Positions 1 through 64,000 of a stretch of DNA of 64,000 bases are shown one piece after another. Numbering within the stretch: position 1 is the stretch's first letter; each line of letters opens with the position of its first letter. Source of the stretch: Pseudomonadota bacterium (lineage in GTDB: Bacteria > Pseudomonadota > Gammaproteobacteria > Burkholderiales > Thiobacillaceae); contig JAUYFG010000312.1 of the NCBI GenBank assembly GCA_030690985.1, positions 14,208-78,207 of the forward strand. Reading direction: 5' to 3'. The position numbers were made by a program, and so were the translations under genes. The notes beneath the pieces were generated by a model. The model made no database searches, was not told the origin of the DNA, and saw nothing but the letters and a program-made list of their open reading frames with translations.

Positions 1-2732
1 GCCTCGGCGGCGCTGCTTATTACCTGGCCAAAGGCAAGACCAGCCCCGAGCAGCGCATGGCCAGTGCGCAGACCCTGGAACGGGCAGGTGACTTCAAGGG
101 CGCGGCCATCGAATTAAAAAATGTCCTGCAGCAGGCGCCCGGCAATGCCGAGGCCCGATTCATGCTCGGTCACCTGCATTTCTCCAACAATGATTTTGTC
201 AATGCCGAAAAGGAACTGAGCCTTGCCCTGAACAAGGGCTACAAGCCACCGGAAGCCGCGATTCTGCTGGCGCGAACCCTGCTGGTATTACGCCAGCCGA
301 AAAAAATCGTGGATGGGATCAATGTGCTCGAAGGAGCCCCCGCCGAGTCCAATGCCGCGATCCTGGCGATTCGCGCTCAAGCCTATGCCATGCTGGGCGA
401 CAAGAGCAGCATGGAAACCAGCCTGCAACAGGCTGACGCACTCATACCGGAGCACCCCGATACCCTGGCGGTACGGGCTGGTCAAGCCTTCGCCAACGGC
501 CAGCAAGATCAAGCGCTGGCCTTGGTGGAAAAAGCCACGGCCAGGGATGCCAAGCGTGCCGACCTGCAACTCATGAAGGCCGATCTGCTGCGTGCTCAGA
601 AACGCGGTGACGAAGCCATTGCCGCCTATACCAAGGCATTGGCGATCGAGCCCGGTAACCTGGCCGCCCGTCTGGCCGTGGCACAACACTATCTGGCCGT
701 ATCGAATCTCGACCGCGCACAGGCTGAACTGAATATCCTGCGCGGTTATGCGCCGAATAACCTGATGGGGCGCTATCTCGAAGGATTGCTCGATTTCCGC
801 CGCAAAAACATGGATGCCGCCAGCCAGAAACTTCAGGAAGTGCTGCGCGGCGCCCCCGATTTCGCGCCCGCCAACCTGCTGGCCGGCGCCATCGATCTCA
901 GCCAGGGAAAACGTGAGAGTGCCATCAGCCGCCTGAATCGCGTGCTCGAAGCAGCACCTGACCACCCGCTCGCGCGCAAGTTGCTCGCCACCGCCATGCT
1001 GGACTCCGGCCAGGCCGAGCGCGCGCGCGAATTGATCGCCAACCTCAAGAACGACGATAGCGACATTCAGTTGTTGGCATTGCAGAGCAACATCGCCCAG
1101 CGCCTGGGGAACCTTCAGGAGGCGCGCCAGAAACTCGAAAAGGCCTCCTCGCTCGCGCCCGACAATACGGCGCTGATCCGGGAACTGGCCGCGAGCCGCA
1201 TGGCCAGCGGCGACGAAAGCGGAGCGATCGAGGCACTCACCCGATTGGCGGAGAAGGACACCGCCTCGCATCAGGCCGATGTCATGCTGGTCATGACCCA
1301 CCTGAAGGCCAAACGTTATGACGCGGCACTCAAGGCGATCGCCAATCTCGAACGCAGGAACCCTCGCCTCGCGCTCGCCGAGAATCTGCGGGGAGCGGTT
1401 CATATCGCTCGCAAGGATCTCCCACAGGCGCGCCAGAGCTTCGCCAAGGCATTGGCAATCGAACCCGGTTACCTGCCGGCCGCAAGCAATCTGGCCCGCC
1501 TCGACTTGGCCGAGAAGGACATCAAAGCGGCGCGCTCGCGTTTCGAGCAGGTGCTCAAGCATCGCCCGGAGACGGCACGCGCCATGATTGCCCTGGCCGA
1601 ATTGGCCGCTCTGGAGAAAAACGAAGGCGATTATGTGAAATTCATCGAGCAGGCGAAAAAGGCCGACCCCAAAGACGCCACCTCGCGCCAGATGCTCGCC
1701 CGTTACTGGATCTCCAAGCGCGATGCGGGCAAGGCTTTATCCGAAGCGCGGGCTGCGCTCGAAGCCACCGGCAACGCAGGGTTTCATGGTTTGATCGGGT
1801 CCGCCTACACCCTGCAGGGGGATGACGCAAATGCCCTGTCCGCCTACGGGAAATGGGTTGAGGCCGCGCCCAATGACCCGCAGAGCCACTATCAACTGGC
1901 GCTTGCGCAATTCAACGGCAAGGATCGCGCCGCAGCGCTGAAATCCCTGAACAAGGCACTGTCACTGCGACCCGATTATGCTGAGGCCAGCATAAGCAAA
2001 GCGCTTCTGCTCGGCCTGGAAAAGCGTACGGGAGAGGGCCTCAAAATCGCCAGAGAACTCCAGGCACGCGCCCCCAAGGCGGCGGGCGGCTACCTCGCCG
2101 AAGCGGAACTTCTTTCCCTGGACAAGCAATATATGGCAGCCGCCAAGCTCTATGCCAAAACCGCCCAGCTCTCCGGTAACGGCCAACCCCTGGTCAACGC
2201 CTACCACGCCTACGCAGCGGCCGGCCAGTCTGGCGACGGAGAAAAAGCGCTACGACAGTGGCTGGAAGCCAAGCCCGGCGATGGGCGGATTCGGCACCAG
2301 CTCGCTCTGGTTCTACTCAACGACAAACGCCTGAAAGAGGCCGAACCACACTACAGCACCCTGGCACGCGCCAATCCCCGCGATGTGGTGGCCTACAACA
2401 ACCTGGCCTGGTTGCAGGGTGAACTCAACAGCCCGAATGCGGTGGCCACGGCGGAGGCCGCGCTCGCGCTTTCGCCGGACAACCCGGCCACCCTCGACAC
2501 GCTCGGCTGGAACCTGATCAATGCCGGCCAACACCAGCGCGGCCTCGACCTGATCAAGAAGGCTCTGGCCAAATCCCCCGACGCGGCAGAAATCCAATGG
2601 CACCTGGCCGCCGGCTTGAACAAGGCAGGTGACCGGGTGCGTGCCCGCCAGGAAATCGAGCGACTCCTGCGCAGTGGCGTGGCTTTTCCCCAGGAAACCG
2701 AAGCCCGGAAATTGCTCGATAGCCTGAAGTGA
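1..2732 (+). CDS. prsT: PEP-CTERM system TPR-repeat protein (PrsT-like), 5' end outside window
   Basis: The frame stays open upstream of the first Met (57) to the window edge. About 890 aa of consecutive TPR repeats. The N-terminal stretch GKTSPEQR..AGDFKGAAIELKNVLQQAP is colinear with the start of the next ORF. Size and architecture fit the ~900-aa PrsT family. Confidence 0.8.
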   Translation, partial: LGGAAYYLAKGKTSPEQRMASAQTLERAGDFKGAAIELKNVLQQAPGNAEARFMLGHLHFSNNDFVNAEKELSLALNKGYKPPEAAILLARTLLVLRQPKKIVDGINVLEGAPAESNAAILAIRAQAYAMLGDKSSMETSLQQADALIPEHPDTLAVRAGQAFANGQQDQALALVEKATARDAKRADLQLMKADLLRAQKRGDEAIAAYTKALAIEPGNLAARLAVAQHYLAVSNLDRAQAELNILRGYAPNNLMGRYLEGLLDFRRKNMDAASQKLQEVLRGAPDFAPANLLAGAIDLSQGKRESAISRLNRVLEAAPDHPLARKLLATAMLDSGQAERARELIANLKNDDSDIQLLALQSNIAQRLGNLQEARQKLEKASSLAPDNTALIRELAASRMASGDESGAIEALTRLAEKDTASHQADVMLVMTHLKAKRYDAALKAIANLERRNPRLALAENLRGAVHIARKDLPQARQSFAKALAIEPGYLPAASNLARLDLAEKDIKAARSRFEQVLKHRPETARAMIALAELAALEKNEGDYVKFIEQAKKADPKDATSRQMLARYWISKRDAGKALSEARAALEATGNAGFHGLIGSAYTLQGDDANALSAYGKWVEAAPNDPQSHYQLALAQFNGKDRAAALKSLNKALSLRPDYAEASISKALLLGLEKRTGEGLKIARELQARAPKAAGGYLAEAELLSLDKQYMAAAKLYAKTAQLSGNGQPLVNAYHAYAAAGQSGDGEKALRQWLEAKPGDGRIRHQLALVLLNDKRLKEAEPHYSTLARANPRDVVAYNNLAWLQGELNSPNAVATAEAALALSPDNPATLDTLGWNLINAGQHQRGLDLIKKALAKSPDAAEIQWHLAAGLNKAGDRVRARQEIERLLRSGVAFPQETEARKLLDSLK

Positions 2733-5521
2733 TGCTCATGAAACGCCGCATCAGCCCATTCACTCGGGTGCTCCTGGCATTCGCCCTGCTGCTGGCGCTG
2801 GCTGGCTGTGGAAAACAGCATTTCACCACGGAAGAACACATCCAGCGCGCCAAGGATTTCTCCGCCGGCGGCAAGCACAAGGAAGTCATCATCGAACTGC
2901 GCAACGTCCTGCAACAGCAGCCTGACCATCCCCAGGGCAATCTGCTGCTGGCGGAGACCATCCTGAGAATGGGCAACCCCTTCCTGGCGGAGGCGGCCCT
3001 GAACAAGGCACGCCAGGTGGGGGTATCGGCCAAGGCCACGCAGATATTGATGGCCAGGGCACTCATGGCCCAGGGCCGTTTCGAGGATGCGCTGAAGGAA
3101 GCGAAGCTCGACGCCAACGAGCCGCTGGATAACCAGCTCGGCTACATGAATATGCGTGGAGAAGTACTGATGGGCCTGGCGCGTGTCGATGAATCATGCG
3201 CGCAGTTCGATGGCATGCGCCGCCTGCGAGCCGACTACCCCCCCGCCCTGCTAGGCCAATCCCGTTGCGCGGCAGCCAGGAATGACTTCGCGCTATCGCG
3301 AAAACTGGTTGACGAAGCGCTCCGACTTGATGCCGGACACACCGAGAGTTGGGTCCAGCTTGGCCATATGGAACGCGGCCAGGGCCATTACACCGAGGCG
3401 GAAACAGCCTATGGCAAGGCGCTGGCCATCCAGCCCGACGATGTCGACGCACTCATGGGACGTGCCATGGCACGTCTCAAACTGCGCAAGTACGACGCGG
3501 CCAGGAAGGATCTTGAAATCGCCCGTGCCACCATTCCAAGCAGCCCCTTTCCCACCCACATGCTCGGGATCGAGGCCTATTACCATGGCAATTACCGGGA
3601 AGCGAAGATTCATTTCCAGCGCGTGCTCAACGTCCTGCCGGACTATCTGCCAAGCATCTTCTGGCAAGGATTGACCGACCTCAACCTCGACAACGTGGAG
3701 CAGGCAGTCAAGGGGCTCTCCTACTACATGGTGCGCAAGCCCGACGACCAGACCGCCAAGGTGCTCCTGGCCTACGCCCAGGCACGCCAGGGCAACAAGA
3801 TTTCTGCGGAGAAGACCCTCAAGGCGCTGCGCAACCTCGGGCTGGAAGATGCGGCCGTGCTCAGCATGTCCGGGCAAACCTATCTGGCGCTGGGAAAACT
3901 GGAAGAAGCGCAACGATATCTGCGCGAGGCCCTGACGAAAGACCCGAGGAATGTAGAACTGAAACTCAGCCTCGCGGAGTCCCACCGGCAAAAACACGAG
4001 TACGAGGATTTTCTGCGGGAACTCAACGAGGCCGTGGCCCTGGAGCCGGCATCCATCCAGTTGCACAGCCAATATGCCCAGGCGCTCATCGCCCAGGGTA
4101 GAAAAGAGGCGGCCCGCAGCAAGATCGCCGAGATGCGCCGGCTGTTCCCCAAGAGTACTCAACCGCAGTATCTGGAAGCCTCCATGGCACTCAATGCGGG
4201 GGACAGAGCCGGTGCGCGGCAGGCCTTCGAGGACATGCTGAAGATCGATCCCGTGTCAGGCACCGCCTACATGAATCTGGCCCGCATGGATCTGCGCGAA
4301 GGCAAGGTCGAGCAGGCCAAGAAACGCTTCCTGGACCTACGCCGGCGCGATAGCAATAACTACACCGCCCTGATCGGACTTGCCGCCGTTTACTACGCGG
4401 TAAATGACCTCAAGGCGCAGCGGGAGTGGCTGGAGAAAGCGGTCAAAGCGAGGCCCCGCGCGCTCGAACCACTCCTGCTGCTGGCCAAGAATCTGCTGTC
4501 CACCGGCCAGGGCCAGCAAGCCCTTTCTCTCGCAACCCAGGCCTATCAGGCGGAACCGGCCAATCCTGCCACGCTGCAACTTCTGGCCGACGTCCAGAGC
4601 GCCAACGGCGCTCACGACAGCGCGCGTTCTTCCTACACCCGCCTGACCACCCTGACACCAGACGCACCGGTAGCCTGGTTCCAACTGGGACTTGCCCATG
4701 AACGAGCGGGCTTCCGTCAGGCATCCAAGGAAGCGCTACGGAAAGCAATCGAGTTGTCTCCCCGTTATCTCTATGCGCGCCTGGAACTCGCGCGCACCGA
4801 AGCCAAAGATGGCAACTTCAGCGAAGCCCACAGATTGGTAGCCGCGATCAAGAGCGACTCCCCCAAGTCGGCACCCGCTCATCTGCTCGCCGGCGACCTC
4901 TATTCCAGACAGAAAAAACCAGCCGAGGCGCTCAAGGAGTATGAGCAGGGCATGAGCATCAAGCCCTCAACCCAACTGGTCATGCGTACCGCCAGTGCGC
5001 TCCTGGCTCTGGGTAGAGGCGACGCGGCCGAAACCCTGTTACGGCAATGGCTGCAGAAACAGCCGGGGGATCAGATCGTGCGTCTCAACCTGGCAGGACT
5101 GCACGCAAGTACCAGGAAATACGAAGCCGCACTTTCGGAATATGAACAGATCAATCGTGCAGCCCCCAATCGGCCGGAAATTCTCAATGACATGGCCTGG
5201 CTGTACCAGAAGCTGGGAAATGCCACGCGCGCACTTTCGCTATCGGAGCATGCACATAAACTGGCCCCCGAGAACCCGATCTTCATGGACACCTTGGGTT
5301 GGATACTTTTGCAACAAGGTGGGCAGCGGCGGGCGCTCGACCTGCTGGGGAAGGCGGCCAAACTGGCCCCGAAACACCCTGCCATCCAGTACCACTATGC
5401 CGCAGCGTTAGCGCGCTCCGGCGACGTTGAGAAAGCGCGCCAGGTGTTACAACAACTGCTCAAAGTCGCGCCCTCCTTCCGCGAACGAACTGATGCGGAA
5501 ACCTTGTTGAAAGGGCTATGA
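2729..5521 (+). CDS. prsT: PEP-CTERM system TPR-repeat lipoprotein (PrsT-like paralog)
   Basis: 930-aa TPR array with a lipoprotein signal LLLALAGCGK. The start overlaps the upstream stop and is ambiguous (GTG 2729, ATG 2732 or ATG 2738). Confidence 0.8.
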   Translation: MMLMKRRISPFTRVLLAFALLLALAGCGKQHFTTEEHIQRAKDFSAGGKHKEVIIELRNVLQQQPDHPQGNLLLAETILRMGNPFLAEAALNKARQVGVSAKATQILMARALMAQGRFEDALKEAKLDANEPLDNQLGYMNMRGEVLMGLARVDESCAQFDGMRRLRADYPPALLGQSRCAAARNDFALSRKLVDEALRLDAGHTESWVQLGHMERGQGHYTEAETAYGKALAIQPDDVDALMGRAMARLKLRKYDAARKDLEIARATIPSSPFPTHMLGIEAYYHGNYREAKIHFQRVLNVLPDYLPSIFWQGLTDLNLDNVEQAVKGLSYYMVRKPDDQTAKVLLAYAQARQGNKISAEKTLKALRNLGLEDAAVLSMSGQTYLALGKLEEAQRYLREALTKDPRNVELKLSLAESHRQKHEYEDFLRELNEAVALEPASIQLHSQYAQALIAQGRKEAARSKIAEMRRLFPKSTQPQYLEASMALNAGDRAGARQAFEDMLKIDPVSGTAYMNLARMDLREGKVEQAKKRFLDLRRRDSNNYTALIGLAAVYYAVNDLKAQREWLEKAVKARPRALEPLLLLAKNLLSTGQGQQALSLATQAYQAEPANPATLQLLADVQSANGAHDSARSSYTRLTTLTPDAPVAWFQLGLAHERAGFRQASKEALRKAIELSPRYLYARLELARTEAKDGNFSEAHRLVAAIKSDSPKSAPAHLLAGDLYSRQKKPAEALKEYEQGMSIKPSTQLVMRTASALLALGRGDAAETLLRQWLQKQPGDQIVRLNLAGLHASTRKYEAALSEYEQINRAAPNRPEILNDMAWLYQKLGNATRALSLSEHAHKLAPENPIFMDTLGWILLQQGGQRRALDLLGKAAKLAPKHPAIQYHYAAALARSGDVEKARQVLQQLLKVAPSFRERTDAETLLKGL

Positions 5522-5592
5522 CATGTCCCTGACGGGCACGACCGCCGCATGGGGTCCAGGCGCTTGCCACAGTCCGATGAGCAGTTGAAGAC

Positions 5593-6804
5593 ATGGCGCG
5601 CACACGCGTCCTGTTTCTCGCAGAGGCGGTAACCCTGGCCCATCTGGCCAGACCCGTCGAACTCGCCTCGGGCCTGTCCAGCGCGGAGTATGAGATCACG
5701 CTGGCCTGCGACAGCCGTTACCGTTCCATCCTGGAGCGGTTGCCGTTCAAGACACTGCCCCTGCACTCACTGTCCAGCGAACGCTTCCTTGCCGCGCTCA
5801 CCCGGGGGCGACCGGTTTATGACAGCGAGACCCTGGAGCGCTATGTCAGCGATGACCTCGACCTGATCGACGCATTCAAACCGGATCTGGTGGTGGGGGA
5901 TTTTCGACTGTCCCTTTCCATCAGCGCGCGTCTGCGCCAGGTGCCCTACCTGGCCATCAGCAACGCCTACTGGAGCCCCTATGCGCGGCAAACCTGGCCC
6001 GTGCCCGCTCTGCCCTACCTCCGCTGGGCCGGCACGACCCTGGGTAGCGCGCTGTTCCGCCTGGCGCGCCCCATCGCCTTTGCGCTGCACACTCGTCCGC
6101 TGAACCGGGTAAGGCGGCGACATGGCTTGCCCTCCCTGGGGAACGATCTGCGCCGTGTCTATACCGACGCCGATTACACCCTGTATGCCGATGTGCCGGA
6201 ATTGACGCCGACCCGCGACCTCCCGGCCCATCACCGCTACCTGGGGCCCATCCTGTGGTCGCCCCCTGCCGCACCGCCGATCTGGTGGGACGCGCTTCCG
6301 GAAGGACTACCGCAGATCTACCTGACCCTGGGCAGTTCCGGGGCGCGTGAACTGCTCCCGACCATTCTCAACGCCCTGGCCAATCTGCCCGTGGCGATCA
6401 TGGTCGCCACGGCGGGCCATGCCACCTCCCTCTCGCACTGGCCGAACAACACGTTTCACGCCGATTATCTGCCCGGCTGTGAAGCGGCGGCCCGCTCCAG
6501 CCTGGTCATCTGCAACGGCGGCAGCCCAACCACCCAGCAGGCGCTGGCGGCTGGCGTGCCGGTCATCGGCATCGCCGGCAACCTCGACCAGCTTTTGAAC
6601 ATGCAGGCAATCACCGCCGCCGGCGCCGGCGCGCTGTTGCGTGTCGATGGCTTCAGCCAGCCTCGCCTCCTGCGCCTCGTGCAGACCTTGCTGAACGAAC
6701 CCCGCTATAAACAATCCGCCCGCCAGGTCAGCGGCTGGTTCGCCCACTATCCGGCACGACCGCGTTTCGCCCAATTGCTGGAGGAAATTCAGTCCTCCGG
6801 ATGA
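5593..6804 (+). CDS. GT1-family (MGT/UDP-glycosyltransferase-like) glycosyltransferase
   Basis: 403 aa. The C-terminal nucleotide-sugar motif region CNGGSPTTQQALAAGVPVIGIAGNLDQLLN is typical of GT-B MGT-type transferases. Confidence 0.65.
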   Translation: MARTRVLFLAEAVTLAHLARPVELASGLSSAEYEITLACDSRYRSILERLPFKTLPLHSLSSERFLAALTRGRPVYDSETLERYVSDDLDLIDAFKPDLVVGDFRLSLSISARLRQVPYLAISNAYWSPYARQTWPVPALPYLRWAGTTLGSALFRLARPIAFALHTRPLNRVRRRHGLPSLGNDLRRVYTDADYTLYADVPELTPTRDLPAHHRYLGPILWSPPAAPPIWWDALPEGLPQIYLTLGSSGARELLPTILNALANLPVAIMVATAGHATSLSHWPNNTFHADYLPGCEAAARSSLVICNGGSPTTQQALAAGVPVIGIAGNLDQLLNMQAITAAGAGALLRVDGFSQPRLLRLVQTLLNEPRYKQSARQVSGWFAHYPARPRFAQLLEEIQSSG

Positions 6805-6834
6805 GGCGACGCGACATTTCTCGAAGGAGGTTCC

Positions 6835-7500
6835 ATGCGCAAGATCAAGCCTGGCCAGGTTCTGGTGTTTTCCACGCTCCTGTCCCTCGCGATTGCCCTG
6901 GCGATCTTGTCTACCCAGTGGCTAGTAGGCGATCTCGGACTGGGAGATTTCCGCGGCATCATCCTGTTGGCGACGGGTGTCGGATTTCTTTACATCTATG
7001 CCATCGCCCTGTACCGCCTGCTCATGGCCCGGTTCCCCCTGTTGCCCGGCGAGGTGCGCCAAGACTCCCGCCAGGAGTTTATCTACCACGTCCATGTGCT
7101 GTTCTACCTGTTGCTGTTCTACCCGGTCATTCGTAGCGGCATTCCTCCCGCCCCGTTCATGCGCCTGTTCTACCAGGCACTGGGCGCCCGTCTCGGCAAC
7201 AACACCTACAGCCAGGGCATCATCCACGACCCGTTGTTCGTCAGCATTGGCCACGATTCCGTGGTGGGCCAGGGCGCGCTGCTGATCCCCCATGTCATCG
7301 AAGGCGATCGGCTCGCCCATTACCCCATCCGCATCGGCGACCACGTCACCATCGGCGCCAACGCCGCCGTGCTCTCGGATGTGGAAATCGGCGACCACGC
7401 CATCGTCGCCACCGGCGCCGTGGTGAAGAAGGGCAGCCGCATCGGCGCCCATGAAGTCTGGGGCGGGGTGCCGGCCCGCTGCATCAAGCGGCTGCAATGA
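6835..7500 (+). CDS. Membrane-anchored hexapeptide-repeat (LbH) acyl/acetyltransferase
   Basis: GGAGG lies upstream of the ATG. The N-terminal ~110 aa are hydrophobic (about 3 TM segments). The C-terminal half has left-handed beta-helix hexapeptide repeats (IRIGDHVTIGANAAVLSDVEIGDHAIVATGAVV). Confidence 0.75.
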   Translation: MRKIKPGQVLVFSTLLSLAIALAILSTQWLVGDLGLGDFRGIILLATGVGFLYIYAIALYRLLMARFPLLPGEVRQDSRQEFIYHVHVLFYLLLFYPVIRSGIPPAPFMRLFYQALGARLGNNTYSQGIIHDPLFVSIGHDSVVGQGALLIPHVIEGDRLAHYPIRIGDHVTIGANAAVLSDVEIGDHAIVATGAVVKKGSRIGAHEVWGGVPARCIKRLQ

Positions 7501-7526
7501 AAAAAGGGCCGCAAGGCCCCTTTTTC
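7501..7526. terminator. Bidirectional rho-independent terminator between convergent genes
   Basis: AAAAAGGGCC-GCAA-GGCCCCTTTTT hairpin flanked by an A-run and a T-run. Confidence 0.7.
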
Positions 7527-7542
7527 ATCATTTCAGTTCTAC

Positions 7543-8715
7543 TCAGGTACGGCGGCGAGTGAAACTGAAGCCCAGCCCGAGCAGCCCGACACCCAACAGC
7601 GCCAGGGTGGCCGGCTCGGGAATGACGTCGGGAAGCGGTGCCTGGTATTGCGAGCTCACACTCGAGTTGAAGTCCACCTGGCCGACTATGTCAGGCCCTC
7701 CATTGAAGCCTGGGGTACAGGTCGTGTTGGCAGGCAGTGGAACCGGGCAACTCGTTGCATAAGTGGTTACGGGAAAAGTGCCGAAGCCAGGAACCGTGAC
7801 TATCGTGACAATCTTGTTCAAACCGCCGTTCACCTCGCCCGTCACGGGGAGCAGCCCCTGCCCCAAGCCCGGCACGGGCTGTGCCGAAAAGGGGCCATTT
7901 ATGTGACCAGTGGCGCACTGCGGCGCAGAGTTGGCACCACCAATGGCAGCTGTACCCGGATTGGGCGTATAGCAATCCGAGGGATCATTAGTGGCAAACG
8001 GGATGATCATGCCGGTGTTGGAGTAGGTGATCGAAAAACCCGTTTGCCCGGCATGGAAGAAATTCTGGTCGAAGGCCATGCCGGTAGTACCGATTTGCAT
8101 GGAAGATTGCGCGCTGTAGCCACTGATCGATAACTGTCCGGGGTAGTCGTTGCCGTTATTGGTCGTGTCGAGATTGCCCGGAGATGCGTTCGTGAGGGTA
8201 AACGTGCCGGTGGAAGCGCCGCCGCCGGGCTGTGCGACGCCGGACGCACGCAGGATCAATATGCCGTTGTCAAAGCCTGACCCGGAAAGGACGTCGCTGT
8301 CCGGGGTGCTGTCGTAATACATCTCCAGCCAGCCCACACCCGTGGTGGCGAATTGGGCGTAGGTAGAGGTGCCCAGCGTGGAGACCGTCACCTCCGTGAT
8401 CACCTCGGTGAAACGGGCCACCATGGTGATCTCGCCCGCAGTCGGGTTGCTGGCAAGCTTTGCATGGGTCAGGCCAACGAATTCGTGTGGGGTATCGATG
8501 TCAAAGTCAGCCAAATAGTCGTTTAGCCAGCTGGCGATCGCCTGATTGCCGCCCAGGGCAAGAAAACTTGAGCCGGACCAGTCCAAACCACCACCGGAAA
8601 GATTCACAGCCGCCTGGCCACCCGTGCCGTCGTAGTCGAATACCAGCGCGGCCTGGGCACCACCCGCGATGGCCAAGCTGGCAGCCACCAAAGTTGAAAG
8701 CAGATTCTTGCGCAT
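7543..8715 (-). CDS. PEP-CTERM sorting-domain secreted protein (possible flocculation-type substrate)
   Basis: N-terminal signal peptide (AIAGGAQA). The C-terminus VIPEPATLALLGVGLLGLGFSFTRRRT has the PEP motif, a TM helix and a basic tail. The body is rich in Gly, Thr and Ser. AGGAAAG RBS. Confidence 0.9.
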   Translation of the reverse strand: MRKNLLSTLVAASLAIAGGAQAALVFDYDGTGGQAAVNLSGGGLDWSGSSFLALGGNQAIASWLNDYLADFDIDTPHEFVGLTHAKLASNPTAGEITMVARFTEVITEVTVSTLGTSTYAQFATTGVGWLEMYYDSTPDSDVLSGSGFDNGILILRASGVAQPGGGASTGTFTLTNASPGNLDTTNNGNDYPGQLSISGYSAQSSMQIGTTGMAFDQNFFHAGQTGFSITYSNTGMIIPFATNDPSDCYTPNPGTAAIGGANSAPQCATGHINGPFSAQPVPGLGQGLLPVTGEVNGGLNKIVTIVTVPGFGTFPVTTYATSCPVPLPANTTCTPGFNGGPDIVGQVDFNSSVSSQYQAPLPDVIPEPATLALLGVGLLGLGFSFTRRRT

Positions 8716-8775
8716 TTTCTTTCCTTGAATGTGTTCGTTGATCTGTGGCCGCGCTACTGGGCCTGGCCTATATAA

Positions 8776-8791
8776 AGCAAGCTACGTGCCA
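8776..8791 (-). promoter_or_regulatory. sigma54 (-24/-12) promoter for the PEP-CTERM protein gene
   Basis: The minus strand reads TGGCACG-TAGC-TTGCT, an exact match to TGGCACG-N4-TTGCW. It lies about 60 nt upstream of the ATG at 8715, in an AT-richer intergenic region. Confidence 0.65.
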
Positions 8792-8928
8792 TCCATCAAC
8801 GTGCCCCGTAAGCCTTTGTTCCATCTGGGACTATCCAGTGCCACCGAGAAATTCTCGGGCTCGCTCGTCGCAAATGTAAAGAAATCCGACAAGGCGTGGG
8901 CAGCCGTTCCAGGTATCAGTTTTTCTAT

Positions 8929-10008
8929 TCAGTTATGAATAAGGAGCCCACCTAAGGGCTTGCGCAGGGAGCGTGCACGGGGCGCGGGGCCGTGCCCGAT
9001 CCGACCCATGAAGAACAGCGCGTCGGCATCACTCAGGCCGGGCATCCGGAGCAGCCGTCGATTCAGGTCGCGCGCGAGGCGCAGGGCGGGTTCGGTCTGG
9101 GTGAAGGTGATCCCGCGTCGGGCATAGCGGCTGAAGATGACCGGTGTCATTTCCGGCTGGATGAACAGGCCAAGGCGGTCGGCAGTCAGCCAGAAACGTT
9201 GCATTGCACGCCCCGCCGCGATGTGGTCGTCCACCTGGACAAGGGGTTTGTCGGCACACAACATGAAGTGCGCGGCACAAAGAAAACCGGGGACAAGATC
9301 AAGTTGCAGGCGGGGCGGGATATGCCCAAAGAGATATTTGTTGAAAAACGCAACGCGTTCCCATCGCTGCATGACCCAGCGCATGAAACGGCTGGTCAAG
9401 GCATCTACACCGACCGCCGCGTCCGGAATCCGATCTTCGCTGTACCTCGCCCCCCATTCGATCACGGCACGATGCACGGCGTAGGCTTCGGGAATGGTCA
9501 GGCGGATTTTGGCGTTGTCGAACATGAATTTCGCCAGGCGCCAGCGCTCACCGGCACCCTCGAACCAGACCACCCGGTAGCCGGCGGGCAGAGCGTCGGC
9601 CAGCGCGCTTTTCTGCTGGGCGGTCAACGCGGTGGTGGACATGGCCCGGCGCTGTACCACGCGGGTCTTGATGTGTGGAACCAGCGGGTCCGACGCGAGA
9701 TCGGCCAGGACGCGCAAATGCACATCAAACAACAGGTGGGTGTCGGGCGTTCCGGGCCTGCGCTGGATTTCGGTAATCCGCCCGGTGGAGGTCGCCGCTA
9801 TCGCCAGAGTTTCCAGCAGGGCGCCGACGGCCAGTTGGCTGGGATGGCCATCCAGGTCGTAGACCACATGGTCACGCGTGTCGAAGCCATGGATCAGCAC
9901 CTGCTCGTCGCCCAGAATCTCGAATGCCCAAGGTTGGGTGTTGTCGCCGCTGGGCGCCCAGCGGGCCAGATCCAGAATGTGTTCGAGATGGGACGGAAGC
10001 GACTTCAT
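8929..10008 (-). CDS. Two-domain nitroreductase-superfamily (Acg-like FMN-binding) oxidoreductase
   Basis: The N-terminal motif LARWAPSGDNTQPWAFEI is typical of the nitroreductase fold, and ~359 aa is twice a single domain. Start chosen at MKSLPSH, 1 nt after the ThiF-like stop. The longer tracked ORF (to 10230) overlaps the ThiF-like gene. Confidence 0.7.
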   Translation of the reverse strand: MKSLPSHLEHILDLARWAPSGDNTQPWAFEILGDEQVLIHGFDTRDHVVYDLDGHPSQLAVGALLETLAIAATSTGRITEIQRRPGTPDTHLLFDVHLRVLADLASDPLVPHIKTRVVQRRAMSTTALTAQQKSALADALPAGYRVVWFEGAGERWRLAKFMFDNAKIRLTIPEAYAVHRAVIEWGARYSEDRIPDAAVGVDALTSRFMRWVMQRWERVAFFNKYLFGHIPPRLQLDLVPGFLCAAHFMLCADKPLVQVDDHIAAGRAMQRFWLTADRLGLFIQPEMTPVIFSRYARRGITFTQTEPALRLARDLNRRLLRMPGLSDADALFFMGRIGHGPAPRARSLRKPLGGLLIHN

Positions 10009-10009
10009 C

Positions 10010-10867
10010 TCACAGCCCGAGTTGTCGCCTGGCAAGCGCGATGGCCAGGCGGTTGATCGGGTGCCGATTGCCGCCAGGACGCCAGGTGTGGGCCATGCGG
10101 TTGCGGTAGCCGTCGAACTGAATGCCGTGCGGCGCGGCCCAGACCTTGCCGCGTCCGAGCAATATCTTGAGTGCTTCGGTCGCCGCGACGCCGGCGCACA
10201 ACGTACAGGCCATGACCGTGGAGGGACCACGATGCTCGCCGAGGTTGACTCGGCCGGGATCGGCCAGATAGACGCGGTGCAGCAGGGCGGGCGCCAGGCC
10301 GACCAGGAAGCGCAGTGCCTTTTCCTGTTCCGGGTGGCCCGCGAGCTGAAAATAGCGCTCGAAGCTCATCTGTCCGGGCAGAAAGTTGAGCAACGCCGCG
10401 CTCATCCCCAGGGGGGCAACGGTCGTGGCGGGAATCCGCTGTTCGGCGCAGTACCTGAACACCGCTTCCCTGGCCTGGAAGGCGAAGAAGTCGAGGCCGT
10501 CGACATAGAGGTCTACCCCCTTCATGAACTCGCCCAGGTTCTCGGCGTTCACGCCTTGCGGAAAGATCGTGATGTCGCAGTCCGGGTTGATGTCCCTTGC
10601 CATCTGGACAAGGACTTCGGCCTTGGGCCGGTCGATACTGGAGAGGGTGGCCCCGGCTTGACGGTTGAAATTGGCCAGCTCGAAGGTGTCGAGGTCGGCA
10701 ATGTGAAAGTGCTGTATGCCGAGGCGTGCCAGGGTCAGGAGGTGGAAACCACCGACGCCGCCCATACCGGCAATGGCGACGCGCTTTTGTGCCAGTAATT
10801 GCTGTTCGGCCTCGGTTACCCAGCCGATATTGCGGGAAAAGGCGGTGCTGTAATCAAAGAGGGGCAT
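10010..10867 (-). CDS. ThiF/MoeB/HesA-family E1-like adenylyltransferase
   Basis: Rossmann loop VAIAGMGGVGG and E1 motif DLDTFELANFNRQ. ATG at 10867; the tracked start at 10873 is TTG. Confidence 0.8.
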   Translation of the reverse strand: MPLFDYSTAFSRNIGWVTEAEQQLLAQKRVAIAGMGGVGGFHLLTLARLGIQHFHIADLDTFELANFNRQAGATLSSIDRPKAEVLVQMARDINPDCDITIFPQGVNAENLGEFMKGVDLYVDGLDFFAFQAREAVFRYCAEQRIPATTVAPLGMSAALLNFLPGQMSFERYFQLAGHPEQEKALRFLVGLAPALLHRVYLADPGRVNLGEHRGPSTVMACTLCAGVAATEALKILLGRGKVWAAPHGIQFDGYRNRMAHTWRPGGNRHPINRLAIALARRQLGL

Positions 10868-10876
10868 CGGCAAGGG

Positions 10877-11668
10877 TTAACGCGCCTCAGCGCGCAACAG
10901 CCGATCCGTGATACGCGCTTCTTCCTGTGCGTCGAAAAAGTAGGGATACAGGGTGCGATCCTGTTTGGCGAGTTCATGATGTCCAGCGACTTCGGCAACC
11001 TTCTTATCGATATCGTCGGCGTGAACCCAGAGCAGGACGGCCGGCGCGTTCACCCGTGGGCACATGCGTTCACCAGCGATTTCCGTAAAACCCAACATCC
11101 GCTTATAGAAAGGCGCGTGAGATGGATTGACCTCGATGATGAGATCCGTGTACTGCCAGATTTTCCGACAATAGATGTAGGCCACATTGAACATGGATGC
11201 CAGAAAACGCTTGGAAGTCATCTTGGTGTCGAGCGCGAACTTGGTGATCTCGGCGACCGAGCCCCCACGCGCGCGAAGAACGTCGATTTCCGCCTTGTAG
11301 AGCGCATCAGCCATCAAACCATTGCCGACATCGAAGCCCAGCGTCATGGTGCCGATCACATGGTCGCCGTGGTAGGTGGCGAGCGTAATGCTGTCGGGAC
11401 AGGAGTTGTGTGTCTGTTGACCCCGTTCGCCGTGATAACCCGCTTCTCCATAGCGTTTCTCCACGAAGAACTTGGCATCGCGACTGCGTTCATCGTTGTG
11501 GGCGAGTCGAATCTTGAACTGATCCTCACGGGTAACCTGCTTCGTGGTGCCCTGGGCATCGCCCTTGCCCTGCCCGCCCACTTCCCGCATGCGGGGAGGC
11601 GATTCGAAGGTGACGATGGTGTTGGCCCAAGTGCGACTGGCCGCCCTGAAACGATCCATCACTCCCAT
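10877..11668 (-). CDS. PEP-CTERM/exosortase-associated N-acyl amino acid synthase (GNAT / autoinducer-synthase-like)
   Basis: About 260 aa. The overall pattern (ATYHGDHVIGTMTLGFD...AEITKFALD...YIYC...IIEVNPSHAPFYKRMLGF) is recognised as the exosortase-linked long-chain N-acyl amino acid synthase family. GGAGA RBS. Confidence 0.7.
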   Translation of the reverse strand: MGVMDRFRAASRTWANTIVTFESPPRMREVGGQGKGDAQGTTKQVTREDQFKIRLAHNDERSRDAKFFVEKRYGEAGYHGERGQQTHNSCPDSITLATYHGDHVIGTMTLGFDVGNGLMADALYKAEIDVLRARGGSVAEITKFALDTKMTSKRFLASMFNVAYIYCRKIWQYTDLIIEVNPSHAPFYKRMLGFTEIAGERMCPRVNAPAVLLWVHADDIDKKVAEVAGHHELAKQDRTLYPYFFDAQEEARITDRLLRAEAR

Positions 11669-11845
11669 CGTTCTATCTCCCCGGATTGGCGTGCCATGAA
11701 CATGTTGTGATCCCTATAAACTAGCCTTTCGGAGTATAGAGAGCATCCGTTCCTATCTCAATTAGCATAGTGCCCCACCAGCATCTCAAATAACGGTGCA
11801 TTACAGCCCTGTTTTTGCCGCTATCTCAGCCGATACAATAGCCGG

Positions 11846-12580
11846 ATGAAAATTGAACTGATAACCAGCGAAGACGCGAACCGCTATCTGGTCAGGCACG
11901 CAACCGAGATTGAACGCGTCCTGCGCGATGTCATGCGGGACAAGGCCATCGTCGCCGCCTATGGGGAGAATGGCAAGGACTTCCTGCTAACCTCCATCAT
12001 CGCCGTGGAAGCGAAGGAAAACGCCCTGTATCTGGGCTATGGCCCGGACGAAAGGCTGAATACCCAATTCCTGGACGCACACAACGCCACCTTCGCCACC
12101 ACGCACGATCAGGTGCGTGTGCAGTTCTCCTGCGGCCACGTCGAGCCTGCCGTGTATGGCCACGAACCGGCGTTCCGGGTTGCGATGCCGAACGAACTGC
12201 TGCGTTTGCAGCGGCGTGAGTATTACCGGCTCGTCACCTCCGTGGTCAACCCGGTGAAATGCATGATCAATGCCGAGGCGGGCATGCTGGAAGCTCTGGT
12301 GGTGGATATCAGCATCGGTGGCGTCGGCATTCTTGCCTACCAGGAAAGCGGCGAGCTGACTGCGGGCGAGACCTATCACGGTTGCCGGGTTTCGCTACCG
12401 GGTTCCGGCGAGTTCGCATTGAGCCTCGCCGTGTGCACCACTTTCGAAATCACACTGAAGAACGGTCGCCACACCCACCGGGCGGGCTGCCAGTTCATCG
12501 ACTTGCCGCCCAGCGTGGAAACCGAGATTCAGCGTTACATCATCCGCGTCGATCGCGAGCGCCGGACGCGCTATATCTGA
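11846..12580 (+). CDS. YcgR-like PilZ-domain c-di-GMP receptor (flagellar brake-type)
   Basis: YcgR-N-like N-terminal half plus PilZ motifs RREYYR (RxxxR) and DISIGGVG (D/NxSxxG). Confidence 0.75.
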   Translation: MKIELITSEDANRYLVRHATEIERVLRDVMRDKAIVAAYGENGKDFLLTSIIAVEAKENALYLGYGPDERLNTQFLDAHNATFATTHDQVRVQFSCGHVEPAVYGHEPAFRVAMPNELLRLQRREYYRLVTSVVNPVKCMINAEAGMLEALVVDISIGGVGILAYQESGELTAGETYHGCRVSLPGSGEFALSLAVCTTFEITLKNGRHTHRAGCQFIDLPPSVETEIQRYIIRVDRERRTRYI

Positions 12581-12591
12581 TCGGCCTGGTT

Positions 12592-14389
<1,798 letters not shown>

Positions 14390-14523
14390 GGCAGTATGTG
14401 GTGGCCCAGTAGTGGGCCGGTAACCCGCTCGAAAGGCTGGCATGATAGCAAACAGGCCGCTAAAATGCCGCGCCAAAGTTCCCGTTTCCCCCAGCTGCCA
14501 ACCCGTATTCAGGAGCAACCACC

Positions 14524-15162
14524 ATGAAACTTCACGCGCTTATCACTGGCTTGCTGTTTGCCGCTACGTTTGGAGCCAACAGCTGGGCCAATACCCCCGC
14601 TCCGGCCCCTACCGCCAAGGGCGACGCCGCCCGCGCGCAGAAGATCGTCAACGATGTGTGTGGCGCCTGCCATGCCACCGACGGTAACAGCACCTCGCCG
14701 GCTTACCCCAGCCTGGCGGGCCAGTCTCCCGAGTACCTCGCCAAGCAATTGCACGAATTCAAGACCGGCGCGCGCAAGAACGCCATCATGGCACCCAATG
14801 TCACCAAGCTTTCCGATGACGATATGCTCAACCTGGCCGCCTACTTCAGTGCTCAGCAACCCAAGCCGCGTCAGGCCAAGGATGCCAGCCTGATCGCCGC
14901 AGGCCAGAAGATCTACAAGGGTGGCAATGCCGGCAGCGGCGTTCCCGCCTGTGCTTCCTGCCATGGCCCCAGTGGTGCCGGCATCCCCTCCCTGTTCCCG
15001 CGTCTGGCCGGCCAGCATTCCAGGTACGTGCTGTCCCAGCTCAAGAATTTCCGCAGCGGCGACCGCGTCAACGACGGCGGCAAGATGATGCAGGTCATCG
15101 CCAAGAAGCTGACCGATCAGGAAATGAAAGCCGTGGCCGAATACGTCAACGGCCTGCGCTGA
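14524..15162 (+). CDS. Dihaem cytochrome c4
   Basis: Signal peptide and two CxxCH sites (CGACH, CASCH) in two ~100-aa halves. AGGAG RBS. Confidence 0.85.
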   Translation: MKLHALITGLLFAATFGANSWANTPAPAPTAKGDAARAQKIVNDVCGACHATDGNSTSPAYPSLAGQSPEYLAKQLHEFKTGARKNAIMAPNVTKLSDDDMLNLAAYFSAQQPKPRQAKDASLIAAGQKIYKGGNAGSGVPACASCHGPSGAGIPSLFPRLAGQHSRYVLSQLKNFRSGDRVNDGGKMMQVIAKKLTDQEMKAVAEYVNGLR

Positions 15163-15211
15163 TACTTACCTTCCTTGACGACGGCCCGCCTCGCGCGGGC
15201 CGTTTGCATTC

Positions 15212-17212
15212 ATGACCGCGTCCAACCTCGCCGACCTCAACCCGCAACAGCGCGAAGCCGTGAAATATCTCGACGGCCCCTTGCTGGTGCTGGCGGGTGC
15301 CGGTTCCGGCAAGACCCGGGTCATCACCCGCAAGATCGCCTATCTCGCCGGCGAGTGTGGCATCGACGCCCGCCATATCGCCGCCATCACCTTCACCAAC
15401 AAGGCGGCGCGGGAAATGCGCGAGCGGGTGGGCGAACTGTTGCCTGGAAAACAGGGCAAGGGACTCACGGTTTCCACCTTCCATTCCCTCGGCCTGCAAA
15501 TCCTGCGCCATGAAGCGCGCCGCATTGGCTACAAACCGCGTTTCTCGGTGCTCGATGCCGCCGATGCGCAGCAGATCCTCTCCGACATCCTGAAAACCAC
15601 CGACAAGAGCAGCCTAAGACTGGCAGCCGCCGTGGTGTCCAACTGGAAGAACGCCCTGCTGCCGCCCGGCACCGCCCTGAAAGCCGCTACGGACGAAGCC
15701 GAGCGCCAATATGCGCTCGCCTATCAGGCCTATCAGGACACCCTGCGCGCCTATCAGGCGATGGATTTCGACGATCTAATCCGCCTGCCGGTGCAACTAT
15801 TCCAGGAACATCCCGAGGCGCTGAGCACCTGGCAAGGCCGCTTGCGCTACCTGCTGGTGGACGAGTACCAGGACACCAACGGCGCCCAGTACGCCCTGAT
15901 GAAGCTGCTCGCCGGCCCCGCCGGGCGTTTCACGGCGGTGGGCGATGACGACCAGGCCATTTACGCCTGGCGTGGCGCCGACGTGGAAAATCTGCGCCGC
16001 CTGGGCCAGGACTACCCCACCCTGAAAATCATCCCGCTCACCCAGAACTACCGCTCCAGCCAGCGCATCCTGGCCGCCGCCAACAGCGTCATCCGCAATA
16101 ACCCGCGCCTGCACGAAAAAAACCTGTGGAGCGAACACGGCCTGGGTGACCACATTCAACTCGTGCAATGCCGCGACGACCGCCACGAGGCGGAATCCGT
16201 CGCCCTGCGTATTTCCGCACACAAATTCGAGTGCCGCACCCGCTTCGCCGATTACGCCATCCTCTATCGTGGCAACCACCAGGCCCGATTGTTCGAGGAA
16301 GCATTACGCGAAGCCAAGATTCCCTACGTACTGTCCGGCGGCCAATCGTTCTTCGACAAGGCCGAGATCAAAGATATTTCCGCCTACATGCGCCTGATCG
16401 CCAACCCGGACGACGACCCTGCCTTCATTCGCGCAGCCACTACGCCAAAGCGTGGCGTCGGCGTGGCAACCCTGGAAAAACTTGGCGACCATGCCGGGCA
16501 ACGCCACATCAGCCTGTTCGCGGCTGCTTTCGAGGCCGGCTTCCAGACCCTGCTGCCGTCCCGGCAACTGGAGCCGCTGCTGGCGTTCTGCGACTTCATC
16601 AACCGCATCGCCGAACGTGCGGAAAAGGAAGTGGCTGGCAAACTCCTGGAAGAACTGCTTGCCGCGATTCACTACGAAGAATGGCTGTACGACTCGGAAG
16701 ACGACCGTGCCGCCCGCGCCAAGTGGGCAAACGTGCGTGAATTCGTCGACTGGCTGACTGGCAAAGGCGAGGAAGACGGCAAGTCCCTGATCGAACTCAC
16801 CCAGACCATCACCCTGATGAACCTGCTGGAAGGACGCAAGGACGAAGCACCCGATGCCGTCCGTCTCTCCACCCTGCATGCCGCCAAGGGCCTGGAATAT
16901 CCCCATGTCTATCTGGTCGGCGTGGAAGAGGAAATCCTGCCGCATCGGGAATGCCTGGAGGGGCCGCGCCTGGAAGAAGAGCGCCGCCTCATGTACGTCG
17001 GCATCACCCGTGCCCGTCGTGGCCTGGTTATCACCTGGTGCAGCAAGCGCCGCCGTGGCGGTGAGATGGTGGTGTGCGAACCCTCACGCTTTCTGAATGA
17101 AATCGACCAGAGCGAAATCAAACGTGCCGGTGCCCCGCAAACGCCCGGCGGTGATGTCAGAGAAGAAGGCCGGCGCCGGCTATCCGCGCTGAAAGCGATG
17201 CTGGGAAAATGA
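15212..17212 (+). CDS. rep: ATP-dependent DNA helicase Rep (UvrD/Rep SF1)
   Basis: Walker A AGAGSGKT, DEYQDT and TLHAAKGLEY motifs. The 666-aa length fits Rep rather than UvrD. Confidence 0.85.
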   Translation: MTASNLADLNPQQREAVKYLDGPLLVLAGAGSGKTRVITRKIAYLAGECGIDARHIAAITFTNKAAREMRERVGELLPGKQGKGLTVSTFHSLGLQILRHEARRIGYKPRFSVLDAADAQQILSDILKTTDKSSLRLAAAVVSNWKNALLPPGTALKAATDEAERQYALAYQAYQDTLRAYQAMDFDDLIRLPVQLFQEHPEALSTWQGRLRYLLVDEYQDTNGAQYALMKLLAGPAGRFTAVGDDDQAIYAWRGADVENLRRLGQDYPTLKIIPLTQNYRSSQRILAAANSVIRNNPRLHEKNLWSEHGLGDHIQLVQCRDDRHEAESVALRISAHKFECRTRFADYAILYRGNHQARLFEEALREAKIPYVLSGGQSFFDKAEIKDISAYMRLIANPDDDPAFIRAATTPKRGVGVATLEKLGDHAGQRHISLFAAAFEAGFQTLLPSRQLEPLLAFCDFINRIAERAEKEVAGKLLEELLAAIHYEEWLYDSEDDRAARAKWANVREFVDWLTGKGEEDGKSLIELTQTITLMNLLEGRKDEAPDAVRLSTLHAAKGLEYPHVYLVGVEEEILPHRECLEGPRLEEERRLMYVGITRARRGLVITWCSKRRRGGEMVVCEPSRFLNEIDQSEIKRAGAPQTPGGDVREEGRRRLSALKAMLGK

Positions 17213-17238
17213 AAAACGCCCCTGACCGGGGCGTTTTT
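17213..17238. terminator. Bidirectional rho-independent terminator
   Basis: AAAAACGCCCC-TGAC-CGGGGCGTTTTT immediately after the rep stop, convergent with the TPR gene. Confidence 0.7.
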
Positions 17239-17272
17239 CATTGCAGCAAATCGGATGCTGATGTTCAGCAGA

Positions 17273-18568
17273 TCAGAACGGCCATCCCCAGCCTTTTTTT
17301 TCTTCCTGCTTCGCCGCTGAGGGCGGCGGCACGGTTTCAGCCGGCGGCATTTCAGCTGCTTGTGTGACAACGGGCGGCGGCTCGGGAGTTTCCGGAGCTT
17401 CCGGGGCTGCCGGCTTGCTCATCTGCGGTGCTGCCTGGGCATCGGCTTCAGCCTGGATCAGGGCTCGCTCTACTTGCACCAGATACTTCCAGCGCGCTTG
17501 AGTCAGCGGGTTGCCCCCACCCAGGCCGACATGGGTCACGGCGGCCGCATGGCGCAACAACACCAGCGCATTGTCCAGGTCACCCATGCTGTTCAGCAGA
17601 ACGCCAAGATTACTGGCCGCTTCCGCCGTCAACAGATTATTGACGCCCAACGCCTTTTCACGAATCTCCAACGCGCGACGCAACGCCTGCTCCGCGACAT
17701 CCAACTGTTTCAGTTGCAGCGCATTCACCCCCAACTCGTTAAGCACCAACGCCACCGCGAGATGTTCTGGCCCCTGTGCTGATTCCCGCAGCGCCAAGGC
17801 ACGACGCCAATAGGCATCGGCGGCCTGCGCGTCTTTCCGCGTCGAGGCCACCCGTGCCAGGCTTTCCAAGGTATCCACCAAGGCCGGTGCCTCCTTGCCC
17901 AGCGAGGCCTCCAGTGCTGCCAGCGCCCGGCCGTACAAAGGTGCGGCCGCTTCGACACCCTTGGCCGCCTGAACGGCAACCGCCAGATTCTGATAAGCAC
18001 GCCCTACATCGGCATGCCGCGCTCCAAACAGTTTTTCCCTGATGTCCACGCAACGCTGGAAATAGCCCTCCGCCTTCGCCGCATCGCCCGCCCTGATCGC
18101 CGCGATACCCAGCACGTTGAGCGAATCTGCCGCTTCGCGGCTTTGCACGCCGAAAGCCTTCTCCCGATTTTCCAATGCACGCGCCAGGAGCACCTCCGCC
18201 TCGGGATATTTCTTCTGCTGAAACAAAGCATTACCGATCTTCTCGTAGGAAACCGCGGTCTCCGCCGCATATTTTCCGAAAGCACGATCACGCACGGAAA
18301 TGCCGCGCCGATAGGCCACTTCCGCTTCCGCCAGTTTGCCCCGGGCAAGTTCCAGATCGCCCAGATTGTCATAAGCCTCGGCCAGCAACTCGGGAGCGTA
18401 CTTCCTCTTGCTCCTCGCCTCTTGCTCGGCGTCCTGGCAACTCTGCTCGGCGGTCGCCAGGTTATTCCCTTGCAACGCGGCCTTGCAGGCGGCATTCAGA
18501 ACGACAAGATCCGTGCCTTGTGCGGCGCCGGTCATGGCTAGTGTCGCGAACCAGAAATAACGAAACAT
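17273..18568 (-). CDS. Secreted TPR-repeat protein with Pro-rich C-terminal tail
   Basis: Signal peptide MFRYFWFATLAMTGAAQG, then 42-aa TPR_10/12-like repeats (AxxYxRALAIREKALG pattern), then a PEAPETPEPPP tail. Confidence 0.7.
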   Translation of the reverse strand: MFRYFWFATLAMTGAAQGTDLVVLNAACKAALQGNNLATAEQSCQDAEQEARSKRKYAPELLAEAYDNLGDLELARGKLAEAEVAYRRGISVRDRAFGKYAAETAVSYEKIGNALFQQKKYPEAEVLLARALENREKAFGVQSREAADSLNVLGIAAIRAGDAAKAEGYFQRCVDIREKLFGARHADVGRAYQNLAVAVQAAKGVEAAAPLYGRALAALEASLGKEAPALVDTLESLARVASTRKDAQAADAYWRRALALRESAQGPEHLAVALVLNELGVNALQLKQLDVAEQALRRALEIREKALGVNNLLTAEAASNLGVLLNSMGDLDNALVLLRHAAAVTHVGLGGGNPLTQARWKYLVQVERALIQAEADAQAAPQMSKPAAPEAPETPEPPPVVTQAAEMPPAETVPPPSAAKQEEKKGWGWPF

Positions 18569-18854
18569 GAAACGGCGTCTTTTTCCGCCATGCGTCGTTG
18601 CAGCCCCTTGCCGTATACCCCATACGGCAGCGGGTCTGCGCCTAGCCTGGCGAAAAAATCCATCCGTTTCATTTGTCCCGCTATTTCTGGTTCGCAACAC
18701 TAGCGCGGCCAGGGCCGCTGAAATCGCCACCGCATTTCTTGTAGCGCGAAGCATTGATTCTCCTTGCCAAAGAAGCCACCTGTCAGGCGGCCGATTCAGA
18801 TACCCGGACTTGCCATCGCACCATTCCTACCAGGAAAAGCGCCCTGCTCGCCGG

Positions 18855-20363
18855 TCATTTCAGGAACAGGCCATAGGCCGGATTGCGCGACTCGTTCCAG
18901 TAGCGATAGCCAAGGCCGTCGAGAAATTCCTGAAAATCTTCACGCTGGGTCGGCGGCACCTGAACGCCGACCAGCACCCGACCGAAATCCGCGCCGTGAT
19001 TCCGATAGTGGAACAGGCTGATGTTCCAGGTGTGGCTCATGCTGTTGAGGAACTTCATCAAGGCGCCGGGGCGCTCCGGGAACTCGAAGCGGTAGAGCAC
19101 TTCGTTTTCCGCGTGCGGCGCGCGACCACCGACGAGATGGCGGATGTGCAGCTTGGCCATTTCGTTGTCGGAGAGGTCGAGCACCGGCAGATCGTGTTTT
19201 TCCAGGGCCAGGAGCAGTTTGTCCACTTCCGCGCGGTTGTGTACCTGAACCCCGACGAAGATATGTGCCACCTTGGCGTCGGAGTAGCGGTAGTTGAATT
19301 CAGTCAGGGCGCGCGCGCCCAACAGGGTGCAGAAGGCCTTGAAACTGCCGGGGTTTTCCGGAATCGTCACCGCCAGCACGGCTTCGCGCTTCTCGCCCAG
19401 TTCGGCGCGCTCGGCGACGAAGCGCAAGCGGTCGAAGTTCATATTGGCGCCGCTGGCGATGGCGACCAGATGTTTGTTTTTCGCCTTCTCGCGCGCGACC
19501 CAGGCCTTGGCGCCGGCCACGCCCAGCGCCCCGGCGGGTTCGAGGATCGAGCGGGTATCTTCGAACACGTCCTTGATGGCGGCGCAGATGGCGTCGTTGC
19601 TGACCCGGATGATTTCATCGACATACAACTGGCAGAGGCGGAAGGTTTCCTCGCCCACCTGTTTCACCGCGACACCATCGGCGAACAGGCCGACCTGGGG
19701 CAACACGATGCGTTCTTTCTTGCACAGGCTGCGCGCCATCGCGTCGGCATCTTCCGGCTCGACACCGATCACCTTGATTTCCGGCTTGAGGCGCTTGATA
19801 TAGGCGGCGATGCCGGCGATCAGACCGCCGCCGCCCACCGGCACGAATATCGCGTCGATCGGCGTGCGCGCCTGGCGCAGCAGTTCCATGCCGATGGTGC
19901 CCTGGCCGGCGATGACTTCCGGATCGTCGTAAGGGTGGACGAAGACCTTTTTCTCACGCTTGGCGATGGCCTTGGCGTGGTGATAAGCGTCGTCGTAGGA
20001 ATCACCATGCAGCACCACTTGGGCACCGCGTTTGGCCACGGCATCCACCTTGATCGCCGGGGTGGTGGCGGGCATCACGATGGTGGCCTCGCAACCCAGC
20101 ACTTGCGCGGAAAGCGCCACCCCTTGCGCGTGATTGCCGGCGGAGGCGGCCACCACACCGCGTTTCAACTGCGCTTTGGAGAGGCCTGCCATCTTGTTGT
20201 AAGCGCCGCGCAGCTTGAAGGAAAACACCGGCTGCATGTCCTCGCGCTTCAACAGCACGGTGTTGCCGAGGCGGCGGGAGAGGTTGTTGGCCTCTTCGAG
20301 CGGCGTTTCGATGGCCACGTCATAGACGCGGGCGAGCAGGATGCGCTCCAGGTAATCAGTCAT
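18855..20363 (-). CDS. ilvA: Biosynthetic threonine ammonia-lyase (threonine dehydratase)
   Basis: PLP-lysine region FSFKLRGAYN plus two C-terminal ACT-like regulatory repeats. Start at MTDYLERIL, giving ~503 aa. Confidence 0.9.
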   Translation of the reverse strand: MTDYLERILLARVYDVAIETPLEEANNLSRRLGNTVLLKREDMQPVFSFKLRGAYNKMAGLSKAQLKRGVVAASAGNHAQGVALSAQVLGCEATIVMPATTPAIKVDAVAKRGAQVVLHGDSYDDAYHHAKAIAKREKKVFVHPYDDPEVIAGQGTIGMELLRQARTPIDAIFVPVGGGGLIAGIAAYIKRLKPEIKVIGVEPEDADAMARSLCKKERIVLPQVGLFADGVAVKQVGEETFRLCQLYVDEIIRVSNDAICAAIKDVFEDTRSILEPAGALGVAGAKAWVAREKAKNKHLVAIASGANMNFDRLRFVAERAELGEKREAVLAVTIPENPGSFKAFCTLLGARALTEFNYRYSDAKVAHIFVGVQVHNRAEVDKLLLALEKHDLPVLDLSDNEMAKLHIRHLVGGRAPHAENEVLYRFEFPERPGALMKFLNSMSHTWNISLFHYRNHGADFGRVLVGVQVPPTQREDFQEFLDGLGYRYWNESRNPAYGLFLK

Positions 20364-20450
20364 TGCGGTTTGAACAGGGGAGAGAAGGCCGCTATTCTCG
20401 CGGCTTGCCTGTAAACGACAAAGCCGTAAACGAGAAAGAGAGAACGAACC

Positions 20451-21110
20451 ATGATGACTCAAGACGAAATGAAGCAAGCCACAGCCCGTGCCGCCATCGA
20501 ACATGTTCCCGCCGGCATCATCGGCGTCGGCACCGGCTCCACCGCCAATTTCTTCATCGACGAACTCGCCCACATCAAAGGCAAGATCGACGCCGCCGTG
20601 GCCTCTTCCGTTGCCACCGCCGAGCGCCTGAAGAAGCACGGCATCCGCGTGATCGACCTGAACGAGGCCGGCGAAATGGAGGTTTATGTCGATGGCGCCG
20701 ACGAAATCACCCGCCACTTGGCCATGATCAAGGGCGGTGGCGGCGCCCTGACGCGCGAGAAGATCGTCGCCGCCTGCGCCAAGAAATTCGTCTGCATCAT
20801 CGACCAGAGCAAGCTGGTGGATGTGATGGGCACCTTCCCGCTACCGGTCGAAGTGATTCCGATGGCACGTTCCTACGTCGCCCGGAGTCTTGTAAAACTC
20901 GGCGGGAATCCCGTACTTCGCCAAGGCTTCACCACCGACAACGGCAACGTCATCCTCGACGTGCACGGCATGAGCATCCTCGACCCGGTGGCGATGGAAA
21001 GCGAAATCAACCAGATCGTCGGCGTCGTCACCGTCGGCCTGTTCGCGCGGCGTGGCGCCGATGTCTGCCTGATGGGGACGCAGGAAGGGGTGCAGACGTT
21101 TACGCGGTAA
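20451..21110 (+). CDS. rpiA: Ribose-5-phosphate isomerase A
   Basis: [20 protein letters not shown] and [11 protein letters not shown] motifs; 219 aa. Confidence 0.9.
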
Positions 21111-21121
21111 AGGAGAACAGC

Positions 21122-21697
21122 ATGGGCATGGCACTGAAACATGATTGCTTGAGCGAGGCGGAATACCTCGAAAGCGAGGAATTTGCCCCCCGGAAACGTG
21201 AATACGTGGCCGGCGAGGCCTATGCGATGGCGGGTGCAAGTGCCCGGCATAACCGGATTTCCGGCAACATTTATATCAGGCTGGATGCCGCCACGCGCGG
21301 CACCCCCTGCGAAACCTTCATGGCCGACATGAAGGTCAAGGTGGAGGCCTGGCAGGCCTTCTACTACCCGGATGTGATGCTCGGCTGCCCCAAGAACGAT
21401 GACCACCCCCTCTATCGCACCAGCCCCTGCCTCATCGTCGAAGTGCTCTCCCCCTCCACCGCCAGCATCGACGAGCGCGAGAAATGGCTGCACTACCGCG
21501 CTATTCCCAGCCTGCGCTACTACCTGCTGATCGACTCGGAGAAGCGCCATGCCCGAATCCGCAGCCGCGAGGATGACCAGGACGGCGACGGTTGGCTGGA
21601 ACAGACCCTGGACGAGGACGACATCGTGGCACTGACCTGTGGCCCGGTCAGCGCCTCGCTCTGCCTGGACGACATCTACGAGCGCACCGGGTTGTAG
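21122..21697 (+). CDS. Uma2-family (DUF820) PD-(D/E)xK endonuclease
   Basis: The pattern YPDVML...PCLIVEVLSPST...D...K...Y is typical of Uma2. Only the 3' part of tracked ORF 20363..21697 is coding. Confidence 0.7.
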   Translation: MGMALKHDCLSEAEYLESEEFAPRKREYVAGEAYAMAGASARHNRISGNIYIRLDAATRGTPCETFMADMKVKVEAWQAFYYPDVMLGCPKNDDHPLYRTSPCLIVEVLSPSTASIDEREKWLHYRAIPSLRYYLLIDSEKRHARIRSREDDQDGDGWLEQTLDEDDIVALTCGPVSASLCLDDIYERTGL

Positions 21698-21718
21698 ATC
21701 ACGGGCCGATTGTGCCGT

Positions 21719-23596
21719 TCAGCCCAGCGCCCGCTCGATGAAATGGCGCGGCACCCGGGTACGGGGGACTCGTTCCGTGAACCAGTTACGGACATCCTCG
21801 TCCAGGCCGATGCCGTGCATGTAGTTGTACAGCGCCTTGTTCAAGGCGACACCGAGGGCGTCGTGATCCACTCCGATCGGATCAATAAAGCCGACATCGT
21901 TCCGGGCAAAGGAGACCGGGGGCAAGGTTTGCAACGTGACCCCAAACTGTTCCGGATGCTGGCCGACGGGCGAGTGCACCGTGCAGACGAAGCGATGAAA
22001 AAACCCGGACTGAATGCACCCCGCCGCGAATAGTTGCCGCACGTATTCGAGTGCATCCACCGTGTCCTGTACGGTTTGTGTCGGGAAGCCATACATCAGA
22101 TAGGCGTGGACCAGGATGCCGGCATCGGTGAAGGCGCGCGTCACCCGCGCCACCTGCTCGACCGAGACCCCTTTCTGCATGAGTTTGAGCAGGCGGTCGG
22201 AGGCGACCTCCAAGCCACCGGATACGGCGATGCAACCGCTGTCCGCCAGTTGCCGGCAAAGCTCCGGCGTGAACGACTTCTCGAAGCGGATGTTGCCCCA
22301 CCAGGAAATCGCGCGATTGCGCCGCTGCAATTCCTCGGCGAGCGCCTTCAATGCCTTCGGCGGCGCGGCTTCGTCGACGAAGTGAAAGCCGCTCTGCCCG
22401 GTCTCCCCGATGATGGCCTCGATGCGATCCACCAGCGTGGCGGCGGCGATACCGTCGTAGCGCCCGATGTAATCCAGCGAGACGTCGCAGAAGGTGCACT
22501 TCTTCCAGTAACAGCCGTGCGCAACGGTCAGCTTGTTCCAGCGCCCGTCCGACCAGAGCCGGTGCATGGGGTTGAGCATGTCGAGAATCGACAGATAGCG
22601 ATCCAGCGGCAGGCCGTCCCAGGTGGGCGTGCCCACTTCGGCGAAGGGAATGTCGGGCTCGCCGGCATCGATGTAGCGCACCTCAGCCGCTATGCGCACG
22701 AAGCTCCGCACCAACTTCCCCTGTCCCCGCTCGCCACGCAGGTGCTCCAGCAGGGCCAGCAGCGGGCGCTCGCCATCATCCAGGGTGACGTAATCGAAGT
22801 AATCGAACACCCGTGGCTCGCTCAGTTCGCGTAGTTCCGTGTTGACGAAGCCGCCACCGAGCGCGATGGCGATTTCGGGGTGCTGCGCCTTGATCGCCTG
22901 GGCGATGCGAAACGCCGCATAGACGTTGCCGGGGAAGGGAACCGACACCAGAACGAGGTCTGGCATATGCCGTGCCACGGCCTCCAGGGTGAGGTCGCGC
23001 AGGGTGCTGTCAACCAGGTTGAAGGGCGCCGCAAGCGCCTCGGCCAGGGGTTCGAAGGTGGGCTGGCTTTGCGCGATCAACTCGGCATAGCGCACGAACT
23101 CGAAGCGCGGATCGACGGCTACACGCAGCACATCGGCAACATCGTTCAGGTACAGGGTGGCGAAGTGGCGGGCGCGGTCCTGCACCCCGAGGGCGCCGAA
23201 TGCCCAGGCCAGGGGGTCACCGCCGTCGTCATCCACATAAGCATCGAGGGAAGCGAAGCGCGGCCCTTCCGGCAGGAAGTTCCGCCCGGCGATGCGATGC
23301 CCGATGCTGGGGTCACGCCCCTGCAGGAAGGCCACAGCGGGGGTGATGCTGGCGAGATAGCGGTCGAACTGTGCGGCGAAAGCTTTGAGCAGCGGTGTGC
23401 GCTTCGGCAGCGCCTCGATACAGGTGCGGATCGCCACCAGCCCCTGCGGCGAAAACAGTCTCAGCACCAGGGCCAAGGCGAGATCCTCCTGAACTGCGTC
23501 AACGCCGCGTGAGCGCAGGAAGCCGGTCAGATACGCCGTCGACGGATAGGGGGTGTTGAGCTGGGTCATCGGCGGGATGACGGACAAGACGCGCAT
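21719..23596 (-). CDS. B12-binding-domain radical SAM protein, function unknown
   Basis: N-terminal Rossmann-like B12-binding region. Cys cluster HGCYWKKCTFCD. About 625 aa. ATG at 23596; the tracked start at 23620 is TTG. Confidence 0.7.
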   Translation of the reverse strand: MRVLSVIPPMTQLNTPYPSTAYLTGFLRSRGVDAVQEDLALALVLRLFSPQGLVAIRTCIEALPKRTPLLKAFAAQFDRYLASITPAVAFLQGRDPSIGHRIAGRNFLPEGPRFASLDAYVDDDGGDPLAWAFGALGVQDRARHFATLYLNDVADVLRVAVDPRFEFVRYAELIAQSQPTFEPLAEALAAPFNLVDSTLRDLTLEAVARHMPDLVLVSVPFPGNVYAAFRIAQAIKAQHPEIAIALGGGFVNTELRELSEPRVFDYFDYVTLDDGERPLLALLEHLRGERGQGKLVRSFVRIAAEVRYIDAGEPDIPFAEVGTPTWDGLPLDRYLSILDMLNPMHRLWSDGRWNKLTVAHGCYWKKCTFCDVSLDYIGRYDGIAAATLVDRIEAIIGETGQSGFHFVDEAAPPKALKALAEELQRRNRAISWWGNIRFEKSFTPELCRQLADSGCIAVSGGLEVASDRLLKLMQKGVSVEQVARVTRAFTDAGILVHAYLMYGFPTQTVQDTVDALEYVRQLFAAGCIQSGFFHRFVCTVHSPVGQHPEQFGVTLQTLPPVSFARNDVGFIDPIGVDHDALGVALNKALYNYMHGIGLDEDVRNWFTERVPRTRVPRHFIERALG

Positions 23597-23616
23597 GGAC
23601 TTGGGTTTCAGGTCGT

Positions 23617-24474
23617 TCAAAACGCCTCGCGCAGCCGCAGGAAGGTGGCGAAGCGCGGCAGGCCTTTTGCCGTCAGGCCTCGATAACGATAGGTGATGGT
23701 GGCACCCACGGCGGGCGGATGGTCGCGCTGCGCATCGCTGAAGCCAGCGCCGATGCGCAGACGCCGGCCATCCGGCAATTCCACCCGCAGCGCGCCGAGC
23801 TTGCCGGCATATTTGCCCTTGCCCGGCAGGTGCGCGACGACCACCGCTTCGGCATCGTCCCAGGGCTTCAGCTTGAGCAGATCATCGCTGCGGCCGGCAC
23901 GGTAGAGGGCATCGGCACGATGCAGCATGAGCCCCTCGCCACCGCCCTTCACCACTTCGTCGAGCTTGCGCCGTAACGCCTGCGGATCGGCGATACGCAA
24001 CTGTTCAACTGCCTGCAACTGGGGCAAACCAGCCTTGGCGACGAGCTGGTGCATCGCGGCGACGCGCTCACTGAAACTGCCCTCGCCACCCGGCAATTCA
24101 AACAACAAGTAGCGCACCTGGCGCCATTCAGCGTCATCCGGCGTTTCCTTGCGCACGATGCCGGAAAGTCGCTCGAACTGGCCGCGCCCGATCCACAGTT
24201 CGCCATCCAGTGCCCGTGCCGGGAAACCCTGGGTAAACCAGGCGGGTGCGGCAATCAGGCGGCCGCTGCGGAAGCGCAGTTGCCCGCCATCCCAGACGGC
24301 GCGCACACCATCCAGTTTTTCGCTGACCCAATAGGCGGCCGGGTCGATGCCGGCGCGGTAAACCTCGGCATGTGCCAGAGCGGGGAGTTCGGCCGCAGGC
24401 GCAAACGGCACCAACAGCAGCCAGCCGGCGAACAGACAGGCAAGCCGCAGAAATCTATTCGCCCAGATATTCAT
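23617..24474 (-). CDS. Minimal ATP-dependent DNA ligase with signal peptide (Lig E type)
   Basis: Adenylation motif SEKLDGVRA (KxDG). About 285 aa. N-terminal hydrophobic signal [28 protein letters not shown]. Confidence 0.8.
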
Positions 24475-24643
24475 CGAGCGCATCCGTTTCCTGCACGGGC
24501 AACTTGAACTTCTCATCCGCCCATTCGCCCAGGTCGATCATCTTGCAGCGCTCGCTGCAGAACGGCCGCCAGGTGTTTTCCGGGCGCCATTCCACCGCCT
24601 TGCCACAGGTGGGGCAGGCGACCTTCTTGTATTTCTCCGCCAT
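24455..24643 (-). CDS. yacG: DNA gyrase inhibitor YacG (zinc ribbon)
   Basis: CPTCGK...[15 protein letters not shown] signature; 62 aa. The 3' end overlaps the ligase start by 20 nt. Confidence 0.85.
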
Positions 24644-24652
24644 TGGCGTCTC

Positions 24653-24683
24653 CAAACGAAAAAGGCGGCTTGCGCCGCCTTTG
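24653..24683 (-). terminator. Rho-independent terminator after erpA
   Basis: The minus strand reads AAAGGCGGC-GCAA-GCCGCCTTTTTCGTTT. Confidence 0.6.
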
Positions 24684-24698
24684 CAGGTCGAGCCTGGA

Positions 24699-25046
24699 TC
24701 AGGTCGAAAAAGAAGAACCACAGCCACAGGTAGAAGTGGCGGTCGGGTTCTTGATGACGAACTGAGCGCCTTCGAGGCCCTCGGTGTAGTCGACTTCGGC
24801 GCCCATCATGTACTGCATGCTCATCGGATCGACCAGCAGGGTGACGCCGTTCTTTTCCATGGTCATGTCGTCTTCGTTGGTCACTTCATCGAAGGTGAAG
24901 CCGTACTGGAAGCCGGAACAGCCACCGCCAGTAACGAATACGCGCAGTTTCAGGTCAGGATTACCTTCTTCCTCGATCAGCGACTTCACCTTGTTGGCGG
25001 CGCTGTCGGTGAAAGTGAAGGGACTCATTTCGGTCGCGGCATTCAT
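24699..25046 (-). CDS. erpA: Iron-sulfur cluster insertion protein ErpA (IscA/HesB family)
   Basis: [11 protein letters not shown] and the C-terminal CGCGSSF motif. Confidence 0.9.
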
Positions 25047-25143
25047 CTCGCGGTACTCCTATGTCAGGTCTAAGTGCGGGGCATTATTGGCGCCGGGGCA
25101 GCGCCCGTCAACCACGGGCTAAGTGGGGATACGTCCACAAAAA

Positions 25144-26196
25144 TCAAGGCATTACCGGAATCTGGGTGAGCGCCCTATTTTCCGGCAAGTCGAACATCAG
25201 ATTCATGTTCTGCACCGCCTGGCCAGCGGCCCCCTTCACCAGGTTGTCGATCACCGAAAGGACGACCACGACGTTGTTGCCACCCTCGCCACCCTGGGGC
25301 CGATGAACGGCGATGCGACACAGGTTGGAAGCGCGCACGGAACGGGTTTCCGGGTGCGATTTGGCGGGCAGCACATCGACGAAATACTCGTTGGCATAGC
25401 GCGCCTCGAACAGGGCCTGCAAATCCACGTCGCGGCTCAGCTTGCAGTACAGGGTGGCGTGGATACCGCGAATCAGCGGGATGAGGTGCGGCACGAAGGT
25501 CAGGCCGACGCTTTTGCCAGCTTCGTGGCCGGCCATGCGGTTGAGCCCCTGGCGGATTTCCGGCCAGTGGCGGTGTCCCGGCACGGCATAGGCCTTGAAG
25601 TTATCGGAGGCCTCCGCGAACAGGGCGCCAATCTCCGCCTTGCGGCCGGCGCCGGAGACGCCGGATTTGCAGTCGGCCACCATCCAGGCGGTATCGACCA
25701 CACCGGCTTCCAGCAGGGGCAGGAAGCCAAGCTGCACGGCGGTGGGGTAGCAACCGGGATTGGCAATCAGGCGCGCGCCCCTGATTTTTTCCCGGTTGAT
25801 CTCGGGCAGGCCGTAGACCGCTTCCGCGACCAGATCCGGACAGGCGTGTTCCATGCCATACCACTTCGACCACTCATTGACGTCCTGGATACGGAAGTCG
25901 GCGGCCAGGTCGATGACCTTGACCCCGGCATCGAGCAGTTCGCGGGTCTGTTTCATGGCGACGCCGTTAGGGGTGGCAAAGAACACCACGTCACAGGACT
26001 TGAGCGGCGCCTCTTCCGGCGTGGTGAAGGCCAGCGTTACCCGGCCGCGCAAGGACGGGAACATGTCGGCCACCGCCATGCCGGCTTCCTTGCGGGAAGT
26101 AATGGCGACCAGTTCCACTTCCGGATGCTGGGCGAGAAGCCTGAGAAGTTCGACCCCGGTGTAACCGGTGCCACCAACGATGCCTGCTTTGATCAT
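25144..26196 (-). CDS. argC: N-acetyl-gamma-glutamyl-phosphate reductase
   Basis: [15 protein letters not shown]-terminus and active-site region ANPGCYPT; 350 aa. Confidence 0.9.
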
Positions 26197-26213
26197 GCTG
26201 AGACTCCTTGAAA

Positions 26214-26247
26214 CAGAAACGAAAAAGCCGCCCTCGGGCGGCCTTCT
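26214..26247 (-). terminator. Rho-independent terminator after rpsI
   Basis: The minus strand reads GAAGGCCGCCC-GAG-GGCGGCTTTTTCGTTT. Confidence 0.6.
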
Positions 26248-26264
26248 CGAATATCCAGCGCAAA

Positions 26265-26657
26265 TTAACGCTTGGAGAACTGCTTGCGACGGCGCGCCTT
26301 GTGGAAGCCGACTTTCTTGCGTTCCACTTCGCGGGCATCGCGGGTGACCAGACCGGCTTTCTTCAGCTGGCTTTTCAGCTCCGCATCGTATTCGATCAGG
26401 GCGCGAGTGATGCCGTGGCGAACTGCACCAGCCTGCCCGGTTTCGCCGCCGCCGTTGACGTTCACCATGATGTCGAAGGTGAGCGTGCGTTCGGTCAGCA
26501 CCAGGGGCTGACGCACGATCATGCGGCCGGTTTCGCGAGCGAAGTAGAGGTCGACGGCCTTGCCGTTGACGACGATGTTGCCGGAACCCGCTTTCATGAA
26601 CACGCGAGCGACTGAGCTCTTGCGGCGGCCGGTGCCGTAGTAGTAGTTACCGATCAT
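26265..26657 (-). CDS. rpsI: 30S ribosomal protein S9
   Basis: [12 protein letters not shown]...[11 protein letters not shown]. Confidence 0.95.
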
Positions 26658-26665
26658 TCGAGACC

Positions 26666-27094
26666 TCAGATTTCCAGGGTTTTGGGCTGCTGCGCGGTGT
26701 GCGGGTGAGCGCCGCCGGCATAGACCTTGAGTTTCTTGATCATGGCGTAGCCCAGGGGGCCCTTGGGCAACATCCCCTTGACCGCCTTCTCCAGCGCACG
26801 ACCGGGGAAACGGTCCTGCATCTTGCCGAAGGTGGTCTCGTTGATGCCGCCGGGGTAACCGGTGTGGCTGTAGTACTTCTTGCCTTCGGCCTTGTTGCCG
26901 GTCACGCGCAGTTTCTCGACGTTGACCACGACGATGTAGTCGCCGGTATCCACGTGCGGGGTGAAGATGGCCTTGTGCTTGCCGCGCAGACGGCGGGCGA
27001 TCTCGGACGCCAGACGTCCCAGCACCCGGTCGGTGCCGTCCACCAGATACCAGTCGTGCTGGACCTCGTGGGGCTTAGCGGAGAAGGTTTTCAT
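26666..27094 (-). CDS. rplM: 50S ribosomal protein L13
   Basis: [16 protein letters not shown]...GMLPK. Confidence 0.95.
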
Positions 27095-27205
27095 GTCTAT
27101 GTACCAGAATGGGGACTTCGGAAAGCGGCGGATTCTATTGGGTTTTCTGTTTTCCTGTCAAACCGGTATTTGCCGAAGAGGGAGGTATCCGGATAATCGC
27201 GACCC

Positions 27206-27964
27206 ATGTCGCTCATTTCCCAACCCACCTGGCTGCTCACCAATTTCACCGCGGCTTTCCTGTTGCCGCCGCTCAATCTGCTGATTCTCGGCGGTTTCGG
27301 GCTGCTGCTGCTGAAACGACGGCGGGCCTGGGGCAAGGCCTTGATCGGCTTCAGCCTGGCCGCGCTGTGGCTGCTGGCAACGCCGTTCGTGGCTGACCAT
27401 CTGCTCGATGCATTGAAACCGCCCCCGCAAACGCTGGATGGCACGGAAGCCGATGCCATCGTGATTCTCGGCGGCGGCACCTATTCCGATACGGTGGAAT
27501 ATGGCGGCGACACAGTGGGCCGTTTCACCCTGGAGCGGGTGCGCTACGGCGCCTGGCTGGCGCGCAAGCTGGGCAAACCGCTGCTGGTGACCGGCGGCAG
27601 TCCCGATGGCGGCCGCCCCGAGGGGCAGTTGATGCGCGAGACGCTGGAACGGGAATTCGCCGTGAAGGTGCGCTGGGTGGAAGACCGTTCCAATAACACG
27701 CGTGAGAACGCAATATTTGCCACCAGGATGCTGAAAATGGCGGGCATCAAGCGTATCTATCTGGTCAGCCATGCCTGGCATCTGCCGCGCGCGCTGCCGG
27801 AATTCGAACGGGAAGGTTTACAGGTGGTCGCGGCCGGGACTGGCTATTCCCTGGCTCGCGGCCCGCGCCCTATGGACTTCGTGCCCAGCGCCAAGGGGCT
27901 TTACGACAGTTATCTGGCCATGCATGAAGGCATCGGCCTGGTTTGGTACCGAATTCGAAATTAG
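27206..27964 (+). CDS. YdcF/ElyC-like DUF218 membrane-associated protein
   Basis: N-terminal TM segments followed by DAIVILGGG...SxNTRENA...YLVSHAWHLPRA, typical of DUF218. Confidence 0.75.
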   Translation: MSLISQPTWLLTNFTAAFLLPPLNLLILGGFGLLLLKRRRAWGKALIGFSLAALWLLATPFVADHLLDALKPPPQTLDGTEADAIVILGGGTYSDTVEYGGDTVGRFTLERVRYGAWLARKLGKPLLVTGGSPDGGRPEGQLMRETLEREFAVKVRWVEDRSNNTRENAIFATRMLKMAGIKRIYLVSHAWHLPRALPEFEREGLQVVAAGTGYSLARGPRPMDFVPSAKGLYDSYLAMHEGIGLVWYRIRN

Positions 27965-27974
27965 GAGTTGTGCA

Positions 27975-28403
27975 ATGAAATCCCGCGTCAAATGGGTAGA
28001 GAACGTCTGTTTCATGGCCGAATCGGAAAGCGGCCACGCCATGATCATGGACGGTTCGCCGGACATCGGTGGCCGTAACATGGGGCCACGGCCGATGGAA
28101 ATGCTGTTGATGGGAGCCGGTGGCTGCACCTCGGTGGACGTGGTGATGATCCTGAAGAAAAGCCGCCAGGAGGTGACCGCTTGCGAAGTGGAAGTCAGCG
28201 CCGAACGGGCCGACGACCATCCCAAGGTATTCACGAAAATCCATATGCACTTCACGCTGCGCGGGCGCGGCGTCAAACCGGAACTGGTGGATCGCGCCAT
28301 CAAGTTGTCGGCGGAGAAATACTGTTCCGCCAGCATCATCCTGGGCAAGACCGCCGTCATGACACACGACTTCGAGATCATCGAGGAGGCCGGGACGCCG
28401 TAG
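27975..28403 (+). CDS. OsmC-family peroxiredoxin-like protein
   Basis: GPRPMEMLLMGAGGCTSVDV and KYCSAS, the two conserved Cys regions. AGGAG RBS. Confidence 0.8.
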   Translation: MKSRVKWVENVCFMAESESGHAMIMDGSPDIGGRNMGPRPMEMLLMGAGGCTSVDVVMILKKSRQEVTACEVEVSAERADDHPKVFTKIHMHFTLRGRGVKPELVDRAIKLSAEKYCSASIILGKTAVMTHDFEIIEEAGTP

Positions 28404-28408
28404 CCCGC

Positions 28409-28494
28409 GTAGGATGGGTTGAGCGACAGCGAAACCCATCGACTCCCCACGCCCGATGTCATGATGGGTTTCGCTGTCGCTCAACCCATCCTAC
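28409..28494. repeat. REP-type palindrome (GTAGGATGGGTTGAGCG variant)
   Basis: GTAGGATGGGTTGAGCGACAGCGAAACCCATC ... GATGGGTTTCGCTGTCGCTCAACCCATCCTAC; near-perfect ~32-nt arms. Confidence 0.85.
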
Positions 28495-28501
28495 TCACTA
28501 C

Positions 28502-28855
28502 TCACTCGCTGTTGCCGACGAGCCACTCCAGTGCGATGCCGGGCTCGTCGAAGACATGCACATCCGCATCGACGAACAAGCGGTTCAGCCAGGCCAGCCA
28601 GACCGTCCATTCGTCGGCCGTCACCACGGCGATCTTGCGGAAGTCATAACGGTGCTCGCGCGAGAACTTGATCTCTTCCCAGGCCACATCGAAGGTGTAG
28701 CTAACCATGTCGCGCAGGTCGAGCAACACGCTGACGCCGCCTTCGAATTCCAGGCCGTGGAGCACGTGCTGCTCGAAGTCCTTGTAGTCCGCCAGGGTGA
28801 ATTCACCGATGACGGAAACGGAAACCAGATTCTTTTCGCTGCTGATTGCAATCAT
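28502..28855 (-). CDS. STAS/SpoIIAA-like DUF3478 protein
   Basis: 117 aa. The pattern GxxTxxDYxxF...DLRD...W...F....KIAVV fits the SpoIIAA-like DUF3478 family. Confidence 0.55.
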   Translation of the reverse strand: MIAISSEKNLVSVSVIGEFTLADYKDFEQHVLHGLEFEGGVSVLLDLRDMVSYTFDVAWEEIKFSREHRYDFRKIAVVTADEWTVWLAWLNRLFVDADVHVFDEPGIALEWLVGNSE

Positions 28856-29718
28856 TTGCCACTCCTCGTAAGTCGCGCTGCCTGGATGCCGGCCAGCACG
28901 GTGATCAACATGCCGATCCAGGCGCTTATCGGCATGGCCATGTCGAAAATCAGGGTATCGAGAATACCGCCGAATACGACCGTGCTGTAAGCGAACGCCG
29001 CCACCACCACGGTATCGCCCTTGCGGTAGGCGCGGGTCATGGCGAGCTGGCCCAGGGTGGCGAACAGGCCGACGCCCAGGAGCAGCCCGACATGCTCAAC
29101 CGCAGCGGCGCCATGCCAGCCGCCATCCAGGCTGGTCAACAGGCTGGCGCCCAGCGCACAGACCACGGCAAACCAGAACACCGTGCGCCATTCCGGCTCG
29201 CCCAGGCGCCCGAGGCGGCGCACATGGATGTAGGCGAACGCCGCCATCACCCCGGAAAACAGTCCAACCAGGCCGGCCACCAGGTCTTGCGGCGCGCTGT
29301 CCCAGGGCCGCAACAGCAGCGCCACGCCAACAAAACCGACCGCCACCGTGGCGTACTGGGCGCGACTGGGCCGTTCGTTGAGTTGCCAAGGCATGAGCAG
29401 GGCAAGAAACAGGGGCGACGAATAATTGAGGGTGATAGCCAGCGAAAGCGGCAGATGCGCCACGGCGTAGAAGAAGGTGGCCAGAGCGAGGAAGCCGACC
29501 AGGCCACGGCGCAGGTGCAAAGCCGTGTGCTCGCCCAGGAAGTGCCGCCCGCCGCTGATGCCGTGGCGTAGCGTCATGCCCGCCAGCAGCAGGGCCAGGG
29601 CGATCAGAGAGCGGTAAAACACCAGTTCATGGCTGGAGAACCATTGCACGCCCAGTTTCACCAGCACGCCCATGAGCGCGAATGAGGCACCGGCCAGAAG
29701 CATCCAGGTGGACCCCAA
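28852..29718 (-). CDS. EamA/DMT-superfamily transporter
   Basis: About 10 TM segments in two EamA repeats. 4-nt overlap with the downstream gene. Confidence 0.8.
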   Translation of the reverse strand: MGSTWMLLAGASFALMGVLVKLGVQWFSSHELVFYRSLIALALLLAGMTLRHGISGGRHFLGEHTALHLRRGLVGFLALATFFYAVAHLPLSLAITLNYSSPLFLALLMPWQLNERPSRAQYATVAVGFVGVALLLRPWDSAPQDLVAGLVGLFSGVMAAFAYIHVRRLGRLGEPEWRTVFWFAVVCALGASLLTSLDGGWHGAAAVEHVGLLLGVGLFATLGQLAMTRAYRKGDTVVVAAFAYSTVVFGGILDTLIFDMAMPISAWIGMLITVLAGIQAARLTRSGK

Positions 29719-29721
29719 AGC

Positions 29722-30963
29722 CTAAGGTTCCGCCGTATATTCAGGCGCTTGCGGGGTGCGCGTGGTCTGTTCCACCGGTACCGCCGCCGGCAACGTCTTG
29801 CCTTCCGGCGCCACCTGCAACTCCTCGAACTTGCGCGCGGTCACCAGCACCCGCGTTTCCAGCGAGCCGGTGGCCTCGTTGTAAGCCTTCACCGCCTGGC
29901 CCAGATTCTTGCCGACGCTGTTCCAGTGTTCGCCCAGTTTGCTCAGGCGTTCGTACAACTGGGCGCCCAGTTGGCTGACCTGGCGCGCGTTGTCGGCCAG
30001 GGCTTCCTGGCGCCAGCCGTAATAGACCGCCTTGAGCAAGGCCAGCAGGGTGGTGGGCGTGGCCAGAATCACCTTCTGCGCGCTGGCGTATTCGATCAAG
30101 TCCGGGTCTTCCTGCAGGGCAGCGCCGAAGAAGGCCTCGCCGGGCAGGAACAGCACCACGAACTCCGGCGACGGCGCGAACTGCTCCCAATAGGCCTTGG
30201 CCGCCAGTTGCTGGACATGGGTGCGCACATGCTGGGCGTAGCGCACGAGGGCACGATGGCGGGTGTCTTCATGTTCTGCCTCCACCGCCTCCAGATAGGC
30301 GGCGACCGGCGCTTTCGAGTCCAGTACCACGCTCTTGCCGCCGGGCAGGCGCACCACCATGTCGGGACGGTGGCCGTCGGCAGTGGATTCCTGTTCGAAG
30401 AAATCGCAGTGATCCAGCATGCCGGCCATTTCCACCACCCGGCGCAACTGCACCTCGCCCCAGCGCCCACGCACCTCGGGACGGCGTAGCGCCGTCACCA
30501 GGCGATGCGTCTCGCTTTTCAGGTCGTGCTGGGCGGCGAGCAGGCCTTTCACCTGCTCGGTGAGGCTGGCATAGGCGCCGCTGCGCTGTTGCTCCATCTC
30601 CCGCTGCTGGGCATGGAGCTTGTCCAGGGTTTCCGCCAGCGGCTTGACCAGGGTTGCCACCGCCTGCTGGCGTGCCGCCAGATCGCCTCTGGCGTGTTCC
30701 TGGAAGCTGGCGAGGTTCTGCCGGGCGAGATCGAGAAACGCCTGGTTGTTGCTCTTGAGGGCATCGGCGGAGAGGGATTTGAACGCGTCGGCCAGCTCGC
30801 GCTCGGCGTTCCGCAACAACGCGGCTTTCTCGCCGGCGCTGTCGCGTTCTTGTTGCAGGCGGATGTCCAGCTCGGCGATGCGCGCCTGCCAGTGGCCGCG
30901 CTGCCAGAACAGCAGGATCAGGCCGAGTGCGAGGCCCAGCAACGCGGCGAATACGATGTCCAT
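29722..30963 (-). CDS. rmuC: DNA recombination protein RmuC
   Basis: N-terminal TM segment, coiled coil, and a C-terminal RmuC nuclease-like region (VVLDSKAP..., [10 protein letters not shown]). Confidence 0.85.
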
Positions 30964-30970
30964 CAGCGAA

Positions 30971-31127
30971 GTAGGATGTGGTTACCGAAGGGTATAAGCA
31001 GGGACTTGGCCGCCGTCTTTTGGCGGCTTAGTCCTTCGCTTAGGGGCTTTATCAGGGGCTTCATCAGAGGAACGAACCGCATCACCGGCCGCGCTCGATG
31101 CGGTTCGCTGCGCTCACCACATCCTAC
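30971..31127. repeat. REP palindrome (GTAGGATGTGGT...) whose left arm is interrupted by an 86-nt element
   Basis: The left arm starts GTAGGATGTGGT, is interrupted at 30982-31067, then resumes ..GAACGAACCGCATC. The intact right arm GATGCGGTTCGCTGCGCTCACCACATCCTAC ends at 31127. Confidence 0.8.
30982..31067 (+). repeat. 86-nt dispersed hairpin element, copy A
   Basis: 85/86 identical to 38079-38164. Internal stem GGACTTGGCCGCC-GTCTTTT-GGCGGCTTAGTCC. Confidence 0.85.
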
Positions 31128-31996
31128 GATTGCATACACAGGCTCAACGCCTGCTGCCAATCCGGCAGGCGCACGCCAAACACGCGCGCCAGTTTGTCGT
31201 TGTTCAGGCGCGAGTTGAGCGGACGTTTGGCCGGGGTGGGGTAGTCACTGCTGGGGATGGGCAAGAGGCGGGCCTGGGATTCCTCGCCGTCCAGCGTCTG
31301 GATGGCCTCGGCGAAGCCATGCCAGGAGGTCTCGCCGGCGTTGGTCATGTGATACACGCCCCACGGCTCGGGCCGGTCGGCACCACGCGCGGGCGAGAGC
31401 TGTTGGCTCAGGATCAGCGCGGTGGCTTCCGCCAGCATACGGCTCCAGGTGGGTGCGCCGACCTGATCGGCGACGATCTTCAGTTCCGGCCGCTCCCGCA
31501 TCAAGCGGCGCATGCTGAGCAGGAAATTGGCGCCGCGCGCGCCGTACACCCAGGAGGTGCGGAAGATCAGGTGGCGCCGGCAGGCCGCCTGGATGGCCTG
31601 TTCGCCGGCCAATTTGCTGGCGCCGTAGACGTTGAGCGGGCCTTTGCTGTCGTCTTCCCGCCAGGGCGTGTTACCACTGCCGTCGAATACATAGTCGGTG
31701 GAGTAATGCAGCAGCAGGGCACCCAGCTTCTCGGCCTCTTCGGCGAGGATGCCGGGCGCGCCGGCATTGATGGCGTAGGCCAGATCGGTTTCGCTTTCCG
31801 CCTTGTCGACGGCGGTGTGGGCGGCCGGGTTGACGATGATGCGCGGGGCGACCTCGCGCACCACACGGCGGATGGCGGCGGTGTCACTCAGATCCATCAC
31901 CGATGAGTCGACCGCGACCACTTCGCCCAGACAGGCCAGGGTGCGGCGCAGCTCCCAGCCGACCTGGCCGTTGCTGCCGGTCAGCAGAATCTTCAT
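31124..31996 (-). CDS. rfbD: dTDP-4-dehydrorhamnose reductase
   Basis: MKILLTGSNGQVG..., YSTDYVFDG, and position in the rfb cluster. Confidence 0.9.
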   Translation of the reverse strand: MKILLTGSNGQVGWELRRTLACLGEVVAVDSSVMDLSDTAAIRRVVREVAPRIIVNPAAHTAVDKAESETDLAYAINAGAPGILAEEAEKLGALLLHYSTDYVFDGSGNTPWREDDSKGPLNVYGASKLAGEQAIQAACRRHLIFRTSWVYGARGANFLLSMRRLMRERPELKIVADQVGAPTWSRMLAEATALILSQQLSPARGADRPEPWGVYHMTNAGETSWHGFAEAIQTLDGEESQARLLPIPSSDYPTPAKRPLNSRLNNDKLARVFGVRLPDWQQALSLCMQS

Positions 31997-32550
31997 GGGT
32001 ACACCTCGGCGTCTTGCAGCAGGCTGCCGACCTTGTCTTTGCCCGACAGCGCCGGCTCACCGCTCGATGACAAACCCAATGGCCAATCGATACCGATCGC
32101 CGGGTCGTTCCACAGTACGCAGCGTTCATGTTCCGGGGCGTAGTACTCGGTGGTCTTGTAGAGGAAGTCGGCGCTTTCCGAGAGCACCAGGAAGCCATGC
32201 GCAAAACCGGGCGGCACCCACAGCATGTGTTTGTTCTCGGCCGACAGTTCATGCCCGGTCCACTTGCCGAAGTTGGGTGAGGATTTACGCAGATCGACGG
32301 CAACGTCGTACACCGCGCCACTGGTCACACGCACCAGCTTGCCTTGCGGCTGGTGGAGTTGGTAATGCAGGCCGCGCAACACGCCTTGGGCGGAGCGGGA
32401 ATGGTTGTCCTGCACGAAATCCAGGTCGAGGCCGAGGCTGGCAAACGTCTTGCGGTTCCAGCTTTCCATGAAGAAGCCGCGTGCATCGCCGAAGACTTTC
32501 GGTTCGATCAGGAGAACTTCAGGCAATTCGGTCGCGATGATCCGCATCAA
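31993..32550 (-). CDS. rfbC: dTDP-4-dehydrorhamnose 3,5-epimerase
   Basis: DARGFFMESW...RGLHYQ...LWVPPGFAHGF. Confidence 0.9.
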   Translation of the reverse strand: MMRIIATELPEVLLIEPKVFGDARGFFMESWNRKTFASLGLDLDFVQDNHSRSAQGVLRGLHYQLHQPQGKLVRVTSGAVYDVAVDLRKSSPNFGKWTGHELSAENKHMLWVPPGFAHGFLVLSESADFLYKTTEYYAPEHERCVLWNDPAIGIDWPLGLSSSGEPALSGKDKVGSLLQDAEVYP

Positions 32551-32571
32551 AACACCCTGTCTTTGAGTTTC

Positions 32572-32644
32572 GTAGGTTGGGCAAAGCGCAGCGTGCCCAA
32601 CATGGCGGCGGTTCGTTGGGCACGCTGCGCTTTGCCCAACCTAC
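32572..32644. repeat. REP palindrome (GTAGGTTGGGCAAAGCG family)
   Basis: GTAGGTTGGGCAAAGCGCAGCGTGCCCAAC...GTTGGGCACGCTGCGCTTTGCCCAACCTAC between rfbA and rfbC. Confidence 0.85.
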
Positions 32645-32656
32645 GTCCTTCTCGCA

Positions 32657-33538
32657 TCAGAACACCTTTTCTTTCAACATCGCCAGCAGGTATTGGCCAT
32701 AGGCGTTCTTCTTCAGCGGGGCGGCGAGCTTTTCCACCTGTTCCGCGTCAATGTAGCCCTGGCGGTAGGCGATTTCTTCCGGGCAGGCGATCTTGAGGCC
32801 TTGCCGTTTTTCGATGGTTTCGATGAACAGGCTGGCTTCCAGCAGCGATTCGTGGGTGCCGGTGTCGAGCCAGGCATGGCCGCGTCCCAGGATGGAGACG
32901 CTGAGTTCGTTCCATTCGAGGTAGCGCCGGTTGACGTCGGTGATTTCCAGTTCGCCACGCGGCGAGGGCTGCATGGTGCGGGCGATGTCGAGCACGCGGT
33001 TGTCGTAGAAGTAGAGGCCGGTGACGGCGTAGTTGGATTTCGGCAGCGTGGGTTTTTCTTCCAGGCTGATGGCTTTGCCGCTGGCGTCGAATTCGACCAC
33101 GCCGTAGCGCTCGGGGTCGTGCACGCGGTAGGCGAACACGGTGGCGCCGCTGGCCTGGGCGCTGGCGGCCTTGAGGTCTTGGGCCATTTCGTGGCCGTAG
33201 AAGATGTTGTCGCCGAGTACCAGGGCGCTGGGGCCTTCTCCGACAAAGTCGGCGCCGATGATGAAGGCTTGCGCGAGGCCGTCGGGGCTGGGTTGCACGG
33301 CATAGCGCAGGTTGAGGCCCCATTGCCTGCCGTCGCCGAGAAGTTGCTCGAAGCGCGGGGTGTCCTGCGGGGTGGAGATGATGAGGATGTCACGAATGCC
33401 GGCCAGCATGAGCGTGGTCAGCGGGTAGTAGATCATCGGTTTGTCGTAGATCGGCAGGAGCTGCTTGGACACCGCGAGGGTGGCGGGGTAGAGCCGGGTG
33501 CCGCTGCCGCCGGCGAGGATGATGCCTTTACGGGTCAT
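32657..33538 (-). CDS. rfbA: Glucose-1-phosphate thymidylyltransferase
   Basis: [15 protein letters not shown]...[16 protein letters not shown]. Confidence 0.95.
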
Positions 33539-33556
33539 ATCAAACCTTTCTGTAAT

Positions 33557-33937
33557 TCATGGTAATTCCTTGCGTTGCAGGGGCAACAAGCGCAGGCGCG
33601 TGCGGTTCGGATCAACGGTAATCAAGGCCCCCTCATCCAACTCGGTCGCCATCTGGCGCAACGCGGAGATGACCTGCATACCGATCGCTCCCGGGCTGAC
33701 ATCGTCGGCGCGAATTTGCACAACGCTGGGTTTTTCGCCGTGGGTAACGGCGAGGATTGCGCTGAAGTCCAGATCATGAGTAAGCACCACATAACCATTC
33801 GCGCTGGCGTAAGCCATGATTTCCGTGTCCGGCGCATTCTTCGCCCCACGTGTTATCCAATGCGCCGCCTCGATGCCGGCATCGGCCAACACGCCAACCC
33901 AGCGTGGCGAAAGGTTCATATCGACAAGCAACTTCAT
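33557..33937 (-). CDS. DUF5615 (Mut7-C/PIN-like) putative toxin
   Basis: MKLLVDMNLSP...THDLDF is typical of DUF5615. ATGA overlap with the upstream DUF433 gene. Confidence 0.7.
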   Translation of the reverse strand: MKLLVDMNLSPRWVGVLADAGIEAAHWITRGAKNAPDTEIMAYASANGYVVLTHDLDFSAILAVTHGEKPSVVQIRADDVSPGAIGMQVISALRQMATELDEGALITVDPNRTRLRLLPLQRKELP

Positions 33938-34170
33938 GCGGTGACCAGCGTTACCTCGCGCTCCTCTGATCTCCATGCGGCATAACGAAGCGCCTGCATG
34001 ATGTCCTCACGCTCAAGATAGGGGTAGTCGGAAAGGATTTCATCGACGCTGTGTCCCGACCCGACCTGCCCGACGACCATGCCGACCGTGACACGCATGC
34101 CACGAATGCACGCTTTCCCCCCCATCACGTCGGGCTGCTGGGTAATACGGTTTAGTTGTCCCATGTTCAA
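33934..34170 (-). CDS. DUF433 putative antitoxin
   Basis: PDVMGGKACIRGMRVTV...ILSDYPYLEREDI is the DUF433 signature. Confidence 0.75.
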   Translation of the reverse strand: MNMGQLNRITQQPDVMGGKACIRGMRVTVGMVVGQVGSGHSVDEILSDYPYLEREDIMQALRYAAWRSEEREVTLVTA

Positions 34171-34191
34171 CTCCTTATCGAAAGCCTCAGT

Positions 34192-35253
34192 TCACGTCGC
34201 GTACTGCTTCCCGATCCATTCACGATACGCACCACTTGTCACGTTATCCACCCAGCCCATGTTATCGAGATACCACTTCACGGTCTTGCGGATGCCGGTT
34301 TCGAAGGTTTCAGCGGGTTTCCAGCCCAGCTCGCGGTGGATCTTGCCGGCGTCGATGGCGTAGCGGCGGTCGTGGCCGGGGCGATCCTTGACGTAGGTGA
34401 TGAGGCGGGTGCTGGGGCCTTCGGCACTGGGTTGCATTTCATCCAGCAGGCCGCACACGGTGTGGACAATGTCGAGGTTGGGCATCTCGTTCCAGCCGCC
34501 GATGTTGTAGGTCTCCCCTACCCGGCCTTTGGCCAGGACGGCGCGGATGGCGGCGCAGTGGTCGGAGACGTAGAGCCAGTCGCGCACGTTCATGCCGTCG
34601 CCATAGATGGGCAACGGCTTGGCGCGGGTGGCATTGAGGATCATCAGGGGGATGAGTTTCTCGGGGAACTGGTAGGGGCCGTAGTTGTTGGAGCAGTTGG
34701 TGGTGAGTACCGGCAGGCCGTAGGTGTGGTGGTAGGCGCGCACCAGGTGGTCGCTTGATGCCTTGCTGGCGGAATAGGGGCTGTTGGGGGCGAAGGGGGT
34801 GTCTTCGGTGAAGGCGGGGTCGTCGCGGCCGAGCGAGCCGTAGACCTCATCGGTGGAGACGTGGAGGAAACGGAAGGCGGCCTTGTCGGTGTCGCCCAGG
34901 CCGTTCCAGTAGGCGCGCACTTCTTCCAGGAGGTGGAAGGTGCCGACGATGTTGGTCTGGATGAAATCTTCCGGGCCGTGGATGGAGCGGTCGACGTGGC
35001 TCTCGGCGGCGAAGTTGACGATGGCGCGTGGCTGCTGTTCGGCGAGCAACTTGCCGATCAGGGCGCGGTCACCGATGTCGCCCTGGACGAAGATGTGGCG
35101 GCTGCCATTCTCGCCGTGCAGGCTGGCGAGGTTCTCCAGGTTGCCGGCGTAGGTGAGTTTGTCGAGGTTGAGGACCGGCTCGTGGTGTTCAGCCAGCCAG
35201 TCAATGATGAAGTTCGCGCCGATGAAGCCGGCGCCGCCAGTGACAAGAATCAT
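34192..35253 (-). CDS. rfbB: dTDP-glucose 4,6-dehydratase
   Basis: [12 protein letters not shown]..., [10 protein letters not shown] (YxxxK); 353 aa. Confidence 0.95.
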
Positions 35254-35267
35254 ATCTATCTCCTTGA

Positions 35268-36290
35268 TTATTCTTCAAAACCTTGCGGATTCAGGGACTG
35301 CCAGCGCCAGGTGTCTTCACACATCTCATCCAGCCCGCGCCGTGCTTTCCAGCCCAGTTCGCGTTCCGCCAGCGCCGGGTCGGCCCAGCACTGGGCGATA
35401 TCGCCGGCACGGCGCGGCGCGAATTGGTAGGGCACCGGGTGGCCGGAGGCTTTCTCGAAGGCTTGCGCCATTTCCACCACGCTGTAGCCGCACCCGGTCC
35501 CAAGGTTCCAGATTCGCACGCCGGGGCCTGCAGCCAGTTTCTCCACGGCTTTGACATGGCCCTGGGCCAGGTCCACCACATGGATGTAATCGCGCACACC
35601 GGTGCCGTCCGGGGTGGGGTAATCGTTGCCCCATACATTGAGGTATTCGCGCCGCCCCACGGCCACCTGGGCGATATAGGGCATCAGATTATTGGGAATG
35701 CCGCGCGGGTCTTCGCCGATGCGGCCACTCTTGTGCGCGCCCACCGGGTTGAAATAACGCAGCAGGGCGATGCGCCATTCCGGGTCGGAAATGGCCAGGT
35801 CGCCGAGAATCTGCTCGACGATCAGCTTGCCGCGGCCATAGGGATTGGTGGTGGCGCCCACCGGAAAATCCTCGCGGATCGGCACCGAGGCGGGGTCGCC
35901 GTAGACCGTGGCGGAGGAACTGAACACCACGGTCTTCACCCCGGCCGCCTGCATGGCCTCGAACAGGGTGATGCTGCCGGCGATGTTGTTGTCGTAATAC
36001 AGCAGCGGCTTCTCCACCGATTCACCCACGGCCTTGAGGCCGGCGAAGTGAATCACGGCGTCGATGGCATAGGTCTTGAACAACGCGTCAAGCGCGGCAC
36101 GGTCGCGGATGTCGGCTGCGACGAAGGGAAACTCGCGGCCGCTCAGTTCCTTCACCCGCCGCAGCGATTCCAAACTGCTGTTGCACAGGTTGTCGAACAC
36201 CACGATGTCGTGGCCGGCGGCGAGGAACTCCAGGCAGGTGTGGGAACCGATGTAGCCGGCGCCACCGGTAATCAGAATGGTCTGTTTCAT
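35268..36290 (-). CDS. galE: UDP-glucose 4-epimerase
   Basis: [13 protein letters not shown]..., [23 protein letters not shown]. Confidence 0.9.
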
Positions 36291-36298
36291 GGTTTTGT

Positions 36299-36955
36299 TT
36301 ACCAGAACTGCCAGGCGCCGGTTTGCAGCACCCAGAGCCCGAGGATCAGGTTGGTGGTGGCATGCGCGGCAATCGGCGCCCAGAGGTTGTTGTATTTGCG
36401 GTACAGCCAGGCATAGGCCAGACCAGCCAGGATGCCGGCGAACCAGAGGCTGTGTTCGCTGCCGAACAACACACTGGAGATGAGGATGGCGCGAAAACCG
36501 ACCTCAGCCGCCGAAACGGAAAGAAAATCCTGGCGTTCGATCCAGCGCATGAGAAAGGAACGCCAGAACAGCTCTTCCATGAGCGGCACCACCAGGGCGG
36601 CGCCGGCCAGGCGGAAGGCCAGCAGCGGCCAGTCCATCCCACCTTCCTGATTGCGCGGATCGTAACCGGCCGCACCGCCGAGGTTGAGCCAGCCCTGATC
36701 CAGGTTGATCCAGAGAATGAATACCAGCACGCCGAGCAGAATCGAAACGATCAGCGGCAGACGCGCGGGACGTACCAGCAACTCGCGGTACTCGCCCCGG
36801 AAATACCAGAGCGCGAGCGCCACCACGACCACCTTGACGGGATACAGCCAGCGCGTATCGAAGTCGCCGCCCCAGGCCCGCGCGCCCTGTTCCACGCCGA
36901 GAAAGGCCATGTACAGGACGAAGGGAACGGCGCGAGCAAGCATCGACCGGTTCAT
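36299..36955 (-). CDS. CPBP (CAAX-protease-related) intramembrane protease, PEP-CTERM/exosortase-associated type
   Basis: Polytopic protein with motifs EELFWRSF and FGSEHS plus a C-terminal H (IAAHATTN). It lies next to an EpsD-type PPIase, as in exosortase loci. Confidence 0.75.
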
Positions 36956-36961
36956 GACTTA

Positions 36962-37011
36962 GTTGCTTTTCGCGGGCATACCCTCAAGGGGCACAAAGAG
37001 CCCGCTCCTAC
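36962..37011. repeat. Half REP element (right arm of the GTAGGAGCGGGC family)
   Basis: GTTGCTTTTCGCGGGCATACCCTCAAGGGGCACAAAGAGCCCGCTCCTAC closely matches 61877-61923. Confidence 0.75.
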
Positions 37012-37922
37012 TTGAGGCCGGAGATCGCCTTCTCGAACAGATTCAGGTCGGCAGGTTCGCTCTTCGGCGCGGTGAGCGCATGGCCCGCACCGCCAGCCTT
37101 GGCCTCGGCATAAGGCGCCACGTACTCGATCTTGGCTGCCGCACGCAGCTTGTTGAGCTCCGCCTTCGCCATATCGCGCTTGTGCATGGTCAGCAGGAAA
37201 CGCTCGACGGCCGGCCTGGCCTGTTCGCGCGTGAGCGGTTGGCTCTGCGAGCCGGTGATCGCCAGGATAGTGATCTGTTTGGGATTTTCCAGGGTGATGG
37301 CCTGGCCATCTTTGAGCGGGTGCAGCTTGGCCACCAGCTCCAGCGGCAGTTGCTCGGCGCTCTTCACCGACTGGGCGCCGCGCGCCGGAATGTTTTGCGA
37401 CTTGAGCCACTGCATCAGATCACTCAGATTGGCGCCGCTGCCCAGGCGTGCCTTCACGGCATCGGCATTCTCCGGGCTGATCTGGATCATGATTTCCTGC
37501 AGACGGTAGATGCGCCGTTCGGCGAACAGCTCGGGATGCTTGTCGTAGTACTCGGCGATCTCCGCGTCGCCGGCCTTGGCCGCACTCGCGGTGACCTTTT
37601 CAACATAAGCCTGAGCGAGCACCTGGCGTTCCGCCGCCTGGAGCGCCTCTATCACAGCCGGGTTCTTGTCCAGGCCTTCCTTCTTCGCTTGCTGCTGGAG
37701 CAGACGTTGCTCCAGCAATACATTGAGCATCCGATCCGCCGCATCCCGGGCCTGATCGGGGTTATTCACGCCGGCCTTGGCCAGCTCGACTTCAACACTG
37801 CGAGCGCGGATGCTTTCGCCATTCACCGTGGCCGCCGCCTGTCCTCCGGCATCCGCCCCCGTTTTTTCATTGCAACCGGCAAGGGCAAAGATCAGGGCAG
37901 CCAACAGCACAGACAACTTCAT
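37008..37922 (-). CDS. epsD: EpsD-family peptidyl-prolyl cis-trans isomerase lipoprotein (PEP-CTERM system associated)
   Basis: Lipobox LIFALAGCNEK. SurA-N-like helical region plus a short parvulin-like C-terminus. About 300 aa. Start at MKLSVLL. Confidence 0.65.
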   Translation of the reverse strand: MKLSVLLAALIFALAGCNEKTGADAGGQAAATVNGESIRARSVEVELAKAGVNNPDQARDAADRMLNVLLEQRLLQQQAKKEGLDKNPAVIEALQAAERQVLAQAYVEKVTASAAKAGDAEIAEYYDKHPELFAERRIYRLQEIMIQISPENADAVKARLGSGANLSDLMQWLKSQNIPARGAQSVKSAEQLPLELVAKLHPLKDGQAITLENPKQITILAITGSQSQPLTREQARPAVERFLLTMHKRDMAKAELNKLRAAAKIEYVAPYAEAKAGGAGHALTAPKSEPADLNLFEKAISGLK

Positions 37923-38078
37923 CGTTTGGGGACGCATCGTTTCCAAGCCTCACTTGTTAATAAGTCGCGGGGGGATACCACTGGCAAGCGCGGATTATGG
38001 TGGCGCGACCCTTGCCGGCTCAAGCGTTGCCGGCGGCATTTTGCACTCTGTAGCGCCGGCGTCTTTAAAACAGCCGGC

Positions 38079-38164
38079 TTACCGAAGGGTATAAGCAGGG
38101 ACTTGGCCGCCGTCTTTTGGCGGCTTAGTCCTTCGCTTAGGGGCATTATCAGGGGCTTCATCAG
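38079..38164 (+). repeat. 86-nt dispersed hairpin element, copy B
   Basis: 85/86 identical to 30982-31067. Flanked by the inverted sequences TGTAGCGCCGGC (38049-38060) and GCCGGCGCTACA (38168-38179). Confidence 0.85.
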
Positions 38165-38174
38165 GAAGCCGGCG

Positions 38175-38819
38175 CTACACGGCCGCCACGCTACGAAATG
38201 CCTCGATGATGGGTTGCAAGGTGTCGTGTTTGAGCTTCAGAGCGGCCTGGTTGACCACCAGGCGCGAGCTGATCTGCATGATTTCTTCCACCGCCACCAG
38301 ATTGTTGGCCTTCAACGTGCCGCCGGTGGAGACCAGATCGACGATGACGTCGGCCAGGCCGACCAAGGGTGCCAGTTCCATCGAGCCGTAGAGCTTGATG
38401 AGATCGACATGCACGCCCTTCTCGGCGAAATGCAGGCGCGCCGTATTCACATACTTGGTCGCCACCCGCAAGCGTGCGCCGCGTCTTACGGCGGCCTGGT
38501 AGTCGAAACCGACCGGGGTCGCCACCATCATGCGGCACTTGGCGATGTTGAGGTCCACCGGCTGGTAGAGCCCTTCACCGCCGTGTTCGATCAGCACATC
38601 CTTGCCGGCGATGCCGAGATCGGCGGCGCCATGTTGCACATAGGTGGGCACATCGCTGGCGCGCACGATGATCAGGCGCACATCGGGGCGGTTGGTGCCG
38701 ATGATCAGCTTGCGCGAGGACTCCGGGCTCTCGCTCGGCACGATGCCCGCCGCCGCCAGCAGCGGCAGGGTTTCTTCGAAGATGCGGCCCTTGGAGAGGG
38801 CGAGGGTGATGGGTGGCAT
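38175..38819 (-). CDS. hisG: ATP phosphoribosyltransferase, short (HisZ-dependent) form
   Basis: [16 protein letters not shown]..., [14 protein letters not shown]; 214 aa with no C-terminal regulatory domain. Confidence 0.9.
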
Positions 38820-38829
38820 TGTCGTGGCC

Positions 38830-39096
38830 TTATGCTGCGGCGGCTTCCAGAACCGGCTGGCTGGTCAAATAAATAGTGTCGTAGCTCAGGTCGACTTCCC
38901 CCGGCCACTCGATGGAACCTACCACTACCCTCGCCTGGCGGAAGCGGGCCGGATCGCGCAATTGCTGAAACACGCCCTTGTCGAGATAAGGCGTCAGATC
39001 GAAGACGCGGCGCTCCGCATTCTCGAACGTGACCAGCAGTCGATAGTCAGCCAGAGGGGTGATGGCTTTCACAAACGGACTCATGTCCGACCCCAA
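38830..39096 (-). CDS. DUF2442 domain protein
   Basis: The pattern [21 protein letters not shown]...[13 protein letters not shown] is typical of DUF2442. The start may be ATG 39084. Confidence 0.65.
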
Positions 39097-39124
39097 CGCA
39101 AAGGGTCAATCCTGAAAAAGGACA

Positions 39125-39514
39125 TCACCACACCGCTCCGGCATAGTTTTCCCGAATACGTCTGTCCCGTGTCACCAGCTGCGCGCCTTCACAAGCTGCT
39201 TGGGCGGTGATCAGGCGGTCGAAACTGTCCCGCGTCCAGTGCAGCTTGCGGGCCTCGGCGATGACGGAGGGAAAGGGCGCAACGCTCATGCGAACGCCGT
39301 AATCCCGCGTCAGCGCTGCAAGCACTTGCGTCGGATCGTCGCGGAAGCGGCCGATCTCCAGCAGATACTGGATTTCCAGTTCCACCATGGGCGAGATTTC
39401 CAGCGCCCCGGCTTCGATGGATGCCTTGGCAGATTGGCTGAGCAGATGGGCTTCGCCGTTGTAGAGCCAGAGAACGACGTGGGTGTCGAGATGGATGCGG
39501 GTTGCATCCATCAT
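39125..39514 (-). CDS. PIN-domain toxin (VapC-like)
   Basis: LDTHVVLW near the N-terminus and D..DRLI..QA and TRD motifs near the C-terminus. ATGA overlap with the antitoxin gene. Confidence 0.75.
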   Translation of the reverse strand: MMDATRIHLDTHVVLWLYNGEAHLLSQSAKASIEAGALEISPMVELEIQYLLEIGRFRDDPTQVLAALTRDYGVRMSVAPFPSVIAEARKLHWTRDSFDRLITAQAACEGAQLVTRDRRIRENYAGAVW

Positions 39515-39768
39515 GCCCCGCTCCCGTCCAGGTTCTCCAGCTCATGCCACTCCGCCTCGTTCCAACCGGACAGTTCGACCAGTTCTTCCGGATCGCCGAC
39601 GATGGCGTTGCGGCGTGGCAGCTTGTCCCAATCAATCTTCGGGCGCTCCGGCACCAACAGCAGATGCCGGCCGTTACGCTCGATCACCACCGGCTCGCCG
39701 GTTTCGAGAACCTGGTCGGCGAGATGGAAGATGTTCTGGCGCAGGGCGGTGAGGGTGACGGTTTGCAT
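39511..39768 (-). CDS. Phd/YefM-family antitoxin
   Basis: MQTVTLTALRQNIFHLADQVLETGEPVVIERNG is a typical Phd/YefM N-terminus. Confidence 0.75.
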   Translation of the reverse strand: MQTVTLTALRQNIFHLADQVLETGEPVVIERNGRHLLLVPERPKIDWDKLPRRNAIVGDPEELVELSGWNEAEWHELENLDGSGA

Positions 39769-39835
39769 GAAGGGCGGCAAGTCTATGTACACGTTTTTAG
39801 TATAACCCGTACATGGACTCGCCCTGGCACAGAAA

Positions 39836-41734
39836 TTACCCGAACAGCAGCCCATTCACCCGCTTCACAAACCCGGCCGGGTCGCTGAGCTGGCCGCCGT
39901 CGAGCAGCACGGCCTGATCCAGCAGGAGGCCGGCGAGCTCGTCGAAGCGTTCGCCTTCCTCGCTTTCCATGCGCTTCAACAGCGGATGGCCGAGGTTCAC
40001 TTCCAGGATCGGCTGGGTTTCCGGCGCGGCCTGGCCCATCTGTTTCAGCATGCGCGCCAGGTTGGCGTTCATGTCGCCTTCGTCGGCCACCAGGCAGGCG
40101 GGGGAATCGACCAGGCGGGCGGAGGCGCGGGCGTCCTTGGTGCGACCCTCCAGGGACTTCTTCAGGCGTTCCAGGAAGGGTCTGGCTTCCTCCTCGGACT
40201 TGGCCGCCGATTTTGCCAATTCAGCGGCTTCCTCGCCTTCCGTAGCAATGGCAGCCAGATCGACCTGGCCACGCGCCACCGACACCAGCGACTTGCCGTC
40301 GAACTCGAACAGGTTGGACACCACCCATTCGTCGACACGGTCAGTCAACAGCAACACTTCCACACCTTTCTTGCGGAACACTTCCAGATGCGGACTGGAT
40401 TTGGCCGCCGCCAGCGTATCGGCGGTGAGGTAATAGATCTTGTCCTGGCCTTCTTTCATGCGACCGAGATAGTCGGCCAGGCTGACGCTTTCTACATCAG
40501 TTTCCTTCTCCGCCTGGGTGGAGCGGAAGCGCAACAACTTGGCGATGCGCTCCTTGTTGGCCGGGTCTTCGCCGACGCCTTCCTTCAACACCTTGCCGAA
40601 GTGTTCCCAGACTTTCGCGTAGGCGTCTTTTGGGTACTCCTCCTTGCGGTTCTCGGCAATCTCGTCGAGCAGGTCCAGGGTCTTGCGCACGCAGCCGTTG
40701 CGGATCATTTCCATGTCGCGCGTCTCTTGCAGGATTTCCCGCGAGACGTTGAGCGGCAGATCGGCGGCGTCGATCACACCGCGAATGAAGCGGAGATAGG
40801 CCGGCATCAGCTTCTTCGCGTCTTCCATGATGAACACGCGCTTCACATACAGCTTGACCCCGGTCTTGACGTCGCGGTCCCACAGGTCGAAGGGGGCGTG
40901 CGCCGGCAGGTAGAGCAACGCGGTGTAGTCCTGGCGGCCTTCCACCTTGACGTGAACCCAGGCCAGCGGGTCTTCGTAGTCATGGCCGACGTGCTTGTAG
41001 AAGGCCTTGTATTCGTCTTCCGTGATGTCGCTTTTTGGCCGCGCCCACAGGGCGTTGGCGCGATTGACCGCCTCGGCCTCACCCTTCTCGTCGGTGAATT
41101 CCACCGGAATGGCGATGTGGTCGGAGTATTCGCGGATCACCGATTTGACCCGCCAGTCGTCGAGGAACTCGGCTTCGTCGTCCTTCAGGTGCAGGACGAT
41201 CTCGGTGCCGCGCTCGACCTTTTCCACGGTTTCCAGGGTGTATTCGCCGGCGCCTTCCGACTCCCAACGCACCCCGTGTTCCTGGGTCAGGCCGGCGCGG
41301 CGGGTGGTCAACGTGACCCGGTCGGCGACGATGAAGCTGGAGTAAAAGCCGACGCCGAACTGGCCGATGAGTTGGGTGTCCTTTTTCTGGTCGCCACTGA
41401 GTTTGCTGAAAAACTCCTTGGTACCGGACTTGGCGATGGTGCCGATGTGCTCGATCACTTCCTGGCGGTTCATGCCGATGCCGTTGTCGCGCACGGTGAT
41501 GGTTTTGGCTTCCTTGTCGACGCTGACCTTGATCTTCAGTTCGGCAGCGTTCTCGAACAGCGCCGGATCGGAAAGCGCCTCGAAACGGAGCTTGTCGGCG
41601 GCATCACTGGCGTTGGAAATCAGCTCACGCAGGAAGATTTCCTTGTGGCTGTACAGCGAGTGAATCATGAGGTGCAGCAGTTGCTTCACCTCGGCCTGGA
41701 ATCCCAACGTCTCTTTGGCAACGGTCTCGGTCAT
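39836..41734 (-). CDS. htpG: Molecular chaperone HtpG (Hsp90)
   Basis: [45 protein letters not shown]. Start at MTETVAKE. Confidence 0.95.
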
Positions 41735-41803
41735 GGCGGGCATCTCCCTTGTTGAAAACAGGGGGATAGATGGGGCGGATGGGCCAGGGTTCAAGAGGTA
41801 GGC

Positions 41804-41876
41804 GTAGGTTGGGCAAAGCGAAGCGTGCCCAACGAACCGCCGCGATGTTGGGCACGCTTCGCTTTGCCCAACCTAC
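41804..41876. repeat. REP palindrome (GTAGGTTGGGCAAAGCG family)
   Basis: GTAGGTTGGGCAAAGCGAAGCGTGCCCAAC...GTTGGGCACGCTTCGCTTTGCCCAACCTAC; nearly identical to 48224-48296. Confidence 0.85.
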
Positions 41877-44677
41877 AGCAACTCCGGCTCCGGCCTTCCG
41901 ATCAGATAGCCCTGCGCATAGTCGACACCGATCTCGCGCAGGATGGCCAGGGTGGCTTCATCCTCGACGAATTCCGCGACTGTGGTCTTGCCGTAGCCAC
42001 GCACGGCGTCAGTCAGCGCCCGCACGAACACCACGTCGTCCGGATTGGTGGTGAGGCCTTTGATGAAGGAGCCGTCGATCTTGACGAAATCCACCGGCAG
42101 TTCCTTGAGGTATTGAAACGAGCTGTAGCCGACGCCGAAGTCGTCCAGACCGAAGGCGCAGCCAAGACCACGGAACTTGGCCATGATCCGGATCGCGCCC
42201 TTGAAATTGGCCAGCGCGGCGGTTTCCGTTATTTCCAGCAGCAGACGATCACCCGCGACAAGGTGCCGATCGAGCAGGGATTGCAGCAGTTCGAATGCGA
42301 AATCGTCATCGAAGCTGCGGCTGGACAGGTTGAGCGCCACCTTCAGCGACGGGTCATTCACCGCCACAAAAGCCACCACGGCCTGCATCACCCAATGGTC
42401 GACGCGGCGAATCAGGCCGGTACTCTCGGCCACATCGATAAACATTCCGGGCGGGGTCAGGCTGCCATCGCGGTTGCGCAAGCGCAGCAAGGCTTCGTAA
42501 TGGCTGATCCGCCCGGAAGTGATGTGCTGAATCGGCTGGAAATGCATCACGAAACGATTTTCCTCCAGCGCCTGCTCGACTTGTTCGCGCCAGTGGGCGC
42601 GCCGGCTGGCCACCTCCTTGTAGGGGTCGTCGGCGTTATAGAGATGCCAGGAACCATGCCCCTTGGCGCGCGCCTGGGACAGCGCGACATCGGCGTTGCC
42701 GAGGAGCACGTCGGCGCTGTCGCCCTGCTCGGGATAGGAGACGACGCCCACGCTGACCGACAGGCGGCGGCTATTGGCCTCCGTATCCCGGTGCAAGCGA
42801 AGCAGGCCCTGATTGATGTTGCGCGCCAGGACAATCGCCTCGGCCGAGGTCAACCCAGGAAAGACGCAGGCAAAATCATCACCACCCAGACGCGCGGCCA
42901 GTGCCGGGGCCGGGGACAAGCCCTGCAACAAGCGGGCAACCTGGAACAGCACGGCATCGCCTGCCTCCTGCCCGCCGGCCTCGTTCACCGACTTGAAATC
43001 ATCGATATCGCACAGCAGCAGGATGCCGTGCTCTCCCACACCATGTCGCAGCTCCAGTTCCCGGCTGAAGGCGCGCCGGTTGTACATGCCGGTGATGACA
43101 TCGTGATCGGCCAGCAGGGCAAGCCGCTGCTCCATCTGTTTGTGATCGGTGACATCCAGTCCGACCGAGAGATAGGCCGTCTCGCCATCCACTTCGTCGA
43201 GGCGGGAATGCAGCCAGACCACCTCGCGTTCGCCGCCATCCGCACAGTCGAGCGTGCCCTCCCCCTGGAGCGACATGCCGATATCGAGCCGCGCCAGACT
43301 GTCCAGGTAGTTGGCGCGTTGTGCCGGTTTCATGAAGGTGTCGGAAAAGGTCGCGCCGATGACCGAGCGTGCGGCATACCCGGCGGCGCGAATGGCATGG
43401 GCGTTGGCCAGGCGGATCCGGCCGTTCGCGGCATAAGTCAGGATCAGCACCGGTGCCGTATCGAGCAGGCCTGCCACGAAATCGCGCTCGTGTTCGAGCT
43501 GGGCGGCCTGTGCCTGGAGTGAAGCGGCATGATGCCGGGACTGCGCCTGCAGGCGTTCCAGGGTATTGGCCAGGGCATAGGTCAGACGTCCGAGATCATC
43601 CACCTCGTCGCGAAACAATCGGCTCTTGCGGCCATGAAAAGCGCCCCGCGCTTCCGCGAACAAGCCGACGCCCAACAAAGGCAAGGCGCGCACGGCCTGC
43701 TTGATGCGATTCATGCTGGGACGCAGCAGCAAATACAGGATGAGCAGGGCCGACAACAAGATGGCGCCACCCAGCAAGAGGCTGTTCCAGACGGCCTCGC
43801 GCATTTGCCGGGCAATGGCGGTGCTGTCGTGCATGACCAGGAAACGGGCCTTGTCCCCGCCTGCGGTGGGCGCGTGGAATTGGAACAACTGGAACAGGCG
43901 ATCACCTCGTTCCAGTGCGAATCCCGCTCCCTGGCGTTCTTCCGGACGAATGGAGCGCAATATTTCTTCGTATTTGGCCCCGCCACTGACGGAAAGCAGA
44001 CGTCCGCCGAGCACCTCGGGCTGGGTTCCATCACTGCCCGAAAGGTTACCCAGCAAGGCCAGTTCCATACCGGAGAGGCTGCGAAAATCCATGATCAGAT
44101 CCTGCAAACCCGCCGCCAGCACCACGGCCCCCACTGCCTGACCGCGCTCCACCAGGGGCACGGCGGCGGTGTAATAACAGGTGGTCGTGCAATCCAGGCC
44201 ATACGCCGGCAATTCACGGCGCCCGGCTTCCAGGGCCAGGCTCCTGATGGCGTTGTCGCCAGTGGACACCCCCCAGTCGCCCAGACTGCGGCCCTCCGGT
44301 GTAAAAAACACCACGCGATCAAGGCCATGGGTCAGGTTGAGTTCGGACCAGAACGACAGAAATACCCGTTGCAGCGCCGCCGAGTCACCCTCACGCAGCG
44401 CGCGGCGTACTCCGGGCAAATCAGCCACCAGGGTGGCAAGCGATTGCAGGCGGGCGGATTGGTGCGCGAACAGGCGTGCGGCCAGATCCTGGCTCTGCTG
44501 GCGCTGCTGGAGCCACGCCTGTTCCCGCAGATGGTCGAAATGGCGCAGTTGCAGCCAGGTGAAGACGGTGGCGGTCAGGACCAGGGTGAGGCCGGCAAGC
44601 AGGATGATCTGGCCGCGAATACCCAAAAAGAACGGCAGCACGTTCCTGCCGTCGTGGTGATCGGTTTGCCTGGGCAT
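41873..44677 (-). CDS. Membrane sensor protein with periplasmic domain, HAMP, PAS, degenerate GGDEF (GGDDF) and EAL
   Basis: Two TM segments flank a ~330-aa periplasmic region. The GGDEF-domain motif reads RLGGDDF. EAL-domain motifs are intact (YEALLR, DDFGVGYSS, KIDGSF, QGYLIGRP). Start at MPRQTDHH. Confidence 0.8.
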   Translation of the reverse strand: MPRQTDHHDGRNVLPFFLGIRGQIILLAGLTLVLTATVFTWLQLRHFDHLREQAWLQQRQQSQDLAARLFAHQSARLQSLATLVADLPGVRRALREGDSAALQRVFLSFWSELNLTHGLDRVVFFTPEGRSLGDWGVSTGDNAIRSLALEAGRRELPAYGLDCTTTCYYTAAVPLVERGQAVGAVVLAAGLQDLIMDFRSLSGMELALLGNLSGSDGTQPEVLGGRLLSVSGGAKYEEILRSIRPEERQGAGFALERGDRLFQLFQFHAPTAGGDKARFLVMHDSTAIARQMREAVWNSLLLGGAILLSALLILYLLLRPSMNRIKQAVRALPLLGVGLFAEARGAFHGRKSRLFRDEVDDLGRLTYALANTLERLQAQSRHHAASLQAQAAQLEHERDFVAGLLDTAPVLILTYAANGRIRLANAHAIRAAGYAARSVIGATFSDTFMKPAQRANYLDSLARLDIGMSLQGEGTLDCADGGEREVVWLHSRLDEVDGETAYLSVGLDVTDHKQMEQRLALLADHDVITGMYNRRAFSRELELRHGVGEHGILLLCDIDDFKSVNEAGGQEAGDAVLFQVARLLQGLSPAPALAARLGGDDFACVFPGLTSAEAIVLARNINQGLLRLHRDTEANSRRLSVSVGVVSYPEQGDSADVLLGNADVALSQARAKGHGSWHLYNADDPYKEVASRRAHWREQVEQALEENRFVMHFQPIQHITSGRISHYEALLRLRNRDGSLTPPGMFIDVAESTGLIRRVDHWVMQAVVAFVAVNDPSLKVALNLSSRSFDDDFAFELLQSLLDRHLVAGDRLLLEITETAALANFKGAIRIMAKFRGLGCAFGLDDFGVGYSSFQYLKELPVDFVKIDGSFIKGLTTNPDDVVFVRALTDAVRGYGKTTVAEFVEDEATLAILREIGVDYAQGYLIGRPEPELL

Positions 44678-44690
44678 GGGTTTGAAAATC

Positions 44691-45917
44691 TCAGAAAGAC
44701 CAGGCGCCTTGCAGCAGCAACATATCCCACCTTTGTTTGGCAGCCGCGACCGGAGTGTCCGTCGGCGACAGCCAGGCCGTGCCGTCGACATGGTGCCATT
44801 CGCCCGACCAGGACCAGCGACCCAGGTCGCGGCGCACGCCGAGCGCCCAATCCTTGGCGAAACGCACACGGGCGGGAATCTGAGCCGGGGCGGGAAGCCC
44901 CGATTGTGACGCGACAAAAGCGCTGCCGTCGCGATCATCCTTGTCGAGATAGAACGCGTCGTAGCGCAGGAAGACCTGCCAGCCGCTGCCGAAGCGACGA
45001 GTGGCCTGGAGGTACCAGGACTCGGTGGTGTTGTCCTGTTCCACCAAGGGGATGCTATAGCCCTGGCTGTGCACGGCGGTTTGCGAATACTCGCCGGTCA
45101 ACGACCAGTTTTCCGTGTTGTGTTCCAGGGAAAGCCCCCAGGTAGGGAGACGGGTGGAACCGGAGGTAAACGGGATGGTTTCCGCTCCGCGTTGATATTT
45201 CATGGACACCTGGCTCAACGTCACCCCACCGCGCCAGCGTCCGCCCTCGCTCTCCAGCATCGCCTGGGCGAACCAGGAGTCCTTGCCGTGGAAGGTGCCG
45301 CGCGCTTTGTCACCCAGCATGAACCAGGTGAGATCGGGATCATCCAGTTCCGGCCGCACACCACTGATCTGCCAGGCCAGATTGCCGCTGCTGTAATCGT
45401 GGTTCCCGTATAGCGAGATGCCCGGGGCCGCCAGGAAGGAATTGCGTATCCGATCCAGGTAGATGGATTGCGGCATGATGATGCCCGGCCGGGTCTGCGC
45501 CACATCGCGGGTGGTATTGAAAAAACCGACCGGGTTCTTGATCTTGCCCAGACGCACCCCCAGCGACGAAGCATCGCCGGTCATCAGGGTGCGATCGACG
45601 AAGCCGTAGTCCAGACGTAAATCACCGACATCCGACTGGCCCGCCCAACGCGCCAGCACCTGCCCGGAAAGCAGCCAGTCGGCATCGGGCCGCCAGGACA
45701 GATTGCCGCCGATTTCCCGCATATCAGTCGCTATCCCGTCGTCGCTATTGCCGCCGACGCGGTTGTCGCTGGTATGCACCAGTGACTGGCTGACAAAGCC
45801 GTGTGCTTGCACGCCCTGGCCCAGTTCGACCGCCTCGGCGGGTGACATCGGCAGCGTCAGCGCGGCAACGAGGAAAAGGACGGACTTATTCGACATCAAT
45901 GCTCTTGACCGGATCAT
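44691..45917 (-). CDS. Predicted outer-membrane beta-barrel protein, function unknown
   Basis: Signal peptide ending AEA, alternating amphipathic strands, and a C-terminal ...LLLQGAWSF typical of OMP insertion signals. The start may be ATG 45896. Confidence 0.6.
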   Translation of the reverse strand: MIRSRALMSNKSVLFLVAALTLPMSPAEAVELGQGVQAHGFVSQSLVHTSDNRVGGNSDDGIATDMREIGGNLSWRPDADWLLSGQVLARWAGQSDVGDLRLDYGFVDRTLMTGDASSLGVRLGKIKNPVGFFNTTRDVAQTRPGIIMPQSIYLDRIRNSFLAAPGISLYGNHDYSSGNLAWQISGVRPELDDPDLTWFMLGDKARGTFHGKDSWFAQAMLESEGGRWRGGVTLSQVSMKYQRGAETIPFTSGSTRLPTWGLSLEHNTENWSLTGEYSQTAVHSQGYSIPLVEQDNTTESWYLQATRRFGSGWQVFLRYDAFYLDKDDRDGSAFVASQSGLPAPAQIPARVRFAKDWALGVRRDLGRWSWSGEWHHVDGTAWLSPTDTPVAAAKQRWDMLLLQGAWSF

Positions 45918-46293
45918 TTGCTTTCACCTTCCTGACATATCCCAGAGCGCCGGGGGTCGTCGCCACCCGGCTGATCATTTCTTCTTCCGTGGCCACTTCT
46001 ATGGGTGCCTGCGCCATCCCCGAATAAACCAGACGGTCCCAGGCCTGGCGCAATTGATAGGGGTAAGAATTGAGTTCTTCCTTGCACAGCGCGACATGGA
46101 CGGGATGCCCATCCGGCAACACGAACACGCGCACCGGTCGGCCATCCGGCCACTTGGTCAGGCGCAGGCCGAACAGGGCACGCGCGGAGGCCTGTGCCAG
46201 GCTGGTGGTGGCCACGCCGCGATTGACGACGACCTCGACCGCCATGGCCTGTAGCGAGAAACCCATCAAAAGGAACCAGCCGTACAGCCGCAT
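45886..46293 (-). CDS. Small periplasmic PBP-like (phosphate-binding-fold) protein
   Basis: 135 aa with a signal peptide. Resembles half of a PstS-like periplasmic binding domain (GALGYV near the C-terminus). First gene of a three-gene operon. Confidence 0.5.
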   Translation of the reverse strand: MRLYGWFLLMGFSLQAMAVEVVVNRGVATTSLAQASARALFGLRLTKWPDGRPVRVFVLPDGHPVHVALCKEELNSYPYQLRQAWDRLVYSGMAQAPIEVATEEEMISRVATTPGALGYVRKVKANDPVKSIDVE

Positions 46294-46338
46294 CCAACCA
46301 TCCCCAATCTTATTAATCCGGGCGCCGCAGCGGCGCCG

Positions 46339-47576
<1,238 letters not shown>

Positions 47577-47660
47577 ATAAGCAAATGGCGGGAGGTTCGC
47601 GGGAGAGGGATAAAAGGCGCGCTATCATAGCGTGCAACCCCTTTCCCCGTCATAAATGCG

Positions 47661-48095
47661 ATGGCAAACACCGAGCAACTCAAGCACAGCGGCCTCAAGG
47701 TCACCGGCCCACGACTCAAAATCCTCGGCCTGTTCGAGGCCGCCGACCAACGCCATCTCACCGCCGACGATGTCTATCGCATGTTGCTGAGCGAGCATAT
47801 CGACGTCGGCCTGGCCACGGTTTACCGGGTGCTGACCCAGTTCGAGCAGGCCGGCATCCTGATCCGCCACCACTTCGACAACGACAAGGCGGTCTACGAA
47901 CTCAACCTGGGCGGCCATCACGACCATCTGCTGTGCATGCAGTGCGGCCGCGTGGAAGAGTTCTACGACCCGGAAATCGAGGCGCGCCAGCGCGCCATCG
48001 CCGCCGAGCGCGGTTTCAAGCTGGCCGAACATGCGCTGCATCTCTATGTCGAATGCGTGAAGGAAGGCTGTCCGCACCGCGCCAAGCCGCGCTAG
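47661..48095 (+). CDS. fur: Ferric uptake regulator
   Basis: LKVTGPRLKIL..., HHDHLLCMQCGRVEEF. Confidence 0.95.
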   Translation: MANTEQLKHSGLKVTGPRLKILGLFEAADQRHLTADDVYRMLLSEHIDVGLATVYRVLTQFEQAGILIRHHFDNDKAVYELNLGGHHDHLLCMQCGRVEEFYDPEIEARQRAIAAERGFKLAEHALHLYVECVKEGCPHRAKPR

Positions 48096-48223
48096 CAGCC
48101 TGTCGGACTTTGGGCGCCGATAGCGAAAATCGGCCCCGTCGAGATCAGTTTTTGCCAGTTTCGCCGGGGAATAGTCGAACCGTGCTTATCCGGTTAACAC
48201 ACCCACCCACTACCGGTAGTGAC

Positions 48224-48296
48224 GTAGGTTGGGCAAAGCGAAGCGTGCCCAACGAACCGTCGCGCTGTTGGGCACGCTTCGCTTTGCCCAACCTAC
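48224..48296. repeat. REP palindrome (GTAGGTTGGGCAAAGCG family)
   Basis: Arms as in 41804-41876; only loop bases differ. Confidence 0.85.
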
Positions 48297-48446
48297 GGCG
48301 CTGTGGGGCCTTGGTCGTCGATAGTGAGATGGGCCGTCGCGGTCGGTTCACAGCCGACGCTTCACAAGTCCGACAGGCTACTGGGACTGACCTCGCATTC
48401 CGCTAGAATCCCCCCCCGTCTCTCAATGTTTCATCAAGGAAACCTC

Positions 48447-48653
48447 ATGGCCCGCGTTACCGTCGACGATTGCATCAAGTACATCCCCAACCGTTTCGAA
48501 ATGACCCTGACCGCCGCCTACCGCGCACGCCAGATTTCCACCGGCTCCACCCCGCGTGTGGAGGCCAACAATGACAAGCCCGCCGTGCTCGCCCTGCGCG
48601 AAATCGCGGCGGGCCTGACCGGTGTGGAAGTGCTGAAGAAACAGCACGGCTGA
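48447..48653 (+). CDS. rpoZ: DNA-directed RNA polymerase omega subunit
   Basis: [30 protein letters not shown]. Confidence 0.95.
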
Positions 48654-48694
48654 GGCAGTTGACGATAAGGCAGTTGACGATAAGGCAGCGGGCG

Positions 48695-50881
48695 ATGAAA
48701 GCGGCGGCGAGTGTGGAACGGCCCCCCCCCGAGGCCTCCATCCCGGGCATCACTCCCGATGCCGCCCCTCCTGCCTGCATCGCCTACCTGAAAGACACCG
48801 ACGTCGCGGCGTTCCAACGCGCCTACCAATTTGCCGAGCGCGCTCACAGCGGCCAGCTCCGCAAGGACGGCAAGCCGTACATCACCCACCCCCTGGCGGT
48901 GGCGGAAATCCTGGCCGAATGGCAACTCGACGCGCAGACCCTGATCGCCGCCCTGTTGCATGACGTGGTGGAAGATACCGGCGTCAGCACCAGCGAGATT
49001 GCCCAGGAATTCGGCAAGGCGGTGGCAGGACTGGTGGATGGTGTCACCAAGCTGGACAAGATCCAGTTCGAAAACAAGGCGCAGGCGCAGGCCGAGAATT
49101 TCCGCAAGATGCTGCTGGCGATGGCGCGCGATGTCCGCGTCATCCTGATCAAGCTGGCCGACCGCCTGCACAACATGCGCACCCTGGACGCGATGCGTCC
49201 GGACCAGCAGGGCCGCATCGCCCAGGAAACCCTGGACATCTATGCGCCCATCGCCAACCGGCTGGGGCTCAACCACCTGTATCAGGAACTGGAAGACCTG
49301 GCCTTCCAGCATCTGCACCCGAACCGCTACAAAGTCATCGAAAAAGCCGTGAAGGCGGCGCGCGGCAACCGCAGCGAAGTGGTGGACAAGATCCGCGCGG
49401 CGATCGAGGCCAAGCTTGCCACCTGCCAGATACCCGCCCACATCTATGGGCGCGAGAAACACCTCTACAGCGTCTACCGCAAGATGCAGGAAAAGCATCT
49501 GGCCTTTTCCGAGGTGTTCGACATCTACGGCTTCCGCGTCATCGTCGAGGACGCGCGTGCCTGCTACGTGGCCCTGGGCGCCCTGCACGCCCTGTACAAA
49601 CCCATTCCGGGCAAATTCAAGGACTATCTCGCCATTCCCAAGCCGAATGGCTACCAGTCCCTGCACACCACCTTGTTCGGGCCATTCGGGGCGCCGGTGG
49701 AAGTGCAGATCCGCACCCAGGAGATGCACCGCATCGCCGAAGCCGGCGTCGCTTCGCACTGGCTTTACAAGGCCGGCGAAAACACCATTTCGGAACTGCA
49801 AATCCAGACCAATCAGTGGCTGCAAAGCCTGCTCGACATCCAGGCCGACAGCCGTGATTCGGTGGAATTCCTGGAACACATCAAGTTCGACCTGTTCCCC
49901 GACGAGGTCTACGTATTCACGCCCAAGGGCCGCATCGTCGCCCTGCCACGCGGTGCCACGGCGGTCGATTTCGCCTACAGCGTGCATTCGGACGTGGGCA
50001 ACCATTGCGTCGGCGTCAAGATCAACGGCGAGTTCATGCCCCTGTCCACCCCGCTCAAGAATGGCGACCGGGTCGAGGTACTGACTTCGGAATCCGCCCG
50101 CCCCAACCCGGCCTGGGCCCATTTCGCCATTACCGGCAAGGCGCGCGCCCATATCCGCAGCGCGCTCAAGAGCACCCATCGGCACGAATCCATCCTCCTC
50201 GGCGAGCGACTGCTCGACCAGGCTGTGCGCGCTCTGGGTAGCGAACCGGACAGCCTGGGTACGGCGCAATGGGAGCGTTTCCAGAAGGAAAACGGTCGTG
50301 ACCGCGATGACACCCTGGCCGACATCGGCCTGGGCAAGCGGCTCGCCTTCGTGGTCGCACGACAAGTGCTGGCCAAGGAAGCCGATGCGCTGCTCGGCAA
50401 GAGTACCGGCCCCATGCCCATCCGTGGCGCCGAAGGGGTGGTGGTACGCCTGGGCAAATGCTGTCGGCCGATTCCCGGCGACCCCATCATCGGCCAGATC
50501 AAGAAAGAGCAAGGCCTGATCATCCACACCCACGACTGCCCGCAAGTACGGCATTACCGTGAAGATCCGGACAAATGGGTGGATGTGGCCTGGGCAGCAC
50601 AACTCGACAAGCTGTTCGAAGTCGGCATCCGCATCATCGTCGCCAACCAGCGCGGCGTGCTGGCCAAGGTCGCCGCCGCCATCGCCTCGGAAGGTGCCGA
50701 CATCGACAACGTGCGCATGGAAGAAGAAGCCGATGCCTATACCAGCCTGTATTTCACCGTCAGCGTGCAGAACCGCCTGCACCTCGCCCGCCTCATGCGC
50801 GCCCTGCGCAGCCTCCATGAAGTGATACGCATCCAGCGCATGAAGGGCAAAGGCGAGGAACGCGGGGTCAATGTCGTATGA
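48695..50881 (+). CDS. spoT: Bifunctional (p)ppGpp synthetase/hydrolase SpoT/RelA-family
   Basis: HD hydrolase motifs (HPLAVA..., HDVVEDT), synthetase domain, TGS and ACT regions. ATG at 48695; the tracked start at 48659 is TTG and lies inside a 15-bp direct repeat. Confidence 0.9.
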   Translation: MKAAASVERPPPEASIPGITPDAAPPACIAYLKDTDVAAFQRAYQFAERAHSGQLRKDGKPYITHPLAVAEILAEWQLDAQTLIAALLHDVVEDTGVSTSEIAQEFGKAVAGLVDGVTKLDKIQFENKAQAQAENFRKMLLAMARDVRVILIKLADRLHNMRTLDAMRPDQQGRIAQETLDIYAPIANRLGLNHLYQELEDLAFQHLHPNRYKVIEKAVKAARGNRSEVVDKIRAAIEAKLATCQIPAHIYGREKHLYSVYRKMQEKHLAFSEVFDIYGFRVIVEDARACYVALGALHALYKPIPGKFKDYLAIPKPNGYQSLHTTLFGPFGAPVEVQIRTQEMHRIAEAGVASHWLYKAGENTISELQIQTNQWLQSLLDIQADSRDSVEFLEHIKFDLFPDEVYVFTPKGRIVALPRGATAVDFAYSVHSDVGNHCVGVKINGEFMPLSTPLKNGDRVEVLTSESARPNPAWAHFAITGKARAHIRSALKSTHRHESILLGERLLDQAVRALGSEPDSLGTAQWERFQKENGRDRDDTLADIGLGKRLAFVVARQVLAKEADALLGKSTGPMPIRGAEGVVVRLGKCCRPIPGDPIIGQIKKEQGLIIHTHDCPQVRHYREDPDKWVDVAWAAQLDKLFEVGIRIIVANQRGVLAKVAAAIASEGADIDNVRMEEEADAYTSLYFTVSVQNRLHLARLMRALRSLHEVIRIQRMKGKGEERGVNVV

Positions 50882-50897
50882 CCCCTGATTTTCATGC

Positions 50898-50978
50898 GTA
50901 GGATGTGGTGAGCGCAGCGAACCGCAACGACCTGGCACGCGCCGCATGATGCGGTTCGCTGCGCTCACCACATCCTAC
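50898..50978. repeat. REP palindrome (GTAGGATGTGGTGAGCG family)
   Basis: GTAGGATGTGGTGAGCGCAGCGAACCGCA...TGCGGTTCGCTGCGCTCACCACATCCTAC. Confidence 0.85.
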
Positions 50979-51002
50979 GTTCCTTACCCCTCACGCCTCC
51001 CC

Positions 51003-51386
51003 ATGACCATGACCAAGACCATCATCGCCACCCCCTCCGCGCCCGCCGCCATCGGCACCTACTCCCAGGCCGTCAAGGTGGGGAATACCGTCTACCTCTC
51101 CGGCCAGATCGGCCTTGATCCGGTCAGTATGCAACTGGTGGAGGGCATCGAAGCGCAGATTCACCAGGTGTTCGGCAACCTGGGCGCCGTCGCGATCGCC
51201 TCTGGCGGCACGCTCGCCGATGTGGTCAAGCTCAACCTCTTCCTGACCGACCTCGGCCATTTCGCCAAGGTCAACGAAATCATGGCGCAGTACTTCGTCC
51301 AGCCCTACCCGGCACGCGCCGCCGTCGGCGTCGCCAGCCTGCCGCGCGCCGCGCTGGTGGAAGCGGACGCGGTGATGGCCCTCTGA
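51003..51386 (+). CDS. ridA: RidA/YjgF-family reactive-intermediate deaminase
   Basis: [12 protein letters not shown]...[11 protein letters not shown]...[17 protein letters not shown]. Confidence 0.9.
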
Positions 51387-51518
51387 TTTCGGATATTCGA
51401 TTTCGGATTTGCGATTTCGGATTTGACCGGTGACCGCTAACTCCAACATCCGAAATCCGAAATCCGAAATCCGAAATCGGACGAAATCCGAAATCCGAAA
51501 TCCGAAATCCGAAATCGA
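51385..51518. repeat. Heptanucleotide-repeat palindrome (ATCCGAA / TTTCGGA units)
   Basis: The left arm has 5 inverted units (3 perfect TTTCGGA). A 23-nt spacer follows. The right arm is 4 x ATCCGAA, a 10-nt variant, then 4 x ATCCGAA. Confidence 0.9.
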
Positions 51519-53574
51519 AGTCGCCCACAAACTCGGCTACGCCAGCCCGGCCGACCTGATCCTGCATCTACCGCTGCGCTACGAGGACGAAACCCGAATC
51601 ACCCCGCTGCGCGATGCCCGCCTGGGCGACACCGTACAGATCGAGGGGGTGGTGGAGCACAGCGAAATTCAGAATCGGCCGCGCCGGCAACTGGTTGTCC
51701 AGGTGGTCGATGCGGCCTCGGACAATGCCCGTTTGGTCTTCCGCCTCCTGCACTTCTATCCCAGCCAGGTGGCCCTGCTGAAGCCCGGCACGCGGGTACG
51801 CCTGATGGGCGAGGTTCGGCCCGGTTTCTTTGGCGCGGAGATGGTGCATCCGCAGTTTCGCGTGGTCCGGGAAACCACCCCACTACCGGACACCCTCACC
51901 CCGATCTACCCGGCGGTAGCGGCGCTGTCGCAATACGCCATCCGCCGCGCGGTGGAAAGCGCGCTGAGCGAGGCCGATCTGGGCGATCCGCTGCCCATCC
52001 CGGCCGGCTTCCCCAGTTTTGCGGAGGCCCTGCATAGTCTGCATCACCCGTCCCCCGACGCCCGCCAGGAAGCATTGGAGTCCCACGACACGCCCGCCTG
52101 GCGGCGTCTCAAATTCGACGAACTCCTGGCCCAGCAGCTTTCCCTGCGCCTGGCCGCGCGCCAGCGCCTGGCATTGCGTGCCCTCCCTTTGCCTGACGAC
52201 GGCGGTTTGCAGGAACGCCTGCTCGCCGCCCTGCCCTTCGCCATGACCGCCGCGCAACAACGGGCACTGCGCGAGATCCGCGACGACCTGGCGCGCCCGC
52301 ACCCGATGAACCGCCTGCTGCAAGGCGACGTCGGCAGCGGCAAGACCCTGGTGGCAGCCCTGGCCATCCTCCCCGCGCTGGCCGCCGGCACCCAGGCGGC
52401 GGTGATGGCGCCGACCGAAATCCTCGCCGAACAACTGTTCTTGAAATTCCAGGAATGGCTGCAACCGCTGGGCATCGAAGTCGCCTGGCTCGCCGCCGCA
52501 CTCAAGGGCAAGGCAAAAAAAGCCGCCATCGCCGGCATCGCCGACGGCAGTGTGCGGGTCGCGGTCGGCACCCATGCCCTGTTCCAGAACGATGTCAGCT
52601 TCCATAACCTCGCCCTCGTGGTCGTCGATGAACAACATCGCTTTGGGGTGGCGCAGAGGCTGGCGCTGCGCGCCAAAGGCGCGCAGGTAGCGAGTGGCGA
52701 GTCGCGAGTCGCAAGTACCCCCATCGACTCGCCACTCGCCACTCGCGACTTGCAACCGCACTTGTTGATGATGTCCGCCACCCCCATCCCACGCAGCCTG
52801 GCGATGAGCTACTACGCGGATCTCGACGTCTCGGTGATCGACGAACTGCCGCCCGGGCGCACCCCCATCGCCACCCGCACGATCAACGCCAATCGCCGCG
52901 ACGAGGTGATCGCCCGCCTGCGCGAATACTGCCTATCCGGGGCACAAGCGTATTGGGTCTGCCCGCTGGTGGAGGAATCGGACAAGCTGCAATTACGCGC
53001 GGCCGAGGAGAGCCATGCCGAACTCGTCGCCCTGCTGCCGGAACTGAACATCGGATTGGTCCACGGACGCATGAAATCGGAGGCGAAAGCCGCCGTGATG
53101 AGCGCGTTCAAGGCGGGTGAGCTGCATCTACTGGTGGCGACCACGGTGATTGAAGTCGGTGTCGATGTAGCCAACGCCGCGCTCATGGTGATCGAGCACG
53201 CCGAGCGTTATGGCCTGGCACAACTGCACCAGTTGCGCGGCCGCGTCGGGCGCGGCGCGCGCGAGTCATCCTGCGTGCTGCTCTACGAAACCCCGCTTTC
53301 CGATACGGCCCGGCAGCGCCTGAAAATCATCCACGACCACAACGACGGTTTCGCCATTGCCCGCGCCGACCTGCAATTGCGCGGCCCCGGCGAATTTCTC
53401 GGCGCGCGCCAGTCCGGCCAGCAACTGCTGCGCTTCGCCGATCCTTTGGCGGATAACGACCTGCTGGAACAGGCACGCGATGCCGCCGCCGACCTGCTGG
53501 AACAACATCCGCAGGGCGTACAACGCCACCTCGTCCGCTGGCTGCCACGCGGGCTGGATCTGTTCCGGGTCTGA
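51430..53574 (+). CDS. recG: ATP-dependent DNA helicase RecG
   Basis: LHLPLRYEDET wedge-domain start, GDVGSGKT, VVDEQHRFGV, SATPIPRSL, QLHQLRGRVGRG. The only in-frame start upstream of the conserved region is GTG 51430, inside the heptamer palindrome. Confidence 0.85.
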   Translation: MTANSNIRNPKSEIRNRTKSEIRNPKSEIEVAHKLGYASPADLILHLPLRYEDETRITPLRDARLGDTVQIEGVVEHSEIQNRPRRQLVVQVVDAASDNARLVFRLLHFYPSQVALLKPGTRVRLMGEVRPGFFGAEMVHPQFRVVRETTPLPDTLTPIYPAVAALSQYAIRRAVESALSEADLGDPLPIPAGFPSFAEALHSLHHPSPDARQEALESHDTPAWRRLKFDELLAQQLSLRLAARQRLALRALPLPDDGGLQERLLAALPFAMTAAQQRALREIRDDLARPHPMNRLLQGDVGSGKTLVAALAILPALAAGTQAAVMAPTEILAEQLFLKFQEWLQPLGIEVAWLAAALKGKAKKAAIAGIADGSVRVAVGTHALFQNDVSFHNLALVVVDEQHRFGVAQRLALRAKGAQVASGESRVASTPIDSPLATRDLQPHLLMMSATPIPRSLAMSYYADLDVSVIDELPPGRTPIATRTINANRRDEVIARLREYCLSGAQAYWVCPLVEESDKLQLRAAEESHAELVALLPELNIGLVHGRMKSEAKAAVMSAFKAGELHLLVATTVIEVGVDVANAALMVIEHAERYGLAQLHQLRGRVGRGARESSCVLLYETPLSDTARQRLKIIHDHNDGFAIARADLQLRGPGEFLGARQSGQQLLRFADPLADNDLLEQARDAAADLLEQHPQGVQRHLVRWLPRGLDLFRV
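52687..52755. repeat. Imperfect palindrome of GCGAGTN heptamers inside the recG coding sequence
   Basis: GTAGCGAGTGGCGAGTCGCGAGTCGCAAGTAC-loop-GACTCGCCACTCGCCACTCGCGACTTGCAA. Arm mismatches fall mainly every 7th base. It encodes VASGESRVASTPIDSPLATRDL. Confidence 0.8.
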
Positions 53575-53598
53575 CGGGTAAGCAACAACCCAATCCGC

Positions 53599-53638
53599 GT
53601 AGGTCGGGTTACGCGATAAAGCCGCTAACCCGACCTAC
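53599..53638. repeat. Short REP palindrome (GTAGGTCGGGTTA variant)
   Basis: GTAGGTCGGGTTACGCG-ATAAAGCC-GCTAACCCGACCTAC. Confidence 0.75.
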
Positions 53639-53731
53639 CTGGTACACACCAACCAGAGCCCGAGTAAATCCGTCGGCTTATAAGCAATCGCTTATACAAT
53701 CCCGCCCCGGCACAATCCCTGGAGGAGACAC

Positions 53732-54286
53732 ATGGACTGGCTTACCCACCCCTGGCCCTGGTATGTAGCGGGGCCGTTGATCGGCCTGATGGTTCCGATG
53801 ATGCTATTCATCGGCAACCGTTCTTTCGGCATTTCCAACAACCTGCGCCACCTGTGCGCCATTACCCAGCCACCCACGGTGGATATCGATTTCTTCCGTT
53901 ACAACTGGAAGGAACATACCTGGAGCCTGGTATTCGTCATCGGTACCGGACTGGGCGGCTATCTCGCCGGCGTGGTATTCGCCAACCCGCTCCCAGTGGA
54001 ACTCAGTCTGGCCACGCAGGACATGCTGACCTCCTGGGGCTTCACCCAACCCGGCCACAACCTGGTGCCGGAAGAGCTATTCCATACCAGCGTGCACAAC
54101 TTCACTTTCCTGTTCGCCTGTGGCGTACTGGTCGGGTTCGGCACCCGCTATGCCGGTGGCTGCACTTCCGGCCACGCCATCACCGGACTGTCCACCTTGC
54201 AACTGCCCTCGCTCTACGCCGTGCTGGGCATTTTCGCCGGCGGCCTCTTCACCTCCTGGTTTCTGGTTCCCTGGATGCTGCAATGA
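53732..54286 (+). CDS. YeeE/YedE-family sulfur-transport membrane protein (first half-size gene)
   Basis: Polytopic protein with the GGCTSGH motif typical of YeeE/YedE. Confidence 0.75.
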
Positions 54287-54702
54287 CCCGCTACCTGCCC
54301 TATCTCCTGGTCGGCGTCCTGTTCGGCTTCGTCCTGATCAAAGCGGAAGCAGCATCCTGGTATCGCATCCAGGAAATGTTCCATTTCCAGAGTTTTCATA
54401 TGTTCGGCGTCCTGTTCTCGGCCATCGCCACCGGGCTGGCCAGCGTGCAGATCGTCAAGCGCCTGAGCAAGCAGACCGCGCTGGATGGCCAGGCCATCGA
54501 CATTCCGGAAAAAGCGCCCGGTATGAAAAGTTACGTCTTCGGTGGCCTGATTTTCGGTTTCGGCTGGGGTTTGATCGGGCTATGCCCCGGCCCCATTTTT
54601 GCCTTGGTCGGCACCGGCTCCCTGGGTGCCCTCGTTGTCCTGGCCGGCGCGCTGCACGGAACCTGGCTTTATGGTGCGCTGAAGCAACACCTGCCCCATT
54701 AG
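54283..54702 (+). CDS. YeeE/YedE-related membrane protein (second half-size gene)
   Basis: ATGA overlap with the upstream gene. Four hydrophobic segments and a GLCPG motif. Confidence 0.7.
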   Translation: MTRYLPYLLVGVLFGFVLIKAEAASWYRIQEMFHFQSFHMFGVLFSAIATGLASVQIVKRLSKQTALDGQAIDIPEKAPGMKSYVFGGLIFGFGWGLIGLCPGPIFALVGTGSLGALVVLAGALHGTWLYGALKQHLPH

Positions 54703-54809
54703 TTTTTCCACCCTACCCATTAAAGTGTTTTATTTTGACAGCCCCAAGGGCGCGGACTACCCTTCGCGCCGGCATTTTTCCGCCTAACCCGCATTTGGAG
54801 GAAACACCC

Positions 54810-55316
54810 ATGCGCATGACTACCCTGGCCCTCGCCGGCCTGGCTTCCCTGGCCGCGACCACCACTCTGGCCGCCCCCCTGATGTCCAACGACTGGGCGG
54901 TGCAGGCCTGTACCTACTGGAACACCAACCCGGCGCTCACCACCGAACTGGCCGAGAAATGGTCCAAGAACGACGGTGGCCGAGGCTACAAGATCATCCA
55001 CATGTATCGCACCGATTGCGGCGAAGCCAACAAGGTGGAAATGACCATCTCCACCAAAGGCGGCAAGACCACCTGCGTCTATGCCGGCCCGATCCAGCAC
55101 GCCACGCTGGATTACGACATGGACTACAAGATGCACGCCGAAACCAAGCGCTGGCGTGAAATGGGCGCCGGCGAGTACGGCCCCATGCGTGCCATGATGT
55201 TCGGCCGTCTCAAGTTCGACGGCCCGAAGGGCGAAGCCATGAAGGTCATGGGCCCGTTCGAGCAGTTCCTGCTGATCCCCGGCAAGGTAGCCGGCGACGA
55301 CACCTGCCCGAAGTAA
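54810..55316 (+). CDS. Secreted SCP2 (sterol-carrier-like) domain protein
   Basis: Signal peptide. The C-terminal MFGRLKFDGPKGEAMKVMGPFEQFL resembles an SCP2 lipid-binding fold. GGAGG RBS. Confidence 0.55.
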   Translation: MRMTTLALAGLASLAATTTLAAPLMSNDWAVQACTYWNTNPALTTELAEKWSKNDGGRGYKIIHMYRTDCGEANKVEMTISTKGGKTTCVYAGPIQHATLDYDMDYKMHAETKRWREMGAGEYGPMRAMMFGRLKFDGPKGEAMKVMGPFEQFLLIPGKVAGDDTCPK

Positions 55317-55330
55317 GCTGACCTGCCGCT

Positions 55331-55365
55331 AAAAAAGCCCGCGAGGCAGCTCGCGGGCTTTTTTA
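55331..55365. terminator. Bidirectional rho-independent terminator
   Basis: AAAAAAGCCCGCGAG-GCAG-CTCGCGGGCTTTTTT between convergent genes. Confidence 0.75.
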
Positions 55366-55680
55366 TTGGCCAGCGGGGATAGGGATCACCCTGAGCGGCG
55401 TGCCCCCCGCCGCAATGGCGTAGAGGCGGTCGATATTGGGATGCTTGCCGGGATGCCGGCGCGCGTCCTCGCTATGTTCCGCATAAAGCCGCAGACCCTC
55501 TTCCGCCGCCGCACGGTCGATGCGGCCGAAACGATGTGCCAGCCAGGCATAGACACGCACGGAGCCGGCGCTGCCGGGCCGGTTTTCGATCACCGCCATG
55601 ACCGCATCGCCATTGACCAGCTCGATGCGGGACAGATTGTTGACGGTCGGCAACTCGATCAGGTTGTCAGCGAAGCTCAT
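55363..55680 (-). CDS. DUF2322-family protein
   Basis: 105 aa. [23 protein letters not shown]... is recognised as DUF2322. The start shares a base with the coq7 stop. Confidence 0.5.
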   Translation of the reverse strand: MSFADNLIELPTVNNLSRIELVNGDAVMAVIENRPGSAGSVRVYAWLAHRFGRIDRAAAEEGLRLYAEHSEDARRHPGKHPNIDRLYAIAAGGTPLRVIPIPAGQ

Positions 55681-56318
55681 CAGATGCGGTATGCAATATG
55701 GGTGAGGATTTTCGCAGTGAACTGCATGGCAGCACGCACCGGTGCCGGCAACGGCGCACCGCCGTGGGCGATGGCGGTATCGGCATGCTTCGCTTCGTCG
55801 ATCTTCATCTGTTCGACGATGGCGCGGCTCTTGGCATCCTGCTCGGGCAGCAGCCCCAGGTGGCTGTCCAGATGCCCTTCCACCTGGCGTTCGGTTTCCG
55901 CCAGGAAACCCAGGTTCCACTTATCACCCAGGGCACCGGCACAGGCGCCCAGGGCGAAGGAGCCGGCATACCAGAGCGGGTTGAAGAAGCTCTTGTGGCT
56001 ACCCAGTTCGTCGAGACGTTTCTCGCACCAGGCCAGATGCTCGGTTTCCTCATCGGCCGCTTCCAACAGGGCGCGCTGTGCTTCCGGATTACGCGCGGTA
56101 AGCGCCTGGCCGGCATAGAGCGCCTGTGCGCAAACCTCGCCGCTGTGGTTGATGCGCATGAGGCCGGCAGCATGGTGTTTGTCGGTTTCGCTCAGCGCCG
56201 TGTCGGGCAATCCGCTGTCCGGATACGGTCGGCGCGACCCCGCCTTGGCGAAGACCGTGCGCAGCACCTTGTCGAGTTGAAGGATGAAGGCGTCTGGGGT
56301 AGGCAACATGAGCGGCAT
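55680..56318 (-). CDS. coq7: 2-nonaprenyl-3-methyl-6-methoxy-1,4-benzoquinol hydroxylase (di-iron Coq7)
   Basis: Two ExxH di-iron motif pairs ([15 protein letters not shown]) and [14 protein letters not shown]. Confidence 0.9.
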
Positions 56319-56417
56319 TCCAACTGGATAGGGGTGTCGGATTATCGCCGATAATCGGCAGCCAGCATTCACCCCCGCCGCCGCTAACTGTAGCGCCGGC
56401 ATCCTTGCCGGCGTTTT

Positions 56418-57167
56418 TTGACACACTCCATGACTCTCCCTGACATCGCTTACGCCACCGCCGTGCTGTTGCTCGCCTATTTCGTGCGCGGCCTGTCCGG
56501 CTTCGGCTCCGGCCTCATCGCCGTCCCCTTGCTGGCCATGCGCTTCCCGCTGCCGGAAGTGGTGCCGTTCATGCTCATCGCCGATTTCGCCGCCTCCGCT
56601 CTGGTCGGTGGCCTTGCCTTCCGCCAGGTCGATTGGCCGGAAATCCGCCGCCTGATGCCCGCCACCGTGGTCGGCGTGGTGATCGGCACGCATCTGCTGG
56701 TGTCACTGCCTCCCGCGCTGTTGCTGACGCTACTCGGCGGCTTCGTGCTCGCCTTCGCCCTGCGCTCACTGCGACTCAGGCAAACCGGCTTCATGCCAGC
56801 CTCAAAGCACTGGGCCTGGCCAGCCGCGCTCACTGGCGGCGCGGTAAGCGGCCTGTTCGGCACCGGCGGGCCGCCTTACGTGATCTACCTTTCGCATCGC
56901 CTCCAGGACAAGGGGCGCTTACGCGCCACGCTCTCCGCCCTGTTCTTCCTGGAAGGCCTGCTGCGCATCGCCACCTTCCTGTTCGCCGGCCTGCTGCTGG
57001 GCCATGAAGTCTGGCGCAACGCGCTGTTCGCCGCCCCCCTCATCGTCGCCGCCTTGTATGTCGGCAGCCACGTCCATGCCCGTCTGACGGATCGCCAGAT
57101 GCAGCAAGGAGTGAGCCTGCTCCTCCTCGGCAGCGGGGTATCGCTGCTGGTCAAGGCAGGGTGGTGA
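56418..57167 (+). CDS. TauE/SafE-family (DUF81) anion exporter
   Basis: About 8 TM segments with two internal repeats carrying GxGGG-like motifs. Confidence 0.75.
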
Positions 57168-57205
57168 CTGGTCATGGCCGATTGGCCGCCCCGTGTCCCT
57201 GAAAC

Positions 57206-57282
57206 GTAGGATGTGGTGAGCGATAGCGAACCGCATCAGGCAGCCGGGTCGATGCGGTTCGCTATCGCTCACCACATCCTAC
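57206..57282. repeat. REP palindrome (GTAGGATGTGGTGAGCG family)
   Basis: GTAGGATGTGGTGAGCGATAGCGAACCGCATC...GATGCGGTTCGCTATCGCTCACCACATCCTAC. Confidence 0.85.
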
Positions 57283-57375
57283 GCAGGGTGGCGATGGGAG
57301 GTTGTTTCACAGTAACGCCTTACAAGAACGCTGCTGGCGACCACCGCCAGCCCGCCTTGCATTCCGTCCAGCCAT

Positions 57376-57400
57376 GAAAAAAGCCGCCTGTGTGGCGGCT
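57376..57400 (-). terminator. Rho-independent terminator after rplS
   Basis: The minus strand reads AGCCGCC-ACACAG-GCGGCTTTTTT. Confidence 0.65.
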
Positions 57401-57431
57401 TTCTCGCGGCTTTTTTCGGAGAGGGAGGAGA

Positions 57432-57815
57432 TCAGTCCTTCTTCTTCTTGTGGAAGTCCAGCTTTTCCTTGATCCGAGCCGACTTGCCGGAGCGGTCGCG
57501 CAGGTAATAGAGCTTGGCGCGACGCACATCGCCGCGACGCTTCACCACGAGGCTGGCCAACAGGGGGGAGTAGGTCTGGAAGGTACGCTCGACGCCTTCG
57601 CCGGCGGAAATTTTGCGCACGGTAAAAGCAGAGTTGAGGCCACGGTTGCGCTTGGCGATGACCACGCCTTCATAGGCCTGAAGACGCTCGCGGGTGCCTT
57701 CCTTCACTTTCACGCTGACCACCACGGTATCGCCGGGCGCGAACGGGGGCAGGCTTTTGCCGCCCTCACACAGGCGAGCAATTTCTTCTTGTTCCAGTTG
57801 TTCGATCAGATTCAT
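57432..57815 (-). CDS. rplS: 50S ribosomal protein L19
   Basis: [36 protein letters not shown]. Confidence 0.95.
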
Positions 57816-57908
57816 CTTCGTTTCCTTGCACGATATTGGGGGTAGAGGTCTCAAAAAGCAGGAGACATGCCGCCGTTTCTAATAGCCGGATGACTCCGGA
57901 ACCACAAC

Positions 57909-58646
57909 CTACTCGATCTCGTCGAGCAATTCTCTTTCCAGCAAACTCAACTCACGCCCGGCCAACAGATCCGGGCGCCGCTTACGCGTTCTATCCAGCG
58001 CCTGCTTCAGCCGCCAGCGGACGACGTCGGCATGATTGCCGGAACGCAGCACATCCGGCACCTTGTGCCCCAGGTAGTCCTCGGGCCGCGTGTAGTGCGG
58101 GCAATCCAGCAAACCGTCGGCAAAGGAGTCTTCCTCGGCCGAATCCGCATGCCCCAATGCCCCGGGGATGCGGCGTATCAATGCATCCAGCAACACCATC
58201 GCCGGCAACTCGCCACCGGACAACACGTAGTCGCCGATGGAGACTTCTTCCAGCAGGTGGCGCTCGTACAAGCGCTCGTCGATACCTTCGTAGCGCCCCG
58301 CCAGCAAAACCAACGCGGGCGCGGCACCCAGTTCTTCCACCAGGCTCTGATCCAGCTTGCGGCCTTGCGGCGACAGGTAGATCAGCCGTGGCGCCAGGCC
58401 TTCCCGGCGCAAGGCAGTTTTCGCCGCCGTCAACGCCAGGTCCAGCGGCTCGGCCAGCATCACCATGCCGGGGCCACCGCCGAACGGCCGATCATCCACC
58501 GTGCGGTAGTTGTCCTGCGTGAAGTCCCGGGGGTCCCAGAATTTCACGGAGCACAACGCTTTCTTTACTGCCCTGCCGCTGACACCGTAGCCCGTGAGCG
58601 CGGCGAACATCTCGGGAAACAGGGTAACAACGTGATAACTCGGCAT
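57909..58646 (-). CDS. trmD: tRNA (guanine37-N1)-methyltransferase
   Basis: VVTLFPEMF..., [22 protein letters not shown]. Confidence 0.95.
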
Positions 58647-58650
58647 CACC

Positions 58651-59202
58651 TTAATAATCCAGACCCCACTCCACCACGATGCGCCTGGCCGCCATGTCCA
58701 CCTCGCGGACAAAGGCATCGACGAAGGGAATCAGCCGTTCCCGTTCGCCCTGGATCTGGAGTACATCATGGGCGCCGGTGGCCAGCAGCGCATCCACTTT
58801 GCCGAGCACAGCCCCTTCACCATTCACCACTTCCAGGCCGATCAGATCGTCCCAGTAATACTCACCTTCCTCGGCTACCGGCCGGTCCTCGCGCGGCACC
58901 GCGATGTCCATACCCGTCACGGCCTCGGCGGCATCCCGATCGTCCATCCCTTCCAGGTGGGCAAGCAGGTATTGCCCGTGCACCTTGCCCTCGACCAGGC
59001 GGAACGGGCGCCATTGGCCCTTCCTGCCCACATGCCAGAGCGGGTAGTCCAGCAGGCTGTCGATGTACTCGGTTTGCGTCTGAATCCTGACCCAGCCACG
59101 TATCGCATAGGGCGCGGAGATCCGCCCCATCACCACCAGAGCGTCCTCACCCGGTTTCTGACCATCGAGCGGTACGCCGCTCTCGGTGGGAACGCGCTTC
59201 AA
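58651..59202 (-). CDS. rimM: 16S rRNA processing protein RimM
   Basis: [15 protein letters not shown]...PRC-barrel C-terminus. Located in the rpsP-rimM-trmD-rplS order. Confidence 0.9.
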
Positions 59203-59207
59203 GGCAA

Positions 59208-59453
59208 TCAGGCGGCAACTTTGACGTGCACGATACGAGTCACGGTGTCGGAAGCCTGGGCGCCGACGCCTTGCCAGTAAGCCAGACGCTCGCGGTCGAT
59301 GCGCAAGGTCTCGGAGTTGCCGGAAGCGAGGGGGTTGTAGAAGCCGATGCGTTCGATGAAGCGGCCATCACGACGGTTGCGGGAATCCGCCACCACGATG
59401 TTGTAGAAGGGGCGCTTCTTGGAGCCGCCACGGGCAAGACGAATGGAGACCAT
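59208..59453 (-). CDS. rpsP: 30S ribosomal protein S16
   Basis: [34 protein letters not shown]. Confidence 0.95.
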
Positions 59454-59598
59454 GTTTAATCTGTCCTATGTATCTGATGAAACACCCGAAAAACCGGGCA
59501 GGAAACCCGTGGGAAGCCCACACGGAAAAGCCGCGCATTGTACGTGAACCGAAAGATCATTCCAAGCGGCTGTTTTAGCGAAGGAATTCGATGGTCGG

Positions 59599-60948
59599 CT
59601 AGCGCATCCCCGGCATCATGCCCTTCATGCCGCGCATCATCTTGGACAGGCCGCCCTTGCCCATCGACTTCATCATCTTCTGGGCCTGTTCGAACTGGGT
59701 GAGCAGGCGGTTGACGTCCTGCACCTGGACGCCCGAGCCGGTGGCGATACGGCGTTTGCGCGAAGCTTTCAGCAGGGCGGGATTGCGTCGTTCGGCGGGG
59801 GTCATGGCATTGATGATGCCTTCGATGCGGCGCATCTGTACTTCCCCCTGGGCGATTTCGCCGGCGCCGATCTTGCCGGCACCCGGCAGCTTGTCCATCA
59901 GGGAAGAGAGGCCGCCCAGTTTTTTCATCTGCTGCATCTGCGACTTGAAGTCTTCCAGGTCGAAGCCCTTGCCGCTCTTCAGCTTCTGCACCGTTTTCAG
60001 CGCTTCCTCGTGGTCCACCGCCTTGTGCGCTTCCTCGATCAGAGAGAGCACATCACCCATGCCGAGCACGCGACTGGCCATGCGTTCGGGGTGGAACACC
60101 TCGATGCCGGAGAGCTTTTCACCGACGCCCACCAACTTGATCGGCTTGCCGGTGATGTGGCGCACCGACAGCGCCGCACCACCGCGCGCATCGCCATCCA
60201 GCTTGGTGAGGATGATGCCGGTGAGCGGCAGCGTGTCGTTGAAGACCTTGGCGGTGTTGACCGCGTCCTGGCCCTGCATGGCGTCCACCACGAACAGGGT
60301 TTCGATCGGCTTCAGGAAGGCGTGCAGATCCTTGATCTCGTCCATCATCGCCGCATCCACATGCAGGCGGCCGGCGGTATCGACGATCAACACATCGTAG
60401 AAATGCTTCTTCGCGTAATCCAGCGCAGCACGGGCGATGTCGAGCGGCTTCTGCTCCGGGCTGGAGGGAAAGAAATCGGCCTCGGCCTGGGCGGTCACCA
60501 GCCTCAACTGTTCGATGGCGGCGGGACGGTAAACGTCGCAGCTCACCAGCAGAATCTTCTTGCGCCCCTGCTCGCGGATGACGCGCACCAATTTGCCCGA
60601 GGAGGTGGTCTTGCCGGCGCCCTGCAAGCCCGCCATCAGGAACACGGCGGGCGGCTGCATGGCGAAGGACAGCGGCGCGGCCTGCTCACCCATCAAATAA
60701 GTGAGTTCCTTGTGCACCACGCCGATCAGCATCTGACCAGGCGTCAGGCTCTTCAGTACATCCGCGCCCATCGCCTTTTCTTTCACGCGGGCGATGAAAT
60801 CGCGCACCACCGGCAAGGCCACATCGGCCTCCAGCAGGGCCACGCGCACTTCGCGCAGGGCGTCCTGGACGTTGGCTTCGGTCAGGCGCCCCTGGCCACG
60901 CAGATTCTTGACGACATGGGAAAGGCGCTGGGTAAGGTTGTCGAACAT
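59599..60948 (-). CDS. ffh: Signal recognition particle protein Ffh
   Basis: GLQGAGKTT, DTAGR, TKLDGDARGG, and a Met-rich M domain. Confidence 0.95.
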   Translation of the reverse strand: MFDNLTQRLSHVVKNLRGQGRLTEANVQDALREVRVALLEADVALPVVRDFIARVKEKAMGADVLKSLTPGQMLIGVVHKELTYLMGEQAAPLSFAMQPPAVFLMAGLQGAGKTTSSGKLVRVIREQGRKKILLVSCDVYRPAAIEQLRLVTAQAEADFFPSSPEQKPLDIARAALDYAKKHFYDVLIVDTAGRLHVDAAMMDEIKDLHAFLKPIETLFVVDAMQGQDAVNTAKVFNDTLPLTGIILTKLDGDARGGAALSVRHITGKPIKLVGVGEKLSGIEVFHPERMASRVLGMGDVLSLIEEAHKAVDHEEALKTVQKLKSGKGFDLEDFKSQMQQMKKLGGLSSLMDKLPGAGKIGAGEIAQGEVQMRRIEGIINAMTPAERRNPALLKASRKRRIATGSGVQVQDVNRLLTQFEQAQKMMKSMGKGGLSKMMRGMKGMMPGMR

Positions 60949-61028
60949 GATGGTTTAGGGCGTATGGGATAGACTGGCGCAGTTTATCAGTCAACCCGAA
61001 GCCCACCACGGCCCTGCCTCATACGCCC

Positions 61029-61832
61029 ATGTCGGACCCCATCCTCTACACGCTCTGCATCCTGGCTTATCTAGTGCTGGCCACCTGGTTCTGGCCGGGG
61101 CGTCCGGGTTGCTGCCGCATGGACTGGGTACCGCGCCTGCTGCCGGTGCTTCCCCTGGTTCTGCATCTCTATCTGCTGAACGCCGGCGTATTCGAAGGCC
61201 AGGGCATCCATCTCGGCTTCTCCACCTCGATTTCCGCCGTTGCCGCCCTCTCGGTGATGACCTACGCCGTGGCCTCATGGCGTTACCACCTGGCCGGGTT
61301 GCAGGGCTTCGTACTGGCCTTCGCCGGGGTGGCGGTGGCCATCGAGGCCATTTCTCCCGTGTCTCATGCCGCCATACACAGCGACATGCCGGCCTTCCAG
61401 TTGCACCTGGCGGTCGCCTTCGCCGCCTACGCCCTGTTCACCATCGCCGCCCTGCACGCCCTGCTCATCGCCCTGGCGGAAAAGCACCTGCACAAGGCGG
61501 TGCCGCCCACCATCGTCGCCGACCTGCCGCCGCTGCTCACCCTGGAAAAACTGCTGTTCCGCATGATCCAGGCCGGCTTCGTCCTGCTCACCCTGACCCT
61601 GGCCTCGGGTGTCCTGTTTTCCGAAGAAATCTTCGGCAAGGCCCTGCCCTGGAACCACAAGACGGTATTCGGCATCGCCTCCTGGCTGATCTTCGCCTCG
61701 CTCCTCCTCGGCCGCCGCTTTTATGGCTGGCGCGGACGCACCGCCATCCACTGGACCCTGGCCGGTTTCATCAGCCTGATGCTCGCCTACGTCGGGGTGA
61801 AGTTCGTGCTGGAAGTGCTGTTGGGGCGCTGA
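61029..61832 (+). CDS. Cytochrome c assembly family inner-membrane protein (YpjD/CcsA-like)
   Basis: Eight hydrophobic segments. Divergent from ffh, as is commonly seen for ypjD. Confidence 0.7.
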   Translation: MSDPILYTLCILAYLVLATWFWPGRPGCCRMDWVPRLLPVLPLVLHLYLLNAGVFEGQGIHLGFSTSISAVAALSVMTYAVASWRYHLAGLQGFVLAFAGVAVAIEAISPVSHAAIHSDMPAFQLHLAVAFAAYALFTIAALHALLIALAEKHLHKAVPPTIVADLPPLLTLEKLLFRMIQAGFVLLTLTLASGVLFSEEIFGKALPWNHKTVFGIASWLIFASLLLGRRFYGWRGRTAIHWTLAGFISLMLAYVGVKFVLEVLLGR

Positions 61833-61846
61833 ACCGCAGGTAGCGC

Positions 61847-61923
61847 GTAGGAGCGGGCTTGCCCGCGATAGCCACCGTTGCTTCGCGGGCATACCCTCAA
61901 GGGGCACAAGAGCCCGCTCCCAC
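61847..61923. repeat. REP palindrome (GTAGGAGCGGGCTTGCCCGCGA family)
   Basis: GTAGGAGCGGGCTT...AAGAGCCCGCTCCCAC. The right half recurs at 36962-37011. Confidence 0.8.
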
Positions 61924-61930
61924 GACACGC

Positions 61931-62248
61931 TCAAACCAGGCGGGTGAGCAACCCCAGTTCACACGGCCACACCGCCAGTTCCGCATCCGACAACACCACG
62001 CCTTCCGGCAGGCGCTCGGTCAGACGCAACACCAGGGCGGAATCGCCCACTCGCAGTGCCACGGCCACCCGGTTCACCGGCACCGCAACCCCCAGCAAAC
62101 GACTCAGAAACAACGCCGCGCCCGCATGGCCGATGGCCGAAATAAAGCCGCTCGCCACCCGATCACGCGCCTCATCGAGCGCCAGCGGCCCCGAAAAACG
62201 CCAATCGCCGTAGGCCGTGAGCACGGGGGAATTGAGCAGATACAGCAT
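61931..62248 (-). CDS. DUF1874 (STIV B116 / AcrIII-1 / Crn2-like) small protein
   Basis: 105 aa. N-terminal YLLNSPVLT strand, central SAIGHAG motif (the conserved Gly-His of the family), and NRV.V.L..GD...V..L..RL.EG..L pattern. Confidence 0.6.
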
Positions 62249-62251
62249 GGA

Positions 62252-63031
62252 TCACATCGCCCCGGCGGCGGCATACAAGTCTTGCAACACCTGCCGCATA
62301 TCCGCCGGCAACCGTCCCCAGGCCGCCTGAGCCAGTTCCTCCGGCACACCGAAGCGCGCCTCCGCCACGCCACCACAGATCGCCGCAAGGGTGTCGGAAT
62401 CACCCCCAATGGAAATCGCGTTGCGAATCGCATCCTCGAAATCCGTCGCCTCCAGCGCGCAAACCAGCGCCTGCGGCACGCTGCCCTGGCAAGTCTCGTC
62501 GAACGTGTAATGAGGGCGGATGGCGTCCACCGTGGCGGAAAGGTCATAGCCATAGGTTTCCGTCACCGCCGCGCGGATGTCCTCCGCCCCCGCCCCCTGG
62601 CGCGCCAGAAAAATTGCCGTGGCCGTGGCCGCCGCGCCCTTCAAGCCTTCCGGATGGTCATGGGTCGCCGCCGTGACATGATCGGAAAACCGCACCACCT
62701 CGGCCAGATCGCGCCCCAGCAACCCCGCCGGCGACACCCGCATCGCCGCCCCATTGCCGAAGCTGCCATAGGGCGCTGTCTCGTCGGAAAACAGCCAGCG
62801 GGAAAAGCGCCCGCCCCAGCTCACATTCGGATAACGCCGCCCCCAATCCTTGAACGCCTCGGCCGGCGGGCGATGGTTGAGCAAGGCATCCGCCACCGCG
62901 ATGGTCAGCACCGTGTCATCGGTGAAAAACGCACGCGGCGCGACCAGGGGCTGAAAGTCCTTGGTCTTGACGTTGTTCCATTCGTAAACCGAACCGACGA
63001 TGTCACCGAAGATGGCGCCGAGCATGGGCAA
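62252..63031 (-). CDS. ADP-ribosylglycohydrolase-family protein
   Basis: GDIVGSVYEW, FTDDTVLT and GGDSDTLAAICGG are the metal-binding Asp motifs of the ARH/DraG fold; 259 aa. Confidence 0.8.
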   Translation of the reverse strand: MPMLGAIFGDIVGSVYEWNNVKTKDFQPLVAPRAFFTDDTVLTIAVADALLNHRPPAEAFKDWGRRYPNVSWGGRFSRWLFSDETAPYGSFGNGAAMRVSPAGLLGRDLAEVVRFSDHVTAATHDHPEGLKGAAATATAIFLARQGAGAEDIRAAVTETYGYDLSATVDAIRPHYTFDETCQGSVPQALVCALEATDFEDAIRNAISIGGDSDTLAAICGGVAEARFGVPEELAQAAWGRLPADMRQVLQDLYAAAGAM

Positions 63032-63176
63032 CCTCCATCAAGTGATTTCCAGTTGTTCCAGCCAGGCGGTGAGGGCGGCACTCAAAGGGAGCCGTCGCAT
63101 TGATGCCGAAGCGGAGATCGACAAGCGCGGTCATGCTAACCTCCGTATTACGATGTAACACAAACAGGAACCCCTC

Positions 63177-63395
63177 ATGCAAACCACCCTGACCGTGCGT
63201 CTGTCGGAAAAAGAGACGAAAGACCTGCAAGCAATCTGCGAGATGACCGGAAAAAGCCGCAGCCAAGTGGTGCGTGATGCCTTGTGCGCCCGACTTTTTC
63301 GTGAGCGTCTGGACGCCCTGCGCGCCATTGCGGTGCCCCGCGCCCAGGAGGCAGGCCTCCTGACCGAGGAAGACGTTTTCCGCGAAGTATCGTGA
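63177..63395 (+). CDS. Ribbon-helix-helix (CopG-like) antitoxin
   Basis: TLTVRLSEKETKDLQAICEMTGKSRSQVVRDAL; 4-nt overlap with the downstream PIN gene. Confidence 0.75.
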   Translation: MQTTLTVRLSEKETKDLQAICEMTGKSRSQVVRDALCARLFRERLDALRAIAVPRAQEAGLLTEEDVFREVS

Positions 63396-63790
63396 GGGTC
63401 TTCCTTGATACCAATGTCTGGTTCAGCGCGGTGGCGACACCAGGTTTGTGCGAGGTACTGACCAAACAATTGTTCGAGGCAAACGAGGTGCTCGGCAGCG
63501 AACTCGTGTGGGCGGAATTGTCCGACTTGCTGGTCCGCAAACTCAGGTTTTCGAGCGAGGAGATCGCACTCGCGCAAGCGATGTTCGATGAAGTCGAACT
63601 GATTTCCGATGTTCCGGCCCCCGCCGACGACAACGACGCCCGCCTGGTGGCTGCCGCCGTCGCGGCAAGCGCCGATCTGTTCGTGACCGGCGACAAGCGG
63701 GTGCTGGGCTGGAAGCAGTCGGGCAACCTGCGCATCGTCACCCCGCGCGAGGCGTGGATCATTTTGTTTGCGCCGCATCTGAAGCACTGA
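63392..63790 (+). CDS. PIN-domain toxin
   Basis: VFLDTNVW N-terminal acidic motif, DDNDARLVAAA, and FVTGDKR near the C-terminus. Confidence 0.75.
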   Translation: MRVFLDTNVWFSAVATPGLCEVLTKQLFEANEVLGSELVWAELSDLLVRKLRFSSEEIALAQAMFDEVELISDVPAPADDNDARLVAAAVAASADLFVTGDKRVLGWKQSGNLRIVTPREAWIILFAPHLKH

Positions 63791-63834
63791 GGGCGACGGC
63801 GAACGGGCGCGCCAGTTGAGCATGGCGAGTTCTT

Positions 63835-64000
63835 TCAGTCATTGCCTGCAAAACCGAGCAAGACAATGAGGTTGCTCTGTTGGCTCACTTTGACGGCAAC
63901 GTTCTTGAGTTCCTTGTCTTTCTTCAGTTTGTTCGCGCGGTCGCCCAAGGCTATGCGCAGGGCATCTGCCTCGGAGCCCTTGAGGCCGGCGGTGGTTCTG
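63835..64000 (-). CDS. 3' end of an unidentified ORF running out of the window
   Basis: The minus-strand frame is open from the window edge to TGA at 63835-63837 (…ALRIALGDRANKLKKDKELKNVAVKVSQQSNLIVLLGFAGND). No family recognised. Confidence 0.3.
   Translation of the reverse strand, partial: RTTAGLKGSEADALRIALGDRANKLKKDKELKNVAVKVSQQSNLIVLLGFAGND

Follow-up and report, generated by a model that had tools for sequence, protein, structure and literature searches.

The locus raises two questions: what is made by three tightly packed genes beside a gene for a PEP-CTERM protein, and do these genes have anything to do with PEP-CTERM sorting? ORF analysis of the window (the whole 64-kb stretch of DNA analysed) placed all three on the minus strand: an N-acyl amino acid synthase (NAS) gene at 10877-11668 (263 amino acids), a ThiF-like gene at 10010-10867 (285 amino acids from its ATG, or 10010-10873 from an alternative TTG) and a flavoenzyme (NTR) gene at 8929-10008 (359 amino acids). 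NAS and ThiF are separated by 9 nt, or by 3 nt if ThiF begins at the TTG, and ThiF and NTR by 1 nt. The start of the NAS was taken as the ATG at 11668 because the N-terminal motif MGI.DRF..SR.WA.TIV.F.SP.R is conserved in homologues, and the start implied by a mechanical flavoenzyme ORF reaching 10230 was rejected, MKSLPS at 10008 being the true start. Independent gene calls on a public contig with the same DNA (L081) gave exactly 263, 285 and 359 amino acids and, together with the ORFs, confirm the sequence-only reading of three closely spaced minus-strand genes next to a PEP-CTERM gene; the motifs GMGGVGG, DLDTFELANFNRQ and APSGDNTQPW were all found in the translated ORFs. A candidate sigma-70-type operon promoter (TTGAGA-17-TATACT, 11733-11761, minus strand; a consensus match only, at 10 of 12 positions) lies 65 nt upstream of the NAS start. 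No sigma-54 promoter was found for the operon itself, the window's single exact site serving the PEP-CTERM gene, and no regulatory RNA was found in or beside the operon (Rfam, 5-14 kb), the single match being the unrelated anti-hemB.

It had been proposed from the sequence to survey whether the trio co-occurs elsewhere, and it is indeed kept as neighbours: among the 80 closest genome loci (59 of them long), with counts made by tblastn, 70 have ThiF either next to NTR or fused to it, and a FeeM-type NAS, ThiF and NTR follow each other colinearly in 26. The three-gene arrangement is not due to chance.

The first protein matches PF21926 (FeeM) at 4e-47 in a profile search and PDB 2G0B (FeeM) at 2.4e-14, and has a conserved N-terminal extension of about 60 amino acids; it is the predicted counterpart, by function, of OxzA, TyzA and TrzA. 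The PEP-CTERM/exosortase system-associated acyltransferase TIGR03694 is a NAS of the NasY type, reportedly described by Craig, Cherry and Brady in 2011. TIGR03694 proteins are, like the window NAS, N-acyl amino acid synthases, and are genetically linked to exosortase loci. The first gene had been placed in this exosortase-linked family, but it gave no match to TIGR03694 (cutoff 112 bits) even at E<=10, while a true member in a related locus (L040, 17873-18619), used as a positive control, scored 229 bits; membership was rejected, and the enzyme is FeeM-type (PF21926) instead. A true TIGR03694 gene lies near ThiF-NTR in 18 related loci, directly upstream of ThiF in three of them. No NAS of either type was found within 10 kb in 29 of the 59 long loci, and ThiF-NTR is therefore not strictly dependent on an adjacent NAS.

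The second protein, predicted to be a TyzB-like, ATP-dependent cyclase of the ThiF type, matches PF00899 (1.5e-43), NF006077 (441 bits against a cutoff of 266) and, in two fusion models, the ThiF portion (PRK14851, 293 bits; PRK14852, 248 bits). It carries GMGGVGG, NRQ and RPK motifs with the nucleotide site (GxGxxG, R, K) intact, and its D128 aligns with D127 of E. coli ThiF, the residue to which D217 of TrzS corresponds; TrzS D217A gave no cyclised product (PMC12856293). Its nearest solved relative is TcdA (2.3e-18), otherwise CsdL, the tRNA ct6A dehydratase, which is likewise an ATP-dependent cyclodehydratase and turns an N-acylated amino acid moiety into an oxazolone ring, but which acts on t6A in tRNA and has neither a flavoenzyme partner nor a NAS.

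The third protein belongs to the nitroreductase superfamily and is predicted to be a TyzC-like, flavin-dependent oxidase, monomeric and with a double nitroreductase fold. It matches PF00881 and the Acg-family model NF047509 (1.9e-30), and also positions 376-715 (the C-terminal half) of the Rv1355c model at 2.3e-29 and positions 328-616 of PRK14851 at 3e-20, these last two matches falling below the full-length cutoffs, as is expected because the window proteins are half-proteins, and not amounting to proof. Its AF2 model (pLDDT 95.9) has as its best PDB fold match in Foldseek the Acg homologue 2YMV (TM 0.68/0.74), which is also the hit reported for the FDO domain of TrzS (PMC12856293), and the modelled fold is of the FMN-type, Acg-like double nitroreductase kind. 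The gene identities read from the sequence (NAS, ThiF-like E1 and two-domain nitroreductase) were thus right for all three by HMM family. The nearest relatives here are Thiobacillus and Tepidiphilus, which fits the make-up of the TyzC subcluster FDO-A23 (Actinobacteria, Betaproteobacteria and Hydrogenophilalia, with ThiF adjacent; PMC10404671). Clusters of 20 representative homologues had environmental or uninformative names only, and a tblastn search of PLSDB plasmids with the flavoenzyme gave no match.

A public MAG protein with exactly the flavoenzyme's sequence (100% identity) is wrongly named 'MoeY', and this name, with 'sulfur-carrier protein adenylyltransferase' and the weak similarity of the ThiF protein to ThiF and MoeB models, would make the locus one that activates a molybdopterin or thiamine sulfur carrier. 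The scores of the ThiF protein against those models are, however, far under the cutoffs (ThiF 83 bits against 275; MoeB 71 bits against 449), its one CxxC (CTLC) lies in a conserved C-terminal helix and there is no zinc-type CxxC pair, no ThiS/MoaD or moa/thi gene is nearby, and the former 'MoeW' (Rv2338c, now TyzB) and Rv1355c (now TrzS) proved to be oxazolone enzymes (PMC10404671; PMC12856293). On these equivalog scores, zinc motifs and carriers the 'MoeY' reading is effectively refuted, and we put its chances close to nil; this corrects a widespread mis-annotation of such proteins as 'MoeY' or 'sulfur-carrier adenylyltransferase'. The NCBIfam model for Rv1355c is itself named only 'Rv1355c family protein'.

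Profile matches, fold and architecture point instead to the characterised oxazolone enzymes, and by analogy with these the operon probably makes an N-acyl oxazolone (azlactone) lipid via the OxzAB/TyzABC/TrzAS route. By gene content and fold it has the NAS, the ThiF cyclase and the Acg-like FDO of an acyl-oxazolone cluster. Acyl-oxazolones are the product of such gene sets, namely OxzA/OxzB (de Rond 2020), the TyzABC of M. tuberculosis (JBC 2023) and TrzAS (JBC 2025). The sequence-only reading knew of no characterised pathway with such a composition; that pathway is acyl-oxazolone biosynthesis, worked out in 2021-2025, which converts a fatty-acylated amino acid into a reactive oxazolone lipid and whose enzyme set has been reconstituted in vitro, and the chemistry which it had suggested, an E1-like enzyme adenylating the free carboxylate of an N-acyl amino acid with a nitroreductase-fold partner, was sound, having been shown experimentally for OxzB, TyzB/TyzC and TrzS (10.1101/2020.06.11.147165; PMC10404671; PMC12856293).

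The sequence itself gives the domain families and the operon structure, along with an ATP site that is intact and a fold of the FMN type, and by homology three steps would follow. The FeeM-type synthase would move a fatty acyl group from acyl-ACP or acyl-CoA onto the alpha-amino group of a (probably aromatic) amino acid; the ThiF-like enzyme, with ATP/Mg, would adenylate the free carboxylate, which the amide oxygen would then attack to give a 5(4H)-oxazolone ring; and the Acg-like flavoenzyme (FMN, O2) would desaturate C-alpha/C-beta to a conjugated 4-arylidene oxazolone, itself expected to be readily hydrolysed to an N-acyl-dehydro amino acid. FeeM takes acyl-ACP whereas OxzA, TyzA and TrzA take acyl-CoA, which counts against this route for a FeeM-type NAS. 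The NCBIfam fusion models PRK14851 (ThiF+NTR) and PRK14852 (NAS-like+ThiF) match the separate window proteins, ThiF and NTR form one ORF in 11 of the 80 closest loci, and the best 150 cluster representatives contain fused proteins of 650-680 amino acids scattered between stand-alone ones, the fused representatives scoring under the Rv1355c cutoff.

The same enzymes could have a different end product, namely an N-acyl-2,3-dehydro amino acid of the kyonggic or thalassotalic acid kind, perhaps in glycosylated form; the oxazolone would then be a short-lived activated species on the way, lost by hydrolysis or passed on to a nucleophile. Producers of kyonggic and thalassotalic acids with an identical three-gene operon yielded N-acyl-dehydrotyrosines and no oxazolones (PMC12479983), which counts against an oxazolone; oxazolones hydrolyse within hours at pH 8 and also in acidic work-up (10.1101/2020.06.11.147165; PMC12856293), and many relatives couple NTR to a small-molecule GT1 and to an acyltransferase. 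Extraction free of acid and alcohol did, however, show oxazolones in native C. chukchiensis, P. rubra, M. tuberculosis, M. smegmatis and R. jostii (10.1101/2020.06.11.147165; PMC12856293), and spending ATP to close a ring that is merely hydrolysed again would be wasteful, so that we find a dehydro-acid end product possible but rather unlikely.

Since the carboxylates on which characterised ThiF-like enzymes act are mostly those of proteins, peptides or tRNA (PMC12596934) and ThiF-NTR adjoins PEP-CTERM genes even without a NAS within 10 kb, a role in maturation could also be argued, in which ThiF would adenylate a ribosomal peptide, or the PEP-CTERM protein encoded next door, at its C-terminus and NTR would act like the azoline dehydrogenases McbC/SagB. 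Against this, there were no matches to YcaO, SagB (TIGR03605) or cyclodehydratases and no YcaO within 20 kb, NTR matches only Acg-, Rv1355c- and PRK14851-type models, and no plausible precursor or ThiS/MoaD-like ORF was found in the 1-9 nt gaps or the flanking spacers. PEP-CTERM proteins are moreover exported and shed their C-terminal anchor beyond the cytoplasm, where a soluble ATP-dependent enzyme cannot act, and in 26 loci NAS and ThiF are packed together translationally, while the PRK14852 model has the two fused. We consider peptide or protein maturation very unlikely; a TOMM/azoline-forming RiPP system was rejected for want of YcaO, SagB and a precursor ORF, and the analogy with peptide-maturation pathways drawn from the sequence does not apply, there being no precursor or carrier-protein ORF and no YcaO/SagB signature.

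The probable oxazolone operon is physically linked to XrtA/PEP-CTERM genes. The conserved 3' neighbour of the flavoenzyme gene, at 7543-8715 on the minus strand, is the single PEP-CTERM ORF in the 64-kb window, encoding a sorting-domain protein with a PepA-like C-terminus (TIGR02595, PF07589), and its predicted sigma-54 -24/-12 promoter (TGGCACGTAGCTTGC, 8777-8791, minus strand; exact match) sits in the 213-nt spacer past the flavoenzyme gene and is the sole exact match in the window. In related loci, 37 of 66 NTR-adjacent PEP-CTERM genes are preceded by a similar element (<=1 mismatch), against 0.058 expected per region. Further along, on the plus strand, are a hexapeptide-repeat acyltransferase with a hydrophobic N-terminal half (6835-7500; PF00132), a GT1-family (MGT/EryCIII-like) small-molecule glycosyltransferase (5593-6804; PF06722, PF00201, TIGR01426), the nearest solved proteins to which are CalG1, UGT202A2 and UGT2B, and two tandem PrsT paralogues, XrtA/PEP-CTERM TPR lipoproteins (57-5521; TIGR02917, 654 and 629 bits). 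The window edge removes the 5' end of the first PrsT; the public contig shows a 945-amino-acid PrsT, preceded by PrsR (TIGR02915) just beyond that edge. On the other side, divergent from the operon, a YcgR-like PilZ (c-di-GMP receptor) gene (11846-12580, plus strand; PF07317, PF07238) keeps its position in 13 related loci. No XrtA core, Lol-like or TIGR03694 genes were found by tblastn elsewhere in the 64-kb window.

The adjacency might be coincidental, the oxazolone operon being an independent stress or signalling lipid cluster beside the prsR-prsT region: the operon and the PEP-CTERM gene have their own predicted promoters (sigma-70-like and sigma-54), the nearest genomes stay syntenic at the DNA level only as far as the 3' end of NTR, and the published OxzAB and Tyz/Trz loci are flanked by different genes. 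A PEP-CTERM gene lies within 10 kb, however, in 51 of the 59 long loci, which come from many families and have differing gene orders, and 48 of 79 such PEP-CTERM genes (tails counted by HMM and checked against a reversed-sequence control) are within 2 kb on the 3' side of the flavoenzyme gene, compared to 3 in 668 kb on the 5' side. GT homologues are present in 42 of the 59 long loci (directly after NTR in 11) and hexapeptide acyltransferase homologues in 19 of the 80 loci (directly after NTR on the same strand in 9), and PrsT, TIGR03694, a Lol-like exporter module and XrtA core genes also recur near ThiF-NTR. We judge coincidence quite improbable. The linkage of the operon to PEP-CTERM sorting, which had been suspected from the sequence and is strongly supported by this conserved synteny, is real at the genomic level and conserved across taxa; we found no earlier report linking oxazolone genes to the PEP-CTERM system.

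The biological role of oxazolones is stated as unknown in the papers characterising them (10.1101/2020.06.11.147165; PMC10404671; PMC12856293). Because its conserved neighbours include a GT1, a membrane-associated hexapeptide acyltransferase, a sigma-54 PEP-CTERM gene and prsR/prsT, the product here may, more tentatively, be further decorated and may act within the XrtA/PEP-CTERM floc/exopolysaccharide system. Across this beta- and gammaproteobacterial clade, the oxazolone module, fed by a FeeM- or TIGR03694-type NAS, could be a dedicated part of XrtA/PEP-CTERM floc formation. Its self-activated azlactone lipid, maybe glycosylated by GT1, acylated by the hexapeptide enzyme and exported by a LolCDE/LolA/DUF1302-like module, would serve beyond the cytoplasm, where ATP is lacking, as an acyl donor/acceptor lipidating exosortase-processed PEP-CTERM proteins or exopolysaccharide, or as a signal that turns on floc formation. 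This is a speculative proposal, and we think it less likely than not. If true, it would give a role to two orphans together, bacterial oxazolones and exosortase-associated N-acyl amino acid synthases. The operon itself is another member of a biochemically defined pathway and its possible importance is its context, in that a position-specific linkage of oxazolone enzymes with sigma-54-driven PEP-CTERM (PepA-type) genes for floc proteins, GT, acyltransferase and Lol-like exporter recurs in many genera, which makes the hypothesis genetically testable in cultivable relatives (Janthinobacterium, Duganella, Methyloversatilis and Roseateles).

Among known systems, the clusters of Massilia kyonggiensis and Thalassotalea sp. 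PP2-459 and the stieleriacine clusters of Stieleria have the same split NAS-ThiF-nitroreductase operon, with gaps of <10 bp or overlaps, and one of these hosts is a betaproteobacterium; these clusters were, unlike ours, assigned by comparative genomics to N-acyl-dehydrotyrosines, with oxazolones not observed and exosortase context not discussed (PMC12479983). OxzA/OxzB of Pseudoalteromonas rubra and other proteobacteria also combine a NAS with ThiF and nitroreductase activities, and form tyrazolones and phenazolones from N-acyl amino acids in an ATP-dependent manner, but OxzB is a single ThiF-nitroreductase fusion where the window has two separate genes; some oxzB genes cluster with glycosyltransferases, while a PEP-CTERM context was not reported (10.1101/2020.06.11.147165). 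TyzA/TyzB/TyzC of M. tuberculosis (Rv2336, Rv2338c and Rv2337c), which carry out C12:0-tyrazolone biosynthesis, resemble the trio in being three separate proteins, of which the N-acyltransferase has an AHL-synthase/FeeM-like fold and the ThiF-like ATP-dependent cyclase and the Acg-like FDO (about 360-372 amino acids) each stand alone, and betaproteobacterial and Hydrogenophilalia FDOs have been placed in the TyzC subcluster (PMC10404671). The two loci differ in that tyzA is divergent from tyzBC whereas the window trio is colinear with gaps of 1-9 nt, and in that the neighbours of tyzABC are cysK/cysE/mmpL9 while those in the window are prsR/prsT, a GT, an acyltransferase and a PEP-CTERM gene.

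The three-gene operon described in the sequence-only reading was borne out by the ORFs, by independent gene calls on a public contig carrying the same DNA (L081), which give products of exactly 263, 285 and 359 amino acids, and by the presence of all the motifs quoted. All three genes lie on the minus strand. [quoted passage not shown] The ThiF-like enzyme (285 aa, 10010-10867) begins with an ATG, with an in-frame TTG at 10873, and is followed by the 359-aa nitroreductase-fold flavoenzyme (FDO, 8929-10008). The mechanical ORF of this third gene reaches 10230; the MKSLPS start at 10008 gives a 1-nt gap to the ThiF-like gene, which fits the gap originally claimed. No small ORF fitting a precursor peptide or a ThiS-like carrier was present, and no RNA family was found in or beside the operon.

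In profile searches NAS matched the FeeM family (PF21926, 4e-47), and it also matched the FeeM structure 2G0B (2.4e-14), but the model of PEP-CTERM/exosortase-associated acyltransferases, TIGR03694, did not match it at all, whereas a true member in the related locus L040 scores 229 bits, and so membership of that family was ruled out. The first gene had been described as an N-acyl amino acid synthase of an exosortase-linked family; the enzyme stands but the family does not, and the assignment was thus imprecise. The E1-like identity of the second protein was upheld by matches to PF00899 and to NCBIfam NF006077 (441 bits against a cutoff of 266). Among solved proteins its closest relative is TcdA, which makes the oxazolone ring of tRNA ct6A by ATP-dependent dehydration. 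The pair of CxxC zinc motifs known from MoeB and ThiF is missing from it, and its D128 aligned onto D127 of E. coli ThiF, the residue with which the TrzS authors equate their essential D217 (PMC12856293).

The flavoenzyme matched PF00881, an FMN oxidoreductase model of the Acg family (1.9e-30) and the Rv1355c family model over that model's C-terminal half (2.3e-29), and by sequence it has no close solved relatives except the Acg homologue 2YMV. An AlphaFold model built with 36 homologues as input was confident (pLDDT 95.9) and, when its entire chain was compared with PDB folds, again came closest to 2YMV (TM 0.68/0.74), so the description of this protein as a two-domain nitroreductase was correct; the FDO domain of TrzS has likewise been reported to resemble 2YMV most closely. 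The protein is 100% identical to a MAG protein (P0001) annotated as “molybdopterin biosynthesis protein MoeY”, and the public names of P0001 and of the fused homologues P0198 and P0289 are “MoeY” or [quoted passage not shown]. These names are inherited misnomers for oxazolone-pathway enzymes.

Relatives of the FDO are numerous, with more than 3,600 in a 90%-clustered collection and 2,408 among 50% cluster representatives (E ≤ 1e-3), where stand-alone proteins of about 360 amino acids and fused proteins of 650-680 amino acids are interleaved. At least 591 turned up when one genome per GTDB species was scanned, and the best 80 of these (52-69% identity) were taken as related loci; these come from Thiobacillus and Hydrogenophilales, Nitrosospira, Nitrotoga, Methylophilaceae, Janthinobacterium, Duganella, Massilia, Roseateles, Methyloversatilis, Marinobacterium and others. 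Surveyed for co-occurrence, the genes proved to be neighbours elsewhere too: ThiF adjoins the FDO gene in 70 of the 80 loci (53 separate, 11 single-ORF fusions, 4 divergent) and the colinear order FeeM-type NAS, ThiF, FDO is found in 26. In roughly half of the long related loci, chiefly those from Oxalobacteraceae, no NAS lies within 10 kb, and there the conserved core is ThiF-FDO with a PEP-CTERM gene and a glycosyltransferase or acyltransferase.

The window itself is Thiobacillus-like, with Rep and HemB 96-98% identical to those of an uncultured Thiobacillus; where these two proteins agree so closely, the FDO protein is only 67% identical. DNA similarity (80-83%) to the nearest, Thiobacillus-like genomes (L003 and L004) takes in rep, hemB, pilZ, NAS, ThiF and the greater part of the FDO gene but ends abruptly near 9100, at the FDO 3' end, and therefore the side of the window carrying the PEP-CTERM, glycosyltransferase and PrsT genes is a variable region. 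The Rfam model of the anti-hemB sRNA (RF02837) scores 61 bits at 13698-13805 (+), above its gathering score of 49.5. This match falls shortly upstream of hemB, which is encoded on the minus strand (12592-13611), and shares sequence with the yihA ORF at the 3' end of the latter. Elsewhere in the window, a 633-aa B12-binding radical SAM protein (21719-23620, -), with weak matches to PhpK-type P-methyltransferases and RiPP C-methyltransferases, is adjoined by an ATP-dependent DNA ligase gene (23617-24516).

From left to right the genes are prsR (just outside the left edge), two prsT genes, a GT1 glycosyltransferase and a hexapeptide acyltransferase, followed on the opposite strand by the PEP-CTERM gene, FDO, ThiF and NAS. 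The PEP-CTERM gene (7543-8715, -), recognised by profile search from its C-terminal domain, has a perfect sigma-54 promoter match, TGGCACGTAGCTTGC, 61 nt upstream of its start, the single exact match in the 64 kb, and it and the operon apparently have separate promoters. Using a purpose-built HMM of the tail, for which reversed sequences gave zero matches at 10 bits or more, 79 PEP-CTERM ORFs were found in 1.41 Mb of related loci. Such an ORF lies within 10 kb of the FDO gene in 51 of the 59 long loci (at least 15 kb), and within 1.5 kb in 34, so the suspected tie to PEP-CTERM sorting goes beyond mere adjacency. Placement relative to FDO is highly non-random: 48 of the 79 lie 0-2 kb and 18 lie 2-4 kb 3' of the FDO gene, and only 3 lie 5' of it in 668 kb sampled. 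A sigma-54-like element was present at 37 of 66 nearby PEP-CTERM genes, against 0.058 expected per region.

Other neighbours recur as well. Homologues of the window glycosyltransferase, which among solved proteins is nearest to CalG1, UGT202A2 and UGT2B, all acting on small molecules, occur in 42 of the 59 long loci and lie immediately 3' of FDO in 11, in some of which the ORF calls show an apparent stop/start overlap. A hexapeptide acyltransferase takes this position in nine loci; the hydrophobic N-terminal half of the window copy (6835-7500, +) partially matches a Pls/PosA NRPS terminal-domain model (TIGR02353, 9.7e-19). Also recurrent near ThiF-FDO are PrsT, the XrtA-system core genes TIGR03027, TIGR03007, TIGR03018, TIGR03016 and TIGR03015, true TIGR03694 synthases (18 loci, immediately upstream of ThiF in three), and a module of two LolCE/MacB-like permeases, a LolD-like ATPase, a LolA-like protein (PF17131) and a DUF1302 protein, which resembles an export pathway for lipids or lipoproteins. 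This module adjoins the TIGR03694 acyltransferase and ThiF-FDO in about 24 loci (L040 at 6544-8990 and 14797-18619, L006, L008, L011, L014, L015, L017, L023 and others). The 64-kb window holds no XrtA core, Lol-like or TIGR03694 genes. Its tandem PrsT paralogues (57-2732 and 2729-5521, +; the first truncated at the window edge) share about 28% identity and overlap by 4 nt, and PrsR, just beyond the edge (L081, 2-634), is a sigma-54 PEP-CTERM-box response regulator. Divergent from the operon is a gene for a YcgR-like PilZ c-di-GMP receptor (11846-12580, +), found in the same position in 13 related loci; Duganella loci have GGDEF-EAL and HDOD genes close by, and c-di-GMP turnover genes adjoin trzAS in M. 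tuberculosis (PMC12856293).

As gene order varies between families, this recurrence is more than simple inherited synteny, and the conserved, position-specific tie of the operon to sigma-54 PEP-CTERM genes and a Prs/XrtA neighbourhood is real at the genomic level. In the literature searched, no paper tied ThiF, nitroreductase or oxazolones to exosortase; the only context named by de Rond et al. is that some oxzB genes cluster with glycosyltransferases (10.1101/2020.06.11.147165), and the Aquincola pepA-prsT study does not mention ThiF, FDO or NAS genes. As far as that search extended, the linkage is apparently unreported.

The gene set itself belongs to an already characterised pathway, established between 2021 and 2025, so the mechanism guessed from the sequence, further modification of an N-acyl amino acid by the E1-like and nitroreductase-fold enzymes, was right in its chemistry but did not describe a new pathway. 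De Rond, Asay and Moore found OxzA, an N-acyltransferase, and OxzB, a ThiF-nitroreductase fusion, and reconstituted the ATP-dependent conversion of N-acyl amino acids into tyrazolones and phenazolones (10.1101/2020.06.11.147165); according to a 2025 review, no ThiF-like enzyme other than OxzB is known to have a small-molecule substrate. In the fusion enzyme of TrzAS, which contains FMN, cyclisation precedes desaturation and a ThiF-domain D217A variant is inactive (PMC12856293). Two NCBIfam fusion models serve as Rosetta stones for the window proteins: PRK14851 (679 aa) aligns with ThiF at 23-296 and the nitroreductase at 328-616, and PRK14852 (989 aa) with NAS at 81-215 and ThiF at 313-587. 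In M. tuberculosis, TyzA, TyzB (a stand-alone ThiF protein, once “MoeW”) and TyzC (a stand-alone FDO) make C12:0-tyrazolone, and the TyzC subcluster FDO-A23 comprises Actinobacteria, Betaproteobacteria and Hydrogenophilalia, usually with an adjoining ThiF gene (Grigg et al., PMC10404671). From the profiles, fold, architecture and this published subcluster description, the window operon is very probably an additional acyl-oxazolone (TyzABC-type) family member. It has the same split NAS-ThiF-nitroreductase arrangement as the operons of Massilia kyonggiensis and Thalassotalea described in 2025, which have gaps of less than 10 bp and were assigned to N-acyl-dehydrotyrosines (PMC12479983).

Follow-up and report, generated by a model that had tools for sequence, protein, structure and literature searches.

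Ring nucleases of the DUF1874 family have been described from cellular type III CRISPR-Cas systems as Crn2 and from viruses as AcrIII-1. The Crn2 domain of the Marinitoga protein Csx1-Crn2 (PDB 8y7f/8y7g) belongs to the same Pfam family and shares the fold as well as the His and RxxE residues with a 105-aa protein encoded in the window, as we call the whole stretch of 64,000 nucleotides analysed here. As for cellular Crn2, genes of the window type are situated at the 3'-end of a type III effector operon and are accompanied by cA4-type effectors in related loci. In contrast to the Marinitoga protein, the window Crn2 is stand-alone and unfused, belongs to a proteobacterial clade and is preceded by a gene for an ADP-ribosylglycohydrolase (ARH). 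The viral AcrIII-1 proteins SIRV1 gp29 (6scf), AFV3-109 (2j6b) and STIV B116 (2j85) have the fold (TM 0.80-0.82) and the catalytic motif in common with the window protein, whereas the gene in the window has a chromosomal, CRISPR-linked location and its product is only 38-45% identical to the copies of phages and archaeal viruses. Csx16 (Cas_VVA1548, TIGR02620) is also a small stand-alone type III ring nuclease and occupies the same position behind an ARH gene in one of the loci discussed below (L104). The PADLOC profile matching the window Crn2 carries the name 'Csx16', but Csx16 shares no detectable sequence similarity with the window protein, which is not matched by PF09652.

The second protein of the module belongs with ARH3, DraG and Tri1 (PF03747). 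It shares their all-alpha ARH fold and acidic di-metal site, although it is shorter, with 257 aa compared to about 300-360 aa. An ARH-fold eraser in phage defence is known from DarHTG, in which the antitoxin DarG3 is ARH3-like and is paired with a DarT DNA ADP-ribosyltransferase (PMC13069673). Unlike DarG3, the window ARH has no adjacent DarT-like toxin or helicase; its neighbors are cas genes.

Both genes are encoded on the minus strand and are separated by 3 nt (62249-62251), with the ARH gene upstream. The crn2 gene extends over positions 61931..62248. Its product matched PF08960 (STIV_B116-like) over residues 2-92 with an E-value of 9.9e-23 (80.6 bits, cut-off 26), and the PADLOC cas profile PDLC01147 covered it over its full length (E 1.7e-42). 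A phmmer search against PDB sequences identified AFV3-109 (5e-14), STIV B116, Csx1-Crn2 and the AcrIII-1 structure 6scf, and the AIGH and RLxEG motifs lined up in the alignments. The SAIGH motif of the window protein was aligned to SAIGH, NAIGH and SIGH of AFV3-109, B116, 2x4i and Csx1-Crn2, and its RLPEG motif to RLPEG and RLEEG of the PDB relatives. The predicted active site comprises the catalytic His41 together with Arg79 and Glu82 of the RLPEG motif, and all three residues were invariant across an alignment of 25 sequences of the DUF1874 clade. His41 is aligned with the catalytic His of AcrIII-1 and Crn2, presumably His47 in SIRV1 gp29. An AF2 model of the monomer (pLDDT 88.6) resembled 2j6b (TM 0.80), 6scf (TM 0.82) and 8y7g (TM 0.78-0.82) in a Foldseek search, and the next unrelated match already had an E-value above 3. 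By family membership, the window Crn2 is predicted to cleave cA4.

The ARH gene was assigned to positions 62252..63025 on the minus strand, encoding 257 aa from an ATG at 63025. The reading frame is also open from a TTG at 63031 (62252..63031). The ATG is the more likely start, since a GGAGG Shine-Dalgarno sequence is located six nt upstream of it and the identical gene on contig L001 was called with 257 aa. The protein matched PF03747 (ADP_ribosyl_GH) with an E-value of 4.3e-33 (115.7 bits, cut-off 26.2), and its matches in the PDB include ARH3 and DraG. E15, T35-D36-D37, H122/H124/E126 and G207-G208-D209-x-D211-T212 are invariant residues. Foldseek searches with the AF2 model (pLDDT 94.7) resulted in TM-scores of ~0.8 to ARH3, MJ1187, Tri1 and DraG. 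With invariant acidic residues at the metal site and a modelled fold like that of ARH3, the enzyme is predicted to be catalytically intact. It scored far below the equivalog cut-offs of DraG (TIGR02662; 42.4 bits vs a cut-off of 337) and Tri1 (NF041672; 27.8 bits vs a cut-off of 490), and no DraT, nitrogenase or Tre1 partner was found near it in the window neighborhood. The Pfam search revealed no CARF or SAVED sensor domain in the protein. ARH and crn2 are very probably co-transcribed and probably translationally coupled. The features that a preliminary description had read from the letters of this module were borne out: the two ORFs with their spacing, the GDIVGS, FTDDT, GGDSDT and SAIGHAG motifs and both domain assignments. 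Two checks proposed there, the alignment of the DUF1874 His with the catalytic His and the superposition on AcrIII-1 structures, also gave positive results.

The same description had reported that the window contains no type III CRISPR gene and had suggested that the module could be an orphan anti-defence cassette or a part of an undescribed system. This view did not hold. Positions 63835..64000 on the minus strand constitute the 3'-end of cmr6, a type III-B RAMP gene, with the last 54 codons and the stop codon inside the window and the remainder beyond it. When translated, 63835-63999(-) gives exactly the C-terminal residues of a 482-aa RAMP encoded on L001, a 4.9-kb Logan contig that shows 100% identity to window positions 61891-64000 and then continues into cmr5 and cmr4; of the source locus, only cmr4, cmr5 and cmr6 are visible, on this contig. 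cmr6 is located 1.6 kb from crn2 and is cut by the window end at base 64000. A syntenic relative (L005), the Crn2 of which is 91% identical to that of the window, provides the order cmr1-cas10(GGDD)-cmr3-4-5-6-[PIN/RHH]-ARH-DUF1874-ccsA-like-ffh. Its cmr1-6 set is complete and the GGDD cyclase motif of its cas10 is intact. Since the cmr operon abuts the ARH-crn2 module and its last gene enters the window, the premise of an orphan cassette fails, and the apparent lack of a cognate signalling system is an artefact of the window edge. Neither a CRISPR array nor a CARF gene was found in the window or in the flank of L005. The finding that had originally been flagged is thereby mostly explained as a Crn2 gene beside a type III-B system cut by the window end.

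A scan of species-representative genomes with one peptide pattern yielded 57 species-level loci of a single proteobacterial DUF1874 clade, with Thiobacillus/Hydrogenophilales, Chromatiaceae and Accumulibacter among the hosts. Type III core genes were present in 37 of the 44 informative genome loci and some cas or CARF gene in 42 of these; as the cas genes were called by single-pass phmmer searches with Pfam-verified seeds, divergent ones may be undercounted. CRISPR arrays were found in 22 of the DUF1874 loci (21 non-duplicate). In relatives, genes for cA4-type effectors adjoin the DUF1874 gene, namely Card1 (e.g. in L008), Csx1 and CARF_TM. The latter is a protein of ~295 aa encoded beside DUF1874 in 13 loci; it had been considered as a divergent ARH or macro-type enzyme and turned out to be a membrane CARF effector. 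A search of 2.9 million viral contigs recovered not a single member of the clade, and matches of the window DUF1874 protein to phage and plasmid proteins reached at most 52% identity. Based on the type III core genes in the clade loci and the absence of the clade from the viral contigs, the 105-aa DUF1874 gene is Crn2, an already known kind of type III ring nuclease. The idea of a signal reset, which had also been put forward for the module, fits this gene. Of the cellular ring nucleases, Crn2 has been reported to be the rarest, with a count of 7 loci across complete RefSeq genomes (PMC12409355). Our 57 loci of one clade, nearly all CRISPR-linked, suggest a far higher frequency in MAGs, and in environmental Beta- and Gammaproteobacteria Crn2 is probably much more widespread than this count implies.

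Two further elements bracket the module. Between cmr6 and ARH, a pair of genes in inverted orientation is encoded on the plus strand and is identified as a type II toxin-antitoxin pair by its domain matches, all above their cut-offs. It consists of an RHH (CopG/RelB-like) antitoxin of 72 aa (63177..63395; PF01402, E 9e-8) and a PIN_3 toxin of 132 aa (63392..63790; PF13470, E 2e-8; TIGR00305, 35.5 vs a cut-off of 29.15), with the stop of the former overlapping the start of the latter by 4 nt. We regard this toxin-antitoxin module as lodged within the type III-B locus. It occurs at the same position in L005. The divergent intergenic region of 151 nt between ARH and RHH (63026..63176) presumably holds the promoters of both two-gene units, judging from the gene layout; no match to the sigma-70 consensus was found across 61700-64000. 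On the other side, a GC-rich REP-like compound hairpin (61846..61928; dG -59.5 kcal/mol, z -5.8) directly follows the crn2 stop codon. It is likely to act as a terminator or mRNA-stabilizing element and to form the boundary to the ccsA-like gene on the plus strand (61029-61832). The preliminary description had named an RHH-PIN module and a REP element as the brackets. The former and a strong hairpin were found, but the label 'REP' is not backed by repetition, as the 19-mer core of the hairpin has a single copy in the window. Two copies are located at the same site in L005, and L006 lacks a stretch of ~150 nt that holds the hairpin.

Members of the ARH clade, which share at least 69% identity, occur within or adjacent to type III genes in 9 of the 13 distinct contexts examined, a small sample picked by how long the contigs were. 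These nine contexts, one of which is that of the window and L005, differ in architecture and represent two subtypes. The type III-linked loci are mostly III-B, with at least one III-A/D: in L009/L068 the ARH-crn2 pair is located behind a III-A/D csm operon. In L104 the order is cmr6-ARH-csx16-card1-cad1, and ARH and csx16 overlap by 4 nt. ARH often directly precedes a ring nuclease gene, which is crn2 in the window and csx16 elsewhere. Further type III contexts are represented by L066, L107, L109, L112 and L110/L111, to which the context of L070 is probably equivalent. The ARH genes are co-directional with the cas genes, at a distance of 45-115 nt to cmr1 in some loci. CARF proteins encoded at the ARH loci comprise Card1, Csx1, Cad1 and a member of the CARF5 family. 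In a neighbor-joining tree without bootstrap support, the ARHs of type III loci formed one clade separate from the non-CRISPR ARHs, and the ARH of L110 was placed in a neighboring clade. We also considered the Csx16 of L104 as a diverged DUF1874 protein, i.e. one inherited pair of ARH and ring nuclease; no sequence similarity was detectable. The folds of Csx16 and DUF1874 proteins have been reported to be distantly similar (PMC12409355).

This recurrent embedding of the clade in type III loci is the basis for reading ARH as a type III accessory gene. The module is probably best explained by a stand-alone ring nuclease, Crn2, of a chromosomal type III-B locus together with an ARH as a candidate accessory enzyme of this locus. 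The wider proposal that the monophyletic clade of short ARHs belongs to type III CRISPR-Cas loci of proteobacteria as an unrecognized accessory component is put forward tentatively, as a possibility falling somewhat short of an even chance. In the literature searched, no link of an ARH to type III CRISPR or DUF1874 was found. The main texts of the type III accessory-gene censuses searched contain no ADP-ribose-processing enzyme, and none is listed among the type III accessory genes of the PADLOC profile set.

The ARH may, on the other hand, simply be a neighbor in a defence island, a self-sufficient eraser of ADP-ribose without any tie to Crn2 or cyclic oligoadenylate (cOA), with Crn2 still acting as a ring nuclease. 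It could, for example, be an orphan antitoxin-like enzyme against ADP-ribosyltransferases of phages or mobile elements that has lodged at differing junctions within type III loci in the manner of toxin-antitoxin pairs. The distribution of the gene is in line with this: the adjacency of ARH and DUF1874, the conservation of which had been proposed as a check, is restricted to the nearest relatives, with DUF1874 identities of 74% or more. The lack of co-occurrence in other genomes, named in the preliminary description as a ground for refutation, thereby largely applies to the pair as such. ARH is internally deleted or truncated in three relatives with intact crn2 (L007, L010, L011) and missing in two in which crn2 directly follows cmr6 (L008 and L012). 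The remaining ~50 Crn2 loci have no ARH either, and ARH is not an obligate partner of Crn2. The wider ARH family, with more than 8000 matches, is frequent in viral contigs and is found in settings other than CRISPR loci as well. Relatives are encoded beside PARG, TIR and BREX genes, in a VWA/AAA_5/WYL island of Azoarcus, among housekeeping genes, on plasmids and in phages. Furthermore, toxin-antitoxin modules of several families occupy the same junctions, with pairs of other families at the position of the RHH-PIN pair in L112 and within the cmr operons of L107 and L110. The missing sensor domain is consistent with an independent role, and DarG3 sets a precedent for a stand-alone ARH-fold eraser in defence (PMC13069673). 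Against a mere neighbor, nine of the 13 contexts of the clade are type III loci with varied architectures and two subtypes, and their ARHs group together in the tree. The co-directional orientation and tight spacing (3 nt to crn2, the 4-nt overlap with csx16, 45-115 nt to cmr1) and the presence of a type III or CARF gene at all nine loci also argue against it. We consider an unconnected ARH unlikely, at roughly one chance in a handful. The original theme of a pair of ARH and DUF1874 survives in an altered form, in which the ARH clade itself recurs inside type III loci.

Far less probable is an autonomous mobile cassette of two erasers, possibly derived from a phage or mobile element, in which AcrIII-1 destroys cA4 and ARH destroys ADPR-derived signals. 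Such a cassette would account for L013, where a PIN/RHH-ARH-crn2 block of 1.85 kb (86% nt identity) is flanked by genes for a MerR/B12 regulator and for a U32 peptidase and has no cas gene within 10 kb, a case that also counts against our preferred explanation. The pair on a different type III subtype in L009/L068 likewise suggests that it moves as a unit, and viral relatives exist for both protein families. Against this stand the cmr operon abutting the module and the cas or CARF genes in nearly all informative loci, as well as the distance of the viral DUF1874 proteins and the lack of any clade member in viral contigs. Moreover, the best 80 viral ARH loci have no DUF1874 or cas neighbor, and the locus is flanked by the housekeeping genes ffh and ccsA-like, with no integrase or transposase seen. 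A two-step breakdown of one undescribed signal from this Cas10 lineage by ARH and ring nuclease, e.g. of an ADP-ribose-containing or ribosyl-linked compound, would be in keeping with the order of ARH and then ring nuclease at near-zero spacing with two families lacking sequence similarity (Crn2, and Csx16 in L104), but it is the least credible reading, given that nothing points to a non-cOA signal, that the neighboring effectors Card1, Csx1, CARF_TM and Cad1 are of the standard cA4 type, that four architectures have ARH without an adjoining ring nuclease, and that ARH chemistry, which concerns glycosidic ADP-ribosyl bonds, is not known to play a role in cOA turnover.

With ARH as an accessory gene of the type III-B locus, the following course of events can be envisaged from the families involved. 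Upon binding of target RNA, Cas10/Cmr2 would produce cA4, which would switch on CARF effectors such as the Card1, Csx1 or membrane CARF proteins of related loci. A Crn2 dimer would cut cA4 to linear A2>P via His41 and so turn off the response. The ARH would remove ADP-ribose in a metal-dependent manner from a protein or nucleic-acid acceptor. No ADP-ribosyltransferase acting as a 'writer', either CARF-fused or neighboring, was found among the genes annotated at the ARH loci. Our preferred guess is that ARH undoes ADP-ribosylation of the CRISPR machinery or of host targets by ADP-ribosyltransferases of phages or mobile elements.

If the link between ARH and type III loci is functional, the question will be what becomes ADP-ribosylated in type III immunity or counter-immunity, and the ARH is a small, soluble enzyme. 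By analogy to AcrIF11, it may guard the Cmr machinery or host targets against anti-CRISPRs of phages that are ADP-ribosyltransferases. Alternatively, with the ring nuclease as its partner, it may form the second half of a 'reset' module of two enzymes. In either case, the association of this ARH clade with type III loci would tie ADP-ribosylation to cOA-based immunity.

The DUF1874 gene crn2 (61931-62248, minus strand, 105 aa) lies 3 nt from a second minus-strand gene encoding an ADP-ribosylglycohydrolase-fold protein (ARH, 62252-63031 if read from a TTG codon). An ATG at 63025 is the likelier ARH start, because it has a GGAGG six nt upstream and because the resulting 257 aa are the length called for the identical gene on an independent assembly, the Logan contig L001. 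Both domain assignments of the preliminary description were confirmed by Pfam well over the gathering scores (PF08960, STIV_B116-like/DUF1874, E 9.9e-23; PF03747, ADP_ribosyl_GH, E 4.3e-33), as was the RHH-PIN flank (RHH PF01402; PIN PF13470 and TIGR00305), a typical toxin-antitoxin (TA) pair with a 4-nt overlap at 63177-63790. At the site of the proposed REP element, 3' of the DUF1874 stop codon, a very stable compound hairpin was found (dG -59.5 kcal/mol, z -5.8), but a single copy of its core is present in the 64-kb window, so that the REP label is plausible only.

The two genes had been described as a module with no cognate signalling system nearby. This headline is an edge artefact, since the window ends 165 nt into a type III-B locus. 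The 4.9-kb contig L001, which encodes a protein identical to the window DUF1874 protein, matches window 61891-64000 at 100% identity and runs 2.8 kb further; past the PIN gene it encodes a 482-aa RAMP protein (Cmr6), Cas_Cmr5 and another RAMP protein (Cmr4). The translation of window 63835-63999 (minus strand) represents the final 54 residues of this Cmr6. In a related MAG (L005), whose DUF1874 and ARH proteins are 91% and 94% identical to those of the window, the order is cmr1-like, cas10/cmr2, cmr3, cmr4, cmr5, cmr6, an inverted PIN-RHH pair, ARH, DUF1874, ccsA-like and ffh, set between the same housekeeping genes as in the window. Its Cas10/Cmr2 comprises Cmr2_N and palm2 with an intact GGDD. 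From the continuation on L001 and the synteny with L005, the flagged feature is Crn2 with an accessory ARH, and this module forms the 3' end of a type III-B CRISPR-Cas locus. The statement that the window holds no type III, CARF, CBASS or Thoeris gene fails at the cmr6 3' end but stands elsewhere: the rest of the 64 kb yielded neither a CRISPR array nor any cas, CARF, CBASS or Thoeris gene. The adjoining housekeeping run (57909-61832) comprises trmD, rimM, rpsP and ffh, all on the minus strand and named from their translated sequences, and a Pfam-verified ccsA-like cytochrome c assembly gene on the plus strand; the ffh/ccsA-like part of this junction flanks crn2 also in L005, L006 and L007. 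Elsewhere in the window, a tandem array of about nine copies of the heptanucleotide ATCCGAA and a neighboring 14-nt repeat (51385-51516) were located between two plus-strand ORFs.

Searches with phmmer against PDB sequences matched the DUF1874 protein to AFV3-109 (5e-14), STIV B116, SIRV1 ORF114, the Crn2 domain of Marinitoga Csx1-Crn2 and AcrIII-1 6scf. Its SAIGH motif aligns with (S/N)AIGH of these matches, placing its histidine on the catalytic one, and RLPEG aligns with RLPEG/RLEEG; H41, R79 and E82 are invariant in 25 clade members. The AlphaFold model (pLDDT 88.6) superimposed on 2j6b, 6scf and 8y7g with TM 0.78-0.82, and no unrelated structure appeared below E = 3. By sequence and model alike, the protein is a genuine homologue of the ring nucleases. 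In PADLOC, the cas profile PDLC01147 ('Csx16') covers it end to end (E 1.7e-42), so the DUF1874 family is already within CRISPR accessory profile sets. The protein gave no match to Pfam Cas_VVA1548, and no similarity to true Csx16, from locus L104, was detected; the 'Csx16' label of PDLC01147 is a mixture of two families.

A pattern scan of species-representative genomes yielded 57 loci of the DUF1874 clade, 44 of them informative (5 kb or more to one side), in which cas neighbors were sought by phmmer with Pfam- and PADLOC-verified cas proteins as seeds. Type III core genes were present in 37 of the 44 and any cas or CARF gene in 42; only in L013 and L039 was no cas or CARF gene found. DUF1874 usually follows cmr6 directly or stands before or after a protein of about 295 aa, and Card1 and Csx1 are also frequent neighbors. 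CRISPR arrays occurred at 22 loci (21 with the duplicates L004 and L014 counted once). The ~295-aa protein, which directly adjoins crn2 in 13 loci (e.g. L002 9077-9958 and L004 10315-11214), had no significant Pfam match and matches PADLOC CARF8--CARF_TM (E 4e-54 to 4e-72); it is a membrane-anchored CARF protein, a Cam1-like effector of cyclic tetra-adenylate (cA4) paired with the ring nuclease. No member of the window's clade was found among 2.9 million viral contigs, and DUF1874 proteins of phages and archaeal viruses show 38-45% identity only. By definition the window gene counts as Crn2 and not as AcrIII-1. In a 2025 survey of complete genomes only 7 type III loci had Crn2, which was termed the rarest ring nuclease (PMC12409355); our MAG-rich sample suggests that Beta- and Gammaproteobacteria carry it far more often than that count implies.

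The adjacency of ARH and DUF1874 was largely not upheld across genomes, and the two are conserved as a pair only narrowly. According to tblastn, a full-length ARH stands beside DUF1874 only where the latter is at least 74% identical (window/L001, L005, L006, L009, L013). Alignment to L005 8400-10318 revealed three independent internal deletions that removed most of ARH and left DUF1874 intact (L007, L010, L011); cmr6 is truncated too in L011, and some Thiobacillus-like genomes show the CRISPR locus in decay. DUF1874 comes straight after cmr6 in L008 and L012. ARH deleted or absent beside an intact DUF1874 indicates that it is dispensable for Crn2. Two findings point in the opposite direction. 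The same pair follows a III-A/D locus in L009 and L068 (Cas10 with HD and Csm1_B, Csm4, Csm5). In L013 a 1.85-kb PIN/RHH-ARH-DUF1874 block (8471-10313; 86% nucleotide identity to L005), either relocated or a remnant, has a MerR/B12-binding regulator on one side and a U32 peptidase on the other, and no cas gene was found in the 10 kb flanking it in each direction. The different subtype and the cas-free setting show that the pair can move as a unit. The III-A/D locus of L009 also carries a RhuM/Fic-domain gene (5825-7105, 426 aa) between csm4 and csm5.

In its fold and its invariant acidic and metal-site residues the ARH matches active ARHs, and it scores far under the DraG and Tri1 equivalog cut-offs. 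Its wider family comprises more than 8000 matches, many at 64-73% identity across Proteobacteria. We surveyed the contexts of its nearest relatives (64% identity or more) on usable contigs, counting also the window, L009 and L013; type III loci made up 9 of 13 distinct contexts. These included cmr6-ARH-csx16-card1-(194 aa)-CARF_ADA/Cad1 with a 4-nt ARH/csx16 overlap (L104/L105, ARH 79%), ARH-cmr1-cas10-cmr3-4-5-6 (L109, 74%), cmr4-5-6-[inverted PIN/Phd TA]-ARH-csx1-card1-cas2-cas1-array (L112, 73%), csx1 fragments-ARH-cmr1-cas10 between two cmr loci (L107/L108, 71%), CARF-DUF2130-ARH-cmr1-cas10-cmr3 (L110/L111 and apparently the same in L070, 70%) and DUF2130-ARH-MNT/HEPN-Uma2-csx1-card1 (L066, 69%). 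Non-CRISPR contexts were ARH-PARG alongside TIR and BREX genes, an Azoarcus VWA/AAA_5/WYL island and a housekeeping setting in Methylomarinovum. In a neighbor-joining tree without bootstrap, the CRISPR-linked ARHs formed one clade apart from the non-CRISPR ones, with the L110 ARH in an adjacent clade. No cas neighbors were found for more distant metagenomic ARHs (at most 57% identity), and no DUF1874 or cas neighbor at the best 80 viral ARH loci. The ARH clade itself thus appears to be linked to type III loci. PADLOC holds no profile for this ARH, no paper found by direct full-text searches linked ARH with type III CRISPR or DUF1874, and the main text of two accessory-gene censuses does not mention it.

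The gene immediately before ARH in L066 (4379-5764) and L110 (1701-3074) encodes a DUF2130 protein of about 460 aa, a second recurrent ARH neighbor; in L070 (55-1308) a 417-aa ORF occupies the corresponding slot. In L104 the 194-aa ORF between card1 and the Cad1-like CARF-adenosine deaminase gene (4494-5078) has a weak NUDIX match only (E 0.03). An ARH with 73% identity to that of the window is tightly paired with a PARG_cat_C protein on L106 (1041-2863) and on a JGI contig of 35 kb; TIR_2 and BrxC/PglY-like genes adjoin these two putative erasers, whose setting is a defence island of non-CRISPR type. The proteins P0207 and P0222 (433 aa) are ARH-Macro fusions (PF03747 and PF01661) with an ARH part 66% identical to the window ARH. 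Plasmids and phages carry ARH relatives up to 57% identical, and viral contigs often encode members of the short-ARH family (349 relatives, 46-57% identity; loci including L113-L192). In Bacteroides phage Versailles (L193 4001-4774), ARH lies within a run of small early-type genes beside a DNA methyltransferase, a setting suggestive of counter-defence.

Mechanistically, the relevant observations are the identities of the genes, their fold matches and conserved catalytic residues, the physical linkage to the cmr operon, the cyclase-competent Cas10 (GGDD) of L005 and the cA4-type effectors in related loci. Judging from the families, target-RNA binding would cause Cas10 to make cA4, which would activate CARF effectors (Athukoralage et al. 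2020 and reviews). A Crn2 dimer would then cut cA4 to A2>P and reset the cell. This cleavage would proceed through His41. ARH and crn2 are probably co-transcribed from a 151-nt divergent region that they share with the TA pair, and their 3-nt spacing suggests translational coupling.

The ARH is expected to hydrolyse an ADP-ribosyl linkage. It may act as a constitutive eraser that reverses ADP-ribosylation imposed by invader ADP-ribosyltransferases; we favor this role because ARH tracks the cmr core genes regardless of the effector or ring nuclease present and has no sensor domain. AcrIF11 is a precedent for anti-CRISPRs of the ADP-ribosyltransferase type. For defence by erasers of the ARH fold, the ARH3-like DarG3 antitoxin provides one (PMC13069673). 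As the main rival, ARH would be a mere defence-island lodger, comparable to the TA modules at the same junctions. TA pairs from several families (MNT/HEPN, PIN/RHH, PIN/Phd) have lodged again and again within or at the end of cmr operons, often inverted (L107 5456-6176; L110 9391-10090 and 11371-11926; L112 2950-3562; and the window pair). A shared substrate of ARH and the ring nuclease is possible, gene order being the one observation that points to it. The window Crn2 belongs to an already known ring-nuclease family. The association of ARH with type III loci is recurrent and uncatalogued, which makes the locus a reasonable lead for experimental work.
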